From the IMG/VR virus record IMGVR_UViG_3300031949_000021: a stretch of DNA of 64,000 nucleotides; one strand, given 5' to 3'. How positions within the stretch are numbered: position 1 is the stretch's first letter; every line of letters begins with the position of its first letter. The translations under genes and the position numbers were made by a program. The notes beneath the pieces are model-generated. The model was not told the DNA's origin. It saw only the letters and a program-made list of their open reading frames with translations, and did not search any database. Shown here one piece after another: positions 1-64,000 of the stretch. This DNA comes from an uncultured virus (IMG/VR IMGVR_UViG_3300031949_000021). Taxonomy: Duplodnaviria > Heunggongvirae > Uroviricota > Caudoviricetes.

Positions 1-1304
1 TACTGGGAAAATACTAATGCTTTAGATTCTCCAATATTGTCAATAAACTCTTTGACGTAGGCAACTTTGTATTTTGATATAATTTGCTTTAAAGTTGTCA
101 ACTTTTTTAGTTGAATTGCTGTGGAATCTCTATCCTCTTTTTTGAACTTCCCTTGAGTTTTCAAATATAAAAGATAATTATCAAAAGCTAGATTATACTC
201 CTTAATCCCTTCTTTTGGTAAATCTAATCTTATTTCAGAATAAGTTTTTTCTGGCAATTCTGAAAGAACATCTTCTTTTTTTCGGCGAATCATTATCGGT
301 TTTAATTCTTGATTCAAAGCATCGAGATTGGATGCGCCATTATCATCCCAATATGTAACAGGAGTACCATCTTTTTTTGTAAAATTAACTTGATATAAAT
401 TACAATATTTTTTTGCATACGCCCAATAGGAACCCCACTTATTTGAATCTAAAAAATTTAATAAGCTAAACCCTTCTTTCGGTCTATTTTTAAGTGGAGT
501 AGCTGTAATTAAAATCTTATGCTCTATGCGTTTAAGTTTATGAAATTCTTTAGACCTTCTGCGTTTCATACTCTTTATCCTATGAATTTCATCACCAATA
601 ATACAATCAAAATCGTGTTTTACAAGCTCTTTGGTAAAATTATGTAAGCTATCATAGCTAACAATTGTAAAATCAGCTTCTTCTATTTTATCTTTTCCCT
701 CTAATATTTTTGTTGTTCTATCTGTAAACTTTTCTACTTCCCCTTCCCAAACGTATTTTGCTCCTGCTGGACAAACTATTAATGCCTTAAATCCATGCTG
801 ATGAGCATAAGAAATAGCCTCTATCGTTTTGCCAAGTCCGGTATCGTCACACAAAAGAATTCCTTTTACTCCTGATTCTCTTGCAATGTTCATAAATTTA
901 ACTCCTGCTTTTTGAAAGGGTAGCAAGTCTAACTTCAATTTTATATCAAGTTCAACATCAAAATCATTTTGGATTTTTTCTGCTTTTTTTCCAAATTCTT
1001 TCTCATTAATCTTTTTTGCAAGAAGTTTATTATACTCTCTTTTGAAACCCTGGGAAATACTGAAGTGAGGAAATATAGACAATAACTCGTCTAATACAGG
1101 TAAATCTAAAGGAATAACCCAACACATAGAATTTGGAACCCATCTTCGACTTGATAAGGATTGAATCTTAGCAACATCATTGCTATCATATGGAAAACGT
1201 ATAGCCACCCATTTTTTACGTAACTCTATAGTGTATATAATTTTCTCTGCAAATACAGTTTCTTCTGCATTAAGAATTTCTCTATTTTTAATGAGATAAG
1301 TCAA
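1..1304 (-). CDS. SNF2-family helicase with N-terminal HARP-like domain (3' end outside window)
   Basis: Manual translation from TTG at 1304 gives RFPYD..RRW (HARP-like), LLPFQKAG, LCDDTGLGKT (Walker A), IIGDEIH (DExH), TATPLKN, IRRKKEDVLSELP. Confidence 0.9.
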   Translation of the reverse strand, partial: MTYLIKNREILNAEETVFAEKIIYTIELRKKWVAIRFPYDSNDVAKIQSLSSRRWVPNSMCWVIPLDLPVLDELLSIFPHFSISQGFKREYNKLLAKKINEKEFGKKAEKIQNDFDVELDIKLKLDLLPFQKAGVKFMNIARESGVKGILLCDDTGLGKTIEAISYAHQHGFKALIVCPAGAKYVWEGEVEKFTDRTTKILEGKDKIEEADFTIVSYDSLHNFTKELVKHDFDCIIGDEIHRIKSMKRRRSKEFHKLKRIEHKILITATPLKNRPKEGFSLLNFLDSNKWGSYWAYAKKYCNLYQVNFTKKDGTPVTYWDDNGASNLDALNQELKPIMIRRKKEDVLSELPEKTYSEIRLDLPKEGIKEYNLAFDNYLLYLKTQGKFKKEDRDSTAIQLKKLTTLKQIISKYKVAYVKEFIDNIGESKALVFSQ

Positions 1305-1338
1305 GTTTTTTCCCTCTTAATCTTCATTTTTATTTCTT

Positions 1339-4318
1339 TTATTTTTGTACAACATATTGCATAACCATAACTATACCTATAAGCCAAACGATTGCTGCAC
1401 ATATCCAGGCTAATGCTACTTTCATCCATTTACCAAAATTAAAAATAAAAAAGGAATATCTAACCATAAAACACACAGAAATTACTGCAACTAACGAGCT
1501 AGTAAATACTAAGGCTATTCCAAAAAGTAACATTTATTTCACTCCTTTATATAGGCTATATTATCTTCTTTTAACTGCTTAAAAGAATCCTTCAAAAATC
1601 ATCTTTGTTCGTTCACATCTCGAACAGGTGGCGTTTGGTTCATCTTTAAGGCCAACCATATCATTTATCATTACAAATTCATCGGGTCTAACATATTGTC
1701 CACACTTTTCACAGACTGGAACAAAAGTTGCTCTATCTTTTCCATATATAATGCGTCTCGTATTTTCATATTCATTCATTATTCCTCCAATTCCTCATGT
1801 ACAAACCACACTATCTCTGCAAGTATTCCACCCATGCAGATAAATACAAGTATTACTGCAAAAGGAATACAGATACTACAAAGAAAAGCAATTAGCGCAA
1901 TTCCAGCCATACCAATTAAAACATATAGTATTGATAGTAACCAGTTTTTCATTTGTTTCTCTTCCTTTCTAAGCTTTATAAATTGTTATTTTAAAATCCC
2001 CTTCGTTGATTTGCTAATTTATATTCCTTGTTAAATACATCAACTAATCTTTTTACTTCATCTATTATTTCAACACCTTCTTTATACTGAGCTATTAATA
2101 TTACACCATCAAATTCAAATCTCAAGCTTGCTCCCAAGTCTCTTGATATTCTAACAGCTTCTAAACAAGCATCCTCAAGATGCGCTCCCCATACAGGGGT
2201 AGCAGTAAAAGCAAATAATTTAGTTGCTTTCATTCATTATTCCCCCTTTCTTTATAAATTGTTATCTCAAAATTGCTTGCACAATACTGTTCCTCTGCAT
2301 TAAAGCAATCTATAAAATCTTTACAGGAGAGGCAGCAACCAATATGCTTGTTTCTGCCACAAGGAGTTTTTGCACAATGAACTTTAGCTTCATGTTTACA
2401 TAGAGTTTTAAAACCTACTTTATTAAATACTTTTTCCATTACTTTTCATTCCCTTTTTAATAAATTTATACATATGTACTCTTCCTTTCTTTTATTTTAG
2501 CATAATGATTAGGTCTAAGCAATAGGCTTTCTATGCTCTCATTCTTCAAATGATTTTTAACTTTTTTAACAGCTTCACATACCTCTTTATAGCTTAAACT
2601 TAACATTCGTGCTATTTCGCCGCGTGAATACCCAACGGAATAGAACAAATAAATATCTATAAGCCTAAATATTTTATTGTCCTTTATGTTAGTGTCAAAT
2701 TCTTGACTAATCAATAGTCTTGGTGGTCTCATATTATTTCTTCTCCTTAATATAAAACTTTACCTTTTTGCTATAACTACAATTATTAATAATTTCTGTA
2801 CATCTTTCTGGGCACTCACAATATCTTAGACACAAAGAACAACAAGTAGCTTCTTCTTTAGGGCATTTTATACTACATATAAAACCCTCAACTGCTTTAT
2901 AGCTTTTCATTCTGAAAACCTCCTTATATCTATTAGTATTCGATCTAATATACTTGAATCTTCTTTATTTCTTCTTTTTAGTTCCTGGTCTATGATTGTG
3001 TTGATTATTCTAAATGCTTGAAAATTTCCCTGCCTTACACAAACTTCTCCTGCTTTTATTATGTCTGTCAATGTATTCATTCTTTTCCTTTCAGATAGCC
3101 CCTATTTTATTACAACCATTTCCTCAGCAATTGCCTTAGCAAAATCCCAATAGTCTGTTAGTGATCCACTGCCTGTCTCAAATTTTGTTACCTCTTTTGT
3201 TTCTTCACAATAAATCTCAAAGTACCAAAACTGAGCTGGGCATCCTTCCACCCAAATTTTCACATTACTTTTATCAGAAATATTTACTTTTCCTACAAAA
3301 TATTTTTCATCACAACCAATTTTAAATGTTTTTAAACCTAGTTCTCTAAAAAGTTTGTGATCCGTTGAATATGTTTTTACTTCATCAAGAAAGTTCATTT
3401 TCAAGCTCCTGTTTATAGATTTTTATTTCTTTTATTCTGTTTTTTGGTATTAATAGTATATATTCCTTTTTTTCTATTGCAAAATAAGTTTCGTTTTCTG
3501 CAATTATATAAACTTCAATATATAACTCAAACTCTGTGTTAATAATAAGTTTTTTACCTTCTAAATTAAATAAGTCTATCACTTTTAACTACCTCCTTCT
3601 ATAAGGCGTAAAGCTAAACTTAAAGCTTCAGAATACCCTGTTAGATAAGCAGCTTCAACTGTTTTATTACCTTCAATAGCTGTTTCTACTACATCATAGG
3701 TTATTCCCCATGTTTTAGATATTTCGTCTATTTCTTCATTTGCTTCTTTTCGTTCATCTTTCAAATTTAATTTTGTCAAACCTAATTTTAAGTAAGTAAT
3801 TTCTTTATTACTCATTTCTTCTCCTTTTATTAACAACTTGTGCAGAATTTAATGCCTAACTTACTTAGTGATTCGATAATACAATAAGTATCTTTCTCAA
3901 GTTTCCAATAAAGCCAATGATTATTCATTACATAATCTTTAGTGTAGTTCATTATTCCTCCTCAACTTTACAACCTAACCAACATGTCCTTGTCTCCAAA
4001 TCCCAATCACACTTGCTTGCATTGCACTTATCCTCATCACCCTCAAAGAATAGATTTATCGGGCAAATTGGGTATTTTATATTATCCATTTTATACTCCT
4101 TTCAATAGAACAGTAAAAAATAATAGAAGCATACCAGAAATAACACCAAGGAAAAAACATCTGAATACTAAAGACTCATATATTTCTGGGTCATACCTTT
4201 TAAGTCTTGCTAATCTACAAACATACTGCACAAACTTTCTTGCTCGATATTCTAATCTTTCAGCCATCCAAGCTAAAACAGAATAAAAGTAATATGGTAT
4301 CTTATATCTTAATTGCAT
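1339..4318 (-). other. Cluster of small hypothetical phage ORFs, several Cys-rich or membrane-associated
   Basis: Closely packed minus-strand ORFs of 60-100 aa, most with GGAG/GAGG-type RBS. Confidence 0.7.
2466..2732 (-). CDS. Small HTH protein (sigma-70 region 4-like)
   Basis: GYSRGEIARMLSLSYKEVCEAVKKVKNHL fits a helix-turn-helix pattern. Confidence 0.55.
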   Translation of the reverse strand: MRPPRLLISQEFDTNIKDNKIFRLIDIYLFYSVGYSRGEIARMLSLSYKEVCEAVKKVKNHLKNESIESLLLRPNHYAKIKERKSTYV

Positions 4319-4319
4319 C

Positions 4320-5714
4320 TTATACCTCCAAACGTACTGGCATTAGTAGATACGAATAACTATTATCTTTTTCTACTATCAAAGCAGGATTAAGAGGAGA
4401 CATTAGTTGAATCCTTACTTCTTCTCCTTCTATTGCTTTTAGGCCATCAATTAGAAAGTCTGGATTAAAGCCTATTCTAATATTCTTGCTTTGAATAGCT
4501 TCCATAGCTACAATTTTATTTTCAGAAGTTTTCATGGCTATTTCTAATCCAACTTCTTTTCCAGCTCTTTCTTCTTCTGTAGCATATTTGCCTACAGCTA
4601 TATGCTCTTTTTCAAGTTTTGCTAAATTTTCTTGTTCCTTTTGGATGTGGCTTTCTAGTTTAGAATTTACCTCTATTATAGCTTCAACCTCTTCTGTGAT
4701 TATATTATCATCTTGTTTCGATGTTACTATTAATTGATCCCCTGTTTCAATAATTACAGAATTAGAACTATCGGAACTCTGATAATAAGAGTTACTTGGT
4801 TTTTCTAATATTACTTTTGCTCTTTCAACAGCCTTCAATAAAGCTTCTTTATCTGTTATAATATCAAGATAGTAAAATTCTGGTAAAAGCTGTTCATACT
4901 TTGGAAACTCTGCATCAATTAATCTTGATACTATTCTTGTGTTGTCCACAATAAGCACAATTCTAGCAAAATTATCTTTTTCTAGCAATTCTATACTAAT
5001 TTCTACTGTGCTATTCTTAGGTGTGATTTTTAACAATTTACTAATAGTTTCTCTTGGCACGATAACTTTAATCTCTTTATCTGTATTTATGTTATCCTTA
5101 AAAGTCTCTATTTGATCTTGTGCAAGACGAAAACTATCTGTAGCTACAAAATTCAAATGAAAATCCTTGTAAGTAAATAATACTCCATTTAATGCTGGTC
5201 TTGTTTCATCCTTACTAAGGGCTGGAAAAACTTTAGTTAGTGCTTTAATCAAATCATTAGAGTTTACTTCTGTTTGAAAATCTACTTTTTCTAATTCAAT
5301 TTTGCAAGGGAATTCTTCAGCATCTAAAGTAGAAATATGCAAAGAAGTATTCTTAGCAAAAATTCCTAAATTCCAAACATCCTCTTCTTCATTACAATAA
5401 TGTAATTCTATTTCTTCATCTTTAGGTAATGTCTTTAGGATTTTCTCAAAGGTTTTTGCATCGACCACAAAACTACTTTCTTCATAGTGTCGATAATCAC
5501 TGCTCATTACTATATTGTCTATTTCTACTTCAATTTGAATCTCTAAATCGGTAGCTCGAATTGTTACTTTGTCATCTGTAGCTTCAAATAAATAACTTCC
5601 CAAAATAGGTAAAACTGACTTTTTTGCTACTCCATGCTTAACTTTCTTGATAGCATTTTCCAGATCTTTTTTGTTTGTAGTAAAACAAACTGGGCTAATC
5701 TCTGTTTTTTCCAT
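4320..5714 (-). CDS. dnaN: DNA polymerase III beta sliding clamp with an insertion
   Basis: LPILGSYLF, RATDLEI, SKDETRPALNGV, VATDSFRLA, SRLIDAEFPKY, IGFNPDFLID, YLLMPVRL. Confidence 0.93.
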   Translation of the reverse strand: MEKTEISPVCFTTNKKDLENAIKKVKHGVAKKSVLPILGSYLFEATDDKVTIRATDLEIQIEVEIDNIVMSSDYRHYEESSFVVDAKTFEKILKTLPKDEEIELHYCNEEEDVWNLGIFAKNTSLHISTLDAEEFPCKIELEKVDFQTEVNSNDLIKALTKVFPALSKDETRPALNGVLFTYKDFHLNFVATDSFRLAQDQIETFKDNINTDKEIKVIVPRETISKLLKITPKNSTVEISIELLEKDNFARIVLIVDNTRIVSRLIDAEFPKYEQLLPEFYYLDIITDKEALLKAVERAKVILEKPSNSYYQSSDSSNSVIIETGDQLIVTSKQDDNIITEEVEAIIEVNSKLESHIQKEQENLAKLEKEHIAVGKYATEEERAGKEVGLEIAMKTSENKIVAMEAIQSKNIRIGFNPDFLIDGLKAIEGEEVRIQLMSPLNPALIVEKDNSYSYLLMPVRLEV

Positions 5715-6595
5715 TATACATCAACCTCCACAAAGTTTCCGTTTTCAATTAAATTCTCTATTTCTTTTTCTATTTTTTCAGCAGCATTTTCATCTTCTGA
5801 TCTTTCTTTTAACACATCATAGTCAATAATATCAACTTTAATGTCAGGAACATCAGAAATCACTCTTATTACACAACCACCCTCAATTTCAATAAGAACT
5901 TTACTCATTATGCTTTCTCCTTTCTACTGTTATTTCTTTTCTTCTTTTATGTCCTTCCCAATGTTGAAACAAGCTTTGTTTAAAACTTTCCGAGTATACA
6001 TACCCTACAGACGAATAATCCTCAGCCAACAAATAACAAGGATTTATTCCACGATTTACAACAAGATTATAAAATCTATTTGCCGCTCTTTTGCCATAGA
6101 CAATACCTATATCAATTTTTACATACTCGATTAGGGAAGTATGGCCATCACCTGATCTTAGTCTAGTCATTTTACACACCCCAATAGTTTATTAAATCGT
6201 CTTGTCTTTTTAAGTAAGCTATCCAAGATAATACTTCATCTTTAGTTTGATAGGGCGCATAATGGCAATAATCTGGTCTATCAAACAAATAAGTAATTTT
6301 ATTGTCATCTTCATAAATATATGTTTCTATAAGTTTACAATGCTTTTTTGCCAAAGCTATGAATTTATCTAATAAGCTGTTATTTTCGTAATCTGTTCGC
6401 CCATGTATAGCTATAAAAGGCAAGTCATATACCAAGGACCCTTGAAGTTTTGTAGGAAACGAAATACTAAAATCTGAATCTTTGTCATTAACACAAATAT
6501 AGGATAGCCCATCTTTTCGGTAGCAGTAATTTTCTTTATCTTCTTGAAACCTGTCTATTGCTATCTTATTTTTCATCTTAACTCCTTTACTACTT

Positions 6596-6623
6596 ATATC
6601 GGCACAACTTACTTAAAACTTTA
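6596..6623 (-). promoter_or_regulatory. Sigma-28-type promoter
   Basis: TAAAGTTT..GCCGATAT (TAAA-N16-GCCGATAT) just upstream of the RBS of ORF 6172-6576. Confidence 0.8.
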
Positions 6624-8518
6624 ATATTCTTGTAGTTCCCTATATTCTGCTAGTGTTACAAGATATATGGCATGATTTTTGATACACTTAACAAGCATTT
6701 TTCCACACTCTTTACAAAATAATAACTCAAAATTGTGCTGGTTTATTTGTACTATTTCTTTGCAGCTAGGGCATACCATATATGTCAACATAATAACCTC
6801 TTAAATAACTTTTCTTAATGCTTCTGCTTCTCTTTTTGTAGAACTAAAAACCCATTCATCCGCTTCATTATGAAGAATAGTGCATAGTAGCTTTTTTGGC
6901 AATCTATAGTTATTTTCTACAGCACTAAAATTAACTAGGCCACTATCTAATGCTTCTTCCAGTCTTTTCTTTGCGCTCTCATTTGATGTTTTTAACAGTT
7001 CATTAAACTTTTTTCTTGCTTGAGCTTTAGTCATTTTTACTCCTTACATCTAAATCAAACCAATAGTTATCTCCATGTTCATCACATTTTGAGATTCTAA
7101 AATCTTTTATTGCAATTAAAATAAAACCTTGATTTTGTAAATAATCTTTAACTTTTCGTATTGCGTTTTTAAGTCCTTTAGCATTTACAAAAAAATCATT
7201 ATTTATCATCTCAGTTGTAAATTTACTAGGCATTTTCTACCTCTTTACATAAAAGACAATTAGCAACAAACTCCCCTGCTTCCAAATCTTCAATATTAGT
7301 CCAACTTCCGTAGTTTGGACAACAAATCTCTTCATCTTGTAATGTGTTATAAGATGTCCAATCAATTAGGAGTTCCTTCATTATTCTTCTCCTTCAAATA
7401 TATCCCCATAATCTGTATATGGTAAATCTTCCGTATACAACCAGCTTGTTTGTACTTTTGCTTTTGGGTTTATTTTTTGCAATTCTTTTTCAATGTCGTC
7501 ATGTGCTTCTTTTTCTGAAGTTCCCCCACAAAGATTAGTTGAACCTTCATAAAAAGCTATTTCTTCTTCTGTTGTTTGATCTTCATAAGTATAGCTATCT
7601 ATCAAATCACAACTTTCAGCCATTTTTCTAACTAATTCATCTACACTAATACCTTTTACATCTACTCGAACATTGTAACTTCTTGACATTTTAGTAAACC
7701 TCCTTTATATGCTTTAGATATTCTATTGTTATTTCGTCCTTGGACATTGCGCCAGTATAAACATAATGCCAGCCACACTTACAATCTGCTTGTGCATCAT
7801 GTAACGATTTAATAAATAGCTGGTGTTTTCCAGATGTTTCATATCTAGGACATGAATTAATATAAAATCCACTGTCTTGATATGTTTTTGCTGTTATACA
7901 GTTCCTTTGATCTTTACAATCGTAGCATTGGCTTTCTTTGGGTAAGTCTTTCAGTTTCATTATTTCTCCTTTATAAAACTAGAACAGATCATAGCTTCAC
8001 ACTTATTATCCCCATATATGGGACAATAAGCACAACAAAGCGTACTCTTGCTAATTGTACACATACTGCTCTCATTACAACACTGTATATCTATATAACT
8101 CTGACAAAATCTTGTAGCTCCTTCTTGTGCTTTCTTTTTTGAAATCAAATTCATTATAGAACCTCCTTAAATTCTCCACTAATAATAAGTTTTTCTACCC
8201 AATCTTCTGCTATAACTTTTGTAGTCATCTTAAACCTCTCTTTCTATTTTTAATTTTTTACATTAAGCCTGTTCTTTTTCTAGTATCAGCTTCAAGCATA
8301 AAAAGTAGAATTATTGCGACCGTTTGAAACAAACTAATAACTTCTAGTAAACTCATTTTAAATCCTTCTCTACTTTTTCTATGTCTTGTTGCACTTTCCT
8401 TAAAAATATTAATTCTTTTTTAAGATAACCTAAAAAACAAATTGCGCAAATAAATAAAGTAATCCATGTACCAAGTAAAAAACCAATTATAAGCATATTT
8501 AAAACTCCTTTTCTTTTG

Positions 8519-8546
8519 GTATCGGCATTTTGTTTAAAAACCTTTA
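8519..8546 (-). promoter_or_regulatory. Sigma-28-type promoter
   Basis: TAAA-N16-GCCGATAC followed by an AAGGAG RBS. Confidence 0.75.
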
Positions 8547-9065
8547 GCTTTTCTTTTTATCTTCTAGCTCGTTTATTTTCTTGTCTATTTTAACAAACTC
8601 TATAACTGCAAACAAGTAAAAAACCATAACAAAGATAAACAGACAACATAAAATAATGAATATTCCTTTAATCATTTTTAAGCTCCTCAAATATTGCTTC
8701 CCATTCTAATTCTGGCAAGTCCTCTTTTTTTGTTATTTGCAAAAGTTCCTTGCATTTCTTCTTATAGCATTTTTCTACTGCAAAAGTTTCTTTGCCTTTA
8801 CAAATCTCAATTCCACATATATAAACTTGTTTATCTTTATCTTGATACATTAGAACTCCTCCACAATTACAGTAACATCTTCTCCACATTCTGGACACTC
8901 AAAAGACGAAACACCTTTTTTCACTGCTTCTGCTTCTGTATATCCTTCTACTATGTTGTTTTTTACTAATGCTTTTTGCACACATACAGAATATACGTTC
9001 ACTTCTGTTAGTTCTTTGCCACATTCTGGACAATTTTTACTCATCTTCATACTCCTTTATTTTTG

Positions 9066-9093
9066 TTATCAGCATATTCAAATCAAACCGTTA
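9066..9093 (-). promoter_or_regulatory. Sigma-28-type promoter (variant)
   Basis: TAAC-N16-GCTGATAA upstream of ORF 8850-9050. Confidence 0.6.
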
Positions 9094-9565
9094 GCTTTTT
9101 TCCAGAAAATCTTATTATATCCTTTAATCTTCTATGTCCAATTTCCCCATAGAAAGCTTCGATATCTCGTAGGCATTGTTCAAACTCCTTGCCATGGCTA
9201 GTTCCTTTGATAAGATAAATAAGCTTCTTTTTCGGTTGTTCATTTTTTGCTGTTTTTATTCCACCATACCAAATTCTTTTTGTCACAATATCGCAATATA
9301 TTGCTTCCTGCTTATTCCAAAGTTCTGCTTTGTAATATCCTTTAACTCCTTTTATATACCTAGTTTCGTGTAAGTGATGAGCTAATTCATGTAATAATGT
9401 ATCTACTTTTGCTTTTAAACTTAATTCAATCTCACATCTTCTCCATATTCCAAGAGTTCTTCTTAGTCTTGAATTTCTATAAACAGGAATAGCTCTCATT
9501 TCAAAATGGTTACAAATCTTATTTGTTTCTTTTTGCATTTGATCGTCAACTTCTTGGATTCTCAT
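9083..9565 (-). CDS. SprT-like zinc metalloprotease domain protein
   Basis: RLRRTLG, TLLHELAHH (HExxH), HGKEF. Confidence 0.7.
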   Translation of the reverse strand: MRIQEVDDQMQKETNKICNHFEMRAIPVYRNSRLRRTLGIWRRCEIELSLKAKVDTLLHELAHHLHETRYIKGVKGYYKAELWNKQEAIYCDIVTKRIWYGGIKTAKNEQPKKKLIYLIKGTSHGKEFEQCLRDIEAFYGEIGHRRLKDIIRFSGKKLTV

Positions 9566-9639
9566 TTAATAACCTCATAGTCTTTCTATGCCTTACTTTT
9601 GCCCCTTTTGGCTGTAATATGCCTTCAAATAGTTAAAAA

Positions 9640-10329
9640 TCACTTGCTTTTAATCCTTTTTCTGTGTTTAACTTTTATGTATTTCTTGACTTTTGCTAGG
9701 GAAAAATCCTCAACATTGCAAATTTTATGCTTTGCTTGATTCTTATAACTCCAGTCACAGCCGGATATAATTTCACCTATGCAATTCAAATAAACTTCTC
9801 CTTCTGTAACGCTATCATCGTCAACCTGTAGGAAATAAGGCTTGACTTCGCTACCGTTTTTTGATCTGCCCTGTTTCAAAACCATTGCATAACTAAAGGC
9901 ATAATTCTCATACTTTGCACTAGCAAACTTCAAAACAGATAATAACTCTATTTGGTCTTCGCCGTTTTCGTGGAAACCATCATTGCTCCAATTTACTTGG
10001 GATATTTCATTATCAGAACAGTAAGCATAAAGATTTATTATAGCCAAAATAAATGTGCTGTTTTTTTCCTTTGCGTTTGTGGCTATATAGAAATTCCCTA
10101 TTCCAACATTATGCTTTTTGGCAAGACTTACAATTTTATTAATCTTTTTTGGTACTAATGAAGGTTCACCCCCCGATATTGTAAGTAAATTAATATAATC
10201 TAACTTTGAAAATAAAATACCAATATGCTTTTCGTCAATATCAATATTTTGTGCGTCTCCTCGCAAACAATGAGAGCATTTCAAATTGCATTTTCTTGTA
10301 ACTTCTATTACCAAACTGTCAACATTCAT
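9640..10329 (-). CDS. Radical SAM protein
   Basis: EVTRKCNLKCSHC (CxxxCxxC), ISGGEP, IATN. Confidence 0.88.
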   Translation of the reverse strand: MNVDSLVIEVTRKCNLKCSHCLRGDAQNIDIDEKHIGILFSKLDYINLLTISGGEPSLVPKKINKIVSLAKKHNVGIGNFYIATNAKEKNSTFILAIINLYAYCSDNEISQVNWSNDGFHENGEDQIELLSVLKFASAKYENYAFSYAMVLKQGRSKNGSEVKPYFLQVDDDSVTEGEVYLNCIGEIISGCDWSYKNQAKHKICNVEDFSLAKVKKYIKVKHRKRIKSK

Positions 10330-10347
10330 TTTTTCACCTTACTTTAT

Positions 10348-10375
10348 ATATCGGCAAGTTTGATGTAAACCTTTA
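10348..10375 (-). promoter_or_regulatory. Sigma-28-type promoter
   Basis: TAAAGGTTTACATCAAACTTGCCGATAT upstream of the radical SAM gene. Confidence 0.8.
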
Positions 10376-10666
10376 GTTCTATTTTTGATATAACTTACAA
10401 TCATAGTTTGCATCTATGGTAATTCTATGCAAACAATCAAAGATAAAAACTTCTTTTGCGATTTTCTTCATTCTACCTATAGCTTTTTCTAAGTCATTTG
10501 TTTTTAGATATACCTTAAACTCTTTTTCACTAGCTCCTACATAATCTCCTTGAAGCCAATATCTTTTAAAAGCCATTTCTTACCCTTTCTTATCCTTGTT
10601 ATTCCCTGTTTTGCCCCTCTTTTACCTTCTTTTAGTCCTAATATGCTTCAATATTGTTAAAAATCA

Positions 10667-11299
10667 CTAGGCAAATACTCTTTTATTTAAAGGTACATTA
10701 TTTCTAATATAACTTTTTAGCTTCTCAATTCTTGCTTTTTCTTCTTTAACATTTGTTTTTCTTTGTGTTTCAATTTTATCATCAATAGCATTCCTAGCGT
10801 ATTCCAGTAGGCCATTATTCTCAAAATCTGTCCCATAGAATCCACCGCAAGAATCGACCGAATCTCCATCAGAATCTTCTATAGAATAAAAATAGACTTC
10901 TCCAGTCAAGAAATTATCATAAACTTCTACTTCTGATTGAAGAACATCTGTTACCCTTTTTATCAGCTTTTTTGAGACCTTTTTAACATTATATTCTTCT
11001 CTTACTCTATCTTTTGTTACATAAATATAACCTACTTGCCCGCTATCCCACCGACAAGAAAAAGGCTTTGTACTAATTGTAATGCCACTATGGTCATAAA
11101 GATACAACGGTAAAGCAATAATATTTTCTTGTTTAACAAATTCTACTAGCTCATCAGGACCACTAAAATTATGCTCATCTCCTAAATTATATCTTGAATG
11201 AAAACAAGCTATCGTTCCTAGATTATCCCATTCTCTAGGGCCTTCTGTAAGATCATCCTGTTCAATTTTGATTATATATCCTTTATATTCCTTTTTCAT
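10667..11299 (-). CDS. Conserved hypothetical phage protein
   Basis: 210-aa ORF with PREWDNLG, LPLYLYDHSG, WDSGQVG, DSCGGFYG motifs typical of a recurrent phage/mobile-element family. Confidence 0.7.
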   Translation of the reverse strand: MKKEYKGYIIKIEQDDLTEGPREWDNLGTIACFHSRYNLGDEHNFSGPDELVEFVKQENIIALPLYLYDHSGITISTKPFSCRWDSGQVGYIYVTKDRVREEYNVKKVSKKLIKRVTDVLQSEVEVYDNFLTGEVYFYSIEDSDGDSVDSCGGFYGTDFENNGLLEYARNAIDDKIETQRKTNVKEEKARIEKLKSYIRNNVPLNKRVFA

Positions 11300-11975
11300 T
11301 TTTTACCCTTTCTTAGACTATTTTATATCTAGTTTAAGCTATTTTTAGGCTTTTTCAAGCCTGATCCATGTCAATATTGTTAAAAATCAACCTAACTTAA
11401 TTCATCTTGAATATATTTTTCTGCTTCTTCTAGTGTTTCAAATTGTTGAAATTTTCCTATCGTTTCTACTTTTCCAGTTTGAACATCAAATTCTCTAACT
11501 GTAAAAAATCTCTTTGTTTGCTGAAAATTATCTTCACTTGTTATAAAATACTTTTCTTTGATTAGCTCCTTACTATGAATTTTTGATCCCCAAAATTCTA
11601 TTGCTTGCCCATCGAAAAAATGCCTGTGCTTTTTCTTGCTAATTTCTTGTACCTCTTTGAGTGATAAGCTCATTTTAACCTCCTATGATAATAGATTTCT
11701 ATTTCTTAAAAATCTCATTCCCATGAATATAGCTCTAAATAGTCTTGGTTTTTGATATGTCGGTCTATATTCTCTTCAACTTCTTTTCTTGTCGGTCCCT
11801 CATCCCTGTCAGAATGCAAATTCCAAAAGGCAAATACTTTACCGTCGCTTGTATAAGCACTTATACCATGCCCACCGAACCAAACTACAACTGAATCTAA
11901 ATTCTTGTCATACTTTACAATTTTCGCTCCATCTAATTCTTCTGCTAAATTCATTTTTATACTCCTTTTCTTTTA

Positions 11976-12003
11976 TTATCGACAAAAACCTAAAATTCCT
12001 TTA
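11976..12003 (-). promoter_or_regulatory. Sigma-28-type promoter
   Basis: TAAA-N16-GTCGATAA. Confidence 0.75.
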
Positions 12004-12850
12004 ATATCTTGTCAATTCTTTTTTGTACTTCTTCTGCAAAATCTCCAGGGTCAGGGGCAGCAGGATAATGAAAATTCAGATAGGTTTCAGCAATATTTTT
12101 TATTTGTTCAAAATAGCCCGCTATCCTATTATTTGACGCTATAAACTCTTTACTTCTCATTTCTAACCTCTTTCTAATATTTTCCTAGTTCTACTTCTTC
12201 AACAGCAATTTGTATATCATTTTCTGCAGCAAATTCTCCTAGAGTTTGATCCCCATTCTCATTATAGCCATATTCCCTCAATCTCATTTTCCTATAGGCC
12301 ACAGCTTCTACTCTTGTTTGAAAAGCCCGTACTTTTTCAATTAATAGCTCGTATGTTTCAATAACTATGTATATTTTCATCATGTTATTCTACCTCCTTC
12401 TCTTTAAGGCACTTTTCTTGGCAGTTCTTTTTGCAATAATCTATCTGTAAGCCTTTTGGATTATAACTATCAAGAAAATATTGTGTTATTTTACAATCAG
12501 CTTTTGGAAGTTCTTTATAGTTTGTTGGCAGGTTTTTTTGGGTTTCTTTATCGAACATTTTTAAGCTCCTTTTGGTAGAAGGTATGTTGTTATTCTAACC
12601 CAAAGCTTTTGGCCTGTTTCATGTCCCTGTATGTCGCCATACCGATAGGCCCTGCCTGCCATTACTTCAACTCTTATGCTGTTCTTTTGTACTTTGTATC
12701 TATATTCTTTACCTTCTTTTGATGTTTTATGTAGATGGCCGTAGGAATTCTCCTTCCAGCCTTTTTCTTTTAAAATTTCCTTCCAGTTCGCTTTTATTCT
12801 AGGTGTCTTTGTTTTTACCATTTTTTATCCCTTCTTAGCTTTCAATACTA

Positions 12851-12878
12851 TTATCGGCAAGTTCAAGAAAAAACTTTA
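12851..12878 (-). promoter_or_regulatory. Sigma-28-type promoter (consensus boxes)
   Basis: TAAAGTTTTTTCTTGAACTTGCCGATAA. Confidence 0.85.
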
Positions 12879-13420
12879 ATCTTCTAATTCTTTAACGTCC
12901 CAAACTTCCCCTTCATTTTCCAGGTAGGTATTCAAGATACAAAACTTTAGATTCCTTTCCAAAAAGCTTTTTTATGCTTTTGATTGTATTTTTTTCTAGC
13001 TGTCTATTACTCATTTTTTCACCTCTGATTTTTAACTTACATATTCGATGTAAAATACTAGCTATTTGTTAAAAATCATTTGTAATTAATATTCTTTTAA
13101 GTACATGACCTTGCTTTTTATGTCCTGTCACTTGGCTGATATCCTGAGCTAATTTACTAACAGTTTGGCGACATGTTTTTACTTCTCTATTTACCAAAGC
13201 TGTCAAATCTAAAAATGTAATTTCTGAACTATTCTCTAGTATTTTTTGAATTACTGAAAATTGCTGTTCCCTAATTCCTGGCTTTTGAACTTTTGTCCTA
13301 TATTCTGGAATATGCGAATTGCAGCTAGAAATAAACCTGTTTTTCTGCTGGCAATATCTCCTATAACAATTTTGACAATTTCCTTGCATTATAACTCCTG
13401 ATTATATTGTATTATTTCTA

Positions 13421-13448
13421 TTATCGACACAAACAAGGAAAATCTTTA
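13421..13448 (-). promoter_or_regulatory. Sigma-28-type promoter
   Basis: TAAAGATT..GTCGATAA, N16 spacer. Confidence 0.75.
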
Positions 13449-13512
13449 ATATTATTTTAAACAAGTTTTTTCAGAAAAGACTAAAGTTTTTGAAATTTTT
13501 TAGATTTCCAGT

Positions 13513-13692
13513 TCAGAATTTTTGAACTTTTGCGTTCTTGTACTTTTTGCGCATATCCTCAAACAAAGTTTGATTTGCTTCCTGTAAACTTATTGTCATT
13601 TGCCGCAAATTACCTTCAAGATCGCAGCAGACAATTTTCCTAGCTCGCAACCGTTTTTCTAAACTTCTTATATACTGTTTATCAACAGTCAA
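13513..13692 (-). CDS. 59-aa hypothetical protein (not in ORF track)
   Basis: TTG start after AAGGAG RBS; MTVDKQYIRSLEKRLRARKIVCCD...VQKF*. Confidence 0.6.
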   Translation of the reverse strand: MTVDKQYIRSLEKRLRARKIVCCDLEGNLRQMTISLQEANQTLFEDMRKKYKNAKVQKF

Positions 13693-13723
13693 ATTTTACT
13701 CCTTTTTTAAGGTATCGTTATTA

Positions 13724-13751
13724 TTATCGACACAAACAACAAAAACCTTTA
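13724..13751 (-). promoter_or_regulatory. Sigma-28-type promoter
   Basis: TAAAGGTT..GTCGATAA, N16 spacer. Confidence 0.75.
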
Positions 13752-14018
13752 ATTATATTTTACCATGTCAAAAGGATAATTGCCAGTAAAATTTGAAGCT
13801 CTAATTTGCGATTTAAGCATTTAAAAAACAGCGATGAATAGTAAACCCTTAACACTGATGTAAAAACCTCTTAAAATTGAATTTAGCAGGGGTCTTGAAC
13901 TGGTATTTTGTTAAAATCTAGCTTTTCAACGTCAAAGCATACTATATATGGTATATGGTAAAATCAAAACCACAACAAAAAAGGAGGTTTCAAGATCAAA
14001 TGTCAAAATGTATAGATA

Positions 14019-14045
14019 TAAAGATTTTCCAGCAGATGCCGATAG
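14019..14045 (+). promoter_or_regulatory. Sigma-28-type promoter (divergent, rightward)
   Basis: TAAA-N15-GCCGATAG upstream of ORF 14083-14286. Confidence 0.75.
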
Positions 14046-14082
14046 TATTAATAGAAGATAAAAACCTTAAAAAGGAGTTAAA

Positions 14083-14742
14083 ATGATACCTCTTGACACA
14101 AAAACCCAAAACGAATTAAAGCTTTCTAATGGTAGGCAGGCACTGGCAGATACACAAAAGCCAAACTACGTAAAATCTGCTAAAATCGACGGAGACCGAG
14201 TAATAATAATAGTAAGGTCACGTGGTAGGGATATTATAAAAACCTACCTTTTCCAGGTGCAGGATGAGAATGGGGAATTGTTATAAAAGCCTAAAAACGT
14301 AAAGGAGTAACAATGCAAAACGTAAAAACCGTTATAGAATTGCTATGGGAGGAGAACACCGAAAATGAAAAGGTATAGAATAATTGACAACCAACAACAG
14401 ACAAGAAATTGCCTAATTGAAGCCGAAAATAAAAACGACGCAATAGACAAAGGAGCACATGAACTAAAAACATGGAATATATGGGTAATTCTAGTAAAAC
14501 ATGAACTAGAATTCCCTATACCAAAAGATAACGGCAATAGCTTCAAGTATGGTTTTTACTTCTACGGCCTGCTATCAGGAAAGCAATATAAGGTATACGA
14601 TGTTACAATAGCCGATAGTTTAATTGCAAGATCAGGACATTGCAATATCGGAGAAGAAGTTTGCTTCGTGCGCGCAATAGGAGAATTCAATGGCCAATGG
14701 ATACCAACAAAGGATAACCTAGCATGGATAGAACTACTATAA
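14083..14742 (+). other. Small hypothetical ORFs (14083-14286, 14365-14742)
   Basis: AAGGAG/GGAGG RBSs, downstream of the rightward promoter. Confidence 0.65.
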
Positions 14743-15117
14743 AGGAGAATGCCATTACCCACACGATGATAATAGATATTGTGACACCTGCGGCACGATT
14801 CTATCGGACTTTGGAGATGACAAAAATTGTAAAGACCAATTTTTAGATGATTATTGCCAAAATTGTTGGGATAAAAGCAACAAGGAGCTAGAAGATTATA
14901 TAGCTCGCAATAAGAAGGAGAAAAACACAAATGAATAAAAGCGTAAATAAGTTAGAGCTTGAAAACGTACAAGCACAACTAGCCAAAGGTAGATCAGCAC
15001 TCTTCCATTTATGGCAAAAAGCCCAACAAAGCAATAGCACAAATACAGAAAAGCTATGGAACCTATATATGCAGATGCTCGAAATACAAAAAGCACTCTA
15101 ACATAAATAAGTAAAGG

Positions 15118-15148
15118 AGCTTCTACTTAAAAGAGTAGGAGCTTTTTT
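15118..15148 (+). terminator. Intrinsic terminator
   Basis: AGCTTCTACT-taaaag-AGTAGGAGCT followed by a T run. Confidence 0.75.
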
Positions 15149-15442
15149 ATTGAAATACTTTTTAGCTTAAAAATATAAATGCTTTTTAGTCTAATTGTAT
15201 GGTTGAACAGGTGTTTAGAGGAGTATTTGCATAAATAGGCAGGTTCAAATTGCATACATTATAATTACATCTTATATTGCATTATAGCATCAAACAGCCT
15301 CTAAGCTGTTGTCTATTTACACAAATGCACACCCCCTCATCTGGACATAAGTACAAATTAGATCGTGCTGGAGCTACTTTTGATGCAGAGACACATTATT
15401 GAGGTTTTTTGCTATCAAACACCCTATTTTGTAGCATCAAAC

Positions 15443-15471
15443 TTGACAAAAAAGAGGCTATATGTTATGAT
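15443..15471 (+). promoter_or_regulatory. Sigma-70/SigA promoter
   Basis: TTGACA-N17-TATGAT with extended -10 TG, then AAGGAGG and ATG. Confidence 0.8.
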
Positions 15472-16167
15472 TAAAATAAAAAGGAGGTTGTTATGAAAGA
15501 TACTCTAATAGTAGAAATTGAAGATTTGGCAGGGTTAAATATACTAAAAGAAATAGATCTGAAAAAACAGGAAGGCTAAAATAGAAATACCTAAGTTACA
15601 AAGGATTTATGGAATTAAAACTAATTATTATGCTAATATAGGAAAGTATACTGTTTGGAGCGAATGAGGCTATTATAAAGGATTAATTGTTTTTTGTTGT
15701 CGGCGAAAAAAGGAGAATTAAAAAATGGAAGTTGAAAAAAATTGGGTTATCAAGATAACTGAAAGTGAGAGGCATGCTCTAGATTATTGGTTTGTTGTTT
15801 GTAAAGATCAACATGGAGCTGGGGCTATTACTTGTAAATATTGTGCTTATCAAATAGAGTGTGCTAAGTTAGCTATGGGATTAGAGTTAGAGGAGGATTA
15901 GATGTTATATTTATTAATTGTTTTATATTTTATTGCAAGTATTTCTATAACTATTTTTGCTTTAAGTAAAAATGGGGATAAAGAAGTCTTTTTTTGGCTT
16001 GAATTGTCTGCTATACTATACTTTATAGGATTATTTAGCTTAACCTATTATTTACTGTTGGGGGGTAGTTAGCAAACTATCTAGCTAGGTTTTTTAGGCA
16101 GCCGCGACGAAAACCTTTATTTGGGGGCTGCGGAATTTTACAAAAAAGATATGAGGAGGAATAAATA

Positions 16168-16979
16168 ATGCCCAAAGGCTTTAAATGTGACAAGTGTGAG
16201 GAGTTTTTTGAGTATCCTCGTATTGATAGTTTGTTTGTGTTTTTTGATAACATTTCTAATAGCCCTTATTATAAAAGTGAATTTACACTTTGCAAAGAGT
16301 GTGCTTTTCATATCATGGATAACTGCATTAATAAAAAGGAGTGTGAATAATGGGGATGTACGATAGAATAAGTGATGTTTTATATTGTCCTTTTTGTGGT
16401 GCAGCACAACCAAATCATTCATTTCAAACAAAGAGTTTTGACTGTGTGTTTGAAAACAGATCATTAGCTCAATATAAAGCAGAAAGATTAGATTTTGAAA
16501 TTCACTCTATATGCGAAAAATGTGATAGTTGGATATCATTAAATGTGGATACTGTTTAAAAAGGAGGTATTATGAATAAATTAATTGTTTGCCCAAGGTG
16601 TTTTTCACAAGAAGTAAAACTTATCAATAAGAAGAAAGAAGTATATCGTTGTGTTAGAGATATACCAGACAGTCCAATTCAAGAAAAGTGTGATTGGACA
16701 TTCTCTAAAAAAGATGTAAATAAAAACTATGTGGATCTTTTACAAAAATCATTAGATAGAAATATAATAGCTAAAGAAATTAAAAAACAGACAAAAGAAG
16801 AAAAGCATAAAAGATACTTAAAAACTGTAGAGGAGGGAAATAAGGTGATCAAAGTCTGCGATTGCAAATCGGAGTACCAGGATAAAAAATATGGCAAAAA
16901 TAAACGAGTATTTAATAAAATGAATTCAACTTCAACAACAGTAAAATATAGGTGCACAGTATGTGGAAAAGAGAAGTAA
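16168..16979 (+). other. Three small zinc-ribbon (CxxC) proteins
   Basis: ORFs 16168-16350, 16350-16559 and 16572-16979 with paired Cys motifs. Confidence 0.65.
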
Positions 16980-17283
16980 AATGTGCTATAATAGTATTGG
17001 GTGATAAAGATGATTGCAATTCTTATTTGTTTGGTTATTTGGGTGATCTGTAGCTATCGAGAAGGTAAGTGGATAACTCAGCATACACACAGTAGAAGGA
17101 GGATAAAATGATAGTAAAAATACTTAATAAAGATAAAGAAATGGATATTGAAATAAAAAGAATGATGGTTACTCTCCCAGAAGAGGGGATAATAACATTA
17201 ATCACGAAAGACAATAAAAAAATATCTATTTCTACATCTGATTTTGTAGATATTGTCTGTGTCGGCGAAAGAGTTGAAGGCTA

Positions 17284-17664
17284 ATGGCGTTTAAAAAAGG
17301 GCATAATGGACATAAAAGAAAAGAATACCCTGGTGATAAGCCCTATTCTAGATATCAAGCAATAAACTACTTTTGTACAGAATGTAACTGCGGTAATGCT
17401 CATGCTAAAAAAGACTGCAAAGTAACTGATTGCACACTATTCCCCTATCGACTAGGCAAAAAAGATCCTAAAGAATATACTGGAAAAGAAATCTACACAA
17501 AAGCAAAAGCTATTAAAGAAACCTGCAATTTTTGTGTCTGCAATCAACCAAGTCTAAGAGCAGAATGTGTTGATACTTCTTGCTTTCTATTTCCTTATCG
17601 GATGGGAACTAAAAATCCAACTAGGTATATCAGAAAGGGTATTAAGCAAAGGGTTATTTTTTAG
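17284..17664 (+). CDS. Cys-rich protein with an internal tandem domain duplication
   Basis: Two copies of AI...CxxCxC......C....C.LFPYR[LM]G.K.P. Confidence 0.75.
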   Translation: MAFKKGHNGHKRKEYPGDKPYSRYQAINYFCTECNCGNAHAKKDCKVTDCTLFPYRLGKKDPKEYTGKEIYTKAKAIKETCNFCVCNQPSLRAECVDTSCFLFPYRMGTKNPTRYIRKGIKQRVIF

Positions 17665-17728
17665 GCTGTTTTTGGTCTATACATATACTAAAAATGCAAA
17701 TTATCAACGAAAAAAGAAAATAGGTACT

Positions 17729-17953
17729 ATGATACTAATAGACAATACTGGTCGATTAGTGAGCACAAAAAGCATAAAAGAGTTACATGAATTTGCTAAA
17801 AAATTAGGATTGAAACAGTCTTGGTATCAAAGTGGAAAACAGCCCCACTATAAAACAAAAAATAAAATATATGATGCTATAGTAGAAGGAGCTAGAAGAG
17901 TAGACCCAAAAGAATTGGCAAGAAAAACGTGGTGGAATAACAATGAAAAATAA
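17729..17953 (+). CDS. DUF4031-like protein
   Basis: ELHEFAKKLGLKQSWYQ....HY motif; ATG at MILID. Confidence 0.65.
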   Translation: MILIDNTGRLVSTKSIKELHEFAKKLGLKQSWYQSGKQPHYKTKNKIYDAIVEGARRVDPKELARKTWWNNNEK

Positions 17954-18112
17954 CTATAGTCTAGAATTACAAAAACATGACTGGTGTATTCATTTTCCAG
18001 ATAGATGCTTTGACACTTGTAGCTATGAATTAATGAAAGAAGATGACTTTCAATATTGTCCTATGTTAGATATAATAGAACAGATAAAAAATCAAAGAAA
18101 GAAAAATAAAAA

Positions 18113-18189
18113 GCTGCCATCGTCTAGTGGAAGGACACCAGTTTTTCAATCTGGTAATGGTTTGGGTTCGATTCCCCCTGGCAGCACCA
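18113..18189 (+). tRNA. tRNA-Glu(TTC)
   Basis: Acceptor GCTGCCA/TGGCAGC plus ACCA, D-arm TCGTCTAGTGG, anticodon loop TT-TTC-AA, GGTTCGATTCC. Confidence 0.85.
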
Positions 18190-18261
18190 GTGGGTAGCTC
18201 AGTCTGGTAGAGTTCCTAGCTTGGACCTAGGATGTCGCAAGTTCAAATCTTGCCCCACTGA
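18188..18261 (+). tRNA. tRNA-Pro(TGG)
   Basis: CAGTGGG/CCCACTG acceptor, TAGCTCAG, CCTAG-CT-TGG-AC-CTAGG, GTTCAAATC. Confidence 0.9.
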
Positions 18262-18268
18262 CAAATAG

Positions 18269-18354
18269 GCTGAGGTATGCAAATTGGGTGAAGCAAGCAG
18301 ACTGTAAATCTGTGATATTAAGAAACATTGAAGGTTCGAGTCCTTCCCTCAGCA
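18269..18354 (+). tRNA. tRNA-Tyr(GTA)
   Basis: GCTGAGG/CCTCAGC acceptor, GCAGA-CT-GTA-AA-TCTGT, long variable arm, GGTTCGAGTCC. Confidence 0.9.
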
Positions 18355-18356
18355 CT

Positions 18357-18428
18357 GTGAGCGTAGCTTAATGGTAAAGCGTCAGGTCGTGGCCCTGAAG
18401 GATCTGGATTCGAGTTCCAGCGTTCACC
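18357..18428 (+). tRNA. tRNA-His(GTG)
   Basis: GTGAGCG/CGTTCAC acceptor with C discriminator, TCAGG-TC-GTG-GC-CCTGA. Confidence 0.85.
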
Positions 18429-18821
18429 CAAAGTAAATATATATGTTGACACTAATAACACTAAAGTAAACATATGTACTGACAAAAATATATTTTACAA
18501 CATTAAAACATATTTTACTACACATAGGCTATAATAAAGGAAAGGAGTTACAATGGTTAAATTTAAAAGAAATAACTTAATTAGAATATTTTTAAAAAAT
18601 TGGCCTGACGACAGATATGCTTATGAAATACCATATAAAGATATCCGATGGAATTATCCAGTAAAAGGATTTTTTACCCTTAGAGAAATTGAAGAAGATT
18701 CCAACGCATTATTTACCTATCCAATCAATAAAATAGCTACGCTTGAATGCTTTATAAATTAGTTTTATACTAATTATTTACAAAATAAAAAAGAAAACTG
18801 CTAGTTTGGAGCAAAAATAAA

Positions 18822-19304
18822 ATGATACTAGACTGCACAATATGCGGAATATCTATAAGAATAAAAAACGAAAAAGAAGTACAAAAGCCCTTTATTTGTA
18901 AATCTTGTAGACCAAACCACGGAAAAAATTGGACAAAAGAAGAAGTTGACAAGGTTAAACTATTAAGATCTACAACAACTTTATCAGTAGAAGAAATAGC
19001 TGATAGATTAGAAATGGGTTATTGTAAAGTCCAACGTAAAATAGCTTACCTTGGGCTTTATCCCCCTAAAAGAAATAAATCAATAGGAAGAAAAAGAACT
19101 ATTGGAGATATAGAAGAAATTAAAGTAACAACAATAGAAAAAGATAAAAAGAAAATAAGGAAGGATATAAATATATGGATTCCTGTAAAAGATTTAACTT
19201 GGATGTTATATAAGGGAGAGATTACTGATGGCTATAAAGTAATAATAAAAGATATAAAAAAGCCCCAAAATAGCTTAGAAAACCTTGAATTAGTTATTAT
19301 TTAA
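18822..19304 (+). CDS. Zinc-ribbon plus HTH putative transcription regulator
   Basis: CxxC..CxxC followed by WTKEEVDKVKLL...SVEEIADRL. Confidence 0.6.
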   Translation: MILDCTICGISIRIKNEKEVQKPFICKSCRPNHGKNWTKEEVDKVKLLRSTTTLSVEEIADRLEMGYCKVQRKIAYLGLYPPKRNKSIGRKRTIGDIEEIKVTTIEKDKKKIRKDINIWIPVKDLTWMLYKGEITDGYKVIIKDIKKPQNSLENLELVII

Positions 19305-19326
19305 TCTAATTTGCCTATAATTTAAT

Positions 19327-19360
19327 AAAAAAAAGCCCCCTTATAATAGAGGGCTTATTT
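19327..19360. terminator. Bidirectional terminator between convergent gene blocks
   Basis: A8-GCCC..GGGC-TTATTT at the plus/minus convergence point. Confidence 0.7.
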
Positions 19361-19390
19361 ATTTGTCTAGATAGTTTAAAAATCTATAGC

Positions 19391-21443
19391 TTAAAAAGGA
19401 TTCTTTTTAAAATTATGTCCTCCAATTGCTGCATAAATCATCTCATCACAATATTTCCATATTTTAGATAGTATAACATCTTTAACAGGTTTTTCTTTTT
19501 CTAATCCTAATGATTCTATAATTGTCAAAATCCTTCCACTATAGAACTTGAAAATATTGACAATAGCATTAAAATATTCTTGCTTCTCTATCTCTTGTTT
19601 TAAATAGTCTCGTAACTTTCCCAGCACCTCCCCAACAATCTCATATATTTCTGATTCTACAAGGCTGCTTGCACTTTTAGCCTGTCGATCTGATATATTC
19701 GTGGAATTAATAACCCTATTCGTTGCTTGAATAAAAAAATCTTTTCTTTCTCTAATAGCGTCTACTTTTTCTTCATAAACAGAGATATCCTTTGACATAA
19801 CTAAACACTCTCCTTTACTTAACTTGACTATCCCGACAAAAATAGCGACACTTTTGGCGAGATATAACTAGACATTGCACTTACCTACGTCTATACCTAT
19901 CTAGACAAAACTAAACAGATTGCTTATTGTGTACTTTAGCCACCGATGAAAGCACATTATTTCCTAGTATTACTAACTGATTAAGAATCTGAGAGTATAA
20001 ATCCCCAGCCTCTTCATCTAAGGTTTCTGAGTCTAGTAACTGTAGCCCATTAAAATCTACTATCCAAGCAAAACCACATGTACGAATACTTAAAACATAC
20101 TCTTCATCTAGCCCAGCCTCATACAAATCCTCATTTAAGTTAGTTACTACGTTAATAAGATCATAAATTTTTTTCACTATTCCCCCTCTCCAACTCTAAA
20201 GCTATTTGACTTTGTAAAGAATCCAACTCTATCCAATAATGATAAAAAAGATCTTTTTTAGTTTTAAGTTTTCTTTTGCATACTTTACAAATCCATATTT
20301 TCTCCATTAAGCATGTGCTCCTATTAGTATAGTCCCACCAGGGATAGAGTGCTCAGATACAGAACAGCATCCAAAAGATGTGCCCTCTTCCAAAAAACCA
20401 ATATACTCATCTTTCAAACTATCAGGAACAAAAGCTACCCAATCCTCATCTCCCCCATGATTAGATAATTTTCGATATTCCTCTGGGGCATCCCAAAATC
20501 TCCATATTTTAATCAACTTTCTTTCATTAATTTTTTCCATCCTCTAATCCTTTCGTCATATCTTTAAACTCACTATTAACTATAGCGTTTTCTACTTCTT
20601 TTAATCCTTCTAAGAGTATTAATTTTAAAACTTTAAGTCTACGAGCAATGCATTTCCCTTTCTTAGCTTCTGTAACTAGGGCAGTTAATTCTCTCTGGGC
20701 TACTATAGTAATGGTTAAAGCATATAGTAAACTATCGTCCATAAGAGAACTCCTTAACTCCACATTCCTGTATAAGCTCATCAGCAGACCCTTTAGTATA
20801 TGTGGCTAAATAAAATAAGCCCTTCATTTTATACTTTCTTTATATCCCGCTCAGGAATAATAAGTTTACTTTTAGTTTTTTGTTTATTTAGAACAGTTTC
20901 AATTACTACTTTTTCTTCTTTTACCCTCTGTAAAGCATAATCTTCTCCACGAATAACTTTATTGCTTATAAGGAGCTTTATAAGTGCATCTAACTTCATA
21001 TTTAAAATAACTTCCATAGGTAGGCTTATTTGATTATTTGGAACATTTTCCAATAACTTATCAATTTCTGTTTGTACCTCTTGTATATCCTTAATTACCT
21101 CTGCAGAAAACTCATCTGGTTTATTCACGCTTTTTTCCTTTCTTTCCTTCAAGATACCCAATTAAGTAACCTATACAATATGTTGACAAATTAAAGAATA
21201 TAAAGAAGGCAATAAAACTATTTTTATTCATTATTTTCCTTTAACTTAGCGATACAATAATAGAAAATTAGCTATACCAAGACAAGTGCTGGCTACCAAA
21301 ATCTTCCAGTCTTTAATTGATACACTAGATATAACTCCAACGGATATAAATCCCAAACAAGTAAAAATAACCAATATCTTATAAATTATATTCATCATAA
21401 ATCTCCACCACCTTGTTTTTAATCTCATTATAAAGCTTTTCAT
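19391..21443 (-). other. Hypothetical ORFs downstream of recA
   Basis: Six minus-strand ORFs of 65-135 aa. Confidence 0.65.
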
Positions 21444-23481
21444 CAGAATTAAGTATATCTATAGCCCCTTTTTCCATACCTAATTTATCTTCCCCATAAA
21501 AATAAGTTGACTTATTGGCTACTATTACTCCACAATCTTCTGCTAAATAAAGTAAGTCATGCCCTTTATTAATACCCTTTCCGTAATATATATGAGTATA
21601 TAATTCTCTACCTTCTCCACCAAGACCTTTTTTAATCCTTATCTTTACCTTTTGTCCATATACAAGTTTTCTAGATTTATTTTTTATCGTAGCTTGTTTA
21701 TCTAAAGTTTGAATCTTTCGTAAATCTAGAGTTAAAGAAGAATAGTGTTTTAAAAATCGCCCCCCTGGATAACTCTCATTAGAGTTATGAATAATAAAAC
21801 CATTATCTTTGTTTCCCGCCAAATAGTTGTGTGTATCTTTTATTACTAAATCATATTTAATTTTATTTCTATACTTTCTATCAGAGGCTTTATTTATATC
21901 AATAATATTTATATATTTTATTTTAAAACTTTCTTTATAGCTACAGTCAAAATCTTTATACTTTCCTTTAAATTCTTTTGGGAGTTTATATTGCATGCAC
22001 TCAGGAATATAATTTTCTATAATAGAACATAATTTAGTAAATCCTTTTTTATTAAATATAAATCTTCCTTCATTAAAGTCTATTTTATTTTCTACGCCAA
22101 ATTTTTCTTTAAAAAGTTTATTTGATATTTTGATAAGGGTCTCAGGATAATCTTTAAATCTATAAGCACATATACTTCCCCTACAATGAGACCTAGATTC
22201 ATCAATACTTCCATCATCCATATACCATATAGCTAAAGATAGTGGGGTAATCTCATCAATAAAATTTAGGGGGTTTCTATTACCTAAAAGGGATTTGTAT
22301 TTATATAATTCATAAGAAGACTTAGAGCAATATCTATCTAACTTCTTATTGTGTGCAAAATATTTTTCTAGTCTAAAATTTAAATCCTTTAATTTATTTA
22401 CTTTCCATATTATATAGTCCACATTTTTATTGTCTTGTAAATTAATACTTGCTGTTTTTTTCTTTATAGCTATATGACTATCTCCGATTAATGTTCCAAT
22501 AATAAACTCTTGCAAACTGTTATTAAAAATACTTCTATATTTAGATACAACTTTATCATTAATAGACACATCTTTTGCTTTTTTCCACCCCTTTTGTGTT
22601 AATATTTTATGATTGTCTGTACATGTAATACTTAAAATCCCATTCTTTGTTTCTATAGCTTCTGTCTTTATTGTAATAAAGTTTTCTTTTTCTACTTTAC
22701 CGTTGTTTTTCCATCCTATAATGCTCTTTTTAATAAGCCTATTGGCTTTTTTATCTATAGAAAATACTTTTCCTTTTATCTTATTATCAACTATTTCTTT
22801 TATACTATAATTTCTTCCATCAGTTAACGGAATATTTACATCTCCATGCAAACATCCGAACATCCCCCCTATTTTTTCTCTTATCTGATTAGCTACAATT
22901 ATTGTGGTATCTGTTTTATACGCCACAGGAAGGAGTTTACGTAGAGCTTTTGTTATTAATTTAGCTTGAAGTCCTACAGTTTCATCCTCCATTTCATTTT
23001 CTACTTCTTTTTTAGGTGCTAAAGCTGGAACAGAATCCATAACTACTAATTTAACTTTTCCAGACCGCATTAAATCTTCTATCATTTCTAAATTTGCTTC
23101 CGCCCATAGTCCATGAAGAAGTTTTACTTTTCCTGGACTAGTATCTATTCCACATTTATTTGCATATACTATATCAAATCTAAATTCAAAATCCCCATAA
23201 ATACAAATATCCCTGTCATAATATTCTTTATAGTGCTGAAAAGCAGTTACTATATGTTGAATTAATGTTGACTTACCCGCGCCTTCCGGTGCAATTATTT
23301 GGATAAGTTTGCCTATTGGAATACCCCTATAGGGTATAAGTAAATCTAAAGGAAGAATTTCACTAGAAAGATAACCCGATTTCATATCACTAGCATCTAT
23401 AATTGATCCTTCTCCATATTTAGCATTTAGTTTGTTATAATAGGCTTCTAAATCTATATTACTTGTCTTCTTTTTTGGCAT
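21379..23481 (-). CDS. recA: RecA recombinase interrupted by an intein
   Basis: APEGAGKST, VVMDSVPALAPKKE, VGLQAKLITKALRKL, NQIREKIGGMFG|intein|SNESYPGGRFLKHYSS. Confidence 0.93.
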   Translation of the reverse strand: MPKKKTSNIDLEAYYNKLNAKYGEGSIIDASDMKSGYLSSEILPLDLLIPYRGIPIGKLIQIIAPEGAGKSTLIQHIVTAFQHYKEYYDRDICIYGDFEFRFDIVYANKCGIDTSPGKVKLLHGLWAEANLEMIEDLMRSGKVKLVVMDSVPALAPKKEVENEMEDETVGLQAKLITKALRKLLPVAYKTDTTIIVANQIREKIGGMFGCLHGDVNIPLTDGRNYSIKEIVDNKIKGKVFSIDKKANRLIKKSIIGWKNNGKVEKENFITIKTEAIETKNGILSITCTDNHKILTQKGWKKAKDVSINDKVVSKYRSIFNNSLQEFIIGTLIGDSHIAIKKKTASINLQDNKNVDYIIWKVNKLKDLNFRLEKYFAHNKKLDRYCSKSSYELYKYKSLLGNRNPLNFIDEITPLSLAIWYMDDGSIDESRSHCRGSICAYRFKDYPETLIKISNKLFKEKFGVENKIDFNEGRFIFNKKGFTKLCSIIENYIPECMQYKLPKEFKGKYKDFDCSYKESFKIKYINIIDINKASDRKYRNKIKYDLVIKDTHNYLAGNKDNGFIIHNSNESYPGGRFLKHYSSLTLDLRKIQTLDKQATIKNKSRKLVYGQKVKIRIKKGLGGEGRELYTHIYYGKGINKGHDLLYLAEDCGVIVANKSTYFYGEDKLGMEKGAIDILNSDEKLYNEIKNKVVEIYDEYNL
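21784..22854 (-). mobile_element. Intein (357 aa) with LAGLIDADG endonuclease in RecA
   Basis: Starts CLHGD, ends IIHN/S; IIGTLIGDS and SLAIWYMDDG motifs; MFG|S position corresponds to the RecA-b site. Confidence 0.92.
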
Positions 23482-23729
23482 TTAATCTCCTTTGCCGTTT
23501 TAAGCACCACTTTTTAAGCCCTACTTTATCTATAATACAATCATCACAACGAGTACATTCCACTACTCCAACACAAGAATCTATCCCTCTAAGATAGTAG
23601 ATACAGTTTGTCTTATTACAAGTATACTTATTTCTACTGCACTTTTTTTCTTCTTGCCTACTAGCTATAAGATGACAATCAATTATAGTCCTAGCAGCTA
23701 TTTCAATTAAGCATAGATTATTATAATCT

Positions 23730-25955
23730 TCATGCATTTTTGCCTTCATTCTTAAATAACTGTTTGAATTTGGAATCATAAAATTGCATATTAGACTTCT
23801 TTTTAGCCCCAAAAAATCTAAAGAAAATCATTTCTTGATCTACTAAGGTTTCAATTACCCTATCAAACTTTCTAAGATCATTTATTCCACTAAGTCTATG
23901 TAATTCCCCTCTTTTAATCCCATATCTCCCAGGTTTTTCAATTATTTTACATACCCTATCTGCTATGGCATAGCCTTCTCCCATAACTAAAATATTTTTA
24001 ATGATATATCTTACTTGTCCCTTTAAGTAGTCCACCAAATTGTAAGCATAGTCAAATGACTTACTTTCTACTTTATTAGACCCATTAAAAGATACTTGAT
24101 ATAATATAGCAAGTTTTGTAATATAAGCCTCTAATCTATTCCAATACCCTTTTAAGATATGCTCCTGTGGATCATTTACTATGTCTAGTTTATTATTATA
24201 AATAAAATCACTTATGTTACTCATTACTTCAGATAAGTCCGCTTCTCTTTTTGGCATATCCAAATAAGAAGATAAAGAGTACTCTATCCTATCTTTTCTT
24301 TTAATATGCTCCTCAGTTGTTTTTCTATACTCTCTATTTTCTACTTCTGTGGTTGAACAAACAAATAAATATCGGCACAAAAACCCATTATAAATATCCT
24401 TATAACTAATACTACTAGAAAATTCTTCAGGAACTATTGCAGCTAATATAGACAGTCTAGGATTTGGAATTGTTTTTGGGCCTTCTCCTTTTGAAGAAGT
24501 CCTATAGTCTCCTCTACTATCATATATCTCTCTTAACAATTCTGTGACTCCTGCATATCTACTATTTTTTGATTTAGCTAACAAAGAAGAAAATTCTTCT
24601 AAAACAAGAAGCCCTGAAGGAAAATGTATCAAAGAGTCTATTAAAGCCTCTCTAGAAAGAAAATCTGAGGGAATAAGTAACCCATTGGATACTCTACAAG
24701 CAAAGTTAATTCCCATATTAATAGCAGAACCTTTTCCTATACCTGAAGTTCCTACCAATAATGTGTATAAATTAGGTATTTTTCTTCCATCATCAAATAA
24801 ATCAAACCAAATATTGTCTCCTACTATTGTGGATAAAAGACTGAGTATAGTCATTAAATGATATTCTACAGGAGCCTTGTTTCTGAAAGAGGCATAATCT
24901 ATATAATCTCTTATTAAGCCCTCTTCTGGAATACAGTCATATATAGAAAGTTTACTTATAGAAGATTCTTCTTTAGTCCCATAAACTATTGGATACTTCC
25001 AGCATCTTGCATCACAAAATGGAGATAGTTGATCACTACTACATCCAGGAATAAAATATTCTCCTGAATATACCCCATCTACTTTTGCTTCTACAGTTTC
25101 TACATCCGCAGGGGGGGTATTCTTTTTATTCCACTCTAGTATATACTTTAAGCAATCTTTTTTTGTTAAACCGATAAGGTCTCCCTTTTGCTTAAAATAA
25201 GCTGCTAAAGTAAATAAAGAATCATTTATATGCCCTTTCTTTACTCCTTTGCTCATAGTTTCAATACAAATAAGATTTTTACTCCCATTACTAGAATTCG
25301 TATTCTCTGATTCTTTTGGGATAATATAACTATACTTTTCAATTATCCCATTTATTTTTTCTTTATTTACCTTTGTTACTTTTACATCTTTAATAGAAAG
25401 CCTTTCAAAACTATGATCTAGAAAATATGTTTTAACTCCAGATTCTTTATGTTTTCCTAAAGGAAGTTTTATTAAACTTCCAAGTCCCTTTTTCTTATTT
25501 GTGGTTATTTGTTTTGGGAAAACTTCTACACGCACTTTAGACAAAGCTCGAATTATTTGTCCTAATGCCTTAGCTTTTTTGGCTGATATTCGTCTTTGAA
25601 AAGGAATAAAAATATGATAGCCTTTTTTGCCAGAAAATTCGATTAAAACATTGTCCTCAGATAATCCTACTTGACTACAAGCACTAAGAAGAGCATTTAG
25701 ATAGTCAAGATTTTTTTCATCTAAATCAATAGCTGTAAAAGCACAATTATCGTTTTCATCTACAACATATATCCCAAGAGTAACTTCCCCATTAAAATGT
25801 TTTCTATAATCACTAGTGGTTATGTTTCTTCGTATAGGAACATAAGTCCCGATCCCATATTTTTTGCTCCACTCATGTTGATCTTCTTTACCTATTTGAA
25901 TAGCAAATACCTTTTGTCGTCCTTGAAATATTGACGTATATTCGGATACATTCAT
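23730..25955 (-). CDS. AEP-type primase-polymerase fused to PriCT-like and DUF3987-like helicase domains
   Basis: AIDLDE, FSGKKGYHIF, VEVFPKQ, GSLIKLPLG; EWNKKNTPP; NLYTLLVGTSGIGKG, LEEFS, GFLCRYL. Confidence 0.85.
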   Translation of the reverse strand: MNVSEYTSIFQGRQKVFAIQIGKEDQHEWSKKYGIGTYVPIRRNITTSDYRKHFNGEVTLGIYVVDENDNCAFTAIDLDEKNLDYLNALLSACSQVGLSEDNVLIEFSGKKGYHIFIPFQRRISAKKAKALGQIIRALSKVRVEVFPKQITTNKKKGLGSLIKLPLGKHKESGVKTYFLDHSFERLSIKDVKVTKVNKEKINGIIEKYSYIIPKESENTNSSNGSKNLICIETMSKGVKKGHINDSLFTLAAYFKQKGDLIGLTKKDCLKYILEWNKKNTPPADVETVEAKVDGVYSGEYFIPGCSSDQLSPFCDARCWKYPIVYGTKEESSISKLSIYDCIPEEGLIRDYIDYASFRNKAPVEYHLMTILSLLSTIVGDNIWFDLFDDGRKIPNLYTLLVGTSGIGKGSAINMGINFACRVSNGLLIPSDFLSREALIDSLIHFPSGLLVLEEFSSLLAKSKNSRYAGVTELLREIYDSRGDYRTSSKGEGPKTIPNPRLSILAAIVPEEFSSSISYKDIYNGFLCRYLFVCSTTEVENREYRKTTEEHIKRKDRIEYSLSSYLDMPKREADLSEVMSNISDFIYNNKLDIVNDPQEHILKGYWNRLEAYITKLAILYQVSFNGSNKVESKSFDYAYNLVDYLKGQVRYIIKNILVMGEGYAIADRVCKIIEKPGRYGIKRGELHRLSGINDLRKFDRVIETLVDQEMIFFRFFGAKKKSNMQFYDSKFKQLFKNEGKNA

Positions 25956-26195
25956 GTATATCCTTTCTCAAATTTTAATAAATAGCTCTTCAGTTTCCCT
26001 ACGGCTTAGAGCTAGGCCGTTGCGCCATGAGCAACTTTTGGCTCCGTAGAACAAACGCCTTTAATTTTTGGAACTAGCTACACGCTATCCGATTTATAAC
26101 CTACTCCGCAACTAATGGTTGGCACTTTATTATGGTATCCATTAGCTTTCACCACCACTTATGCAATCCACCTTCACTAGGCCCAAAATGCAATA

Positions 26196-26831
26196 TTATT
26201 TTCTCTTTCTTCTACTAGGTGCTGCTTTTACAGTAGGTTTTTCTGGTGCTATTTTAACTTCTTCCTCTACATAATCGCTTTCTGGAATTTCTTCTGGTGC
26301 TTCTTCAGCCATTTGCCCTTCCTCTACATTATCATCATCTACATTTCCTTCTAGATAATCTATAGTATCTAGTAAAACACTTGCTAATCCTGTAGATATG
26401 TCAGCAAGTCTATCAAATAAAACGTCATCAGATATGTTTTTTGGCTCATCAAAAAATAATTCAGGTCTTGCTGCAACCATATCACAAGCTTTCTTCAAAC
26501 ACACTTGAGCTTCAATAGCAGTTTGTTTAGAACTAGTTTCCCCTTCAACGAATTGTGCGGGAGATACTTCAGCTACCATCTTCTTGACTTTTTTTACTTT
26601 TACAACATTCTTATACTGTCCTTTCGGATTATAAGCTATATCACAAATATAGCCTTCTGAATCAGCAGCTTCATTGTAAGCTCCTTCATTGCCTTCATTA
26701 TTCCATACAGAATACTGCACACCATTTTTATCCTGTAAGCCTACAAATGCTCCACTACCTACATTAACAACTTTTGCCTGCACAACATAAATTTGATCTT
26801 CGATTGGTGGGTTAGTATTTTGTCCTGCCAT
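26196..26831 (-). CDS. Putative single-stranded DNA-binding protein
   Basis: Beta-rich OB-like N-terminus (KGQYKNV), acidic C-terminal region, location between nuclease and primase. Confidence 0.45.
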   Translation of the reverse strand: MAGQNTNPPIEDQIYVVQAKVVNVGSGAFVGLQDKNGVQYSVWNNEGNEGAYNEAADSEGYICDIAYNPKGQYKNVVKVKKVKKMVAEVSPAQFVEGETSSKQTAIEAQVCLKKACDMVAARPELFFDEPKNISDDVLFDRLADISTGLASVLLDTIDYLEGNVDDDNVEEGQMAEEAPEEIPESDYVEEEVKIAPEKPTVKAAPSRRKRK

Positions 26832-27104
26832 TCTAAAATCCTCCTTTTAATTTACCTTAGTTTTCCATAAATACAGTCTTTTCTTAAACAAACTACTCTA
26901 ACTGCTGAACCTACGTCCTGTGTATAATACTTATGAAACCCTAGCCAACATAGTAATCTTCCTATCATTATATCTCCTTTTATTTTCTAAAGATACTTTG
27001 CATATTTACAATTTTTCCTGCCACAATATATACTGTGCCATACTCCCACATACTTGTGAAAACCCAACTTACACAATATTCTTCCTAACATCTTACCTCC
27101 CTTT

Positions 27105-27133
27105 ATTATACTATACTTTTAGTTTCTTGTAAA
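27105..27133 (-). promoter_or_regulatory. Sigma-70 promoter
   Basis: TTTACA-N17-TATAAT followed by GGAGG. Confidence 0.7.
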
Positions 27134-27135
27134 GC

Positions 27136-27771
27136 CTATCTTATCTTTTTCTTTAGCTCATATAACTTGAGACAGTAATAAAAAATACTCCAATAATCCT
27201 TCAATTCTTTTGCAGATACAGACCTTTCCTCAAATCCTTCCGATGGGTCTCTTCCTATTCTGATTATTTTAAACTTTTTAGGTTTGTGACCATTCTCTTT
27301 AAGAAGTTGTACGTATGCTGCTACTTGAGAAAACATTTCACTATATATTGCCTTTCCTGTCTTAAAATCTACTAAAGCATCTACACCATCTATATTACAA
27401 AATAAATCTATTGTGCCACCATAAAAATATTTAGCAGAAGCCATCTGCTCTTCTATAAGTATTGGTGTAATCTCATGCTCATCATTCCAGGAATAAAATG
27501 ACTTGAGAGAATTTTCAGCCAATTTTATTTGATTCTTAGAATAATCATCTGTATTACATTCAGTACCCTCAAAATAGTGCATTACCATTTCGTGGGCAAG
27601 AGTACCTATCTCGGCTGCCTCATTTACATATTTAGTTGTGTCTATCCCCTTTAATCCCATTCTGTTAGCCCAGGGGATTAAATTTGGCTTATTAAGTACA
27701 CCTAAAATAGTAGTTACTCCAGCAACCCTTTTATTTTCTACCATATATCTAGTATGTGCTTTTACTTTCAT
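27136..27771 (-). CDS. PD-(D/E)XK exonuclease (Cas4/RecB-like)
   Basis: GVTTILG, GTLAH, GGTIDL, VDFKTGK, QVAAY. Confidence 0.85.
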   Translation of the reverse strand: MKVKAHTRYMVENKRVAGVTTILGVLNKPNLIPWANRMGLKGIDTTKYVNEAAEIGTLAHEMVMHYFEGTECNTDDYSKNQIKLAENSLKSFYSWNDEHEITPILIEEQMASAKYFYGGTIDLFCNIDGVDALVDFKTGKAIYSEMFSQVAAYVQLLKENGHKPKKFKIIRIGRDPSEGFEERSVSAKELKDYWSIFYYCLKLYELKKKIR

Positions 27772-28337
27772 CTGTTACACCTCCAGTGCAGGTTTTTAAT
27801 AATGCTATAAACAGTGCCTTTAGATATGCCTAACTGTTTAGAAATATAACGATCAGAATAGCCTTGATTTTTTAATCTTTTTGTCTTTTTAACTTGGCTA
27901 TGAGTAATTGTAGCTTGAGGATGGTCTTTCCCTTTTGCGTGCTGTATTAAACCTAATTTATGTGCATGATCACTATTTTGCTTATGCGTTACATATTCAA
28001 GATTATTATAAATATTATTTATTTTAATCCCATCTTTATGGTTAATTTCTTTCCCCTTTGGGCAGGGGCCAATAAAAGTACTTGCTATGAGTTGATGTAC
28101 TTTAAATCTATATCTAGTATTATTTTTCCAAAGATCTACATATGCATAGCCATTTGAACTTACCCAAGGACTGAGTAATCTACCTATTTGTGTTGCTACT
28201 CCTGGGAGCACTCTTTTAACTCGACCATAATTAGATATAGCATAAGCTGGAAAATCTTTTAAGATAGTCCATTGCTCTTCATCTATAGGAACTCTTCTTT
28301 TTTCTACCCTATACTGCGCATGAGCTTTTGTTTTCAT
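27768..28337 (-). CDS. NUMOD4-HNH homing endonuclease
   Basis: YAISNYGRVK, VHQLIASTF, INHKDGIKINNIYNNLEY, C-terminal HTH. Confidence 0.9.
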   Translation of the reverse strand: MKTKAHAQYRVEKRRVPIDEEQWTILKDFPAYAISNYGRVKRVLPGVATQIGRLLSPWVSSNGYAYVDLWKNNTRYRFKVHQLIASTFIGPCPKGKEINHKDGIKINNIYNNLEYVTHKQNSDHAHKLGLIQHAKGKDHPQATITHSQVKKTKRLKNQGYSDRYISKQLGISKGTVYSIIKNLHWRCNR

Positions 28338-28705
28338 AATCTCTCCTTATAAGTATTTTTTAACGTATATTAACTTATCATAACCTGTTTCTTCTAGAGC
28401 TAATTGCTGAAGATGGTATTGCCAAATTGGAATTAAATACTCCTTTCCTTCATTATCCAAATAAGTTATATGCACCCCTTGTGTAGCAGTTTTTGTTTTA
28501 TTTTTTCTGCCTTCTCCCCAAAAAGCCCTGGCAAAACCGTGATCAAATAATATATCTAACAATGAGTATTCTGCACCAAAATCATTAACATATACTTCTT
28601 TATTTTCAGCATCCTCAATAGTTTGAAATTTATTACTTAATCGGCTATCCCAACCATTTCTTATAGCTTTTGCTATTATTTTATTTAGAATAATTTCCCT
28701 TTTCA

Positions 28706-31432
28706 TTATACCGCCAACCTTTTTTTCTTTTCTACCTCAGCTACAAGAGGAACTTTTAACTTAATTACATTTTCCATTATTGAACGCATTTTAGGAGCTG
28801 TGTCATCTGCAACCGAATCATGAACATAAAGAACAATTTCATCATGTACGTCCAAAGGCATAAATATCTTCTTTTCATCAACTAGTTTTTCATATAATGC
28901 TGCAAGAGCCATCTTATTAATATCTCCTGTTGCAGGAGATTGTATTTTAAAATTAACTGCTTGTCTTAATGCTTCTTCTCTAATCCATTTATTATTACTA
29001 TAAACTTCTGGAATTCTTCTACGCCTTCCAGTAATAGAGGTAACATATCCTTTTCTAACTAATTCTTGTTTTGATCTTTCAATAAACTCATATACTCTAG
29101 GTGCTCTCAAAAAATACTTATCAATTTTATCTTGTGCTTCTTTTTCAGTACAATCTAATTTTAATGCTAAAGCATATGCTGATAACCCATAGGCAATTCC
29201 AAAATTTATTTCTTTGGCTGCATTCCTTTCATCCTTAGTAATTTTATCGTAGGATATTCCAAACATCTCGGAAGCAACTAATTTGTGTGTATCTAAATCC
29301 CCTTTTATAAAACCAGCTATAAGAAACTCTTCTCCACTACAGTGAGCCAACATGCGGATCTCCAGTTGGCTATTTGAACTTATAACCCCACAAGATAAGG
29401 CATAGTTTTTATCAGGAAAAACCCCTATAGAGTATACCTTTTCTTTTTTGTTGGTATTTTTAACACTAACTACTTTATGATTAAATCCAACAAGAATAGC
29501 ATTGTGATAGCATTTCCTAGAACAATACTTTTGTTTTTGGCAGGGGAAGGAATGAAATTTTTTACCACAGTATAAACATTCAGTATTATGCTCTTTCCCC
29601 CCTCTCCAATTTGCATTATTTTTACCTTCTCTAGACTTCCAATTAGAGATGCTTTCTATGTGTTTTTTCTTTCTATGCTTATGATCTTGTTTTTTATAAT
29701 TTTCTTTTGAATGAGAAGAAAGATGTTGATGCTTTTTTCTATACTCTAAATTACTAGGAAGATTATTTAATTTATTTTCGTCTTTATGGTGGGTATGAAA
29801 CCCTTGGGGCAATTCCCCTAATACTGCTTCAGCTACAATTCTATGCTCTTTACTATATTCAAAAGCACTATGACAATACAAATGAGCATAACCATTTCGT
29901 TTATTTATTATCTTTTTAATTGGCATAATTCTATCATTTATCTGTAAATCTTTTATTCGTTTTTTATCCCCTGAAATAAGGAGTATCTTATGCTCTCCTG
30001 TGCCGCGTATTATTTCTCCGTTATCCAATAAGACTTCCCAAATCTCTGCTTCTCCAGTACAAAAAGACTGATTAACTTCTCCTACTGCTGGTTTTCTATT
30101 CCTGTAAGTAAACACCTTATCTCCAACTTTAATATCTTTGATTGGAACATCACCATTTACTGTTTTAACTAAAGTGTCCCCAGTTAAACAAAAGTCAGCA
30201 GACAATATCCAAAAACCTTCTGGAGCTATTATAGCATGTTTTATAATTTTTGCATACTTATACATTAAGTCATTTTTATCATCCATTTCTTTCTTTAAAT
30301 TCTGAAAGTTTGGGTTACTACTATTTAATCTTGCTGTAACTGTTAATGCTCCTGAAAAACTTGGATATATTCTACCGTCAGGCATTAAATGTTCCTCAGT
30401 AAAGGGAACAAGATACATTTTCTTTATTTGATCTAAAGACCTATATAGTAGAATCTTATCTATTAGTTTTGTATCCTTTTTGTTTTTAACTAAATCTTTT
30501 CTTAACAATTCCAGTGTTGGAGTACTTGTTGATGCTTTTTTATTTCCTGATTTTCCCCCTTTTGTTTTTCCTTTAGCAGCATATTTTAGTTTGGTATACA
30601 GCACTTCTCTCATTTGTGGGGGGCTTCTAAGATTAAAGTCTGTTTTAGCTAATCTCTTAATATCAGATTCTAAAATATTCACATCTTTTTTTACTTCTTC
30701 TCTACTTTCAATTAAATAATCAACATCAATAGCTGATCCTGTACGTTGCATATGAGCTAATGCTGGTATTGTTGGAATTTCTATGCCATTAAATACTCTC
30801 ATTAGATTTTGTTTCTCTAACTCTGGAAGGTAAAATTCTGATAAGTAGTAACAGGCTATTGAATCATTACAACCGTACTTTATTCTTTCATTAAGAGAAT
30901 ATTCTTTAATGTCTTTATCTTCAAAATCTAAAATATCATATTGCCAATCTAGATACTTCCATATAAGAGGTTTTAATGGAAGACCTTTTTCTTTAGACCC
31001 TATTCTATAGTCTTTAAGTCCTCCACGTAAATCATTTTCATCATATTCCCTTGCCATAATTTGAGTATCCCAAATGGGTTGTTGCATATCTATTTTGTGT
31101 TTATAAAAAACGTTTATATCAAATGGGGCATTATGAAGTATCTTGATTTTCTTTTTGTCTTCAAGAATACTTTTCAAAAATTTGTCTACTCTTTTAGTAA
31201 ACTTATTATCCTCATCAAGTTTTTCTATCCAAATAGCATGATATGGGAAGTAAATAGAAACACCAAACATTGTTGTAAATTTTACATGAACTCTATGCAA
31301 CTTATCTTGTCCAGTTGTTTCAGTATCAATAGCAAATTTATTGACATTAGCTAACATATACTGCTCTATTTTATCTATTTGCTCTATAGTTGTTAGGTGA
31401 TGATACTTAATTTTATTTAAGGGTATTTGCAT
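28706..31432 (-). CDS. polA: Family A DNA polymerase (3'-5' exonuclease plus polymerase) interrupted by an intein
   Basis: AIDTETTG, HNAPFD, TARLNSSNPNFQN, SADF|intein|SQLEIR, RNAAKEINFGIAYG, VHDEI. Confidence 0.95.
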   Translation of the reverse strand: MQIPLNKIKYHHLTTIEQIDKIEQYMLANVNKFAIDTETTGQDKLHRVHVKFTTMFGVSIYFPYHAIWIEKLDEDNKFTKRVDKFLKSILEDKKKIKILHNAPFDINVFYKHKIDMQQPIWDTQIMAREYDENDLRGGLKDYRIGSKEKGLPLKPLIWKYLDWQYDILDFEDKDIKEYSLNERIKYGCNDSIACYYLSEFYLPELEKQNLMRVFNGIEIPTIPALAHMQRTGSAIDVDYLIESREEVKKDVNILESDIKRLAKTDFNLRSPPQMREVLYTKLKYAAKGKTKGGKSGNKKASTSTPTLELLRKDLVKNKKDTKLIDKILLYRSLDQIKKMYLVPFTEEHLMPDGRIYPSFSGALTVTARLNSSNPNFQNLKKEMDDKNDLMYKYAKIIKHAIIAPEGFWILSADFCLTGDTLVKTVNGDVPIKDIKVGDKVFTYRNRKPAVGEVNQSFCTGEAEIWEVLLDNGEIIRGTGEHKILLISGDKKRIKDLQINDRIMPIKKIINKRNGYAHLYCHSAFEYSKEHRIVAEAVLGELPQGFHTHHKDENKLNNLPSNLEYRKKHQHLSSHSKENYKKQDHKHRKKKHIESISNWKSREGKNNANWRGGKEHNTECLYCGKKFHSFPCQKQKYCSRKCYHNAILVGFNHKVVSVKNTNKKEKVYSIGVFPDKNYALSCGVISSNSQLEIRMLAHCSGEEFLIAGFIKGDLDTHKLVASEMFGISYDKITKDERNAAKEINFGIAYGLSAYALALKLDCTEKEAQDKIDKYFLRAPRVYEFIERSKQELVRKGYVTSITGRRRRIPEVYSNNKWIREEALRQAVNFKIQSPATGDINKMALAALYEKLVDEKKIFMPLDVHDEIVLYVHDSVADDTAPKMRSIMENVIKLKVPLVAEVEKKKRLAV
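29372..30190 (-). mobile_element. Intein (273 aa) with HNH endonuclease and zinc finger in polymerase motif A
   Basis: Starts CLTGDT, block B TGEHKI, HHKDENKLNN..NL, CLYC..CSRKC, ends ISSN/S. Confidence 0.9.
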
Positions 31433-31737
31433 AGCCTATTCACTTTCTTTTACATTTTTCAATCTAATTCATCAAGATCAATCAAATTATTACTATTCTC
31501 AACTAATTTATTCACACATATCAAATCATAGTTATCTTCAATAAATTTTATTACACTATCTACTATATCACTCAAATAAAAAGAAGTCGTTTTATGCCAA
31601 GATTTTGTATCTTCTATTGCTGCAATTACAATAGCTTTAAAATTCTCTTGAGAGTACTTTGCATGGGAATAGAAAAATATTTCACAATAATCTTCATAAC
31701 GGCCAGCACAAAAACCATAAAAGTAAGTTGCCATATT

Positions 31738-32106
31738 TTAACCCCCTAATACCCTGTTTGGGTTATCTGATTTTAGTTTTTTATTAGAGTATTGTTTTGA
31801 TTTATTCTCATTACCCCCATTTTTAGGCTTTACAAAATCCCCAAAACGAGTATAAATTTCTTTTGCTCCAAGACTAGCAATAATACCAGAAAGGATATAT
31901 GCTTCTATGCTTGTACCATAAAACTTTACTCCTGAAAGTGCAAACACATTAGCGTGCAGTCTAATAGCATTATAAATAGAAAAAATCAGAGCTAAAGTTG
32001 GGTAGTAAAAATCTTTTCTAACTAATAGCCTAATCGCATCTACTAAAGCGTAAGCAACAATAGCTGTAACAATTAAAGTTAAAAAATCTCCTAACATCTT
32101 ATACAC
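31738..32106 (-). CDS. Membrane protein (possibly holin-like)
   Basis: Three hydrophobic segments and a charged C-terminus. Confidence 0.45.
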   Translation of the reverse strand: MYKMLGDFLTLIVTAIVAYALVDAIRLLVRKDFYYPTLALIFSIYNAIRLHANVFALSGVKFYGTSIEAYILSGIIASLGAKEIYTRFGDFVKPKNGGNENKSKQYSNKKLKSDNPNRVLGG

Positions 32107-32721
32107 TCCTTTTTAAGCTTTTTGAAAGAACTTTAAAATTATGATTTATTTTAGTGTTATTAGTCTCAATCTCTATTGCTACTAATATAGCAAATAAAGA
32201 AGTAAAAAACCCTGTTTCTAAATAAATAGCATAGATGAGTAATAAAGTTAAAAACCATCTAATTACAATTTGGCATACAACCAAGCTTTTACTCATCTCA
32301 GCCCCCATCACAATTACACTTATTATCTTCTTCTACAGTCTCAACTTTGGGCATTTCTATAGCATAATTCTCATACTGTGTTGAAAAGGTAACAGAACTT
32401 CTTTTTGTTTGCTTACGCTTTTGCCTTCTAAGCTCTTCTAAAATTGTCTGAATAGGTTTAAATCTTTTTCTCATTATTTCTCCTTAACCCCACTTTATAG
32501 GTATTCCATTATCTAGTACATCAGCATTACACACTTCTCTTGTACAAGGAAAATAGTTACATTGTTTACCAAATATTCCTACACAACCACCAGTTTTGTT
32601 TGTTACTCTAATTTTAACCTTATCTATATTGCTTCCAAGGAGGTCTATTTTGTCATTTTCCAATTTTTCTATTCTTTTTTCCAATGCCTCTACCCAATCA
32701 AATAACTCTGAAAAACTCGTT

Positions 32722-33183
32722 TTAAACTCCTGAACTTCCAAATCCTTCATTTCCTCTATCTGTTTCTGTTAGCTCATCTACTTCTTGTATTGTAAAATCA
32801 TATTGTTTTCTAATGATTAGCTGAGCTATTCTATCCCCTCTTTGTACATAATAATTCTGATTTCCCTGATTAATCAAAATTGCCTTAACTTCCCCTGTAA
32901 ATCCCTCATCTACAATTCCAGGACTATTAACTATGGAAATTCCTTCTTCAGCTAACCCAGAACGAGGAACAATCATGCCAAAATAACCTACTGGAAATTC
33001 TAAAATAATTCCTGTTGGTATCCAATGCTTTTCCCCTGGCTCTAATGTCCAATAAACAGCACTATACAAATCAATACCAGCATCAGTAGAGTGAACTTTC
33101 TTTGGGAGAGGAAGATCTTTAGTTAATCGTTTAATTTTTAACATTCCAGGAATTATGTATGCTTCATTAAAAAAACCAACCAC
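32722..33183 (-). CDS. dut: Trimeric dUTPase
   Basis: AGIDL, PRSGL, GIVD, GDRIAQL, RGNEGFGSSG. Confidence 0.96.
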   Translation of the reverse strand: MVGFFNEAYIIPGMLKIKRLTKDLPLPKKVHSTDAGIDLYSAVYWTLEPGEKHWIPTGIILEFPVGYFGMIVPRSGLAEEGISIVNSPGIVDEGFTGEVKAILINQGNQNYYVQRGDRIAQLIIRKQYDFTIQEVDELTETDRGNEGFGSSGV

Positions 33184-33212
33184 AGTATCTCCTTACTTTA
33201 TCCCCTAATACC

Positions 33213-33241
33213 ATTATAGCATATCCCTTATATTGTTTCAC
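33213..33241 (-). promoter_or_regulatory. Extended -10 promoter of the replication operon
   Basis: GTGAAA-N17-TATAAT with TG immediately upstream of dut. Confidence 0.6.
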
Positions 33242-33454
33242 CATTTAGTAAATCTCAACATATAGTGAAACTATTCCTTTTATGGCTGCCTATCCCTATT
33301 AATAGCCTTCCTGTGACAGTATAGCTATTCCCTGACACCCAGTATTTTACCTAGTTGGCTTCTCCTCGCTTACTCCACCTAGACTTGCAGAGCCTTTCGC
33401 TTTCTGCCTCTAGGGACTCCATTATCTTTGCCAACTTTCCTATACCCTAAGAAT

Positions 33455-33483
33455 ACTTTAGCATAAAGAAAACTATTTGTCAA
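33455..33483 (-). promoter_or_regulatory. Sigma-70 promoter
   Basis: TTGACA-N17-TAAAGT with TG. Confidence 0.6.
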
Positions 33484-34124
33484 CAACTTTATCAAATACC
33501 AACTAGATTAGATTGTTATGGGGGTATACTCACTTATATGCACGTAAATAGCTTATTAGATACCCATACCCCGTAGGGGTATCCATAATGCTTGTTGCTT
33601 TCGCTAAAAAATTTTAATTAAAAATTTATTCTGAGTTGTTATTTATTACGTAAGTAATAAATTATTTATTATAATTTAAGCTTTTTATCTTATATAAGCT
33701 TAATATACAAGTATATTATGAATTCAAAAGCAAAATTTAAGCTAAAATTTACTTCTTATACCAGGTTAACATATGTAAACTATAAAGCACCTAAAAAACC
33801 ACTTTTTAAAAAACATGAGAACTTAGTATACCCCTAGGGGGTATTTGAAGTGTAAAGAAATCTATTTCCCCTGTTGGTTTATAGGCAAAACATTAAATAT
33901 AAGGTCAAGGTTAAAATTTTGGTATTAAATATAAGGTAAACATATAAATAGTATAATTACCTTTGGTTTAACAATATATTACCTGTTGGGATACCCCATA
34001 AATTTTTATTTAATAACCGACACTACAGGTAAAAAGGGGGTTTTTTTACCTTAGCTGAACTGGTATTTAGCTTATTTATGCAGGTAGTAGACTTGTGATA
34101 GTATTAAAGTAGGAGGTATTTTTT

Positions 34125-34808
34125 ATGCCAAGGAAATATTCCTTAAATGAAAACTATTTTGAGACTATTGATACACAAGACAAAGCTTATTGGCTTGGTT
34201 TTTTAATGGGGGATGGCTCTGTCAGTAATAATTATTTGCAATTACATCTTAAAAATACAAGAGAAAATAAAAGACACATAGAAAAATTTTTATGGTATTT
34301 ATCTGCTAATTATAGATTGTATTATCGAGATAATTATGGATATTCTTTAGTTGGGGTAGGTATTACTTCTAATAAGTTAACTAGAGATTTAATAAATCAC
34401 GGAATAGTTCCTAGAAAAACATATAAAGCAATTTTTCCTATTATTGATGAGCATTTGAATAGGCATTTTATCCGAGGATTATTTGATGCAGATGGGTGTT
34501 TTAGTCAAAATAAAGCTTCTTTTGTTGGAAATAGAGAACTTATGGAACAATTAGAAGGGCTATTTGATTTTTTAAGAATTAAATCTAAAATAAGACAAGC
34601 GGGCATTAGTAGGGCTTTTGAATTAGGGATAACTCATTTTGATAATTTGCAACCCCTTTATGAATATATGTACACAGATGCTACTATCTATTTACCGAAC
34701 AAGCACACTAAATTTCATAATTATATTAAAAGAGGAATAAGAAGAAGAAAAAAGGAATTTAAGAAGATAAAACTAATGAATAAAGAAAATACTTTACCAT
34801 ATTTTTAA
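34125..34808 (+). CDS. LAGLIDADG homing endonuclease
   Basis: AYWLGFLMGDGSV and HFIRGLFDADG. Confidence 0.9.
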   Translation: MPRKYSLNENYFETIDTQDKAYWLGFLMGDGSVSNNYLQLHLKNTRENKRHIEKFLWYLSANYRLYYRDNYGYSLVGVGITSNKLTRDLINHGIVPRKTYKAIFPIIDEHLNRHFIRGLFDADGCFSQNKASFVGNRELMEQLEGLFDFLRIKSKIRQAGISRAFELGITHFDNLQPLYEYMYTDATIYLPNKHTKFHNYIKRGIRRRKKEFKKIKLMNKENTLPYF

Positions 34809-35015
34809 CCTATTGTCAAGAAAAAACCGACACTTTAGGGTTAAATATGGTATAATCGACTTAGAGGATAAAATATTATCACATAAAATAACTTTAAGGT
34901 CAAGGGGTATCTTAATAAAAGGTAAAGGAGGATTTCCTGGCCTCTAGGTAGGTGGCTTTGGGGATAGTGAAAAGCTAAAAGCGGTGGGAGAAAAAAGGAG
35001 GCCAGGATAATTTAA

Positions 35016-35609
35016 ATGTCAGGTAAAAAGGTAAAAGCACCTAATGGAAGCACAGTAGAATTAAAAGGAAAAGAAGAAGTAGATTTTTTTCTACATAAAA
35101 TGGAAGAATATAGGGAATTTCAATCTGAACATCCTAATGATATGGATATTTTAACTCAGATGATTTATTTGCAAACTCTTAATTTTCGCTATATGTCGAT
35201 GCTTACCAAGTTTGATGATACAGAAATTGACGAGATAAAAGAAATAAATAGAATCGTTAAAGATAATGTAAACGCCATAAATAGTTGCGCGGATAGTTTA
35301 CAGATAAGTAAAAAGTATAGAGATAGTAAAAGAGGATCTATAGCAGATTATATAAATGAGTTAGAGGAAAAGGCATTAATATATAAAGAAGAACTAATTG
35401 ATAAAACAGCAGATAAAGCTATTTCAAATATGATGAAGATAAAAACTATTTTACGATTAAGAAAGGTTTGTGACCAGGAGGAACGCTTTAAATTAAAAAT
35501 ACCTTCAGATGAAGATATTTTTCTGCTCATTGAAAACCTAATAAAGGAATTTGAAGAACTAGATAATGCTTTTATAGAAGAACAGCAGCATTGGTGGTTG
35601 AGTGAATAA
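35016..35609 (+). CDS. Putative terminase small subunit
   Basis: Helical protein whose stop overlaps the TerL start; positional inference. Confidence 0.5.
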   Translation: MSGKKVKAPNGSTVELKGKEEVDFFLHKMEEYREFQSEHPNDMDILTQMIYLQTLNFRYMSMLTKFDDTEIDEIKEINRIVKDNVNAINSCADSLQISKKYRDSKRGSIADYINELEEKALIYKEELIDKTADKAISNMMKIKTILRLRKVCDQEERFKLKIPSDEDIFLLIENLIKEFEELDNAFIEEQQHWWLSE

Positions 35610-38600
35610 TGCTTGAACCATTAACAAAAAAACAAAAAGCTTTATTACAAATATTAAGAAGTGATATCTATGCCCCTCAATTTTTATGGAAGGATAAAGA
35701 TGGTGTAAACGTCTATCGTGTTTATGATTATCAATACTATTTTGAAGATAGTAACTATGGGGGTATGGCTATATTTAGTGATGCAAGATCGGTAGGAAAA
35801 TGTATTGCTGAAGGAACTAAAATATTAAATCCAATAACAGGTGATTATAAAAAGGTAGAGGATTTAAATAATCAAACTATTCCTGTAGTTTCAATTGATA
35901 TTAGTAGATTGAAAGTTGAGCAAGCAAAAGTTTTTTCAAATGGGGTTAAAGATTGTTATAGATTAAAACTTAGATGGGGAAGAGAAATTGAAGCCACTGC
36001 AAACCATCCTTTTTATACTTTGGGTGGTTGGAAAAAATTAAAGGACATACACCCCGAAGAATATATTGCTGCTCCTATGGAAATGCCTTATTTTGGAAAA
36101 GAAACATTAAAAGATGATGAAGTTAAGTTTTTAGCCTATATGATTGGTGATGGGAATTGCATAGACCCAAACTGTAGATTTACTAATGCTAATCAAGAAA
36201 TAGTAAAAGAGATGAATGACATATTAGCATATTTTGACTGTCTTTTAGTTAAAGAAAAAACAAGGGACTATGAATATAGGATACAGGGTAATAAGTTTTA
36301 TAAAAATAATCCAGCAAGAATGTTTTTAAGACAGCATAAAGTTTTTAATAGGTATAGTTATCAGAAAACTGTTCCAGAGGCCATTTTTAAACTAAAGAAA
36401 AAACAGATCGCTTTATTTATAAACAGGTTATTTTCATGTGATGGTTGGGCTGTACAAACTGAAGAGGGCTATGGAAGAGTGGAGTATGGGACTTCTTCTA
36501 AGGAATTAGCTTATGATTTACAACATTTATTATTAAGATTTAGCATAATTTCTTCTATTAGTAAAAAGAAGACATCTCATAGAGATAGTTATACAGTTAG
36601 TGTGTCTAGTTTTGATAACATTAAATTTATGAAAGAGATTGGAATATTCACTAAACAAAAAAAATACAAAAAGAACCATAAAAACCGTAGGAGGGAAGAA
36701 AAACTAGCCCATGGCTCTAGAGGAAGTATTGTTTGGGGAAATCTTAGGTGGATGAAAGTAAGAGATATAAAATATATCGGTAAGTTGAAAACATATAATT
36801 TAACTGTTGAAAACACACACAATTTTATTGCCAATGATGTTTTATCCCATAATACGGAAAAATTAAAACGTAGATCGTTTACTATGCCATTTAGAAAACC
36901 TGGTAAAAGTAGGATGATATCTACTCCACAAGAAGCTCATTTAAATCCAGTAATGGAACAAATAATAGATAAATTTGAAGAAATAAGATTAACTAAAGAG
37001 TTTATTAAAAGAGCTAGAAGAAAACCTTATTATCATATCACATTTAAAAATGGAACAGAAATAATAGGTAAAATACCAGGGAATAAGGGCATTAATGTAA
37101 AGGGAGAACATGTAGATGAAGAAGCTGTGGATGAATGTGGTAGTGGGGTAGCTTATGTTTCTTTGGCAGACGGATCAAGTAAAAAATTAGGCGAAATTGT
37201 AAGAAAAAAGCTATCCTTAGAAGTAATATCCTATAATTTTTTTAATAGAAAAATAGAAACGAAGAAAGTAATTAATTGGTTTAAAAAGAAACCAACAGAT
37301 AGTTGTAAGTTTTTAAGGGTGGGATTTAAAAATTACTATTACAGGCCAAAATTTACTGGAGATCATAAGTTTGCTACAAAAGATGGGTGGGTTAAGGCCA
37401 GGGATTTAAAATCTGGAGATTTAGTTTATAGTAATGTGCCCAAGCCTACAAAATTGCAGCAAGGTATTCTTTTAGGGAAACTACTTGGGGATTCTTACGC
37501 TTTTAGACAACAATCTTGTAGTAAAGGAAATAAAAGAATAGTACCCAATGCTAAGATTGTTATTTCTCAAGGATCTAGGGATAAAGAGTATGTATTTGAT
37601 TGTTGGAATTTATTGCAAGGATTAGTTAAGGGAATTCCTTTAACAAGAGAAAATTTAGGTTGGGGGAAAGAATTAACTAAGTTTAAAACTAGGGCATTAC
37701 CTGAAATTACTAAATTGTATAATCTAGTTTATAAGGATGGTAGAAGAACAATAACACAAGAGCTATTAGAGAAATTATCTCCAGCAGCAATTGCTTTTTG
37801 GTTTATGGATGATGGTAGTTGTAGTCAAGGGACGTTTACTTTATCAACACACTGTTTTACAAAGGATGAAAATCAACTTATAGTGGATTATTTTTTAGCT
37901 ACATGGGGAATACCCATGAAAATGAAGTTAGATAAAAGATGCAATAAGTATTATTTAAAAAGTAATGGAAAACCACAAAGATTATTTGCGCTTATTGCTC
38001 CTTATGTTTGTAAGTCAATGAGAAGGAAATTACCAGCGGGCTATAAATGTGGGCAGTTATTGCCAGATAAAGAGGAGACTAAGATTGGTTTTTTGGAAGT
38101 TGAAACTGTTGAGGAATTAGATTTGAAATCTTGGGGTTTTGGAGACAATTTTCTTTATGATATTGAAGTAGAAGATAACCATAACTATTTTTCTCAAGGA
38201 AGTTTAGTTTCTAACAGTCAAGATTACCCCGATGAGGGCTGGGAGAATATTCGTGAATGTTTAAATGAGGTTTTAGATAAGGAATTAATTACTTATGGAG
38301 TACCTAATGGGGTAAGAAATACTTTTTTTAATTTTACTAGAAGTAAAGAATTTACAAAAGTAGTTATTCCAGCTATGTATAAACTTTCATGGGGAGAAAA
38401 AGAAAGAAGTGAAAAGATAGCTTTTTATGGTAGTCGGCGTGCTCCTGGATATGTAAGAAATATATATGCGGAGCATGGTGATGCGGAACATTTAGTTTTC
38501 ATACCATCTAAATTAAGTAATGGAATTGATTGGGGCAAAAAGCAATCAGATGGAACTTATGATAAGGATAAACCAAAATTTACCGAAGATTATATAAAGA

Positions 38601-39322
38601 TATCTATTATAAATGAAGAAGTAAATCGTAATATGTCCTTTAAACACTATCTTCGCTTTCCAGAAATACATAAAAAGTATGAGAGAGTTTGGGTAGGTGC
38701 TGATATAGCACATCAAGGAGCAGACCCCACAGAAATACTTATTTGGGCAGAAGAGGTATATAAAAATAAAAATAGGGTGCGTTTAATTTGTAGGGTACAC
38801 TGTGAAAGATTAACTGATGAGGATCAAGTAGATATTTTTCAAGAAATTTATAAGTTTTATAATGTAACAGGTATGGCTATGGATGCTACGGCAAGAGGAG
38901 GCACTATTTGGCAAAAATTAAATAATAGAAAATTAGGGAACGTTTATCTATCAGGATATAATTTCAAGTCTGTAAAAGAAGTAGGAAAAGATGAAAACGA
39001 TAAGCCAATAAATATTCAAATTAATCAGTTAGCAATTGAAACATTAAGAAACATGTGTGATCACATTGAATTTTTATTGCCTTATGATGAAGAAATAATT
39101 TCTGATTGGATGGGATTAAAAGTTAAGCCATTAGAATACGGAAAATTTAAGGTTGTAGATGAGGCAAAGTTTAAAACCCACACTCTCTATGCAGCAGGAA
39201 TGATGGCATTACAAAGAGATGACTATAGAATGGGAAAACTACAAGAAGATGCAGATTCAGTATATGAAGAAGGAGGATGGGTGGACGGTCATTATGGAAG
39301 AACACCAGGAGCATCAAGATAA
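35609..39322 (+). CDS. terL: Terminase large subunit with two inteins
   Basis: Walker A ARSVGK|T, Walker B VDE|SQD, YGVPNG, nuclease motifs VGADIA..DPT and MDAT. Confidence 0.9.
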   Translation: MLEPLTKKQKALLQILRSDIYAPQFLWKDKDGVNVYRVYDYQYYFEDSNYGGMAIFSDARSVGKCIAEGTKILNPITGDYKKVEDLNNQTIPVVSIDISRLKVEQAKVFSNGVKDCYRLKLRWGREIEATANHPFYTLGGWKKLKDIHPEEYIAAPMEMPYFGKETLKDDEVKFLAYMIGDGNCIDPNCRFTNANQEIVKEMNDILAYFDCLLVKEKTRDYEYRIQGNKFYKNNPARMFLRQHKVFNRYSYQKTVPEAIFKLKKKQIALFINRLFSCDGWAVQTEEGYGRVEYGTSSKELAYDLQHLLLRFSIISSISKKKTSHRDSYTVSVSSFDNIKFMKEIGIFTKQKKYKKNHKNRRREEKLAHGSRGSIVWGNLRWMKVRDIKYIGKLKTYNLTVENTHNFIANDVLSHNTEKLKRRSFTMPFRKPGKSRMISTPQEAHLNPVMEQIIDKFEEIRLTKEFIKRARRKPYYHITFKNGTEIIGKIPGNKGINVKGEHVDEEAVDECGSGVAYVSLADGSSKKLGEIVRKKLSLEVISYNFFNRKIETKKVINWFKKKPTDSCKFLRVGFKNYYYRPKFTGDHKFATKDGWVKARDLKSGDLVYSNVPKPTKLQQGILLGKLLGDSYAFRQQSCSKGNKRIVPNAKIVISQGSRDKEYVFDCWNLLQGLVKGIPLTRENLGWGKELTKFKTRALPEITKLYNLVYKDGRRTITQELLEKLSPAAIAFWFMDDGSCSQGTFTLSTHCFTKDENQLIVDYFLATWGIPMKMKLDKRCNKYYLKSNGKPQRLFALIAPYVCKSMRRKLPAGYKCGQLLPDKEETKIGFLEVETVEELDLKSWGFGDNFLYDIEVEDNHNYFSQGSLVSNSQDYPDEGWENIRECLNEVLDKELITYGVPNGVRNTFFNFTRSKEFTKVVIPAMYKLSWGEKERSEKIAFYGSRRAPGYVRNIYAEHGDAEHLVFIPSKLSNGIDWGKKQSDGTYDKDKPKFTEDYIKISIINEEVNRNMSFKHYLRFPEIHKKYERVWVGADIAHQGADPTEILIWAEEVYKNKNRVRLICRVHCERLTDEDQVDIFQEIYKFYNVTGMAMDATARGGTIWQKLNNRKLGNVYLSGYNFKSVKEVGKDENDKPINIQINQLAIETLRNMCDHIEFLLPYDEEIISDWMGLKVKPLEYGKFKVVDEAKFKTHTLYAAGMMALQRDDYRMGKLQEDADSVYEEGGWVDGHYGRTPGASR
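35801..36853 (+). mobile_element. Intein 1 (351 aa, LAGLIDADG) in TerL Walker A
   Basis: CIAEGT start, ATANHPF, LAYMIGDG, LFSCDG, SHN/T end. Confidence 0.93.
37136..38215 (+). mobile_element. Intein 2 (360 aa, LAGLIDADG) in TerL Walker B
   Basis: CGSG start, TGDHKF, LGKLLGDS, AFWFMDDG, YDIEVEDNHNY, VSN/S end. Confidence 0.9.
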
Positions 39323-39435
39323 GAAGGAAAAGGTAAGACTAAAATTCAGAAGAGTTTTTGATAGAAAACCTATAACACACATTAAAGATAGAGTAAGATA
39401 TGACAGATCAGGCGACAAAGAAGATTTAACAAACC

Positions 39436-39999
39436 TTGTTAGTGAATACTATAAGGAAAAAGATGAATAATTCTTTACCTAAACCAGATAAAAATTTAAG
39501 GGTTTCAAAGAAAAAACATAAAAAATATGCTAAGTCTACATTAAGAAAATATTGGAAGGATAGTGAAAGAGATTTAGGAACTTTTATGCTAAATCACGAT
39601 GAACCAGACCCTAAATTTGCTCCTGCTTTAAGCTCCCGCGGAAGAATCGGCCATATCACGGGTTTAGAAATGGATACTGTAACAATGAACTGGGTAGGAG
39701 AGAACAAGCAAGTTGAATCAATGCCAAAGTGGTTAATAAAAGCAATTCTTAAAATAATGCAAAGAGCAAAAGATTATGATAGATTTCCTTTATTAAGATT
39801 AGATATTACACAAGAGTTATCAGGCCATGATAGACGAAAAATGTTTAATCCAAAAGATAAACCAGTAGAGCAGTTATCTCAAGTGGAACAAAGACTAGTT
39901 AATAATGATATGAGATTAAAGAGATTACCTGATTTAGCAATTATTCCTTTAGACATATTAGGGGAATTAATGGAGAAGAAAGCAAGGGAAAGTAACTAA
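39436..39999 (+). CDS. Putative PD-(D/E)XK nuclease/resolvase-like protein
   Basis: WKDSER...MD......GENK pattern; weak. Confidence 0.35.
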   Translation: MLVNTIRKKMNNSLPKPDKNLRVSKKKHKKYAKSTLRKYWKDSERDLGTFMLNHDEPDPKFAPALSSRGRIGHITGLEMDTVTMNWVGENKQVESMPKWLIKAILKIMQRAKDYDRFPLLRLDITQELSGHDRRKMFNPKDKPVEQLSQVEQRLVNNDMRLKRLPDLAIIPLDILGELMEKKARESN

Positions 40000-40270
40000 C
40001 CTCGGGGCAAGCCCCAAGGCTTTCTAACAGCCTTATAGTTACCAGACCACTAATAGGAGGTAAGAGTTGTTAGTAAACGATAGGAAAGAAATTAGGAACG
40101 GAAGTGTGCCACACCAGCACCCCCCTCTTCGAATACAGATTAAACATTGCTGTGAGGTAGGCAAAGTGTCTGTATTGTCAAACCTTTCCATATCTGGTCG
40201 AGGTGAAGATGAATTCAACAGTAGCTCCAATACTGTTGATACACACTACTCTAACATACAGGAGGTCATA
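39992..40270 (+). ncRNA. omegaRNA scaffold of IscB #1
   Basis: About 280 nt directly upstream of iscB; GTAACTA/TAGTTAC closing stem enclosing GGGGC-AA-GCCCC and GGCT/AGCC hairpins; TTAAACA and GGTCGAGG motifs near the 3' part. Confidence 0.8.
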
Positions 40271-40275
40271 AAGAC

Positions 40276-41508
40276 ATGGTGTATGTAATTAATAAGAATA
40301 GCAATCCTTTAATGCCTTGCTCAGAAGCAAAAGCTCGTAAACTTTTACGAGATAAAAAAGCAAAATGTGTTAAAAGAAACCCTTTCATAATTAAACTTTT
40401 GTGGGATTGTGAAGAAAATACTCAGAAAGTAGTTGCTGGTATGGACACAGGCAGTAAAACCATTGGTTGTGCTGCTATTTCTAATGGAAAAGTAGTATAT
40501 CAATCAGAAGTGCAAGTAAGACAAGATGTTTCTAAAAAGATGGGGCAACGTAGAATGTATCGTAGAAACAGACGTAGTAGAAAAACAAGATATAGAAAAT
40601 CTCGTTGGCAAAATCGTGCTTCAATGAGAAAAGAAAATCGTTTGGCTCCCAGCATTAAATCTAAGATTGACTCACATTTAAGAGAGAAGCGGTTTGTAGA
40701 GTCTATATTGCCAGTATCACGCTGGCGTGTAGAAATAGCAAGTTTTGATATTCATAAGATTTCCAATCCCAATGTAAAGAGATGGGAATATCAAGAGGGT
40801 ACTCAAAAAGATTTCTATAACACTAAGGCATATGTTTTACATCGGGATAAATATCTATGTCAACATTGTAAAGGTAAGTTAAAAGACAAAAGGTTACACG
40901 CACACCATATTGTATTTAGAAGCAAAGGAGGAACCAACAGCCCTGACAATTTGATTACTTTATGCAAATCTTGTCACAATAGCCTACATAAGGGTGAATT
41001 TGAAATCAAGGGGATAAAGAGTAAGACAAAACACGTCACAGAAATTAGTATTGTGAAATCTCAATTAAAAAAACAATTTAGTAACTTTGAAGAAGTATTT
41101 GGCTATCAGACTAAACTCAAACGGGAACAAGTATTAAAATTACCTAAAACTCATTGGTCAGACGCTATTGCTATCTGTTGTGTAGAAGGAGAGTATGTTG
41201 ATCCTGATGGAATAGTTTACTATAAAAAGCACGTTTCTAAAGGGGATTATCAACAGACTAAAGGTAACCATTCTGAAAAGAAAATACCCACAGGGAAATT
41301 GTTTGGATTCCGTAAATTTGATTATATTCAAACACCCAAAGGAATTGGGTTTATAAAAGGCAAACGCAGTACAGGATTTTTTGCAATATCGGATTTAGCT
41401 GGAAAAGCCATAAGCGGATCAGTATGTATAAAAAAGAATTGTAATAGATTAAACGCAAGAACAACAACTTTAATTGAAAGGAGAGTGGCACATTCCTCTC
41501 CACTATAA
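40276..41508 (+). CDS. iscB: IscB RNA-guided endonuclease #1 (IS200/IS605 OMEGA)
   Basis: PLMP domain, RuvC-I GMDTG, Arg-rich bridge helix RRNRR, RuvC-II E..SFD, HNH (CQHC..HH..GGTN..NL..LC..CH), RuvC-III HWSDA. Confidence 0.95.
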   Translation: MVYVINKNSNPLMPCSEAKARKLLRDKKAKCVKRNPFIIKLLWDCEENTQKVVAGMDTGSKTIGCAAISNGKVVYQSEVQVRQDVSKKMGQRRMYRRNRRSRKTRYRKSRWQNRASMRKENRLAPSIKSKIDSHLREKRFVESILPVSRWRVEIASFDIHKISNPNVKRWEYQEGTQKDFYNTKAYVLHRDKYLCQHCKGKLKDKRLHAHHIVFRSKGGTNSPDNLITLCKSCHNSLHKGEFEIKGIKSKTKHVTEISIVKSQLKKQFSNFEEVFGYQTKLKREQVLKLPKTHWSDAIAICCVEGEYVDPDGIVYYKKHVSKGDYQQTKGNHSEKKIPTGKLFGFRKFDYIQTPKGIGFIKGKRSTGFFAISDLAGKAISGSVCIKKNCNRLNARTTTLIERRVAHSSPL

Positions 41509-41537
41509 GCAGATGGGGTATCCTGTGCCTAAATTTT

Positions 41538-43205
41538 ATGGGTGAGAAAAAAGAAGAAATAGCTAAGGATGAAGAAATTAATTGGGAAAAAGTAACTGGA
41601 GCATTTGTAGAAGATATGTCTCTTTCTACAGTAAGCACAATAAATGCTTTTAGAAGTACACAGTATCAAAAAGCGGAAGATTTATCTATTTATGACAAGA
41701 TGAAACTAGCAGGGTCTTATTTTACTACGGATAATATAGTACAAAATTGTTTTACTAGTCAAGTTTCGATGGCTTTTAATAGTCTTGAGCATAAAACAGT
41801 AAAAGACCCTACAAATTTATATAAGGATTTTTATGACTATTTAGCTAGAAGGTTAAATTTAAGGGCACTTTGCAGAATGTTTTATTTGTGCTCTTTAGTT
41901 TATTCTAATGTTTATATGCTTCAATTTTGGGAAGAGGTAGAAGTCCCTTGGGGAGCAAAGGCAAAGAAAGTTTTAACTATTCCTACGGAAATAACTTTGG
42001 TAGACCCAAGATATGGTAGGGTTTTAGGATCAACACTAAAGTACAATAGAAAAATTGGGATGCGGATTTCTAGAGAGGCTTACAATGATTATACGGCAGA
42101 AAATCTAAATGAGTTAAATGAGCAATATGCTAAAGACATATTTATAGGCAAATATGACTATAAGAATAAATATAACTACCGCAAGGATAACGGATTAGAG
42201 TATGGTGATGAGGTACTAGAGTTTAATCCTGAAGTGACTTCTCATTTTAAGTTTAGGGGACAAGATTTTAATAGGTATGCTACACCAATAATGGCAAATT
42301 GTTTTGATTGGATTCAGCGCAAAAAGAAACTAATGGAAGCTGATATGGCTGTTATTGATGGAATTATAAATATGATTTATCTTTTTACTATTGGAACAGA
42401 TGATCATCCAGCCAAAGGAAAAGGAGAACTTAACAAACTAGCAAGTCTAATTCAAAATACTTCTAGAACCTGTACATTAGTTTGGAACCACAGATTAAAA
42501 GTAAGTGTCATTTCTCCTGATGCAGATTCTTTATTGAATACAGATAAATATCATGTCTGTAACGATAATATTCGTGAAGGTCTGGGTTTTGAATTTAAAA
42601 ATACAATGAGTAGAGGACGAAGGGATATTGATAAGCTAATAAAGATTTTTTGTGAGGTTATCCTTTCTGATAGGCAGGATATTGTAGAGCATATTGAAAA
42701 AAATATATATGAAAAAGTTGCGGAAGAAAATAACTTTTACACATCAGCTTCAATGAAACCAAACAGAATTGGATTAGCAACTGATGATTTGTTAAAAGCA
42801 TTTGTTGGACTGTTTTATGACAGAGGTTTGCCTTCTAAGAGAACCACTATGGAGATTATGGGTCTTGATTATGATGAGGAAAAAGAATTAAAAATACCCG
42901 AAAAGAAAGATGTAGAAGAGGGTATTTGGGATATTCCTCAGTTGCCCTTTAGTCGGCCACAAACAGGTGGAGGTAAAGAGCAAAGTCAGGCAGATTTTAT
43001 TCCTATTGATATGTCAGTAGATAACTATTTAGACATTATTAATTCTGAAGTTAAAAAACCAGAGGTACATCAAGTTATTAAAGAAAAATTGCAAGATAGG
43101 CTAGGAGACTACTTTTCAGAAGAAGCACAAAATGACGAGGACTTAGATAAGCTAGTTAAAGATACAGCTAAAAAGTATGAAAAGAAAAAGAAGAGGGATA
43201 AATAA
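41538..43205 (+). CDS. Portal protein
   Basis: 555 aa between terminase and head genes; RYATPIM..CF, LFTIGTDDHPA, LVWNH. Confidence 0.75.
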   Translation: MGEKKEEIAKDEEINWEKVTGAFVEDMSLSTVSTINAFRSTQYQKAEDLSIYDKMKLAGSYFTTDNIVQNCFTSQVSMAFNSLEHKTVKDPTNLYKDFYDYLARRLNLRALCRMFYLCSLVYSNVYMLQFWEEVEVPWGAKAKKVLTIPTEITLVDPRYGRVLGSTLKYNRKIGMRISREAYNDYTAENLNELNEQYAKDIFIGKYDYKNKYNYRKDNGLEYGDEVLEFNPEVTSHFKFRGQDFNRYATPIMANCFDWIQRKKKLMEADMAVIDGIINMIYLFTIGTDDHPAKGKGELNKLASLIQNTSRTCTLVWNHRLKVSVISPDADSLLNTDKYHVCNDNIREGLGFEFKNTMSRGRRDIDKLIKIFCEVILSDRQDIVEHIEKNIYEKVAEENNFYTSASMKPNRIGLATDDLLKAFVGLFYDRGLPSKRTTMEIMGLDYDEEKELKIPEKKDVEEGIWDIPQLPFSRPQTGGGKEQSQADFIPIDMSVDNYLDIINSEVKKPEVHQVIKEKLQDRLGDYFSEEAQNDEDLDKLVKDTAKKYEKKKKRDK

Positions 43206-43507
43206 TGTCGGGAGAAAAGTGTTTTGAACCAAAAAATGGGACTAAAGTGTCGCACAAGGAAATGTACGAATGTATGGGCCAATTTGAAGAAAAAGTAGAT
43301 GCCCATTTGAATTCTCTTATTACTCAAGTAAATAGATTAGTAGATGTTATAGATAAAAAGGTAGAAAAAGTGGATACGGAATTTGAAGAGCATAAAAATA
43401 GTGATAGAACAATGAAGTTAATTTTTCTTGCTGTAGTGATTATATTATGCACGATTTATCCAGCAGCTTTAACCTATGTACCAAAAGCTATTGCTGCGAT
43501 TATTTAA
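43205..43507 (+). CDS. Coiled-coil protein with C-terminal transmembrane helix
   Basis: Heptad-like region then LIFLAVVIILCTIY. Confidence 0.55.
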   Translation: MSGEKCFEPKNGTKVSHKEMYECMGQFEEKVDAHLNSLITQVNRLVDVIDKKVEKVDTEFEEHKNSDRTMKLIFLAVVIILCTIYPAALTYVPKAIAAII

Positions 43508-43510
43508 GGG

Positions 43511-44323
43511 GTGTTTAGAATGGAACGAGTTATAGCTCCATATAGTTATCCAAAGAATATTCCAAGTGCAGTTAAGAATTTGCCTAAAGAAGCACAAAAA
43601 TTATTTATTGAGGTTTTTAACAAAGTTTATAAGGACACAAATGACGAAAATAAAGCAAGAATGGCAGGTTGGGGAGCTGTCAAGAATAAGTATGTTAAGA
43701 AGGGAGGCGTTTGGGTATTGAAAGCAGCATTAGAAAGTCTTGAGTTTACTATATCTTCAGTTAGTATTTCTGATAGAGAAGATGGAAATAAGGAGTATTC
43801 TATTAGTTTAAGAATGGCGGGGTATACTGGGTCTGTATATTTGAGTTTTGATACGCAGCCATCTGATTTTCTTATGCAGGTAGGTAGTAAAATTATTGTA
43901 ACATTATCAGATGAAGAAGTACAAACAAGCAAAACTGTGGTTATTGATAATGCTTCTGCTTTTTATCCAGGGAATTTTATATCCCATATAATTACCGCGG
44001 CATCTACAGAGGAGGAAAAGAAAGCACAGCAGGCTAGAAGTAAAAAGTATGGAATAGCTATTCTTGAAGGTGGTCATGTAACTAAACCAAGTCAATATGC
44101 ATCTGTATCAGATGGGATGTTTGCTGACCCCGTAAATTATAATTATCCTTGTGATAATGAAACTAGAGCTAAAGCAGCAGTAAGATATTTTGGAATGCCA
44201 AGGAATTATGAAAAATATTCTGAAAGTGCTAGGAATAAGGTTTGGGGTAGAATGAAAAGATTAGCTAAAAAGCATATGAAGGATATGGAGGAAAAAGCTC
44301 CTTGGAAGAGAAAGGAGGGATAA
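43511..44323 (+). CDS. ChaB-domain head-region protein
   Basis: LPKEAQKLFIEVFNK...A...GWGAVKNKY.K.GGVWV (ChaB-like); C-terminal FADPVNYNYP..N..RAKAAVRYF domain. Confidence 0.75.
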   Translation: MFRMERVIAPYSYPKNIPSAVKNLPKEAQKLFIEVFNKVYKDTNDENKARMAGWGAVKNKYVKKGGVWVLKAALESLEFTISSVSISDREDGNKEYSISLRMAGYTGSVYLSFDTQPSDFLMQVGSKIIVTLSDEEVQTSKTVVIDNASAFYPGNFISHIITAASTEEEKKAQQARSKKYGIAILEGGHVTKPSQYASVSDGMFADPVNYNYPCDNETRAKAAVRYFGMPRNYEKYSESARNKVWGRMKRLAKKHMKDMEEKAPWKRKEG

Positions 44324-44326
44324 TTT

Positions 44327-45559
44327 TTGAATAACTGGTTAATTACAGAAGATACAAAACTTTATATCATAGCAGACACTAAAATATTAAAAAGTAAGCC
44401 GATTTTATCTGAAAAAGCAGAGGAGTTTGTAACTGCTATAACAAAGACAAAAGAAGATGAGGATTTACTTTGGTTTAGTGGTAGATATTGCACAGCAGAT
44501 GCTAGAAATGGTAATGGGGACGGTTTTAAATTAGATGATCTTGAAAAGATGTATGAATATGCAATATTTAAGCCTGTAAGTTGGTTGCATAATGAGGATG
44601 AGAAAGTGGGCTTTATTGTAGATAGTCAGCTTAAAGAAGAAGGAGATGAAGTTTATGTAGAGATAACTGGGGTTATTTGGTGCTCCACACCACATGATGC
44701 AGTTTATGCTGAAAAGATGATAGACTATTTTGATAAAAATAGACTTGGTTTATCCATGGAAACGATGGGGGAAAAAGTAAAATGCTCTAAATGTGAAAAA
44801 GAATTTCCAATTCAATCTGGGGATATGGATAATCCCTATGGGCATTATTGTGAACATTTAAAAAGTAGAAAAATGTCTGATGTAACAAGATGGATTTTAG
44901 AACCTCAATTTTCTGGGGTTGGTATAATCCCATCAAGAGGAAGGCATAAACCAGCGGATAAAGACGCATGGGTACGAGAAGTGGCTTCCTTAAACGAAGA
45001 TGATGATAATGGAGAGGAGGATATAAATATGGGTGATGATACAAAATATACGAAAGCACAAATGGATGAGTTGGTTTCTGCTAGAGAGGATTCTGTGAGA
45101 AAAGAGTATGCTTCTTTAGAGAGTGATTTGGATTCAGTTAAGAATGAGAAGGCTGAAGCAGATAAGTCTACTGCCGATCTTCAGACTAAATTGGACGAAA
45201 AAGAAGGCGAACTTTCTCAAGCTAATGATGATCTTGATACTGTGAACAAAGAAAATGAGTCTCTAAAAGCTAAGATTGCTGAATATGAGCAAGAAAAAGC
45301 TGATGCGGAGCAAGCTAAGTTTGAATCTAGAGTAAAAGAAATTAAGGATTCTGGTGTAGAACTTACTGATGAGATAGCAGATAAACTTAAAGCTGAGATT
45401 CTTGACGATGAGAAGTTTGATGGAGTTAAGGCTATGTTTGCTAAGAAGGACGTAAAACCAGCAAAGGCTAAAGTTACTCTTGAAACCGATGATGATTTGC
45501 AGCCTACTGAGTCTGATGAGGCAATTTTAAGAGAAGCTTTTTCACCAAAAGAAGATTAA
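44327..45559 (+). CDS. Prohead protease/scaffold fusion
   Basis: NGNGDGF, KPVSWLH, LSME, CSKC, then an acidic coiled-coil; upstream of capsid genes. Confidence 0.75.
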   Translation: MNNWLITEDTKLYIIADTKILKSKPILSEKAEEFVTAITKTKEDEDLLWFSGRYCTADARNGNGDGFKLDDLEKMYEYAIFKPVSWLHNEDEKVGFIVDSQLKEEGDEVYVEITGVIWCSTPHDAVYAEKMIDYFDKNRLGLSMETMGEKVKCSKCEKEFPIQSGDMDNPYGHYCEHLKSRKMSDVTRWILEPQFSGVGIIPSRGRHKPADKDAWVREVASLNEDDDNGEEDINMGDDTKYTKAQMDELVSAREDSVRKEYASLESDLDSVKNEKAEADKSTADLQTKLDEKEGELSQANDDLDTVNKENESLKAKIAEYEQEKADAEQAKFESRVKEIKDSGVELTDEIADKLKAEILDDEKFDGVKAMFAKKDVKPAKAKVTLETDDDLQPTESDEAILREAFSPKED

Positions 45560-45560
45560 G

Positions 45561-45605
45561 TAACTTTTAGAGAGGTGACTTAAATGTCAGTATTTGTAAT
45601 TGATA
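45561..45605 (+). repeat. 45-bp copy (44/45 identical) of 53106-53150: omegaRNA 3' end, RBS and first iscB codons
   Basis: TAACTTTTAGAgAGGTGACTTAAATGTCAGTATTTGTAATTGATA. Confidence 0.9.
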
Positions 45606-45630
45606 ATAATGAAAAAGGAGGAATAAATAG

Positions 45631-46089
45631 ATGTATACACTAAAAGATGGGTACTGCGAGATGATTAGAGTTCCAAAAGAGGCAAGACGTGGAGATGCAA
45701 AAGCAGCAGAGGCATTGAAACAAGGTATGGCTGTCACAATTGCTGATGATGGTAGTGATAATGCTGTTGCTAGTAAGGCTTCTGGGACTGGAAATTATGA
45801 TGTATATTTTGTGAAGAAGTATGGTAGAAATGAAGTTACTCAACTTTATAACGCAAATAGTATTGAGACAGTAGCTATTGCTGAACGTTTTGTGGCTATT
45901 AGTGCTGGATCAATCGCTATTGACCAGTATGTTGGATCTATTGGTGATTATGATGTTGGTGATTTACTTGAAATAGGTACTTCTGGAAATGCTGGTCTTG
46001 TAACTAACTATAATGCTACTCCTGTAGGAGATCCTGTAGCTGTAGTTGAGGGAAAAGACTATGATAAATTAATTATTAGAATTCTGTAA
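45631..46089 (+). CDS. Putative capsid decoration/cement protein
   Basis: Gly/Ala-rich 152 aa immediately before the capsid gene. Confidence 0.6.
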   Translation: MYTLKDGYCEMIRVPKEARRGDAKAAEALKQGMAVTIADDGSDNAVASKASGTGNYDVYFVKKYGRNEVTQLYNANSIETVAIAERFVAISAGSIAIDQYVGSIGDYDVGDLLEIGTSGNAGLVTNYNATPVGDPVAVVEGKDYDKLIIRIL

Positions 46090-46106
46090 GAAAGGAGGAA
46101 TATAAA

Positions 46107-47042
46107 TTGTCTGAGAAAATTAATGTTAAAGAAAGATTGAAAGCTGAGATAGAAAATAGCTGGACTCCAGAACAGAAGGAGAAATATAGAAAGGCTCTTG
46201 CTAATCTAGCCAAGACTCCTAATGGTCAAAGAGTTATTGCTGAAATAGTAATTTCTGATATTACCAAGAAGTATGAAATGGTTGATATTGCTGAGTTGCT
46301 GGGAGTATCTAAAACCTTTAATGAAGGACAAGATCCAAGATTTAGAACTAAAAAGGGTTTAGTTGGATACATTCATGCTCATGGGTCAACAGCTAATAGG
46401 TCTGAATGGACAGCGGAATGGGTTAACTTGACAACTGATTTGCTTTCTGTTAATCCTGAGATTTACCTTCCAGATTTAGAGGCTGGAAGAATTGGCACAC
46501 TAGCAGAATTGCAGGCGGATGCCTTGGAAGCAGCTAAGAACAAAATGGGTAATCATATTTTTACAACGATTCAGGCTGGCGTTTCTACTGGAGCAGGTAC
46601 GATTTCTAGTGCTAACTGGACTGCTGCAGGAGCTACTGCTGTAAGTGCATTAAAAGCAGCTATTAGGTATGTATCTGATAGAGGTGGAGCACAGGCAGTT
46701 GTAGGTAGATATTCTACGCTAGTTTCTGTTTGTGATTTTGATCATGGTTATGATCCTGCTGCAAGCGAAGAGATTCGTTTGAAAGGCTCTCTTGGAACAT
46801 ATCATGGAGTTAATCTAGTATATTTAGATAGAGTTGAAGATAGAAATGAACAGCAATTAGTTCCTGAAGGAGTGCTGTTTGTTGTGCCTAAGAAGTTGGG
46901 CGCAGTAACAGGATACGTGGGGGATTTTAAGGTCCAGCAGAATCTTGATGTTGATGATTTGATTTTCAATCTACATATTTATAGAACTGTTGGTATTGCT
47001 TTGCTACATGAAGATCGTATTTACAAACTTACTATTATTTAA
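46107..47042 (+). CDS. Major capsid protein
   Basis: 311 aa, position after scaffold and decoration genes, G.LGTYHGV motif, followed by a hairpin. Confidence 0.75.
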   Translation: MSEKINVKERLKAEIENSWTPEQKEKYRKALANLAKTPNGQRVIAEIVISDITKKYEMVDIAELLGVSKTFNEGQDPRFRTKKGLVGYIHAHGSTANRSEWTAEWVNLTTDLLSVNPEIYLPDLEAGRIGTLAELQADALEAAKNKMGNHIFTTIQAGVSTGAGTISSANWTAAGATAVSALKAAIRYVSDRGGAQAVVGRYSTLVSVCDFDHGYDPAASEEIRLKGSLGTYHGVNLVYLDRVEDRNEQQLVPEGVLFVVPKKLGAVTGYVGDFKVQQNLDVDDLIFNLHIYRTVGIALLHEDRIYKLTII

Positions 47043-47054
47043 TGTAAGACAAAT

Positions 47055-47083
47055 GGGGGAGGGAGATTTTTATTTCCCTCTTC
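47055..47083 (+). terminator. Hairpin after the capsid gene
   Basis: GGGGAGGGAGA..TTTCCCTCTTCC; no clear T-tract. Confidence 0.45.
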
Positions 47084-47118
47084 CAAAATTTATAGGAAAA
47101 CTATAGGAGGAAATTAGA

Positions 47119-48044
47119 ATGAGAAGATTAAGGTTTAAGAATGTATCTGATATTGATGTATCAGTAAAAGAGATTGGAAACATGGGGAAAGAAACAGGAA
47201 AAACAGTTATTTCAGGAGGAAAAATAAATATTACAGAAGAGGCTCTTGCAGATCAAGTTGAAGATGCTGTTTTTTCTAAGAGTTATTTAATTTTTATTGG
47301 ACAAGGAAGTATGCCAAAAGAACTTGAAGACAATCCGAACCACTTAACGGATAAAGAAGTGGAAGAACTAGCTCATCTTAGTAATGATAAAGCAATAGAG
47401 GAGCTGAAAAGAATTAATTCTGAAGTAACTTTAAAAAGAATTTTAAAAGTTGCGGATAAAAAGAGAATTATGGATTATTTAAAACAGAGATTACTAGCAG
47501 AATTTAGGGTTAGAAAAGCAGAACTCGAATTAATAACGGGATAGGAGATTAATATGGTAAAAGTTATTAGGGCGGATACTCTTGCTGATTTAGAGGCTGC
47601 TATAAACGTTTTTTTGAGCGGAAAAACTGTTATTTCTATTAGTGTACTTGAACTTAGGTTAGATAGGGAATATGCTGCTATAGTCGCTTATTCTTAAAAA
47701 ACGGACAGGAGATTAAAGGAGTAAGGATGAAAAAGGTTAAATTGGATATTAATGAAAGATTATTGATTAAGAATATTTTATCTGGAGTTACAGGAGATTT
47801 GGTAGTTATCAAAAAAGCTTTAAATAGTATGGAAAAGATTGACATCAAAGAAGTGGAGGCTAAGAAAGTTAATCTTAGAATTGAAGATAACACGTATCTC
47901 TGGGAAGGCAAGAAGGATAAAGAAAAAGAGTTTGAGTTTGAAGATGCCGATTTTGATTACTTGAAAGAAACTATGAACGCTAAAAAAGATTATCCTGTGG
48001 ATAAAAGGATAATTAATTTCTTAGAAAAGATAAATAGCATATAA
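47119..48044 (+). other. Hypothetical ORFs (47119-47544, 47727-48044)
   Basis: RBS-preceded ORFs within the late operon. Confidence 0.65.
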
Positions 48045-48064
48045 AGTTTTAGAGAGGAATTTAG

Positions 48065-49003
48065 TTGCCTGCCTATAAAATTATTGATGACCATACTGAT
48101 TTATTAAGTATAGGGACTAAAACGCACGAAGAATTAGATACTCATGTGGCTAGTTTATCGAACCCACATTCTGTTACTAAAGCACAAATACTAACAGGAA
48201 ATTTAATTGTTAATACTGATGTTGATGCAAGTGCCGCAATAGCTTCTAGTAAATTAAATTTGGCTTTAATATCTCAAGATGTTGCTATTAAACTTTCAGA
48301 TAATGCAGGAGTACAAAAATTTAGTATTCAAGATTCTGATGCTGCTACAGTGTTTCAAGTAAACAGTGATGGTTCTATAACTATTGGAGGAACGGCATTA
48401 AATTTTGATACAAGTAGTGCATGGGCAGTTCATGCAAACAATGGTGCTGTAGATGTATTAGAATACACATCTATTGGAGCAACTAATATTAGGTCTTACA
48501 ATACTAGGCTAATTACATTAGCTTCAGGCGGTGGGGTAGTAGCTAAATTAGGGGATGCTGCGGGTGTTTATGATTTTTTTATTAATGACTCAAACGATAT
48601 TACAGTATTTCAAGTAAACAGTGATGGGACCGTTACTTTTGGAATAGACACTAACCTCTATAGAAGTGCTGCTAACGTATTAAAAACTGATGATGATTTT
48701 ATAGTGAGTGGAACACTTACTTCTACTGGTGGATTAATTGGAAAAATAACTACTGTAACTGATACCTATACTATTCTTGCCACTGACCAAACAGTAATTT
48801 GCAACAAAGCAACTGGATTTACGGTAACTCTTCCAACAGCAGTTGTAGGACAAGTATTTAACATTAAGAATATCGGGGCTGGCACAGTAACAGTAGATGG
48901 AGCAGGCTCAGATACAATAGATGGGGAACTTACACAATCTGTAGCTCAATGGAATTGTTTGGTATTACAATGTAATGTAGCCAATACTTGGGCTATAGTT
49001 TAG
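48065..49003 (+). CDS. Fibre/spike-like virion protein
   Basis: NPHSVTKAQ, repeated TVFQVNSDG, DTNLYRSAANVLKTDD, TVTLPTA..G..FNIKN.G.GTVTV....DTIDG. Confidence 0.65.
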   Translation: MPAYKIIDDHTDLLSIGTKTHEELDTHVASLSNPHSVTKAQILTGNLIVNTDVDASAAIASSKLNLALISQDVAIKLSDNAGVQKFSIQDSDAATVFQVNSDGSITIGGTALNFDTSSAWAVHANNGAVDVLEYTSIGATNIRSYNTRLITLASGGGVVAKLGDAAGVYDFFINDSNDITVFQVNSDGTVTFGIDTNLYRSAANVLKTDDDFIVSGTLTSTGGLIGKITTVTDTYTILATDQTVICNKATGFTVTLPTAVVGQVFNIKNIGAGTVTVDGAGSDTIDGELTQSVAQWNCLVLQCNVANTWAIV

Positions 49004-49017
49004 AAAAGAGAGGAAGT

Positions 49018-49401
49018 ATGAGTTATTTTAGTTTAGTGAGCATTAGTAATGGGTCTATAAATGGTCCTGGTGCACCCACTATTGATTCTTATACCCATGC
49101 AGCTATTAATCTAGCTGCTGGGGCTGATCAGGTATTGGTTTCTAGCGCACCGAACAAGCAAATATGGGTTTACGGATTTGGTTTTGTTGTTAATGCCGCT
49201 GGGACAGTTTCTTTTCAGAATGAAGATGATACAGCTATTTCTGGCATTATGCCTTTTGCCGCTAATTCAGGAATGGCTATTCCACCATCAGGTAATTTTG
49301 CTATGCCTATCTGGAAACTGGCAACAGATAAGGATTTAGAAATTGATATTGTTACTTCAGAGCTTGACGGATGGCTGGATTATGCGATTGTGAGTGTTTA
49401 A
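49018..49401 (+). CDS. Hypothetical virion protein
   Basis: Beta-rich ORF with an RBS before the ATG at 49018. Confidence 0.55.
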   Translation: MSYFSLVSISNGSINGPGAPTIDSYTHAAINLAAGADQVLVSSAPNKQIWVYGFGFVVNAAGTVSFQNEDDTAISGIMPFAANSGMAIPPSGNFAMPIWKLATDKDLEIDIVTSELDGWLDYAIVSV

Positions 49402-49551
49402 TGATTGAACTAACCAAACTCCGTCAACCGAATAGCAAAACCTATGATCTGGAAAACGGCAAACGCCGATGCTTAATTCAACAAGGCTTGCACTACTTTG
49501 ATAAGAGCACCAATCAAGTAGAGCTCTTTAGTCATGAAGTGAGGGAGAATA

Positions 49552-51240
49552 GTGTTAGCAGATTCACGCTTAACGGCAATTGATTCAACTACATACGAAC
49601 TAGAGGTGGCAGGGGAGAAAATTGAGCTTGGTGATAAGCAATCTCTTGATTTCAAACCTTGTGCCAAATTAAGTCGTTTTGATGGTGAGTGTTCTCTCTC
49701 TATTGAGCTGGAAACCATACAAAAAATAGATGCTGTTATAGAGGGTGATAGGCTTGAATGGAAGAACATTGATGAAGAAATCCATTTTTACGATAAAGGC
49801 AACAATGAGTTTGAACTTGAACATATTCTTCTAAAGAAACCCCTCTCAAACAAGCTGGCTTATAATCTAAATCTTGAAAACCTAATTGCTTATTATCAAC
49901 CGCCCTTAACTGAGGAAATCCCAGAAGCAAACTGGCATACCATAATTGAAACTGATGTATATGACAAAGATGGGAAAACGACAGTTCATCGTCCTGAAAA
50001 CGTTATTGGCTCTTATGCTGTGTATCATGTTGCTGGAACCAACATACATCATAGTGAAGCAAATGCGGGGAAATACAGGGCTGGTAAAGCATTTCATATC
50101 TATCGACCAAAGATAAAGGATTCGGCAGGGAAAGAGGTTTGGGGAACTCTTAATATCAGTGCTTCTACCTTGACCATTGAAATTGACCAGACGTTTTTAG
50201 ATGCTGCTGCCTATCCTGTGTATATTGACCCTACCTTTGGTTATACGTCTATTGGTGCGACTGATTATTCTATGGAAAATGAGCTAAGGGCTTCGCTCGC
50301 CACACCTGCTGCTGGTATGGCAACCAAAATGACTGCTTATACTGCGGATAATGGTGGAGGGCATAGGGTAAAGTGTGCATTATATGAGAAAAGCAATAGC
50401 GCTTTAGTCAAATCAAGCAATGAAGTTACCAATATAAGTAATGCCTATGCTTGGAATGATATTCCTTTTAGCAATCAAGCTATTATGGCCCCTGTTGAGT
50501 ATATGCTTGCTATTTGGTCTGAAGATGTTGGGGGATATTCTTCTGCTATTAAAGGTGACTCTACTTCGACTTACCATTATTACCAAGCTTTAACTTATGG
50601 AAGTTGGCCTGATCCTTTTATTGGGACTCAGGGTATTGCGGCCGTTATATATTCTATCTATTGTACTTATACACAAGGAATAATATTTAGACCAACAGGC
50701 GCAGGAAGTTTAACAGAGTGGGCATCTCAGTATCCTAATTCTACTGCTCATTGGGATAAAGTAGATGAAGTAGCTGCCGATGATTTGGCTACTTATGTTA
50801 TTGGTGAATATGATGCTTGGAAATATGATTTATATGATATTACCAACACTATTCCCTCTGGTTCTACTATAAATTCAGTTGGAATTTGTGGTCGTTTTTT
50901 TGGATCTGAAGCCTGGGGAGAACAAGGTAAATTAGGATTTAACGATGGTGTGGGTACATGGTGGAGTAGTCCGTTTACGCTTACACCACTCAGTAGTTGG
51001 GTAAATTATGATACAGGACTTCTTTCTACTAACCCTAGAACTTCTAGTGCTTGGACTTGGGCACAAATAGATGCTCTTCAAATTGGGATAGGACAATTAG
51101 GTATTTATGATGCAGAATATGACTATACAAGTTTGATATATTGTACCCAGGTTTATGTAGTAGTTGATTATACAGAAGGTGGTGGGGGGACAGTAGTTAA
51201 AGATATAATACAACAAGGATTAATACCTTTTGCTCGCTAA
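49552..51240 (+). CDS. Multidomain beta-rich virion protein
   Basis: RPENVIGSYAVY, GKAFHIYRP, AAYPVYIDPTFGY, NPRTSSAWTW. Confidence 0.65.
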   Translation: MLADSRLTAIDSTTYELEVAGEKIELGDKQSLDFKPCAKLSRFDGECSLSIELETIQKIDAVIEGDRLEWKNIDEEIHFYDKGNNEFELEHILLKKPLSNKLAYNLNLENLIAYYQPPLTEEIPEANWHTIIETDVYDKDGKTTVHRPENVIGSYAVYHVAGTNIHHSEANAGKYRAGKAFHIYRPKIKDSAGKEVWGTLNISASTLTIEIDQTFLDAAAYPVYIDPTFGYTSIGATDYSMENELRASLATPAAGMATKMTAYTADNGGGHRVKCALYEKSNSALVKSSNEVTNISNAYAWNDIPFSNQAIMAPVEYMLAIWSEDVGGYSSAIKGDSTSTYHYYQALTYGSWPDPFIGTQGIAAVIYSIYCTYTQGIIFRPTGAGSLTEWASQYPNSTAHWDKVDEVAADDLATYVIGEYDAWKYDLYDITNTIPSGSTINSVGICGRFFGSEAWGEQGKLGFNDGVGTWWSSPFTLTPLSSWVNYDTGLLSTNPRTSSAWTWAQIDALQIGIGQLGIYDAEYDYTSLIYCTQVYVVVDYTEGGGGTVVKDIIQQGLIPFAR

Positions 51241-51255
51241 GAAAGGAGTACAAAA

Positions 51256-52938
51256 ATGGCAGAGATTAAGGTAACAATTCCAGATGATAAAATTGCAAAG
51301 GTGATTGACTCATTTGTTAGTTGCTTTGGTTATCAAGCAACAATAGACGGGCAACCAAATCCGCAGACAAAAACACAATTTACTAAAGCACAGATAATTA
51401 AATACATAAAAGCTGTTGTAAATTCAGTTGATAAAACTGCTTATGATCAGAACTTTATACAAGAAGATATTAGCATAACTTAAAAAGGAGAAATAAATGG
51501 GTAGGATATATTTAATTTTACTAGGAATTATTTTGGTATTTGGGTTATTTATGTTTTCGGGGCAAATTAGAAAACAAAATAGCTGCCTTACAAAAATTGA
51601 AGATAGAGTAGTAAAACTAGAGAGAGTAAATAAAAATAAAGTAGAAGCAAACAAGATTTTAAGGAGCAAGATTGAAGAATTAGAATTTAATTCCAAAGAC
51701 CATATAGATAGAATATATGATATGGAAGGTCATGTTGATGACTATAATCTAATTCTTGAGATGGTTTTGAAGCATCCCACAGTGCAAACAGAACTTGCAA
51801 AACATAATATACCTATTCAGAAACTTCTTGATGATAGGGCAAAAGCAGAAGAACAACATTAAAAGGAATAAATATGTCTGTTACAATTATAAAAACCGTA
51901 AATTTTGGAAAAAGTAAAACAGGTCTTGAAGGTACTGTTGGTTATACTCTTTATAATACTAATGAAACAGAAAAACAAGCACGTACAACTTCTGGTGTCT
52001 ATGAACTTGGAACTAGTACAGGAATATATGCTTGTAACATAACATTGGATATTGATTGGAATGGTACAATTCTTTGGGATACTGGGGAAGCAACACCAAG
52101 TTATGCTACAGAAGAGTATAATCATCAAGATGCTGGTGATATAGACCAGATAGAATCTAATACAAACAGAGGATTGATCACTTAGAAAGGAGATAATATG
52201 AACCCTGATTATAAAGTTGGGGAGTCTATTGAAGTTTTATATGTGCCTGGGAATTTTCAATCAGGTCAAACAGATTGTAAGGTAGACATATTTGATGAGA
52301 GTGATGTTATAGTTGCTGGGTCTCCTTTTGCTATGGTAGAAAAAGATGACGGGGCAGCTACACCCGAACTTATAGGGGTCTATGCCTATTCTTTTATCCC
52401 CGACGAAGAGGGTATTTGGACAGCTAAAGTTTATCGCTTAGTTGGAGGGGAAAAGAAATTTGCTAAAGTTATTAAGTTTAGCGTTAAACCAAAGGATATT
52501 TCTGATTTAATAGATGATGTTGAAGTTATTAAAGGAGCAAGTTTTAATTCTTTAACAGATTCTTTAGAGGCAATTAGAGATGCAGTAGATGAAATTTCAG
52601 AGGGAGGACAAGTATTATAACTTCTGAAAGGAGGATTAAGGATGGATTTCTTTAAGGAAAGAAAGAATGATTTAGCTAAGATAAAACAGGAAGTCGAAAA
52701 TATTATAGCTATTCGACAAAGTAAACTTAGTTTACTTGAAAAAGAGCTAAAAGATTTGTTGCTTGATAAGGCAAAAATTGAAGGAAGAATTGAGGAAGTA
52801 ATTTTACTAGATAAAAGTTTTAGTGAAAGTCCTGATAAGAAAAAGCCTAAAATATCTAGTGGAATTATAGATGGGGAAATGTCTGTAGAACAACTTATCA
52901 AGGCAAAACAAAAGACCAAAAAGAAGGAAGCCAAGTAA
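51256..52938 (+). other. Accessory late ORFs (51256-51483, 51497-51862, 51874-52185, 52198-52620, 52642-52938)
   Basis: Each preceded by an AAGGA(G) RBS. Confidence 0.7.
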
Positions 52939-53115
52939 TAAGTAATTACGGCTTCGAGGCTAAGTTGGGAAGTGACCAACTACGACTTCTGTTTATCCGA
53001 AAGGATAGTCACCTTGAGATTTATCCAGTCTCAAGCTCTGATAGTTTCTGAGAAAGCTCAAAGAAACTTAAACAGACAACAGACGGTCATTGCCGAGGAT
53101 AACAATAACTTTTAG
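52927..53115 (+). ncRNA. omegaRNA scaffold of IscB #2
   Basis: First stem GAAGCC..GTAAT/ATTAC-GGCTTC; CTAAG..CTACG; TATCC-GAAA-GGATA; TTGAGA/TCTCAA-GCTCTG; TTAAACAG; CATTGCCGAGG. Confidence 0.8.
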
Positions 53116-53128
53116 AAAGGTGACTTAA

Positions 53129-54307
53129 ATGTCAGTATTTGTAATTGATAGTAAAGGAAAGCCTTTACTTCCTACTTGTGAAGCAAGAGCAAGACTTTTA
53201 TTAAAAAAGAATAAGGCAACAGTATATTCAGTTGAGCCATTTACAATTAAATTAAAAAGGGCAATAAAAAATCCAATGGGTGGGTTTAAAGTAGGGATTG
53301 ATGATGGTGCAAAAGAGGTTGGAATATCAGTAGCCTATAAAAACAAGGTAGTTTTTGCTGGGATAATCAAGTTAAGACAAGATGTACATAGAAAGATGCT
53401 TCAAAGATCACAATATCGAAGAACTAGAAGATGTAGAAAGCTTAGACATAGAAAAGCAAGATTTTTAAATAGTGGCAGAAAAGGTTGGATACCCCCAACT
53501 ATAAAGCAAAAGAAAGAATCAATATTGAGAGTAATTGACGATTTAAAGAAGCGATTAAATATTACAGAAGGCACTATAGAACAAGGGCAGTTTGATACTT
53601 CTTCGATGAGTAGAGGGTATCAATTAATAGGAAAAGAATATCAATTATCAGAATATGTGGGAAATACTTGGAGACAAAAAGTTTTATGGCGAGATAAGTA
53701 TATTTGTCAACATTGTGATAGTAAAGAAGAATTACAAGCTCATCATATTATTTTAAAGTCTAAAGGTGGAACTAATAGAGTAAATAATGGAATTACCTTA
53801 TGTAAAAAATGCCATAAAGAGTTACATGAAGAAAGATGGGAATTAAGTAGAAAACCAAGACATTTTAAGTATCCAACTCATTTACAGCAGGGAAAACAAT
53901 ATTTATTTAATGAGTTAAAAAAGAGATTTCAAAGTATAGATGTTTGCTATGGTTGGATGACGGCAAAAGCAAGGAAGGCATTGGGGTTAGAGAAAGAGCA
54001 TTATCACGATGCTTCTGCAATGATTGGGGCAAATAAATATTATTGTAAACTTTATATAATAAAACCAAAAAGGACTAAAATATGGGAAAACAACCCAACA
54101 AAGACTTGTAATGAAAAAAATGGTTTTAGGCATATGGACATAGTTAAAGCAAAACACAGAACTAGAGGTACTGTTATTGGATCAATAAGGAGTTTGAAAG
54201 CTAAAGTAATAACATTAAGAACAAGTTTTGACGATAACTTTTCTGTAAGTTATAACAAAACAAGATTATTATGGAGACCTAAAGGTTTAATTTATTGTAG
54301 AAGTTAA
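53129..54307 (+). CDS. iscB: IscB RNA-guided endonuclease #2
   Basis: PLLP, RuvC-I GIDDG, RRTRR, E...FD, HNH (CQHC..HH..GGTN..NGITLC..CH), HYHDA. Confidence 0.95.
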   Translation: MSVFVIDSKGKPLLPTCEARARLLLKKNKATVYSVEPFTIKLKRAIKNPMGGFKVGIDDGAKEVGISVAYKNKVVFAGIIKLRQDVHRKMLQRSQYRRTRRCRKLRHRKARFLNSGRKGWIPPTIKQKKESILRVIDDLKKRLNITEGTIEQGQFDTSSMSRGYQLIGKEYQLSEYVGNTWRQKVLWRDKYICQHCDSKEELQAHHIILKSKGGTNRVNNGITLCKKCHKELHEERWELSRKPRHFKYPTHLQQGKQYLFNELKKRFQSIDVCYGWMTAKARKALGLEKEHYHDASAMIGANKYYCKLYIIKPKRTKIWENNPTKTCNEKNGFRHMDIVKAKHRTRGTVIGSIRSLKAKVITLRTSFDDNFSVSYNKTRLLWRPKGLIYCRS

Positions 54308-54314
54308 AAGGGAG

Positions 54315-54935
54315 GTGAAAAATATGGCGATTTACAAAAGTGGTGTAGCTATTGAAGTAAGATATGCCCCACCAGATTTTCAAAGTGGTTTAAGTGATGT
54401 AAAGATGGAAGTATATGATGAGGCAGGTGTCGAAATTGCTGGTAGTCCTTTTTCTATGACAGAGATGGATGATGGTGCTGCAACACCAACACTATTAGGT
54501 GTTTATGAGGACACATCTAATTTTTTACCTGATGCACAGGGATCTTGGACAGTTATTTGCTACTCTATTGCTAATGGTGGGAAAACAGCTAAGACTTACA
54601 AAATTGAAGCTCATGATATTGATGATCTTGGTACAGATTTGGATACAATTATAGCTGATACTAATGAATTACAGACAGATTGGGCAGATGGTGGTAGACT
54701 TGATCTTCTTATTGATGCAATTAAGGCTCAAACAGACTTGTTACCTTCTGATCCAGCAGATCAATCAGCAGTAGAAGCAGCAATAACGGCAGCTCATGCA
54801 ACTACAGATGGTTTAATTACTACAGTTGATGGAGTTGTAGATGGTATTCAGACGGATTTAAGTAATGGAACAGATGGCTTGGGAGCAATTAAGGCTGCTG
54901 TTGACGCAATCGGTACTGGAGGAATAATTCTCTAA
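54315..54935 (+). CDS. Virion protein, paralog of 52198-52620
   Basis: Shared IEV.Y.P..FQSG, AGSPF.M.E.DDGAATP.L.GVY and a similar C-terminus. Confidence 0.7.
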   Translation: MKNMAIYKSGVAIEVRYAPPDFQSGLSDVKMEVYDEAGVEIAGSPFSMTEMDDGAATPTLLGVYEDTSNFLPDAQGSWTVICYSIANGGKTAKTYKIEAHDIDDLGTDLDTIIADTNELQTDWADGGRLDLLIDAIKAQTDLLPSDPADQSAVEAAITAAHATTDGLITTVDGVVDGIQTDLSNGTDGLGAIKAAVDAIGTGGIIL

Positions 54936-54959
54936 AATTAGAAAGAAGGAGGAGAATAA

Positions 54960-55640
54960 GTGAATGTTTTAACACCAACAGCAGATTATCAAATTTTATA
55001 TCGAGATATCAACTATCAAGAGGGTCTTTCATTAAATGCCTATCTTTATTCTCCTCCAACTTTTACTAAAAGTGGGCCTCTTCCTTTAACTGAAATAGCC
55101 GATGGCTATTATTATTTAGAGGTAGACCTATCAACTGAAGGAACATATATTGTTAAAATAGAAAATGCTTCTGAAGTTTATAGGATTGTTAATATGGCAA
55201 AAGAAACTTCAATTCAAAATATAGAAGATTTAATGAAAGCTACAGTAGTTTTTAATAAGACTACTAACAAGCTAAGTTTTTATAAAGATGCTGCAAGAAC
55301 TCAATTAATTGTGGAATTTGTTGTTTCAGATACAGTTTCAGAAACTTCAAAGACTAAGTTATAAAACCTATTTTTGGGACAGTGATTTAAAATGGTAGAA
55401 CCAATCAAAAGAAGCGACGATATTTTAGATGATATAAAAAGAAGTGATACTCTAGGTGATGCTGGTTTTACTGTAACTGATGCTTTACCTTTAGTAACAG
55501 ATGGGTTTGTGACTAAGGATGGTTGGAGAGCAAAAACATATCTAACACATGGTCTATGGCCTTTTCTTAAGACAATACTGGATTACTTATTAAAAAGATA
55601 TGATGAAATAATAGACATTATAAAAAGACATACACCATAA
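54960..55640 (+). other. Hypothetical late ORFs (54960-55364, 55392-55640)
   Basis: ORFs in frame with the late operon orientation. Confidence 0.6.
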
Positions 55641-55706
55641 GTATTCTGCAAAACTATTATTGGGTATAATGAAGAAGTTTATGCTGATTAAAATAAGGAG
55701 AAACTA

Positions 55707-56423
55707 ATGGCAGAATTTTATCTTAAAAATTTAGCCCCCTATCTTGCAAGATCTGTAAAGGACTTGGGAAAAATGGTCCGTGATGATAATTGTGGGGTGG
55801 GTAATGGCAGCAAAACCACTTTTAGAACAAACCACTTTCCAGTTAAAATTAATTCCTTAACTGCTTATGTTGATGGAGTTGAAGTAGATGTTGATGAATA
55901 TGATTACACATATGGCACATTTACTTTAGTTAGCACGCCAACAGCAGGACAATTAGTTACAGCAAATTATGTGTATTATAGTTGGCCTGATGGTCTATTA
56001 CAGGATTATATAGCAGATGCAGTTATTCGTGTAGAAGCAATAGTATATAACCAGGGATATGTAGTACAACGAGACCCAACTACAGATGATGCCTATTTGG
56101 AATCAGAACCAGATCAAGCAACAAAAATGTTATATGTAATACAAGCTACAATAGATTTTGCTAACTCCGATATTGGTGGAGATAGTTTAATCAGCACTAG
56201 AAATTTTAAAGACGATGAAGTAGAACAATCTTATACAAGAAGTGCTCAATTAACAAGAGACTACTTGAATAATTTATATAAAGAAAGAGATCGACTAGCC
56301 GAAGCCCTTATTTCTGATGATTCAGATTATGGATATTATATAGAGAGCACGCTCAATACTAACGAAGCCAGGATGAGATATCTGGATTCTATAGCTGTTG
56401 GGGCGTATGAAGAAATTGGATAA
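55707..56423 (+). CDS. Putative head-tail adaptor with an inserted Ig-like domain
   Basis: Helical connector-like protein with a GNGSKTTF..P.....AYVDG....PTAGQLVTANY insert; position. Confidence 0.55.
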   Translation: MAEFYLKNLAPYLARSVKDLGKMVRDDNCGVGNGSKTTFRTNHFPVKINSLTAYVDGVEVDVDEYDYTYGTFTLVSTPTAGQLVTANYVYYSWPDGLLQDYIADAVIRVEAIVYNQGYVVQRDPTTDDAYLESEPDQATKMLYVIQATIDFANSDIGGDSLISTRNFKDDEVEQSYTRSAQLTRDYLNNLYKERDRLAEALISDDSDYGYYIESTLNTNEARMRYLDSIAVGAYEEIG

Positions 56424-56434
56424 GAGGAGATAAA

Positions 56435-56890
56435 TTGGCTAATTGGTACTCTTCTGACGAAATAAAAGAGCAAATAAATGAAATTAGAGACTTAACAGGA
56501 GACTCTAATAGAGTATATTTAATTACAATTACAGAAGCAGATTGCCCATCTTGTGAGTATAATGAAGTTACTCACGAATCTAAAGATAGTAGTTGTGTAA
56601 CCTGCGGAGGTAGTGGTAAATTACCAACGGAATCATCTGTATCCTTATTAGCTAAAATAAGATGGGTAAATGAAATAGAGGCCAATTTAATGAAAATAGG
56701 TTATTTACCAAGAGGAGGAGTAACTATCACTATAGATAATACTTATGAATCAAATATAGATAATCTTACTCCAATAGATAGAGTAGAGGTAGATGGAATA
56801 GAGATAAGAATAAAAGGAAAAAAACCGAAAGGGTATAAGAAAGTAAACCGAACAGTATTTTATGCTGAGCCAATATCATTAAGCACATAA
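56435..56890 (+). CDS. Putative head closure protein
   Basis: CPSC..CVTCGGSG and DRVEVDG; synteny. Confidence 0.55.
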   Translation: MANWYSSDEIKEQINEIRDLTGDSNRVYLITITEADCPSCEYNEVTHESKDSSCVTCGGSGKLPTESSVSLLAKIRWVNEIEANLMKIGYLPRGGVTITIDNTYESNIDNLTPIDRVEVDGIEIRIKGKKPKGYKKVNRTVFYAEPISLST

Positions 56891-57258
56891 GAAAGGGATG
56901 AGGATAATGGAAGAAATAAGGGAACTAGAGGTCTTAAAGAACAGATTAATTCGTGAATACTTAAAAGAGATCGTGGGAGATAAGGATGATAAGCAGTTTA
57001 TTCCTTTAATAGAAGATGAAGAAGTAGCTAGAAAAGTAAGAAAACTTTTTCTAGATACTATAAATACTTTGTATAAAAATGCACTAATTTATATTGCAGC
57101 GCAAAAAGGAGTTATTATTCAAAGTTTAGAGACATTAGCAAAACAAGATTTACCAGAAGATTTTAGTTTAGAGGGTTTAATAGAAAGAACAGAAAAGAAA
57201 GTAGCGGAGAGAAAAGTACAAGCTAGACGAGCAGATGGAAAAAATGAGGACTAAATAA

Positions 57259-57834
57259 ATGTTAACAGCAAGTTGTAATTACTCAGCCGTATTAGCTGGG
57301 GCCAAAAAGCTACAAATGAAGGTTAAATTAGGAACTAAAGCAGCTTTTACTAATTTAGTTATTAGTGGAACAGATGAGACTATAAATAACCTATTAAAGT
57401 CATATAAGACTACTCCAGGAAGATCTGATTTTGCTAGAACAGGTATTTTGGAAAGGGCTATATTTACAGCAATAAATACAGGAACAGCTATTCCTGGTGG
57501 TTGGTTAGCTGGAATAGGGGATATGAAACAATTATATTCTATGGCCCCTTATTGGAATATGGTAGAAGAGGGGTCAAGCGAATATGTTGGGGAAGAGAGA
57601 GAAGGCTTTTGGGCAGATTCTAGTGGATCACCATATTCTATTCATGGTGCTTTTGGAAGATCTGGAGCACCAGACTCTTCTTATTATCCACAGCATAAAT
57701 GGGTAGATGCTCCTGGTTTTATTATGGAGATTACAAAACCAATTCAAGAGCACAAATTTTATGCAAATACAGCAGATGGTATGAGGAAAATATTTTTATC
57801 TTATGTTTCAGGATTTGTTAAAGGAGCAATTTAA
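57259..57834 (+). CDS. Putative tail completion (HK97 gp10-like) protein
   Basis: RTGILERAI, APYW.MVEEG; synteny. Confidence 0.55.
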   Translation: MLTASCNYSAVLAGAKKLQMKVKLGTKAAFTNLVISGTDETINNLLKSYKTTPGRSDFARTGILERAIFTAINTGTAIPGGWLAGIGDMKQLYSMAPYWNMVEEGSSEYVGEEREGFWADSSGSPYSIHGAFGRSGAPDSSYYPQHKWVDAPGFIMEITKPIQEHKFYANTADGMRKIFLSYVSGFVKGAI

Positions 57835-58307
57835 TGGGTGCAAACAAGCAAGGAAATACAACACTAACAATTTTAAATCTACACTATTATCTTACTGAAG
57901 AACTAATAGATCAGGGGTATGGTTTTGTAAATATATTTGAGGCTTATCCAGATACAACAGATAATGACTTTGTATCTCAATTACCTGCTGTATCTATAGG
58001 GAGTTTTGGTAATGCTGAAGGAAATGTATTTGAATTAGGAAATCCACAAGAAGAATATGATAGACCTATTATGGTTGATATATTTACAAAACCAAGAAAA
58101 GATATGCAGTGTAATGATTTAAAAGATATAATTAAAAATTTATTTAAGAAAGATAGGCTATTTGATTTTTTAGATTTTAATGCTGCTACACCATATCCAA
58201 CAGTAAGTAAATTAGCAATAAGGGATACAAGGGATACTGTTTTAGCAACAGCCCCAGAAATTTATTGTCAGGCAATCGTGGCGTTTAAAGCAGAATTGGT
58301 GGAATGA
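57834..58307 (+). CDS. Putative tail terminator
   Basis: YP......LPAVSI, ELG, VDIF; precedes the tail tube gene. Confidence 0.55.
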   Translation: MGANKQGNTTLTILNLHYYLTEELIDQGYGFVNIFEAYPDTTDNDFVSQLPAVSIGSFGNAEGNVFELGNPQEEYDRPIMVDIFTKPRKDMQCNDLKDIIKNLFKKDRLFDFLDFNAATPYPTVSKLAIRDTRDTVLATAPEIYCQAIVAFKAELVE

Positions 58308-58341
58308 ATATAATTCCTCAAAAGAGGATTATATAAAAACA

Positions 58342-59121
58342 ATGAAAAGGAGTGAAAACTTAGTGCGGAATGATTTAACTAAGGAAGTTATTTGTAAAAA
58401 ATATGTGGAAGAAAAGAAGTCTATTAATAAGATTAGTGAAGAACTAAGGTCATCTCATACCACAATAGCTAATAGGTTAAAGACTTATGGGCTAGAAATA
58501 AGAGATTATCATAGATTTAACGAATTTGATAAAGAATTTTTTGCACAAAATTATGTAAAAAATGAAAAATCTTCAAAAGAAATTGCAAAAGAGGTTGGAG
58601 TATCTCAAGGAGCTATTTTAAATCGGCTTAGAAAACATAATATAGATATTAGAAAAAGAGAATCTAAGGATATCAAATTAACCGAAACACAAAAAGCATA
58701 TATAGCTGGTGTAATAGATGGAGAAGGTTGTATTTGTTTATATAAAAGTAATTCTAGGCATATATTATGTGTATCCTTTACATCAACAGATAAAAGATTG
58801 ATAGCCTATTTATCTAAATTGCTAGATTGGAATTTTGCTTATACAAAGCCTAAAAATAGGATATGGAAAACTTCTTATAGATTACAGGCAATGGATTCAA
58901 GATCAGAAAGAGCTTTAAAAGATATACTACCTTATTTAATTATTAAAAGAGAACAGGCAGAATTAGCTTTAAGATTTAGGGAGACTTATAAGATTAAATA
59001 TCCTAAAAGAAAAGGGATACCTAAAAATATTTGGGATTTAAGAGAATCCCAAGAAAAACAGATGCATATTCTTAATAAAAAAGGTGCATCAAATAAACCT
59101 ATTGAAAAGGAGGTTATTTAG
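58342..59121 (+). CDS. LAGLIDADG endonuclease with two N-terminal HTH repeats
   Basis: AYIAGVIDGEGCI, ILPYLIIKREQA; two YV.EKKS..I.....G.S...I.NRL repeats. Confidence 0.88.
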   Translation: MKRSENLVRNDLTKEVICKKYVEEKKSINKISEELRSSHTTIANRLKTYGLEIRDYHRFNEFDKEFFAQNYVKNEKSSKEIAKEVGVSQGAILNRLRKHNIDIRKRESKDIKLTETQKAYIAGVIDGEGCICLYKSNSRHILCVSFTSTDKRLIAYLSKLLDWNFAYTKPKNRIWKTSYRLQAMDSRSERALKDILPYLIIKREQAELALRFRETYKIKYPKRKGIPKNIWDLRESQEKQMHILNKKGASNKPIEKEVI

Positions 59122-59123
59122 TT

Positions 59124-60374
59124 ATGAGTGATTACTCGGACATCCTCGCTCTTCAGAGCGAAAAAATCTTAGTATTAAGTCAAGGTATTGTATGTGATAG
59201 GATGCAGTCATTAGGCTGTAATGGAGATATACCTTTTGAGGAAATTAAGGAATTAGGAAACCCTGCTATAGTAGCAGTGGTTAAGGATATACCAAATGTT
59301 ACCATTGATACAGAAGCTTTTGATGTGAATTGTGAGTTAATTTCTTTACTACAAGGAGAAGACCCTCATGCAGCTACACCAGTTACTCAGTTTGATATTT
59401 TAGCAAGCAATTTTAGAAAAGTCAACTTCTTATTTCCAGTAAAAGAAGAAACTTCAACTACAGTGTTGAAGACTTGTGGTGTTGGTGCAGCTCAGGTAAC
59501 AAGTATTAACTATAAGTATGCAGTAGATGGTAATGCAACAGAGAGTATGAGCTTTTCTGCTGATAATAAGTTTTGGGCAGATAACTCAGCAGCTTATGAA
59601 GGTTTTATTCAAAGTGCTACTCCAGTAGATACTTTTGATTTAGACGAAGCTACTTATGGGGGTACTATTGAGTGGGCTACTAATAAGCGAACTTTTAGTG
59701 TTAGTGTAAGTGGTGTAAGAAAGAAAGAGGGTACTGAAGTACAAGTATTAGCTGGAACAGCAGATTTTTGGATTAGTCCTGGAACTGGTGCTGGAGGTGC
59801 TGACCAACTAATATTTGGTGCTAATCCTGCCGTAAGTGCATATATTGATATTATTTATCCTTGTGTAACTACTTTAGTATTTGGGTCAGGAGCACATGAA
59901 GGTGGATCAGTATATCCAGGAGCGATTCGTGGAAAGAATATCAGGTTGGAAATTAGTGCTGCACAAATGTATAGAGTACAGGGAGTAAATGTCAGTATTG
60001 AATTTCCAAATGAGCAAATTAAAGAACTTGGGAATACAATGTCTCCAGGAACAATTATTGATATTCCTAATGTAACAGGAGATATATCTGTACTAGATAG
60101 AGAAGGAGATTTCTTCGCAAAATTGTGTAATGTAGCTGATTTAGCAACAGCGAAAGGATTAAGTATTGAGGATTTTTCAGATACTATTCCACTAGAAATT
60201 AAGGTAATGGACCCAGATGATGACGTAACAGTTTTGAAGACAATCTATTTACCAAAGATTAGTATTACATCTGAAGGACATTCTTCTAAAGTAGGGGATA
60301 AGCTAACACAAACGTTTAATTTCAAATTGACTGCGGGAGAAGTTGCACAAATATTCCGTGGAGAAAGACCATAA
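59124..60374 (+). CDS. Major tail tube protein with an inserted domain
   Basis: Repeated R.Q....E.IKELGN.......DIPNVT motif; position before chaperone and tape measure. Confidence 0.75.
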   Translation: MSDYSDILALQSEKILVLSQGIVCDRMQSLGCNGDIPFEEIKELGNPAIVAVVKDIPNVTIDTEAFDVNCELISLLQGEDPHAATPVTQFDILASNFRKVNFLFPVKEETSTTVLKTCGVGAAQVTSINYKYAVDGNATESMSFSADNKFWADNSAAYEGFIQSATPVDTFDLDEATYGGTIEWATNKRTFSVSVSGVRKKEGTEVQVLAGTADFWISPGTGAGGADQLIFGANPAVSAYIDIIYPCVTTLVFGSGAHEGGSVYPGAIRGKNIRLEISAAQMYRVQGVNVSIEFPNEQIKELGNTMSPGTIIDIPNVTGDISVLDREGDFFAKLCNVADLATAKGLSIEDFSDTIPLEIKVMDPDDDVTVLKTIYLPKISITSEGHSSKVGDKLTQTFNFKLTAGEVAQIFRGERP

Positions 60375-60455
60375 AGTTTAACTTTAGGTTTATAGTTTTG
60401 TTTCTTAGCATTTGGGTATCTGAATTAAAGGAGGATTTTTACGGGAGATGAAAAA

Positions 60456-61075
60456 GTGAGATTATGTAAGTGTGGCTGTAAAAAGTCTACCACTAGGGAA
60501 GAAAACAATTTTATTCAAGGACATAACCTAAAGAATAGGATTGTTGCAGTGGAAACCAAAAGAAAAATATCTGAGGCACTAAAAGGTATAAATAACCCTA
60601 ATTATGGCAAGCATTTTTCCGAAGTAACTAGAAAAAAGATGTCTAAAGCACGTAAAGGAAAAAAGAATTCTTTTTACGGCAAGCAGCATTCGGCAAAGAC
60701 AAGGGAAAAGATGCATAAAGAGCACAAAAAAGGACAGATTGCCTGGAATAAGAATTTAACAAAAGAAACAGATGATCGTGTGGCGGGGATAGCCAAAAAA
60801 TATCAAAGGCAGCAAGAGGAGAAAATAATTCTTCTTGGAAAGGTGGCATATCATTTGAACCATATTCTTTGGAATTTAATAATGAGTTGAAGGAAAAAAT
60901 TCGAAAAAGAGATAAGTATACATGCCAAAAATGTGGTATTAAAGAACCGTTAAATAATTATTTTAAAGTTTTAGATATTCACCATAAGGATCACAATAAG
61001 AAAAATAACAGCACTCAAAATTTAATCTCACTGTGTAGAAGTTGCAATGTAAAAGAGAATAAGAAGATAGTATAG
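60456..61075 (+). pseudogene. NUMOD3-HNH endonuclease split by a frameshift near 60795-60800
   Basis: NUMOD3 repeats (NPNYGKHFSE.TRKKMS); the -1 frame continues GENNSSWKGGISFEPY..RDKYTCQKC..HHKDHNKKNN..NLISLC. Confidence 0.75.
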
Positions 61076-61084
61076 TATTTAGAG

Positions 61085-61143
61085 CTTGGGAATAGATTTA
61101 GGGGGTATGGTCGATATAGTCGGCCCCCCTCTTAATCCCCAAG
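61085..61143 (+). other. GC-rich nested hairpin
   Basis: CTTGGG..GGGGG..GGTCGA/TCGGCC..CCCCC..CCCAAG. Confidence 0.55.
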
Positions 61144-61219
61144 TAAACCAGGAGAGGCAAAAACCTGGGATTAAGACTAGGAAAATATAAATGTTTTTAA
61201 GATTAAAGGAGAGAGGAAA

Positions 61220-62178
61220 ATGAGTAAAATTAGTATTAAAGACCTGTACAAGATTGAAAAGGTAGTTACTGTTAAGGATGAAAAAACAGGAAATGAAGCA
61301 GATGTATGTTTAAGAATTATATCAGATAGTGGAAGAGAAGATGCAATTAGATATGCAAACAAAGAAAAAGCAGAATTAGCTAAAAAGCTAGAGGATAAAG
61401 ATAGCCCAGAGTATTTTGCTTTAAAAGAGCAGATAAAAAATTCTCCTGTAGACACATTAGAACTAAAGATTAAAATTATAAAAGAGTCTTTAGTTGGTGA
61501 TGAGGCATATTTAGCTTTGAGAGCAGATGATAAGTATAAAGAGTTGGATGATGGAGAATTATCAGATAGTGAAGATTTTCAAGATGCCTATCTTAAAGAA
61601 AGAAGTAAAATAGCTGATGAGTATCTTGAAAAGCTAGATAAAAATGAAAATAATCTTAGAAAAGAATTAATGGATTTGCAGCTTAAATCCATGCTTAATT
61701 CTTTTTTTATGCACAGTTTTAATGAAAAGATTTTAGTACATGCTATAAGAGATCCAGAAGATTCTTCTAAAAGACTTTTTGATTCTGTAGAGAAGATGAA
61801 AGATAACTTTTTTGGGGATAGTTATGTACAACTAATTGAAAAATATTATGGTCTTTCTGGAAATAAAACGGAGAATGATATAAAAAACTAGCACAAAGCG
61901 ATACCTTTCTTAATTTAGTTGGTATCGCAAAGGATTTTAATAACCTAGATTCTCTACTTCCAGAAGGAATAAAGAAATTGTATGACGTTCCGTGGACTAT
62001 TATTTTAGCTATAGAACAGGCTAAGAAAGTACTTAGTTGGTATGAAAATTTATCAGAAGAAAAAAGACCACCGAAAGAAATATGGAAAAATGATAGAAAA
62101 CTTAAAAAATGGTTTGATGATGTATTCGGAGATAAAGGAAATAAGCACTACGATAGTTATATCAAAGTTGATAAGTAA
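61220..62178 (+). CDS. Tail assembly chaperone with programmed -1 frameshift (G/GT pair)
   Basis: ORF 61220-61891 ends A-AAA-AAC-TAG; the -1 frame is open to 62178. Confidence 0.8.
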
Positions 62179-62203
62179 ATTGTTTGAGAGTGTGGTGATT
62201 AAA

Positions 62204-62965
62204 ATGTTTGGAAGAGAATATGTTAGTATTTATTGGCATACTTGTAAATATTGTGGTAAAGATTTTTATGAAAAGTCTAGTAGTAGAAAAAGAATTTTTT
62301 GTAGTAAGAGTTGTTGGAATAAATATTATCGAGGAGAGCGTAGTTTAGATGTAAACTTTTTTAAACAATGGACAGAAGAAATGGCCTATATTCTAGGATA
62401 TATAGCCGCAGATGGGTGCATTAGTAGATCTAATGGTTATCCTTATCTAATGTTTGCTAGTATTGATAAGGACATAATATTGAAAGTAAGGAAAGTATTA
62501 AAGTCTACCCATAAAATACGGGAGTTGTTTCCTAACGGATTTAAAGGAAAAAAACAGTATCACCTGTCTATTGGAGCAAAAGATATTTGGGAAGACTTAG
62601 AAAGTTTAGGGATAACTGAAAGGAAGTCTTTAACTTTAAAATTCCCTAGTGCGCCAAAAGAATACCAAAGACATTTTATTAGGGGATATTTTGATGGAGA
62701 TGGGTATATAACAAAGTGTGAAGACAGAGATACGATTGGATTTTTGGGTACTTATGACTTTATATCTACTGTAGAGAATATTTTTAGAAATAGGCTTAAT
62801 ATAAGAGAAAAAAAGATTCAGGAAATAGAATCTGGCAAGTTGCATAGAATCAATTATTACACTAGGGAAGCTTTTTCTATTTTAGAGTGGATGTATAAGG
62901 ATTCAAATATTTATTTAGACAGAAAATATAACAAATATAAAGAGATGATAGCTTATGCCAGATAG
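62204..62965 (+). CDS. LAGLIDADG homing endonuclease with N-terminal zinc finger
   Basis: CKYC..CSKSC, AYILGYIAADG, HFIRGYFDGDG, YLDRKY. Confidence 0.9.
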   Translation: MFGREYVSIYWHTCKYCGKDFYEKSSSRKRIFCSKSCWNKYYRGERSLDVNFFKQWTEEMAYILGYIAADGCISRSNGYPYLMFASIDKDIILKVRKVLKSTHKIRELFPNGFKGKKQYHLSIGAKDIWEDLESLGITERKSLTLKFPSAPKEYQRHFIRGYFDGDGYITKCEDRDTIGFLGTYDFISTVENIFRNRLNIREKKIQEIESGKLHRINYYTREAFSILEWMYKDSNIYLDRKYNKYKEMIAYAR

Positions 62966-64000
62966 TGCGCATTCTTTTGTAATTTCCTTCATTGCTAATA
63001 TGGCACAATTAGATGCTGCGATTGGTGTCCAATTGCCTGCTAAAATGGCACAGGCGGTAAAAAATACAAACACTATTTTAACAACAGGAATGTCACAAAA
63101 TGTAAAAGATGTAGCTACTGTAAAAAAGGGTATGGACAATCTAACAAAAGCACCCGCACCAAAACCAACCCCACAGCCGTTTGCACCAATTCCTCCAGGT
63201 CAAATAAAAACAATTAAACAGCATAAGGCTGAACAAGATGCATTGGCTGCTTCAACAGGTAAAGTAACTAAAGCACAAGAACAATCTTTAGCTATAAATC
63301 AAAAAGCAGCGAAACAATTAGGAGTACATCCAGATGCACTTACCAAGAGTAGAGAAGCCGCTAAAGTACAAAGTAGAGTAAATCAACATTTAAGAGATAC
63401 GGGTCAGGCAGGAACAAAAGCTAAAAAGGGTTTTACTGATGCTTTTACTGGTGCTGATTCTTTATCTTCTGTTATTGGTAAGGTAGCTTTATGGACAATA
63501 GCAACTGGAGCAGTATTTGGTATGGTTAGGGCTGTTTCTGAATTAACCCAAAGAAACATAGAATTAGAGAAACATTTTGCAGATTTAAAGCGTGTAATTG
63601 ATGCAACAAATATGGACAGAATAACAACTCAAGTATTTGGTATGGCCCATGCTTTTGGTGTTGCAACTACAGATGTCATAGACGCTACATTTGAATGGGG
63701 AAAAACTACAAGAAGTATGACAGATATAGTTTATGGGCAGCAAGCATCTATACTAGCAGTAAAAGTTGGGGAAATGGAACTAGCCGATTCTACTAAGTAT
63801 TTGACTGCTCTTTATCATTCTATGGGATTACGTGGACAAGAACTTATAGATGTAGTAGATCAATTAAATGCTTTGCAGAATAAATATGGCGCAAATATTT
63901 CTGGTACAATGGAAGTATTAGCTAGGTCTGGTGGTATTATTAAGACCTATGGAGGAGATTTAAGACAAACTATGGCCCTATCTGCTGCTGCTTTGAAAAT
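62955..64000 (+). CDS. Tape measure protein (5' part)
   Basis: Open frame from ATG 62955 (MPDSAHSFVISF...) to the window end; Ala-rich helical; follows the chaperone. Confidence 0.8.
   Translation, partial: MPDSAHSFVISFIANMAQLDAAIGVQLPAKMAQAVKNTNTILTTGMSQNVKDVATVKKGMDNLTKAPAPKPTPQPFAPIPPGQIKTIKQHKAEQDALAASTGKVTKAQEQSLAINQKAAKQLGVHPDALTKSREAAKVQSRVNQHLRDTGQAGTKAKKGFTDAFTGADSLSSVIGKVALWTIATGAVFGMVRAVSELTQRNIELEKHFADLKRVIDATNMDRITTQVFGMAHAFGVATTDVIDATFEWGKTTRSMTDIVYGQQASILAVKVGEMELADSTKYLTALYHSMGLRGQELIDVVDQLNALQNKYGANISGTMEVLARSGGIIKTYGGDLRQTMALSAAALK

Follow-up and report, generated by a model that had tools for sequence, protein, structure and literature searches.

Organization of the locus

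The element described here belongs to an uncultured soil phage and is inserted in its late operon, separating the last sense codons of a conserved 187-aa gene from the portal start codon. The window, by which we mean the whole stretch of DNA analyzed, comprises 64 kb of a 73,427-bp contig. Its relevant features are listed below.

39436–39999, + strand: conserved phage ORF of 187 aa (ORF187), between the terminase and portal genes
39972–39991, + strand: predicted guide segment, GGAGAAGAAAGCAAGGGAAA, ending just before HEARO model position 1, where family homology also begins
39992–41537, + strand: whole IscB/omegaRNA element, 1546 bp, delimited as an insert relative to related phages and by the limits of family homology
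39992–40275, + strand: omegaRNA scaffold, consisting of HEARO (39992–40213) and conserved 3′ hairpins up to the iscB start (Rfam, RNAalifold)
40000–40019, + strand: omegaRNA-side hairpin CCTCGGGG-CAAG-CCCCAAGG, corresponding to CCACGGGG-CAAG-CCCCGTGG, which family elements carry at each end
40261–40266, + strand: AGGAGG ribosome-binding site, 9 nt 5′ of the iscB ATG, found by reading the sequence
40276–41508, + strand: iscB, intact, encoding IscB1 of 410 aa (Pfam, matches to solved structures, motifs)
41487–41529, + strand: degenerate iscB-distal hairpin; the outer stem GGCACA/TGTGCC is retained and the family's 8-bp inner GC hairpin has been lost (CACTATAAGCAGATGGGG)
41538–41543, + strand: flank motif ATGGGT, the predicted TAM from family flanks and the empty site of relative L006; its ATG is the portal start codon
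41538–43205, + strand: portal gene, 555 aa (PHROG 2739 portal protein, E 2.6e-9)
53129–54307: second IscB (IscB2-type), with a HEARO-like RNA at 52926–53108

IscB1 matches the Pfam families RRXRR (E 1.2e-60) and HNH (E 1.7e-12) as well as solved IscB structures (11hr_A, E 1.1e-35; OgeuIscB, 7xht_A, E 1.2e-33). It has the N-terminal RRXRR/bridge region, a RuvC fold split by the HNH domain, and the catalytic residues expected of the family, in the motifs GMDTG (D57), VEIASFD (E153), HAHHI (H210/H211), NLITLC (N225) and HWSDA (H293/D296). These were assigned to RuvC-I, RuvC-II, HNH and RuvC-III by alignment to the solved structures and by reference to the dIscB mutant (D58A/H209A/H210A) of Meers et al. 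(bioRxiv 10.1101/2023.03.14.532601), and they bear out the intact RuvC and HNH motifs read by the first-pass annotation. The domain order is that of OgeuIscB and the other solved IscB-omegaRNA complexes (PDB 7utn, 7xht, 11hr), to which residues 1–326 align with E values of 1e-33 to 1e-35 and conserved RuvC and HNH motifs. However, IscB1 has 410 residues compared with 495–496 in the solved complexes, and its C-terminal 85 residues, presumably the TAM-reading part, are unaligned. The reading frame is free of frameshifts at ∼72% nucleotide identity to the family, and it is six codons shorter than the family norm (∼416 aa).

The cognate omegaRNA lies directly upstream of iscB on the same strand. 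A covariance-model search for omegaRNA/HEARO, which the first-pass annotation had proposed, matched the full HEARO model (RF02033, positions 1–211) with 89.3 bits against a gathering score of 83 (E 9.3e-17). The window copy keeps 84 of the 91 base pairs in the RNAalifold consensus of seven family members, and 30 of its pairs are altered on both sides relative to the family majority. Such compensatory changes may predate entry into the phage. The retained pairs, together with the intact ORF, are counted in support of selection having acted on both RNA and protein. Numbering of the protein as the first IscB had implied a second copy, and the IscB2-type gene at 53129–54307 supplies it; its HEARO-like RNA scores below the gathering score (51.4 bits, E 6e-9).

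ORF187 has no Pfam or PHROG family match, but homologues are found directly upstream of the portal gene in related phages, at 73% identity in L006, 69% in L001, and 43–50% in L009, L003/L008, L005 and L004. The portal protein shows ∼27% identity to annotated portal proteins of Bacillus phage Basilisk-like phages (tblastn), and its N terminus can be aligned with those of L006 and L001. Other homing elements are abundant in this phage, with inteins in terminase, RecA and PolA and free-standing LAGLIDADG and HNH genes, a load that implies frequent co-infection and recombination. The terminase of L001 is intein-free at 523 aa; thus, the inteins of these phages are polymorphic too.

Borders, flanks and the empty site

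The borders of the element were set in two independent ways, by empty sites in relatives and by the limits of homology with elements in unrelated genomes. Matches to the elements of a bacterial MAG (L015) and of a further related copy (L020) span 39992 to 41537, or to 41540 if the ATG is included (blastn), and the element therefore ends directly before the portal ATG at 41538, as had been noted from the sequence. At the other side, the scaffold starts within the last codons of ORF187 and provides its stop, again as first described. The junction reads ..GCA AGG GAA A|GT AAC TAA, where the bar (39991|39992) marks HEARO position 1, and the final 8 bases of the ORF (GT AAC TAA) are element-derived. 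Family elements measure 1539–1546 bp and share the termini GTAACYWACC... and ...CCTGTGCCTAAWTTTT; both termini are common to seven full elements, and the right terminus is also present in two further partial ones. With these conserved termini, no target-site duplication, and a colinear empty site on its removal, the insert behaves as a discrete unit, and the locus is almost certainly an IscB/omegaRNA insertion element.

The 3′ flank of nine family elements reads ATGAC in seven, ATGGC in one and ATGGG in one, the last being the window copy, so that either ATGA or ATGG follows every element (9/9). An ATGG-like TAM had been suggested at the outset, and the family flanks agree with it. Read in reverse complement, ATGA matches the core of the published GstIscB TAM, TTCAT, which lies 5′ of the left end of an element whose scaffold derives from the right end (Meers et al.). 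The window flank is ATGG, compared with ATGA in seven of the nine family members, and for ATGG as a working TAM the one other example is L105.

Because the scaffold starts right at the left border, the 5′ flank would serve as the guide, with an estimated length of ∼16–20 nt. The segment at 39972–39991 lies in the flank, outside the element border, and occurs once in the window at up to three mismatches. A guide outside the transposon border has been described for GstIscB (Meers et al.).

The first-pass annotation had reconstructed an ancestral empty allele (..GCA AGG GAA A|AT GGG TGA) and proposed a search for it among related phage contigs. The site is insert-free in all six distinct relatives (L006, L001/L007, L003/L008, L009, L005 and L004), the end of the upstream ORF touching or overlapping the portal start, and none of the six has an IscB1 match between the two genes. 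Alignment with L006 and L001 shows the flanks to be colinear and ungapped across the junction. In the closest relative, L006, this junction is ..GCT AGG AAA A|AT GAC TAA, with the same register and the same stop/start overlap as the reconstruction, and its empty site then reads A|ATGACT. There is, then, presence/absence polymorphism at one exact position, filled in the window and empty in 6/6 relatives. The window copy is the only filled one known. L006 matches 11 of the 20 guide positions, including 8 of the 10 next to the TAM (by eye), and L001 matches fewer; on their sequences, the available empty alleles are too diverged to act as targets of the window guide. The exact reconstructed 20-mer has no match in 147 loci and two unrelated chance matches in IMG/VR, and no exactly matching element-free sibling was found in either set.

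The two ends of the window copy have fared differently. On the omegaRNA side, the hairpin at 40000–40019 is kept, with one compensated pair and one mismatch. The family pattern of subterminal hairpins at both ends is nonetheless broken, the inner hairpin of the TAM-side end being gone. The change responsible (CACTATAAGCAGATGGGG) also creates the early TAA stop of iscB, and the DNA fold of the iscB-distal end is −6.5 kcal/mol (z −1.09) in the window compared with −15.2 kcal/mol (z −4.06) in L015. According to a figure legend in Meers et al., excision needs intact left and right ends. Because its TAM-side inner hairpin is lost, the window copy is probably a degenerate IS200/IS605-type member that has likely lost excision by TnpA.

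Persistence of the element

We somewhat favor the view that this is a non-autonomous IS200/IS605-type OMEGA element that persists through RNA-guided homing or the killing of sibling phages, cleavage and homing both being predicted. Its parts differ in strength: a ribonucleoprotein active on the reconstructed junction is probable, while the case for phage-to-phage homing or exclusion as the force maintaining the element is evenly balanced. Read-through transcription from the terminase/ORF187 side would produce an RNA with the guide at its 5′ end (∼16–20 nt, ..GAAAGCAAGGGAAA), and IscB, made from its own AGGAGG site, would bind it. The upstream gene is co-oriented with the element, and no promoter-like or terminator-like site was found on the + strand between 39231 and the portal gene, an arrangement in line with the orientation bias that Meers et al. 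described. The IscB-RNA complex would recognize the flank only where ATGR immediately follows it, and hence only at the intact ORF187/portal junction of a sibling genome that lacks the element. The element's own genome would be protected because the guide match there is followed by the scaffold sequence GTAAC and not by ATGR. The double-strand break would fall between two conserved packaging genes; its repair from a co-infecting filled genome would copy the element in, and a failure of repair would destroy the rival genome. The first arrival was probably mediated by Y1 TnpA acting in trans, since family members occupy many unrelated ATGR sites. After the loss of its inner TAM-side hairpin, the window copy would have come to depend on the nuclease route.

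The portal gene is now separated from its ribosome-binding site by 1.5 kb, and 29 nt lie between the IscB stop and the ATG, compared with 5 nt in the family; the insertion may therefore carry a cost.

In a rather unlikely alternative account, the element is a passenger insertion sequence, placed by a host Y1 TnpA at an ATGR site in replicating phage single-stranded DNA, that does not spread from phage to phage and either acts as in bacteria, by restoring itself after excision, or does nothing. Much of what the family does elsewhere fits this account. Its members share their ends and flank motif across many unrelated sites, the copies in the L015 MAG and in a viral contig (L075) are 98.7% identical, and that MAG contains eight Y1_Tnp matches; many family proteins are found on contigs of ∼1.3–2 kb, as expected of repeated elements, and iscB is in general seldom beside tnpA (∼1.5%, Meers et al.). 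The IscB2-type element, too, is 90% identical in nucleotide sequence between the window and the related phage L001, yet occupies different sites, which points to transposition-like movement to new sites and not only to homing. The window copy itself fits less well. It is just 70–74% identical to every other copy found, so it did not arrive recently from the active lineage, and its ORF and RNA structure are intact despite this divergence. Without the TAM-side hairpin needed by TnpA, restoration after excision cannot be what maintains IscB here. Nor was the transposase found nearby: as the first-pass annotation had stated, the window shows no tnpA, with no Pfam Y1_Tnp match in the 69 ORFs scanned of its 78 of at least 90 aa (the other nine, outside the scan, are nested within larger ORFs, in a different frame or on the other strand). 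Y1_Tnp was likewise not found in three viral records with family elements, one of them a complete 96.9-kb phage with terminal repeats.

The two remaining accounts are both improbable. The nuclease could be a weapon kept by the phage, destroying element-free sibling genomes, with copying of the element minor or absent. Guide and flank would work as they do in homing, and the sequence itself does not separate the two; the target lies between two essential packaging genes, the degenerate end suggests an element fixed in place, and nuclease-mediated competition between co-infecting phages has been published (Birkholz et al. 2024, as cited in review PMC13565253). On the other hand, homology on both flanks (terminase/ORF187 and portal) would ease repair from a filled genome, and absence from 6/6 relatives is not what a conserved phage function would show. 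The opposite possibility, a stranded and decaying relic that lacks a working ribonucleoprotein, draws on the destroyed end hairpin, the six codons missing from the ORF and the minority ATGG flank, and it has a precedent in L020, in which a comparably degenerate end accompanies a broken iscB with three stops inside the match. Against this, the window copy has a 410-aa ORF with every catalytic motif and no frameshift, a HEARO match above the curated Rfam cut-off, most consensus pairs, many of them kept through double changes, and a strong ribosome-binding site belonging to iscB itself.

Relation to known systems and significance

Both IscB in viral contigs and OMEGA homing are already published, and “restorative homing” guided by RNA has been demonstrated for TnpB and IscB within bacterial cells. 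The RNA poses no difference in kind from HEARO as defined in Rfam, with a full-length match upstream of an HNH ORF on the same strand. In the original description of HEARO by Weinberg and co-workers in 2009, insertion is reportedly next to ATGA or GTGA.

One close parallel is GstIscB of ISGst5 from Geobacillus stearothermophilus, as described in Meers et al. It is likewise a non-autonomous IS200/IS605-type element with iscB and an upstream omegaRNA, in which the scaffold forms one transposon end, guide and TAM specify the element-free junction, and the orientation matches the upstream gene. The reverse complement of its TAM, ATGAA, is close to the ATGR flank seen here. However, ISGst5 resides in a bacterial chromosome, with both ends intact and an active TnpA in trans, and its demonstrated role is restoration after excision within one cell. 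The window element is located in a phage late operon where TnpA was not found, its TAM-side hairpin is degenerate, and it would presumably be directed at a co-infecting genome. According to Goltsman et al. (2022, PMC9755519), viruses or prophages account for more than 16% of HEARO-encoding fragments, and association with TnpA is uncommon; relative to the passages of that study compared here, the analysis of insertion site, empty allele and homing is particular to the present work. The free-standing homing endonucleases of T-even phages, exemplified by SegF and intronless homing (PMC13565253), offer a second parallel, namely a polymorphic nuclease gene between conserved genes, with cleavage of the empty allele and copying into it expected on co-infection. 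In contrast to the T-even enzymes as that review presents them, recognition by the window element would be set automatically by the insertion flank through a guide RNA rather than by protein-DNA contacts, and its ends are of the transposon type. Our full-text literature search found no report of an IscB/omegaRNA element spreading between co-infecting phages. At this locus a filled and an empty form occur naturally, the borders are exact to the base, the guide is defined, the TAM has family support and the copy is seemingly transposase-incapable, and the question of such spread is for these reasons directly testable.

At the family right end, 5 nt separate the IscB stop from the displaced ATG, and just upstream of the terminal hairpin is a conserved AAGGAGG; these two features are the basis for proposing that the downstream gene is re-initiated from the element. 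This siting on start codons, together with the stop placed 5 nt before the displaced ATG, may explain how such insertions are tolerated in compact phage operons, and it would be useful for predicting, from sequence only, the guides and TAMs of uncharacterized compact IscB nucleases. A broader and more doubtful reading, which we put forward tentatively, is that the lineage as a whole is a transposase-independent RNA-guided homing endonuclease of phages, whose ATGR TAM brings it to start codons, between ribosome-binding site and ATG, with left-end stops closing the upstream gene and the right end re-initiating the downstream one. If this were true, the element could insert harmlessly into tight phage operons and drive through populations during co-infection, and retargeting would be automatic because the guide is whatever flank the element lands beside. 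Taken with the second IscB family in this phage clade, it would place guide-RNA nucleases beside LAGLIDADG, HNH and GIY-YIG genes as a general class of phage homing element.

The IscB element and its borders

The window is part of an uncultured tailed-phage contig of 73,427 bp (listed length), and the single DNA run containing that contig is labelled soil metagenome. The late operon lies on the + strand from ~34 kb onward. The features around the element are as follows.

35609..39322, +, large terminase with two inteins (Pfam)
39436..39999, +, ORF187, an ORF of 187 aa belonging to no known family
39992..41537, +, the IscB/omegaRNA element, 1546 bp
40276..41508, +, IscB1 ORF, 410 aa
41538..43205, +, portal gene (PHROG portal, E 2.6e-9)

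The portal protein is ~27% identical to the annotated portals of Bacillus phage Basilisk-like phages, and scaffold-like and major-head genes lie downstream of its gene.

IscB1 is matched by the Pfam families RRXRR (E 1.2e-60) and HNH (E 1.7e-12), by PHROG 119 (E 3.9e-50) and by solved IscB chains (E 1e-33 to 1e-35), and it carries the motifs GMDTG (D57), VEIASFD (E153), HAHHI (H210/H211), NLITLC (N225) and HWSDA (H293/D296). The covariance-model search that the first-pass annotation had proposed places HEARO, the Rfam model of the IscB omegaRNA, directly upstream at 39992..40213, with the whole model covered and a score of 89.3 bits, the curated cut-off being 83. The observation of an IscB with intact catalytic motifs and its omegaRNA is thus correct in every particular. 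The iscB ORF of this copy is intact, and an AGGAGG ribosome-binding site stands 9 nt 5' of its ATG. Judged by the RNAalifold consensus of seven family omegaRNAs, 84 of 91 pairs are kept in the window, and 30 pairs are changed on both sides relative to the family majority. Since ORF187 has the same orientation as the element, and no promoter-like or terminator-like site was found on the + strand between the upstream gene and the portal gene, the omegaRNA would be made by read-through, for which Meers et al. argue in IscB elements generally.

At the level of sequence, the borders of the element are fixed by two independent lines, family homology and empty sites. Relatives of IscB1 run into the thousands: of 8,000 candidates scored, at least 6,821 reach E 0.001 or better. 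The best 119 non-self matches are 71-78% identical and mostly 416-417 aa long. Two copies from unrelated metagenome-assembled genomes (MAGs), L015 of a Syntrophaceae (IscB 76% identical in aa) and L020 of a Parachlamydiales (72%), give DNA alignments to the window that begin at 39992 and 39989, respectively, and reach 41540 and no further. Their termini are common also to six further copies on IMG/VR contigs, giving a family element of 1539-1546 bp that starts with GTAACYWACC and ends with CCTGTGCCTAAWTTTT. The family-typical terminus falls at 41537, so the claim that the element ends right before the portal ATG holds. When the right-end 16-mer was sought in IMG/VR, 92 of 98 stretches were dropped as chance matches, there being no IscB1-like gene within 2.2 kb.

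Relatives of the phage itself were obtained by a portal alignment search of JGI metagenomes and IMG/VR; the portal protein and ORF187, each used alone as a query against IMG/VR, had returned none, and the cultured-phage collection contains no DNA-level relative of the window. Six distinct relatives span the region (L006, L001, L003, L009, L005 and L004, with the duplicates L007 and L008 merged into L001 and L003), and in every one an ORF187 homologue is followed at once by the portal gene, with no IscB1-like sequence between the two. The closest is L006, with ORF187 at 73% identity and the portal N-terminus at 82-88%; its junction is ..GCT AGG AAA AAT GAC TAA, the portal ATG lying inside AAT G. 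Joining the window flanks at 39991|41538 gives ..GCA AGG GAA AAT GGG TGA, which equals L006 in register, in stop/start overlap and in the position of the ATG. When these joined flanks were aligned computationally to L006 and L001, the alignment ran colinearly through the junction and needed no gap there. The ancestral allele that the first-pass annotation had reconstructed, and for which it had suggested a search in related contigs, therefore has counterparts in the relatives. Identity between window and L006 falls to 12-15 of 30 columns near the junction, versus 21-25 of 30 farther off. Escape from cleavage was weighed as an explanation, but the dip was rejected as evidence for it because the variable tails of both proteins lie there.

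Putative guide and TAM, and placement on start codons

The left border is the first base of the omegaRNA scaffold, and in IscB elements the guide lies outside the transposon border (Meers et al.). The adjoining 5' flank, GGAGAAGAAAGCAAGGGAAA (39972..39991), is the 20-mer that the first-pass annotation had proposed as an approximate guide. Even with three mismatches allowed, it has no second occurrence in the window. The 3' flank is ATGAC in seven of the nine elements, ATGGC in L105 (an IMG/VR copy) and ATGGG in the window, and the empty site of L006 also has ATGAC. GstIscB has an experimentally defined TAM (Meers et al.), TTCAT on the 5' side of the left end. Read in iscB-sense orientation, as the reverse complement ATGAA, it is a motif of the same kind as the ATGR flank. 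The predicted ATGG-like TAM is thereby supported at the family level, all nine flanks being ATGA or ATGG, with G at position 4 as the minority state.

The L006 empty site equals the putative guide at 11 of 20 positions, and the reconstructed target in its exact form, 16 guide nt followed by ATGR, has no match among the 147 loci of the analysis. Two exact matches in IMG/VR were set aside as chance, since neither has neighbours related to ORF187 or the portal protein and the string is a purine-rich ribosome-binding site plus ATG. From one soil DNA run, possibly the source sample, just two short contig pieces could be placed; both are unrelated, and neither a joint nor a contig bridging the site was seen. 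In the filled allele, GTAAC stands where the TAM would be.

In six of nine elements the ORF that begins at the ATG of the 3' flank is 100 codons or longer; in the remaining three it has only 7-12 codons. Several left flanks, read by eye, have a Shine-Dalgarno-like string near their end, 4-14 nt from the point of insertion, and such elements thus separate the ribosome-binding site of a gene from its ATG.

ORFs opened by the flank ATG (lengths in aa) and Shine-Dalgarno-like strings in the left flank
Window: portal, 555; AAGGG
L020: at least 387
L105: 351; AGGGG
L075: 217; GGAGG
L120 and L128: at least 100 each
L067: GAGGG

In seven of nine copies 5 nt separate the IscB stop from the end of the element, and AAGGAG(G/A) stands directly 5' of the terminal stem in all nine. 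The displaced gene could be translated by re-initiation after IscB, or from the element-borne AAGGAG(G/A) if the hairpin brings it close. Taken together, the sequences suggest that the IscB1 family inserts exactly on start codons and that translation of the displaced gene is restarted from the element. At the other side, stops in the left end close the upstream gene. Where the family has GTAACCTACC, the window has the variant GTAACTAACC, which yields TAA after two codons, in keeping with the earlier statement that the element supplies the stop of ORF187, and its two changed bases are compensated in the first stem of the omegaRNA.

Mobility of the two IscB families

The family is clearly mobile. 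L015, on a MAG contig, and L075, on a viral contig, are 98.7% identical elements at different sites, so the lineage of these two has been active recently. The 12-kb contig of L015 might itself be viral. With 70-74% identity to every other copy, the window's element belongs to a separate, older lineage. It has lost the inner 8-bp GC hairpin (CCACGGGG-CAAG-CCCCGTGG) that the family has at both ends: the folding energy of its iscB-distal end is -6.5 kcal/mol (z -1.09), compared with -15.2 kcal/mol (z -4.06) in L015. The mutations that destroy the hairpin also create a stop six codons early. The end of L020 is likewise degenerate (-7.7 kcal/mol, z -0.36), and its iscB is broken. According to a figure legend of Meers et al., TnpA excision requires intact ends, so our reading is that the window copy is probably stranded for the transposase. 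The first-pass annotation had seen no tnpA in the window, and Pfam Y1_Tnp indeed matches none of the 69 ORFs scanned there (of 78 of at least 90 aa). Nor does it match in three viral records with family elements, which include a 96.9-kb genome that is complete and has terminal repeats, or in the MAG containing L020; the MAG containing L015 has eight matches.

The window carries a second IscB/omegaRNA element, of a different family.

52926..54308, +, second IscB/omegaRNA element (L001 copy at 13497..14908)
52926..53108, +, its HEARO-like RNA, 51 bits
53129..54307, +, IscB #2, 392 aa, 37% identical to IscB1

Its RNA starts within the last codons of an upstream ORF (52642..52938), and the element ends at its own stop codon, shortly 5' of the ribosome-binding site of the next gene; no terminal hairpin was seen by eye at this end, and the flank motif differs from ATGR. 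The L001 copy shares 90% nucleotide identity (1211/1342), while the portal and capsid proteins of the two phages are 72% and 74% identical. It lies elsewhere, between the capsid gene and a 141-aa gene, a junction that is empty in the window. Such elements thus reach new sites among these phages at a pace that exceeds the divergence of the phages themselves. The pattern is evidence of mobility within the phage clade, transposition-like rather than homing.

No empty site of the second element was found, the comparison with G001, a related phage genome, not being base-exact. In G001 a 140-aa gene is followed directly by a 134-aa gene, and the 98-aa ORF, IscB #2 and the 206-aa paralogue are absent; these three look like an extra block in the window. 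The genes flanking the region (54315..54935 and 52198..52620, both +) are N-terminal paralogues (MNPDYKVGESIEV.. and ..AIYKSGVAIEV..), of which G001 has only one.

Possible roles in the phage

The window phage is unusually crowded with selfish nuclease genes. Free-standing homing-endonuclease-like ORFs lie at the following positions.

34125..34808, +
58342..59121, +
62042..62965, +
27768..28337, -
60456..60890, +

Three of the five are LAGLIDADG_3 ORFs, of which one also has HTH domains; the others are an HNH_3/NUMOD4 and a NUMOD3 ORF. The terminase inteins (35609..39322, +) contain Intein_splicing, LAGLIDADG_2 and LAGLIDADG_3 domains, whereas the 523-aa terminase of L001 is intein-free; RecA has a LAGLIDADG intein and the family A DNA polymerase an HNH_3-containing one (21379..23481 and 28706..31432, both -). 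This load of inteins and free-standing LAGLIDADG/HNH genes shows that the phage lives where genetic exchange pays. Elsewhere the window has a cluster of four tRNA genes (18113..18428, +) and a DNA polymerase III beta (sliding clamp) homologue of 463 aa (4320..5714, -), in which ~130 residues after the second domain are without a match and could be an insertion, the third domain being matched at residues 401-460 only. The related contig L008 has a sub-threshold manA RNA motif (5609..5820, +; 35.5 bits against a gathering score of 55.2, E 1.3e-5).

If active, the RNP would recognise the uninterrupted junction only, its own genome having GTAAC in place of the TAM. Were it to cut between terminase/ORF187 and the portal gene, both of them conserved, repair in a mixed infection would draw on the filled genome. 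In a stranded copy, restoration after excision is an unlikely reason for keeping IscB, which leaves action on other genomes, or decay. Homing or sibling exclusion may be the function that maintains the element, and we put the chances at about even. The homing reading is tempered by the movement of the IscB #2-type element to new sites in the same clade, and neither a second filled copy nor a sibling empty site matching the guide (11/20 in L006) was found. That the element is a plain passenger insertion sequence seems rather unlikely, and that it is a pure weapon improbable. Decay into a relic would fit the loss of the end hairpin, an IscB six codons short and the broken iscB of the similarly degenerate L020, but the intact ORF, the conserved omegaRNA pairing and the strong AGGAGG site speak against it, and it seems improbable here.

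The components of such a system are known. Meers et al. and a review (PMC13565253) describe IscB/omegaRNA as an RNA-guided nuclease, HEARO as the omegaRNA, donor-joint targeting and 'restorative homing', and more than 16% of HEARO contigs are given as viral or prophage-derived in a further study (PMC9755519). Cultured phages also have HEARO matches above the gathering score 5' of IscB-like genes, at 120 bits in Ralstonia phage Adzire (1182..2910) and 140 bits in Clostridium phage c-st (1241..2853), the genes being annotated 'HNH endonuclease' only. The c-st stretch also has a RAGATH-18 RNA match (64 bits) adjoining a transposase gene. The contig of the relative L009 (69 kb, terminal repeats) has a 321-aa RRXRR ORF (L013; G002:C1:20552-21031) with no HEARO match at E up to 0.01, which may be IsrB-like or a truncated form. 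A search of main texts found no paper that demonstrates or analyses either phage-to-phage IscB homing or start-codon targeting. The element of the window is real and well-delimited, and its value is mainly as a natural test case.

Follow-up and report, generated by a model that had tools for sequence, protein, structure and literature searches.

The closest described systems are IscB-omegaRNA elements such as ISGst5 of Geobacillus, in which, according to a preprint (Meers et al., 10.1101/2023.03.14.532601), an omegaRNA with a flank-derived guide lies upstream of a gene of the IscB protein family, co-oriented with the gene upstream of it. For ISGst5, homing through cutting of the empty site is described in the same source, and IscB homing in bacteria has thus already been published; no paper claiming IscB homing in phages was found in a literature search judged mostly by titles and abstracts. 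HEARO RNA (RF02033), which accompanies an HNH ORF, is another related system. In T4-like phages, as reviewed in PMC13565253, the Seg and Mob homing genes lie between conserved genes, are present or absent among relatives, are younger than their flanks, and share the genome with many other homing genes. Finally, IscB-type genes and a HEARO RNA occur in large virulent phages, the Staphylococcus Herelleviridae (PMC13346280), and that paper lists the HEARO RNA without suggesting a role.

The window analyzed here is a 64,000-nt stretch of an uncultured Caudoviricetes virus (IMG/VR IMGVR_UViG_3300031949_000021), in which a small gene for an RNA-guided nuclease, IscB #2, separates two late genes. The virus is a large soil phage. 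This locus shares with the systems above the protein family, the upstream omegaRNA, the orientation, and the setting between phage genes. Unlike ISGst5-type elements, it has no TnpA and no hairpin-bearing far end and is located in a phage late operon; compared with the values in the Meers preprint, its scaffold measures 202 nt against an average of 242 nt, and the motif behind the element is GGAGG-like instead of AT-rich. Unlike Seg and Mob, as described in the source above, it would recognize its target by an RNA guide and a short motif and not by protein alone, and this guide would change automatically with the insertion site. We give slightly better than even chances to the reading that IscB #2 and its omegaRNA form an intact, free-standing, homing-type selfish element of phages, with GGAGG, which looks like a ribosome-binding site, as the candidate TAM and with a spread that probably needs no transposase.

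The iscB #2 gene (53129..54307, + strand) is an intact ORF of 392 aa. Pfam matches to RRXRR (9.8e-49, residues 3-172) and HNH (2.5e-9, residues 193-234) showed the IscB arrangement of a RuvC-like domain with an arginine-rich helix, split by HNH. The protein also matched the solved chain 9k2z_A over residues 3-384 (E 1.5e-46); this chain is named HfmIscB, and the literature search returned nothing under that name. The identity to IscB #1 (40276..41508) was 37%, which bears out the original prediction of a second, divergent IscB of 392 aa, and every coordinate given in that prediction was correct on rechecking. Residues D58, E151, H205/H206, H229/H233, H291, and D294 were invariant in all six aligned sequences, including IscB #1. 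They may be catalytic by analogy with the GstIscB mutant, which is given as D58/H209/H210 in the Meers preprint. A search of one genome each for 185,579 species gave only two weak matches, of 55% and 50%; in tblastn, the IscB-type genes of Staphylococcus Herelleviridae phages were 31-33% identical and are only distant relatives; and a nucleotide search of 51200-56500 against GenBank phages gave no match. The dN/dS check proposed for this gene was run against its copy in L001, the only related phage found, and the value of 0.13 indicated purifying selection. Judged by their sequences, the nuclease and its omegaRNA look functional, and cleavage itself is predicted.

At its 5' side, the element meets an upstream ORF of 98 aa (52642..52938, + strand), which has a strong ribosome-binding site before its ATG at 52642. 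The final four codons and the stop of this ORF fall within the first stem of the element (52927..52955, + strand; GAAGCC 52927-52932 paired with GGCTTC 52950-52955), whose 17-nt loop holds stop codons, including the TAA of the ORF at 52936-52938, so the predicted overlap of the stem with the end of the upstream gene was found in place. The stem covaries in relatives, for example as GGAGCC/GGCTCC, GGAGTT/AACTCT, and AATGCC/GGCATT. In the family comparison, which took in about 45 relatives, the shared unit began with the first stem and took in a short tail behind the stop codon, and the flank upstream of the first stem was unrelated from locus to locus in 32 relatives; several of the family loci had phage-like flanks. 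The first-stem loop was 56-63 nt long in 14 of the 32 relatives listed, against 17 nt in the window, and the long insert of typical relatives holds two hairpins that are missing here. On the IscB architecture described in the Meers preprint, the guide would be the 16-20 nt of flank before 52927. We mark as the putative guide the 16 nt of flank directly 5' of the scaffold (52911..52926, + strand), the earlier version having been 20 nt (52907-52926). With 0-1 mismatches, the putative guide matched only itself within the window, and the exact 28-nt guide-side flank had no match in IMG/VR.

At the 3' side, behind the iscB stop (54305-54307), come AA, the ribosome-binding site that serves the next gene (GGGAGG, 54310..54315, + strand), 8 nt, and an ATG at 54324. 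The ribosome-binding site thus follows 2 nt behind the stop, almost at once, as had been predicted, and it is at the same time the candidate TAM. The ATG at 54324 was assigned as the downstream start because the three closest fetched homologues all begin MAIYK; the downstream gene (54324..54935, + strand, 203 aa) and the 140-aa gene at 52198..52620 are paralogues. In agreement with the proposed placement in the late operon, the genes have the same orientation, and no terminator-like site was found on the + strand between the flanking genes. The element opens with GGAAGCC and has GGGAGG behind it, the corresponding motifs of typical relatives being GGAGCC and AGGAGG, and the second motif doubles as a ribosome-binding site. 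Similarity to the window stopped at 54298-54308 in 10 of the relatives aligned to it. Among 27 family rows, GGAGG was present within 25 nt past the stop in 19 and exactly 18 nt past it in 11; it was missing within 25 nt in seven, one of them a contig that ends after 22 nt. The presence of GGAGG alone is not proof of a TAM, since the motif is expected before gene starts in such phages. A possible remnant of the 18-nt 3' tail of the family may be fused into the ORF end (54299..54309, + strand), with 9 of 11 positions like those of family tails in a manual comparison; MAFFT picked another alignment than this manual one, which places a 10-nt deletion at the 3' end of the window.

IS200/IS605 elements have subterminal hairpins at both ends and a TnpA in the element or genome. 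The last 90 nt of the IscB #2 element, folded as DNA, were no better than shuffles on either strand (z +1.37 and +1.45), which upholds the earlier observation that no recognizable far end of this type is present. The 3' ends of the relatives L164, L134, and L139 also gave no subterminal hairpin better than shuffles, and L004 was the only tested relative whose 3' end outfolded them (z -2.13). No TnpA was found among 74 window ORFs searched with Pfam or 40 searched with PHROGs, and Pfam Y1_Tnp had no match in any of the four related viral contigs, which are 22-82% complete; within the sequences scanned, neither the element nor the genome encoded this transposase.

The L001 genome, which has about 73% nucleotide identity to the window in the portal-to-capsid genes, showed that the insertion is polymorphic. 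Its iscB copy was 90% identical and lay at another junction, behind the capsid gene; the window carries no copy there. L001 lacked the element at the site occupied in the window, but it is not a clean empty allele because the upstream ORF and the downstream paralogue are missing there too. The dS between window and L001 was 0.42 for iscB compared with 1.39, 1.73, and 1.62 for three backbone genes; the element is closer between the genomes than the backbone, as is the case for homing genes, and was exchanged recently between phages. Such a distribution, in which related phages differ in carrying the element and its age is far below that of the backbone, is like that of a free-standing homing gene, as had been suggested. 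Both copies share the compact form, with a short first stem, the same altered 3' end, no first-stem insert, and no proximal tail. Since the same compact form is found at different junctions, it has been relocated or transferred since becoming compact, and the claim that the element can no longer transpose is unsupported. The original prediction therefore stood for the second IscB, the compact omegaRNA, the missing far end, and the homing-like distribution, but not for the loss of transposition. A third gene junction, again in the window, holds a relic of roughly 50 nt, left by a second member of this family (45561..45612, + strand). What survives is the 3' tail of an omegaRNA, an iscB ribosome-binding site, and the 8-9 codons that open the gene, and an AGGAGG junction comes behind them. 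In L001, nothing of this kind is inserted at the homologous junction.

These data bear on the possibility that IscB #2 is an ordinary non-autonomous IS200/IS605-type (ISC) element, moved by a host TnpA in trans and having ends that are short or lie inside the omegaRNA or ORF. The change of site could be explained by a transposase, the family members with long inserts carry a conserved 18-nt tail after the stop (the 11 of 27 rows above), and the GGAG at the element start and behind it resembles the IS605 end motifs in the Meers preprint. In some elements, this tail is also an imperfect inverted repeat of a segment of the first-stem insert. Of 22 elements scored for this repeat, 5 were beaten by only 0-2 out of 200 shuffles, but it was at chance level in most elements, including the window, and is kept only as a lead. 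Moreover, the insert and the proximal tail are both missing from the window and L001, the 3' end has no folding signal, and the search for TnpA, which covered the window ORFs and viral contigs, was negative. We consider an ordinary transposable element unlikely.

The omegaRNA scaffold (52926..53128, + strand) opens with the first stem and extends up to the iscB start. It matched Rfam HEARO at 52926..53108 over the whole model (1-211, E 4.6e-9) with an identical order of helices, and a structured omegaRNA thus lies immediately upstream of iscB #2 on the same strand, as in IscB systems. Unlike typical HEARO RNAs, it has a first-stem insert shrunk to the 17-nt loop and scored 51.4 bits where the gathering score is 83, for which reason the default Rfam scan had missed it. 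The scaffold measures 183 nt by the HEARO match and 202 nt when counted from the first stem up to the ATG, so the earlier estimate of about 190 nt was fair. The RNA folding that had been proposed as a check gave -58.4 kcal/mol for 52907-53128 (z -3.79), and none of 200 shuffles was as good, in line with a genuine compact omegaRNA. Across 28 relatives, compensatory changes were observed at 30 of 40 consensus omegaRNA pairs. The window scaffold pairs at 33 of the 40 positions as aligned and retains the covarying core helices; five of its seven missed pairs result from misalignment of the first stem, in which 6 of 6 positions really pair.

Some features of this scaffold could also be read as decay, in which the loss of a hairpin and earlier losses would have inactivated the element and the ORF would be intact only because the damage is recent. 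The scaffold is the shortest of the 28 compared (202 nt), its HEARO score is below threshold, and a TAAG-bearing hairpin that 27 of 28 relatives retain is absent from the window alone, a loss that might impair the omegaRNA; the relic at 45561-45612 is, in addition, a clearly decayed sister element. However, compared with the general HEARO consensus the lost hairpin is an insertion, and the short hairpin of the window fits that consensus well; the other helices pair. The ORF is of full length with every conserved motif residue in place, and purifying selection has acted over a dS of 0.42, after the first stem was already compact. Decay is, in our judgment, slightly less probable than an ordinary transposable element, and an intact homing-type element is the reading that we retain.

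An IscB-free allele of the junction probably exists, as judged from two protein records. The upstream ORF has its closest homologue in P0002 (78% identical), which ends in KTKKKGGK, compared with KTKKKEAK in the window, and the KKK-GGK end is the encoding expected from GGAGG right after the guide-like codons. The downstream gene likewise has a close homologue, P0006 (56%). Both proteins are known from a single record, the source is the same, and each is listed for one 1450-nt contig; their location on the same contig is an assumption from the equal length and source. If they share one contig, the two genes would occupy 864 nt and at most 586 nt would remain, compared with an element of about 1380 nt. 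In IMG/VR, the 98-aa upstream ORF as query returned no relative, the 140-aa gene matched the L001 contig alone, and a 206-aa protein gave best matches mainly over its C-terminal half, which were left out of the comparison. In the contigs of one DNA sequencing run, possibly the source, four short pieces fell on the window and none crossed the joint, so that they do not bear on empty alleles or on expression.

The element lies precisely at a junction between genes of the late operon. Its 5' end is the first omegaRNA stem, which takes the place of the final codons of the upstream ORF and brings new stop codons, and its 3' end is the iscB stop and a few bases, right before the next ribosome-binding site. 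For a homing-type element, the following mechanism is proposed. Late-operon transcription would also cover the element, and the 16-20 nt of flank ahead of the scaffold would serve as the guide. When a carrier and a related phage without the element infect the same cell, the complex would cut the matching junction of the latter, in which a GGAGG-type motif behind the target would be the candidate TAM, and recombinational repair off the carrier would copy the element in, making TnpA unnecessary. Homing alone leaves the movement to a new, non-homologous junction unexplained. More tentatively, and with clearly less confidence than in the homing-type reading itself, we suggest a phage-adapted IscB lineage that uses the downstream Shine-Dalgarno GGAGG as TAM, targets the final codons of the upstream gene, homes, and occasionally hops between junctions of packed operons without a transposase; a sub-lineage would have lost the first-stem insert and the 18-nt tail together, giving the smallest natural scaffold of the family. 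Insertion would then be nearly harmless because the truncated upstream gene receives stop codons from the element itself and the downstream ribosome-binding site is spared. That the phage instead recruited IscB #2 for its own benefit, for example to cut the target junction of competitors (interference competition), is the least probable explanation: the element is conserved and co-oriented in the late operon and competition by phage nucleases is described in PMC13565253, but the varying position in two related phages and the relic point to turnover and not fixation, the guide has no other match in the window, and competition and homing can coexist.

If the homing-type reading is correct, RNA-guided nucleases of the Cas9-ancestor type would act as phage homing genes independently of their transposons, linking the fields of OMEGA systems and phage homing endonucleases and partly explaining the mosaic boundaries of phage genomes. 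A TAM that is a ribosome-binding site would give a simple rule for harmless insertion into operons. The 392-aa IscB with its natural 202-nt scaffold shows which omegaRNA parts can be lost in nature, which is relevant to compact genome editors. The phage genome in the window was also rich in homing genes and intein-like inserts.

The IscB #2 gene (53129..54307, + strand) encodes 392 aa with an RRXRR domain (9.8e-49, residues 3-172) and an HNH domain (2.5e-9, residues 193-234) in Pfam. The protein also matched solved IscB chains, most strongly 9k2z_A (named HfmIscB; E 1.5e-46, residues 3-384), and was 37% identical to IscB #1, the other IscB of the window (40276..41508). Residues D58, E151, H205/H206, H229/H233, H291, and D294 of the nuclease motifs did not vary in an alignment of six sequences and may be catalytic, by analogy with the D58/H209/H210 mutant in the available part of the Meers preprint (10.1101/2023.03.14.532601). 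The iscB stop codon is followed by AA, GGGAGG (54310-15), 8 nt, and ATG 54324, which was assigned as the start of the downstream gene (203 aa, 54324..54935) because its three closest fetched homologues begin with MAIYK. Every coordinate in the original prediction was right, with the ORF, stem, stop codon, and downstream RBS checked. No terminator-like sites were found on the + strand within 52000-54400, and promoter-like sites in this interval were no more frequent than in shuffles.

Among GenBank phages, no nucleotide relatives were found, and the protein relatives were distant (≤37% identity, e.g., in Staphylococcus phages). Four full-length relatives were present in IMG/VR, with amino acid identities of 89% (L001, the only related phage found), 74-75% (L002 and L004), and 66% (L003). 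One metagenome scan gave 80 loci, of which L124-L168 belong to the IscB #2 family (about 50-89% identity); identity to IscB #2 is ~35% in the remaining loci, many of which show nucleotide matches to the IscB #1 region. The loci examined were the window and 49 others, minus 12 duplicates detected by script and L125, which equals L004. A scan of one genome per species (185,579 species) with two exact peptide patterns, which does not prove absence, yielded two weak matches only (55% and 50%). The PHROGs analysis (74 of 96 flank ORFs) showed phage-like flanks at several loci, including endolysin, minor tail protein, UvsX-like recombinase, RtcB, and other HNH endonucleases. Two short contigs of DNA run X1 matched window 53948-54241 with about 88-92% identity to iscB, and the same sample probably holds further variants of the family.

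The loci showed no relatedness 5' of the first scaffold stem, and their alignment begins at its 5' strand (GGAAGCC in the window; GGAGCC in most relatives). This stem covaries among relatives (GGAGCC/GGCTCC, GGAGCT/AGCTCT, GGAGTT/AACTCT, and AATGCC/GGCATT). On the other side, nucleotide similarity to the window ended at 54298-54308 in 10 relatives. The 3' order in typical members is the stop codon, an 18-nt A/T-rich tail, [A/G]GGAGG, and a start codon 1-14 nt on. Of 27 rows, 11 have a tail of exactly 18 nt and 19 have GGAGG no more than 25 nt after the stop. The motif is lacking in seven rows (L002, L147, L149, L153, L154, L155, and L159), and the L154 contig stops after 22 nt. Sixteen of 28 loci have a co-oriented upstream frame (at least 60 codons) that ends at -25 to +16 relative to the first stem, so the stop overlap in the window is a habit of the family; the stop was inside the element in 10 of those 16. 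The element start holds stop codons that close any frame reading in.

In a large protein collection, the upstream 98-aa ORF (52642..52938) had a sole homologue, P0002 (78%), which ends in ...KTKKKGGK versus ...KTKKKEAK in the window, where the first stem of the element encodes EAK and the stop. The Gly-Gly of P0002 is the product expected of GGAGG directly after guide-like codons, the putative guide being flank-derived and directly 5' of the scaffold. P0006, 56% identical to the downstream gene, also begins with MAIYK. Both are single records from the same source, each recorded from one contig of 1450 nt; if this is one contig, the space beyond the genes (252 and 612 nt) is no more than 586 nt, and an element of ~1380 nt would not fit. 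These records point to a probable IscB-free allele of the junction. Were the window flanks joined (...52926 + 54310...), the upstream ORF would end two codons later at TGA 54316-18, 5 nt before ATG 54324, as in a normal operon junction.

The portal-like, capsid, and neighbouring genes of L001 are ~73% identical to the window in nucleotides and 65-74% in amino acids. Its iscB (90% nucleotide identity) is placed after the capsid gene, a position occupied in the window by an intergenic hairpin alone. At the window's IscB #2 site, L001 has the 140-aa gene (82%) and then directly the homologue of 54960..55364. The 98-aa ORF and the 203-aa paralogue are both missing from the L001 contig (103 kb, estimated 57% complete). 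The dS between the window and L001 was 0.42 for iscB and 1.39, 1.73, and 1.62 for three backbone genes. The compact stem and altered 3' end are common to the window and L001 copies, so this form has relocated or passed into another host genome one or more times. A third insertion of this family left a relic (~50 nt, 45561..45612) before the gene at 45631, consisting of the scaffold end, iscB RBS, first codons, and AGGAGG junction; the homologous junction in L001 is empty. The genes flanking the 98-aa ORF and IscB block (52198-52620 and 54324-54935) are paralogues, with N-terminal halves 44% alike via the L001 copy, and only one of them occurs in L001. The former, the 140-aa gene, stands out from its poorly conserved neighbours by a higher similarity to L001 (84% nucleotide identity, dS 0.69), which suggests a recombination boundary at the nuclease gene.

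The data were best fitted by a phage-borne element with a TnpA-independent homing lifestyle, which we regard as, on balance, the probable reading. In the available part of the Meers preprint, IS605-type transposons are restored when their IscB cleaves the empty donor site; the omegaRNA is made at one transposon end, and the TAM (target-adjacent motif) abuts the other. For the IscB #2 family, the GGAGG-type motif is an attractive candidate TAM, a detail unproven because an RBS is expected at that place anyway. Its fixed register with the tail and its occurrence in L138, where no start codon follows for ~40 nt, speak for more than coincidence; L001 carries a GGAAAG variant at this position. Movement in trans by a host TnpA, the Y1 transposase of IS200/IS605-type elements, was judged unlikely. 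Y1_Tnp was detected in none of four viral contigs (22-82% complete), the same search being positive in 6 of 14 control genomes, and none turned up in the 74 window ORFs tested with Pfam or the 40 tested with PHROGs. In the accessible part of Goltsman et al. (PMC9755519), few HEARO nucleases are placed near TnpA. In L003, a 394-aa ORF (3437-4618) located ~1.2 kb 5' of the IscB element matches PHROG 506 ('transposase', E 6e-97) and may be a TnpB-type gene.

The default Rfam scan detected HEARO only 5' of IscB #1 and none at IscB #2; a permissive scan located it at 52926..53108, covering the whole model (E 4.6e-9, 51.4 bits vs threshold 83). The first stem (GAAGCC 52927-32/GGCTTC 52950-55) surrounds TAA 52936-38 of the upstream ORF. 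Folding of the region as RNA, proposed with the original prediction, bore out a structured scaffold (z -3.79; 0 of 200 shuffles folded as well). From the first stem to the ATG, the window has 202 nt, the shortest span of 28 (L003, 205; L001, 227; typical members, 250-272; maximum, 285 nt). Two parts are gone: the first-stem insert, which forms two small hairpins in typical members, and the TAAG-motif hairpin, found in 27 of 28 sequences and lacking in the window alone. The window and L001 have a first-stem loop of 17 nt and L003 one of 16 nt, against 56-63 nt in 14 of 32 listed relatives. Support for the other helices is good: RNAalifold predicted 40 pairs, with compensatory changes at 30. The window forms 33 of the 40 as aligned, and five of the seven misses come from a MAFFT misalignment of the first stem, whose actual pairing is 6/6. 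The short hairpin of the window fits the general HEARO consensus, which has no such insertion.

The predicted absence of a right-end hairpin was upheld, with neither strand of the window's last 90 nt folding better than its shuffles (z +1.37 and +1.45). The L001 3' end behaved likewise (z -0.03), and only L004 among the relatives had a clear small 3' hairpin (z -2.13). Some typical members have an 18-nt tail that matches a segment within the first-stem insert as an imperfect inverted repeat: of 22 elements scored, 5 reached 13-14/16, a score exceeded by 0-2 of the 200 shuffles, and many others stayed close to chance. The elements with a compact first stem (window, L001, and L003) are also those with almost no tail. 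Where the first-stem loop measures 56-76 nt and the 3' end is visible (15 elements), 13 carry a tail of 12-23 nt ahead of GGAGG. The insert and tail may be former end modules that were lost jointly. By eye, AGAAGTTAAAA before GGGAGG in the window resembles the distal tail GGAATTTAAAA before AGGAGG, which would imply a 10-nt deletion removing the old stop; the MAFFT alignment did not choose this arrangement. That this reduced element is a recently inactivated copy appears doubtful; dN/dS, suggested earlier as a check, was 0.13 for iscB between the window and L001.

Recruitment of IscB #2 for phage competition is improbable. A Silviavirus paper (PMC13346280), in the portion available, lists HEARO in phage genomes and assigns no role. 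As to homing, the accessible text of a 2026 review (PMC13565253) presents OMEGA systems as composite homing endonucleases and also covers phage free-standing homing genes, drawing no link there between IscB and phage homing. No claim of IscB homing between phages was found in a literature search covering mostly titles and abstracts. Homing-type genes are abundant in the window's phage. Intein-like or nuclease inserts occur in core genes, namely a UvsX-like recombinase (21379-23481, LAGLIDADG-like), a DNA polymerase (28706-31432, HNH), and a 1237-aa protein that weakly matches a terminase (35609-39322, LAGLIDADG-like). Five free-standing homing-type nuclease genes lie at 27768-28337, 34125-34808, 58342-59121, 60456-61075 (60456/60869), and 62042-62965; their types are HNH_3/NUMOD4, LAGLIDADG_3, and NUMOD3 with a separate 68-aa HNH ORF, which may be a split gene. 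Four tRNA genes are clustered at 18113-18428.

The IscB #1 region (39985-41549) contains HEARO at 39992-40213 (89 bits) and the ORF at 40276-41508, and its omegaRNA start overlaps the stop of the upstream gene (39997-39999). IscB #1 is missing in L001, which has 93 nt in place of the window's 1621 nt between the same two genes. The relatives of IscB #1 have ~35-40 nt beyond the stop in common, in contrast with the IscB #2 family.
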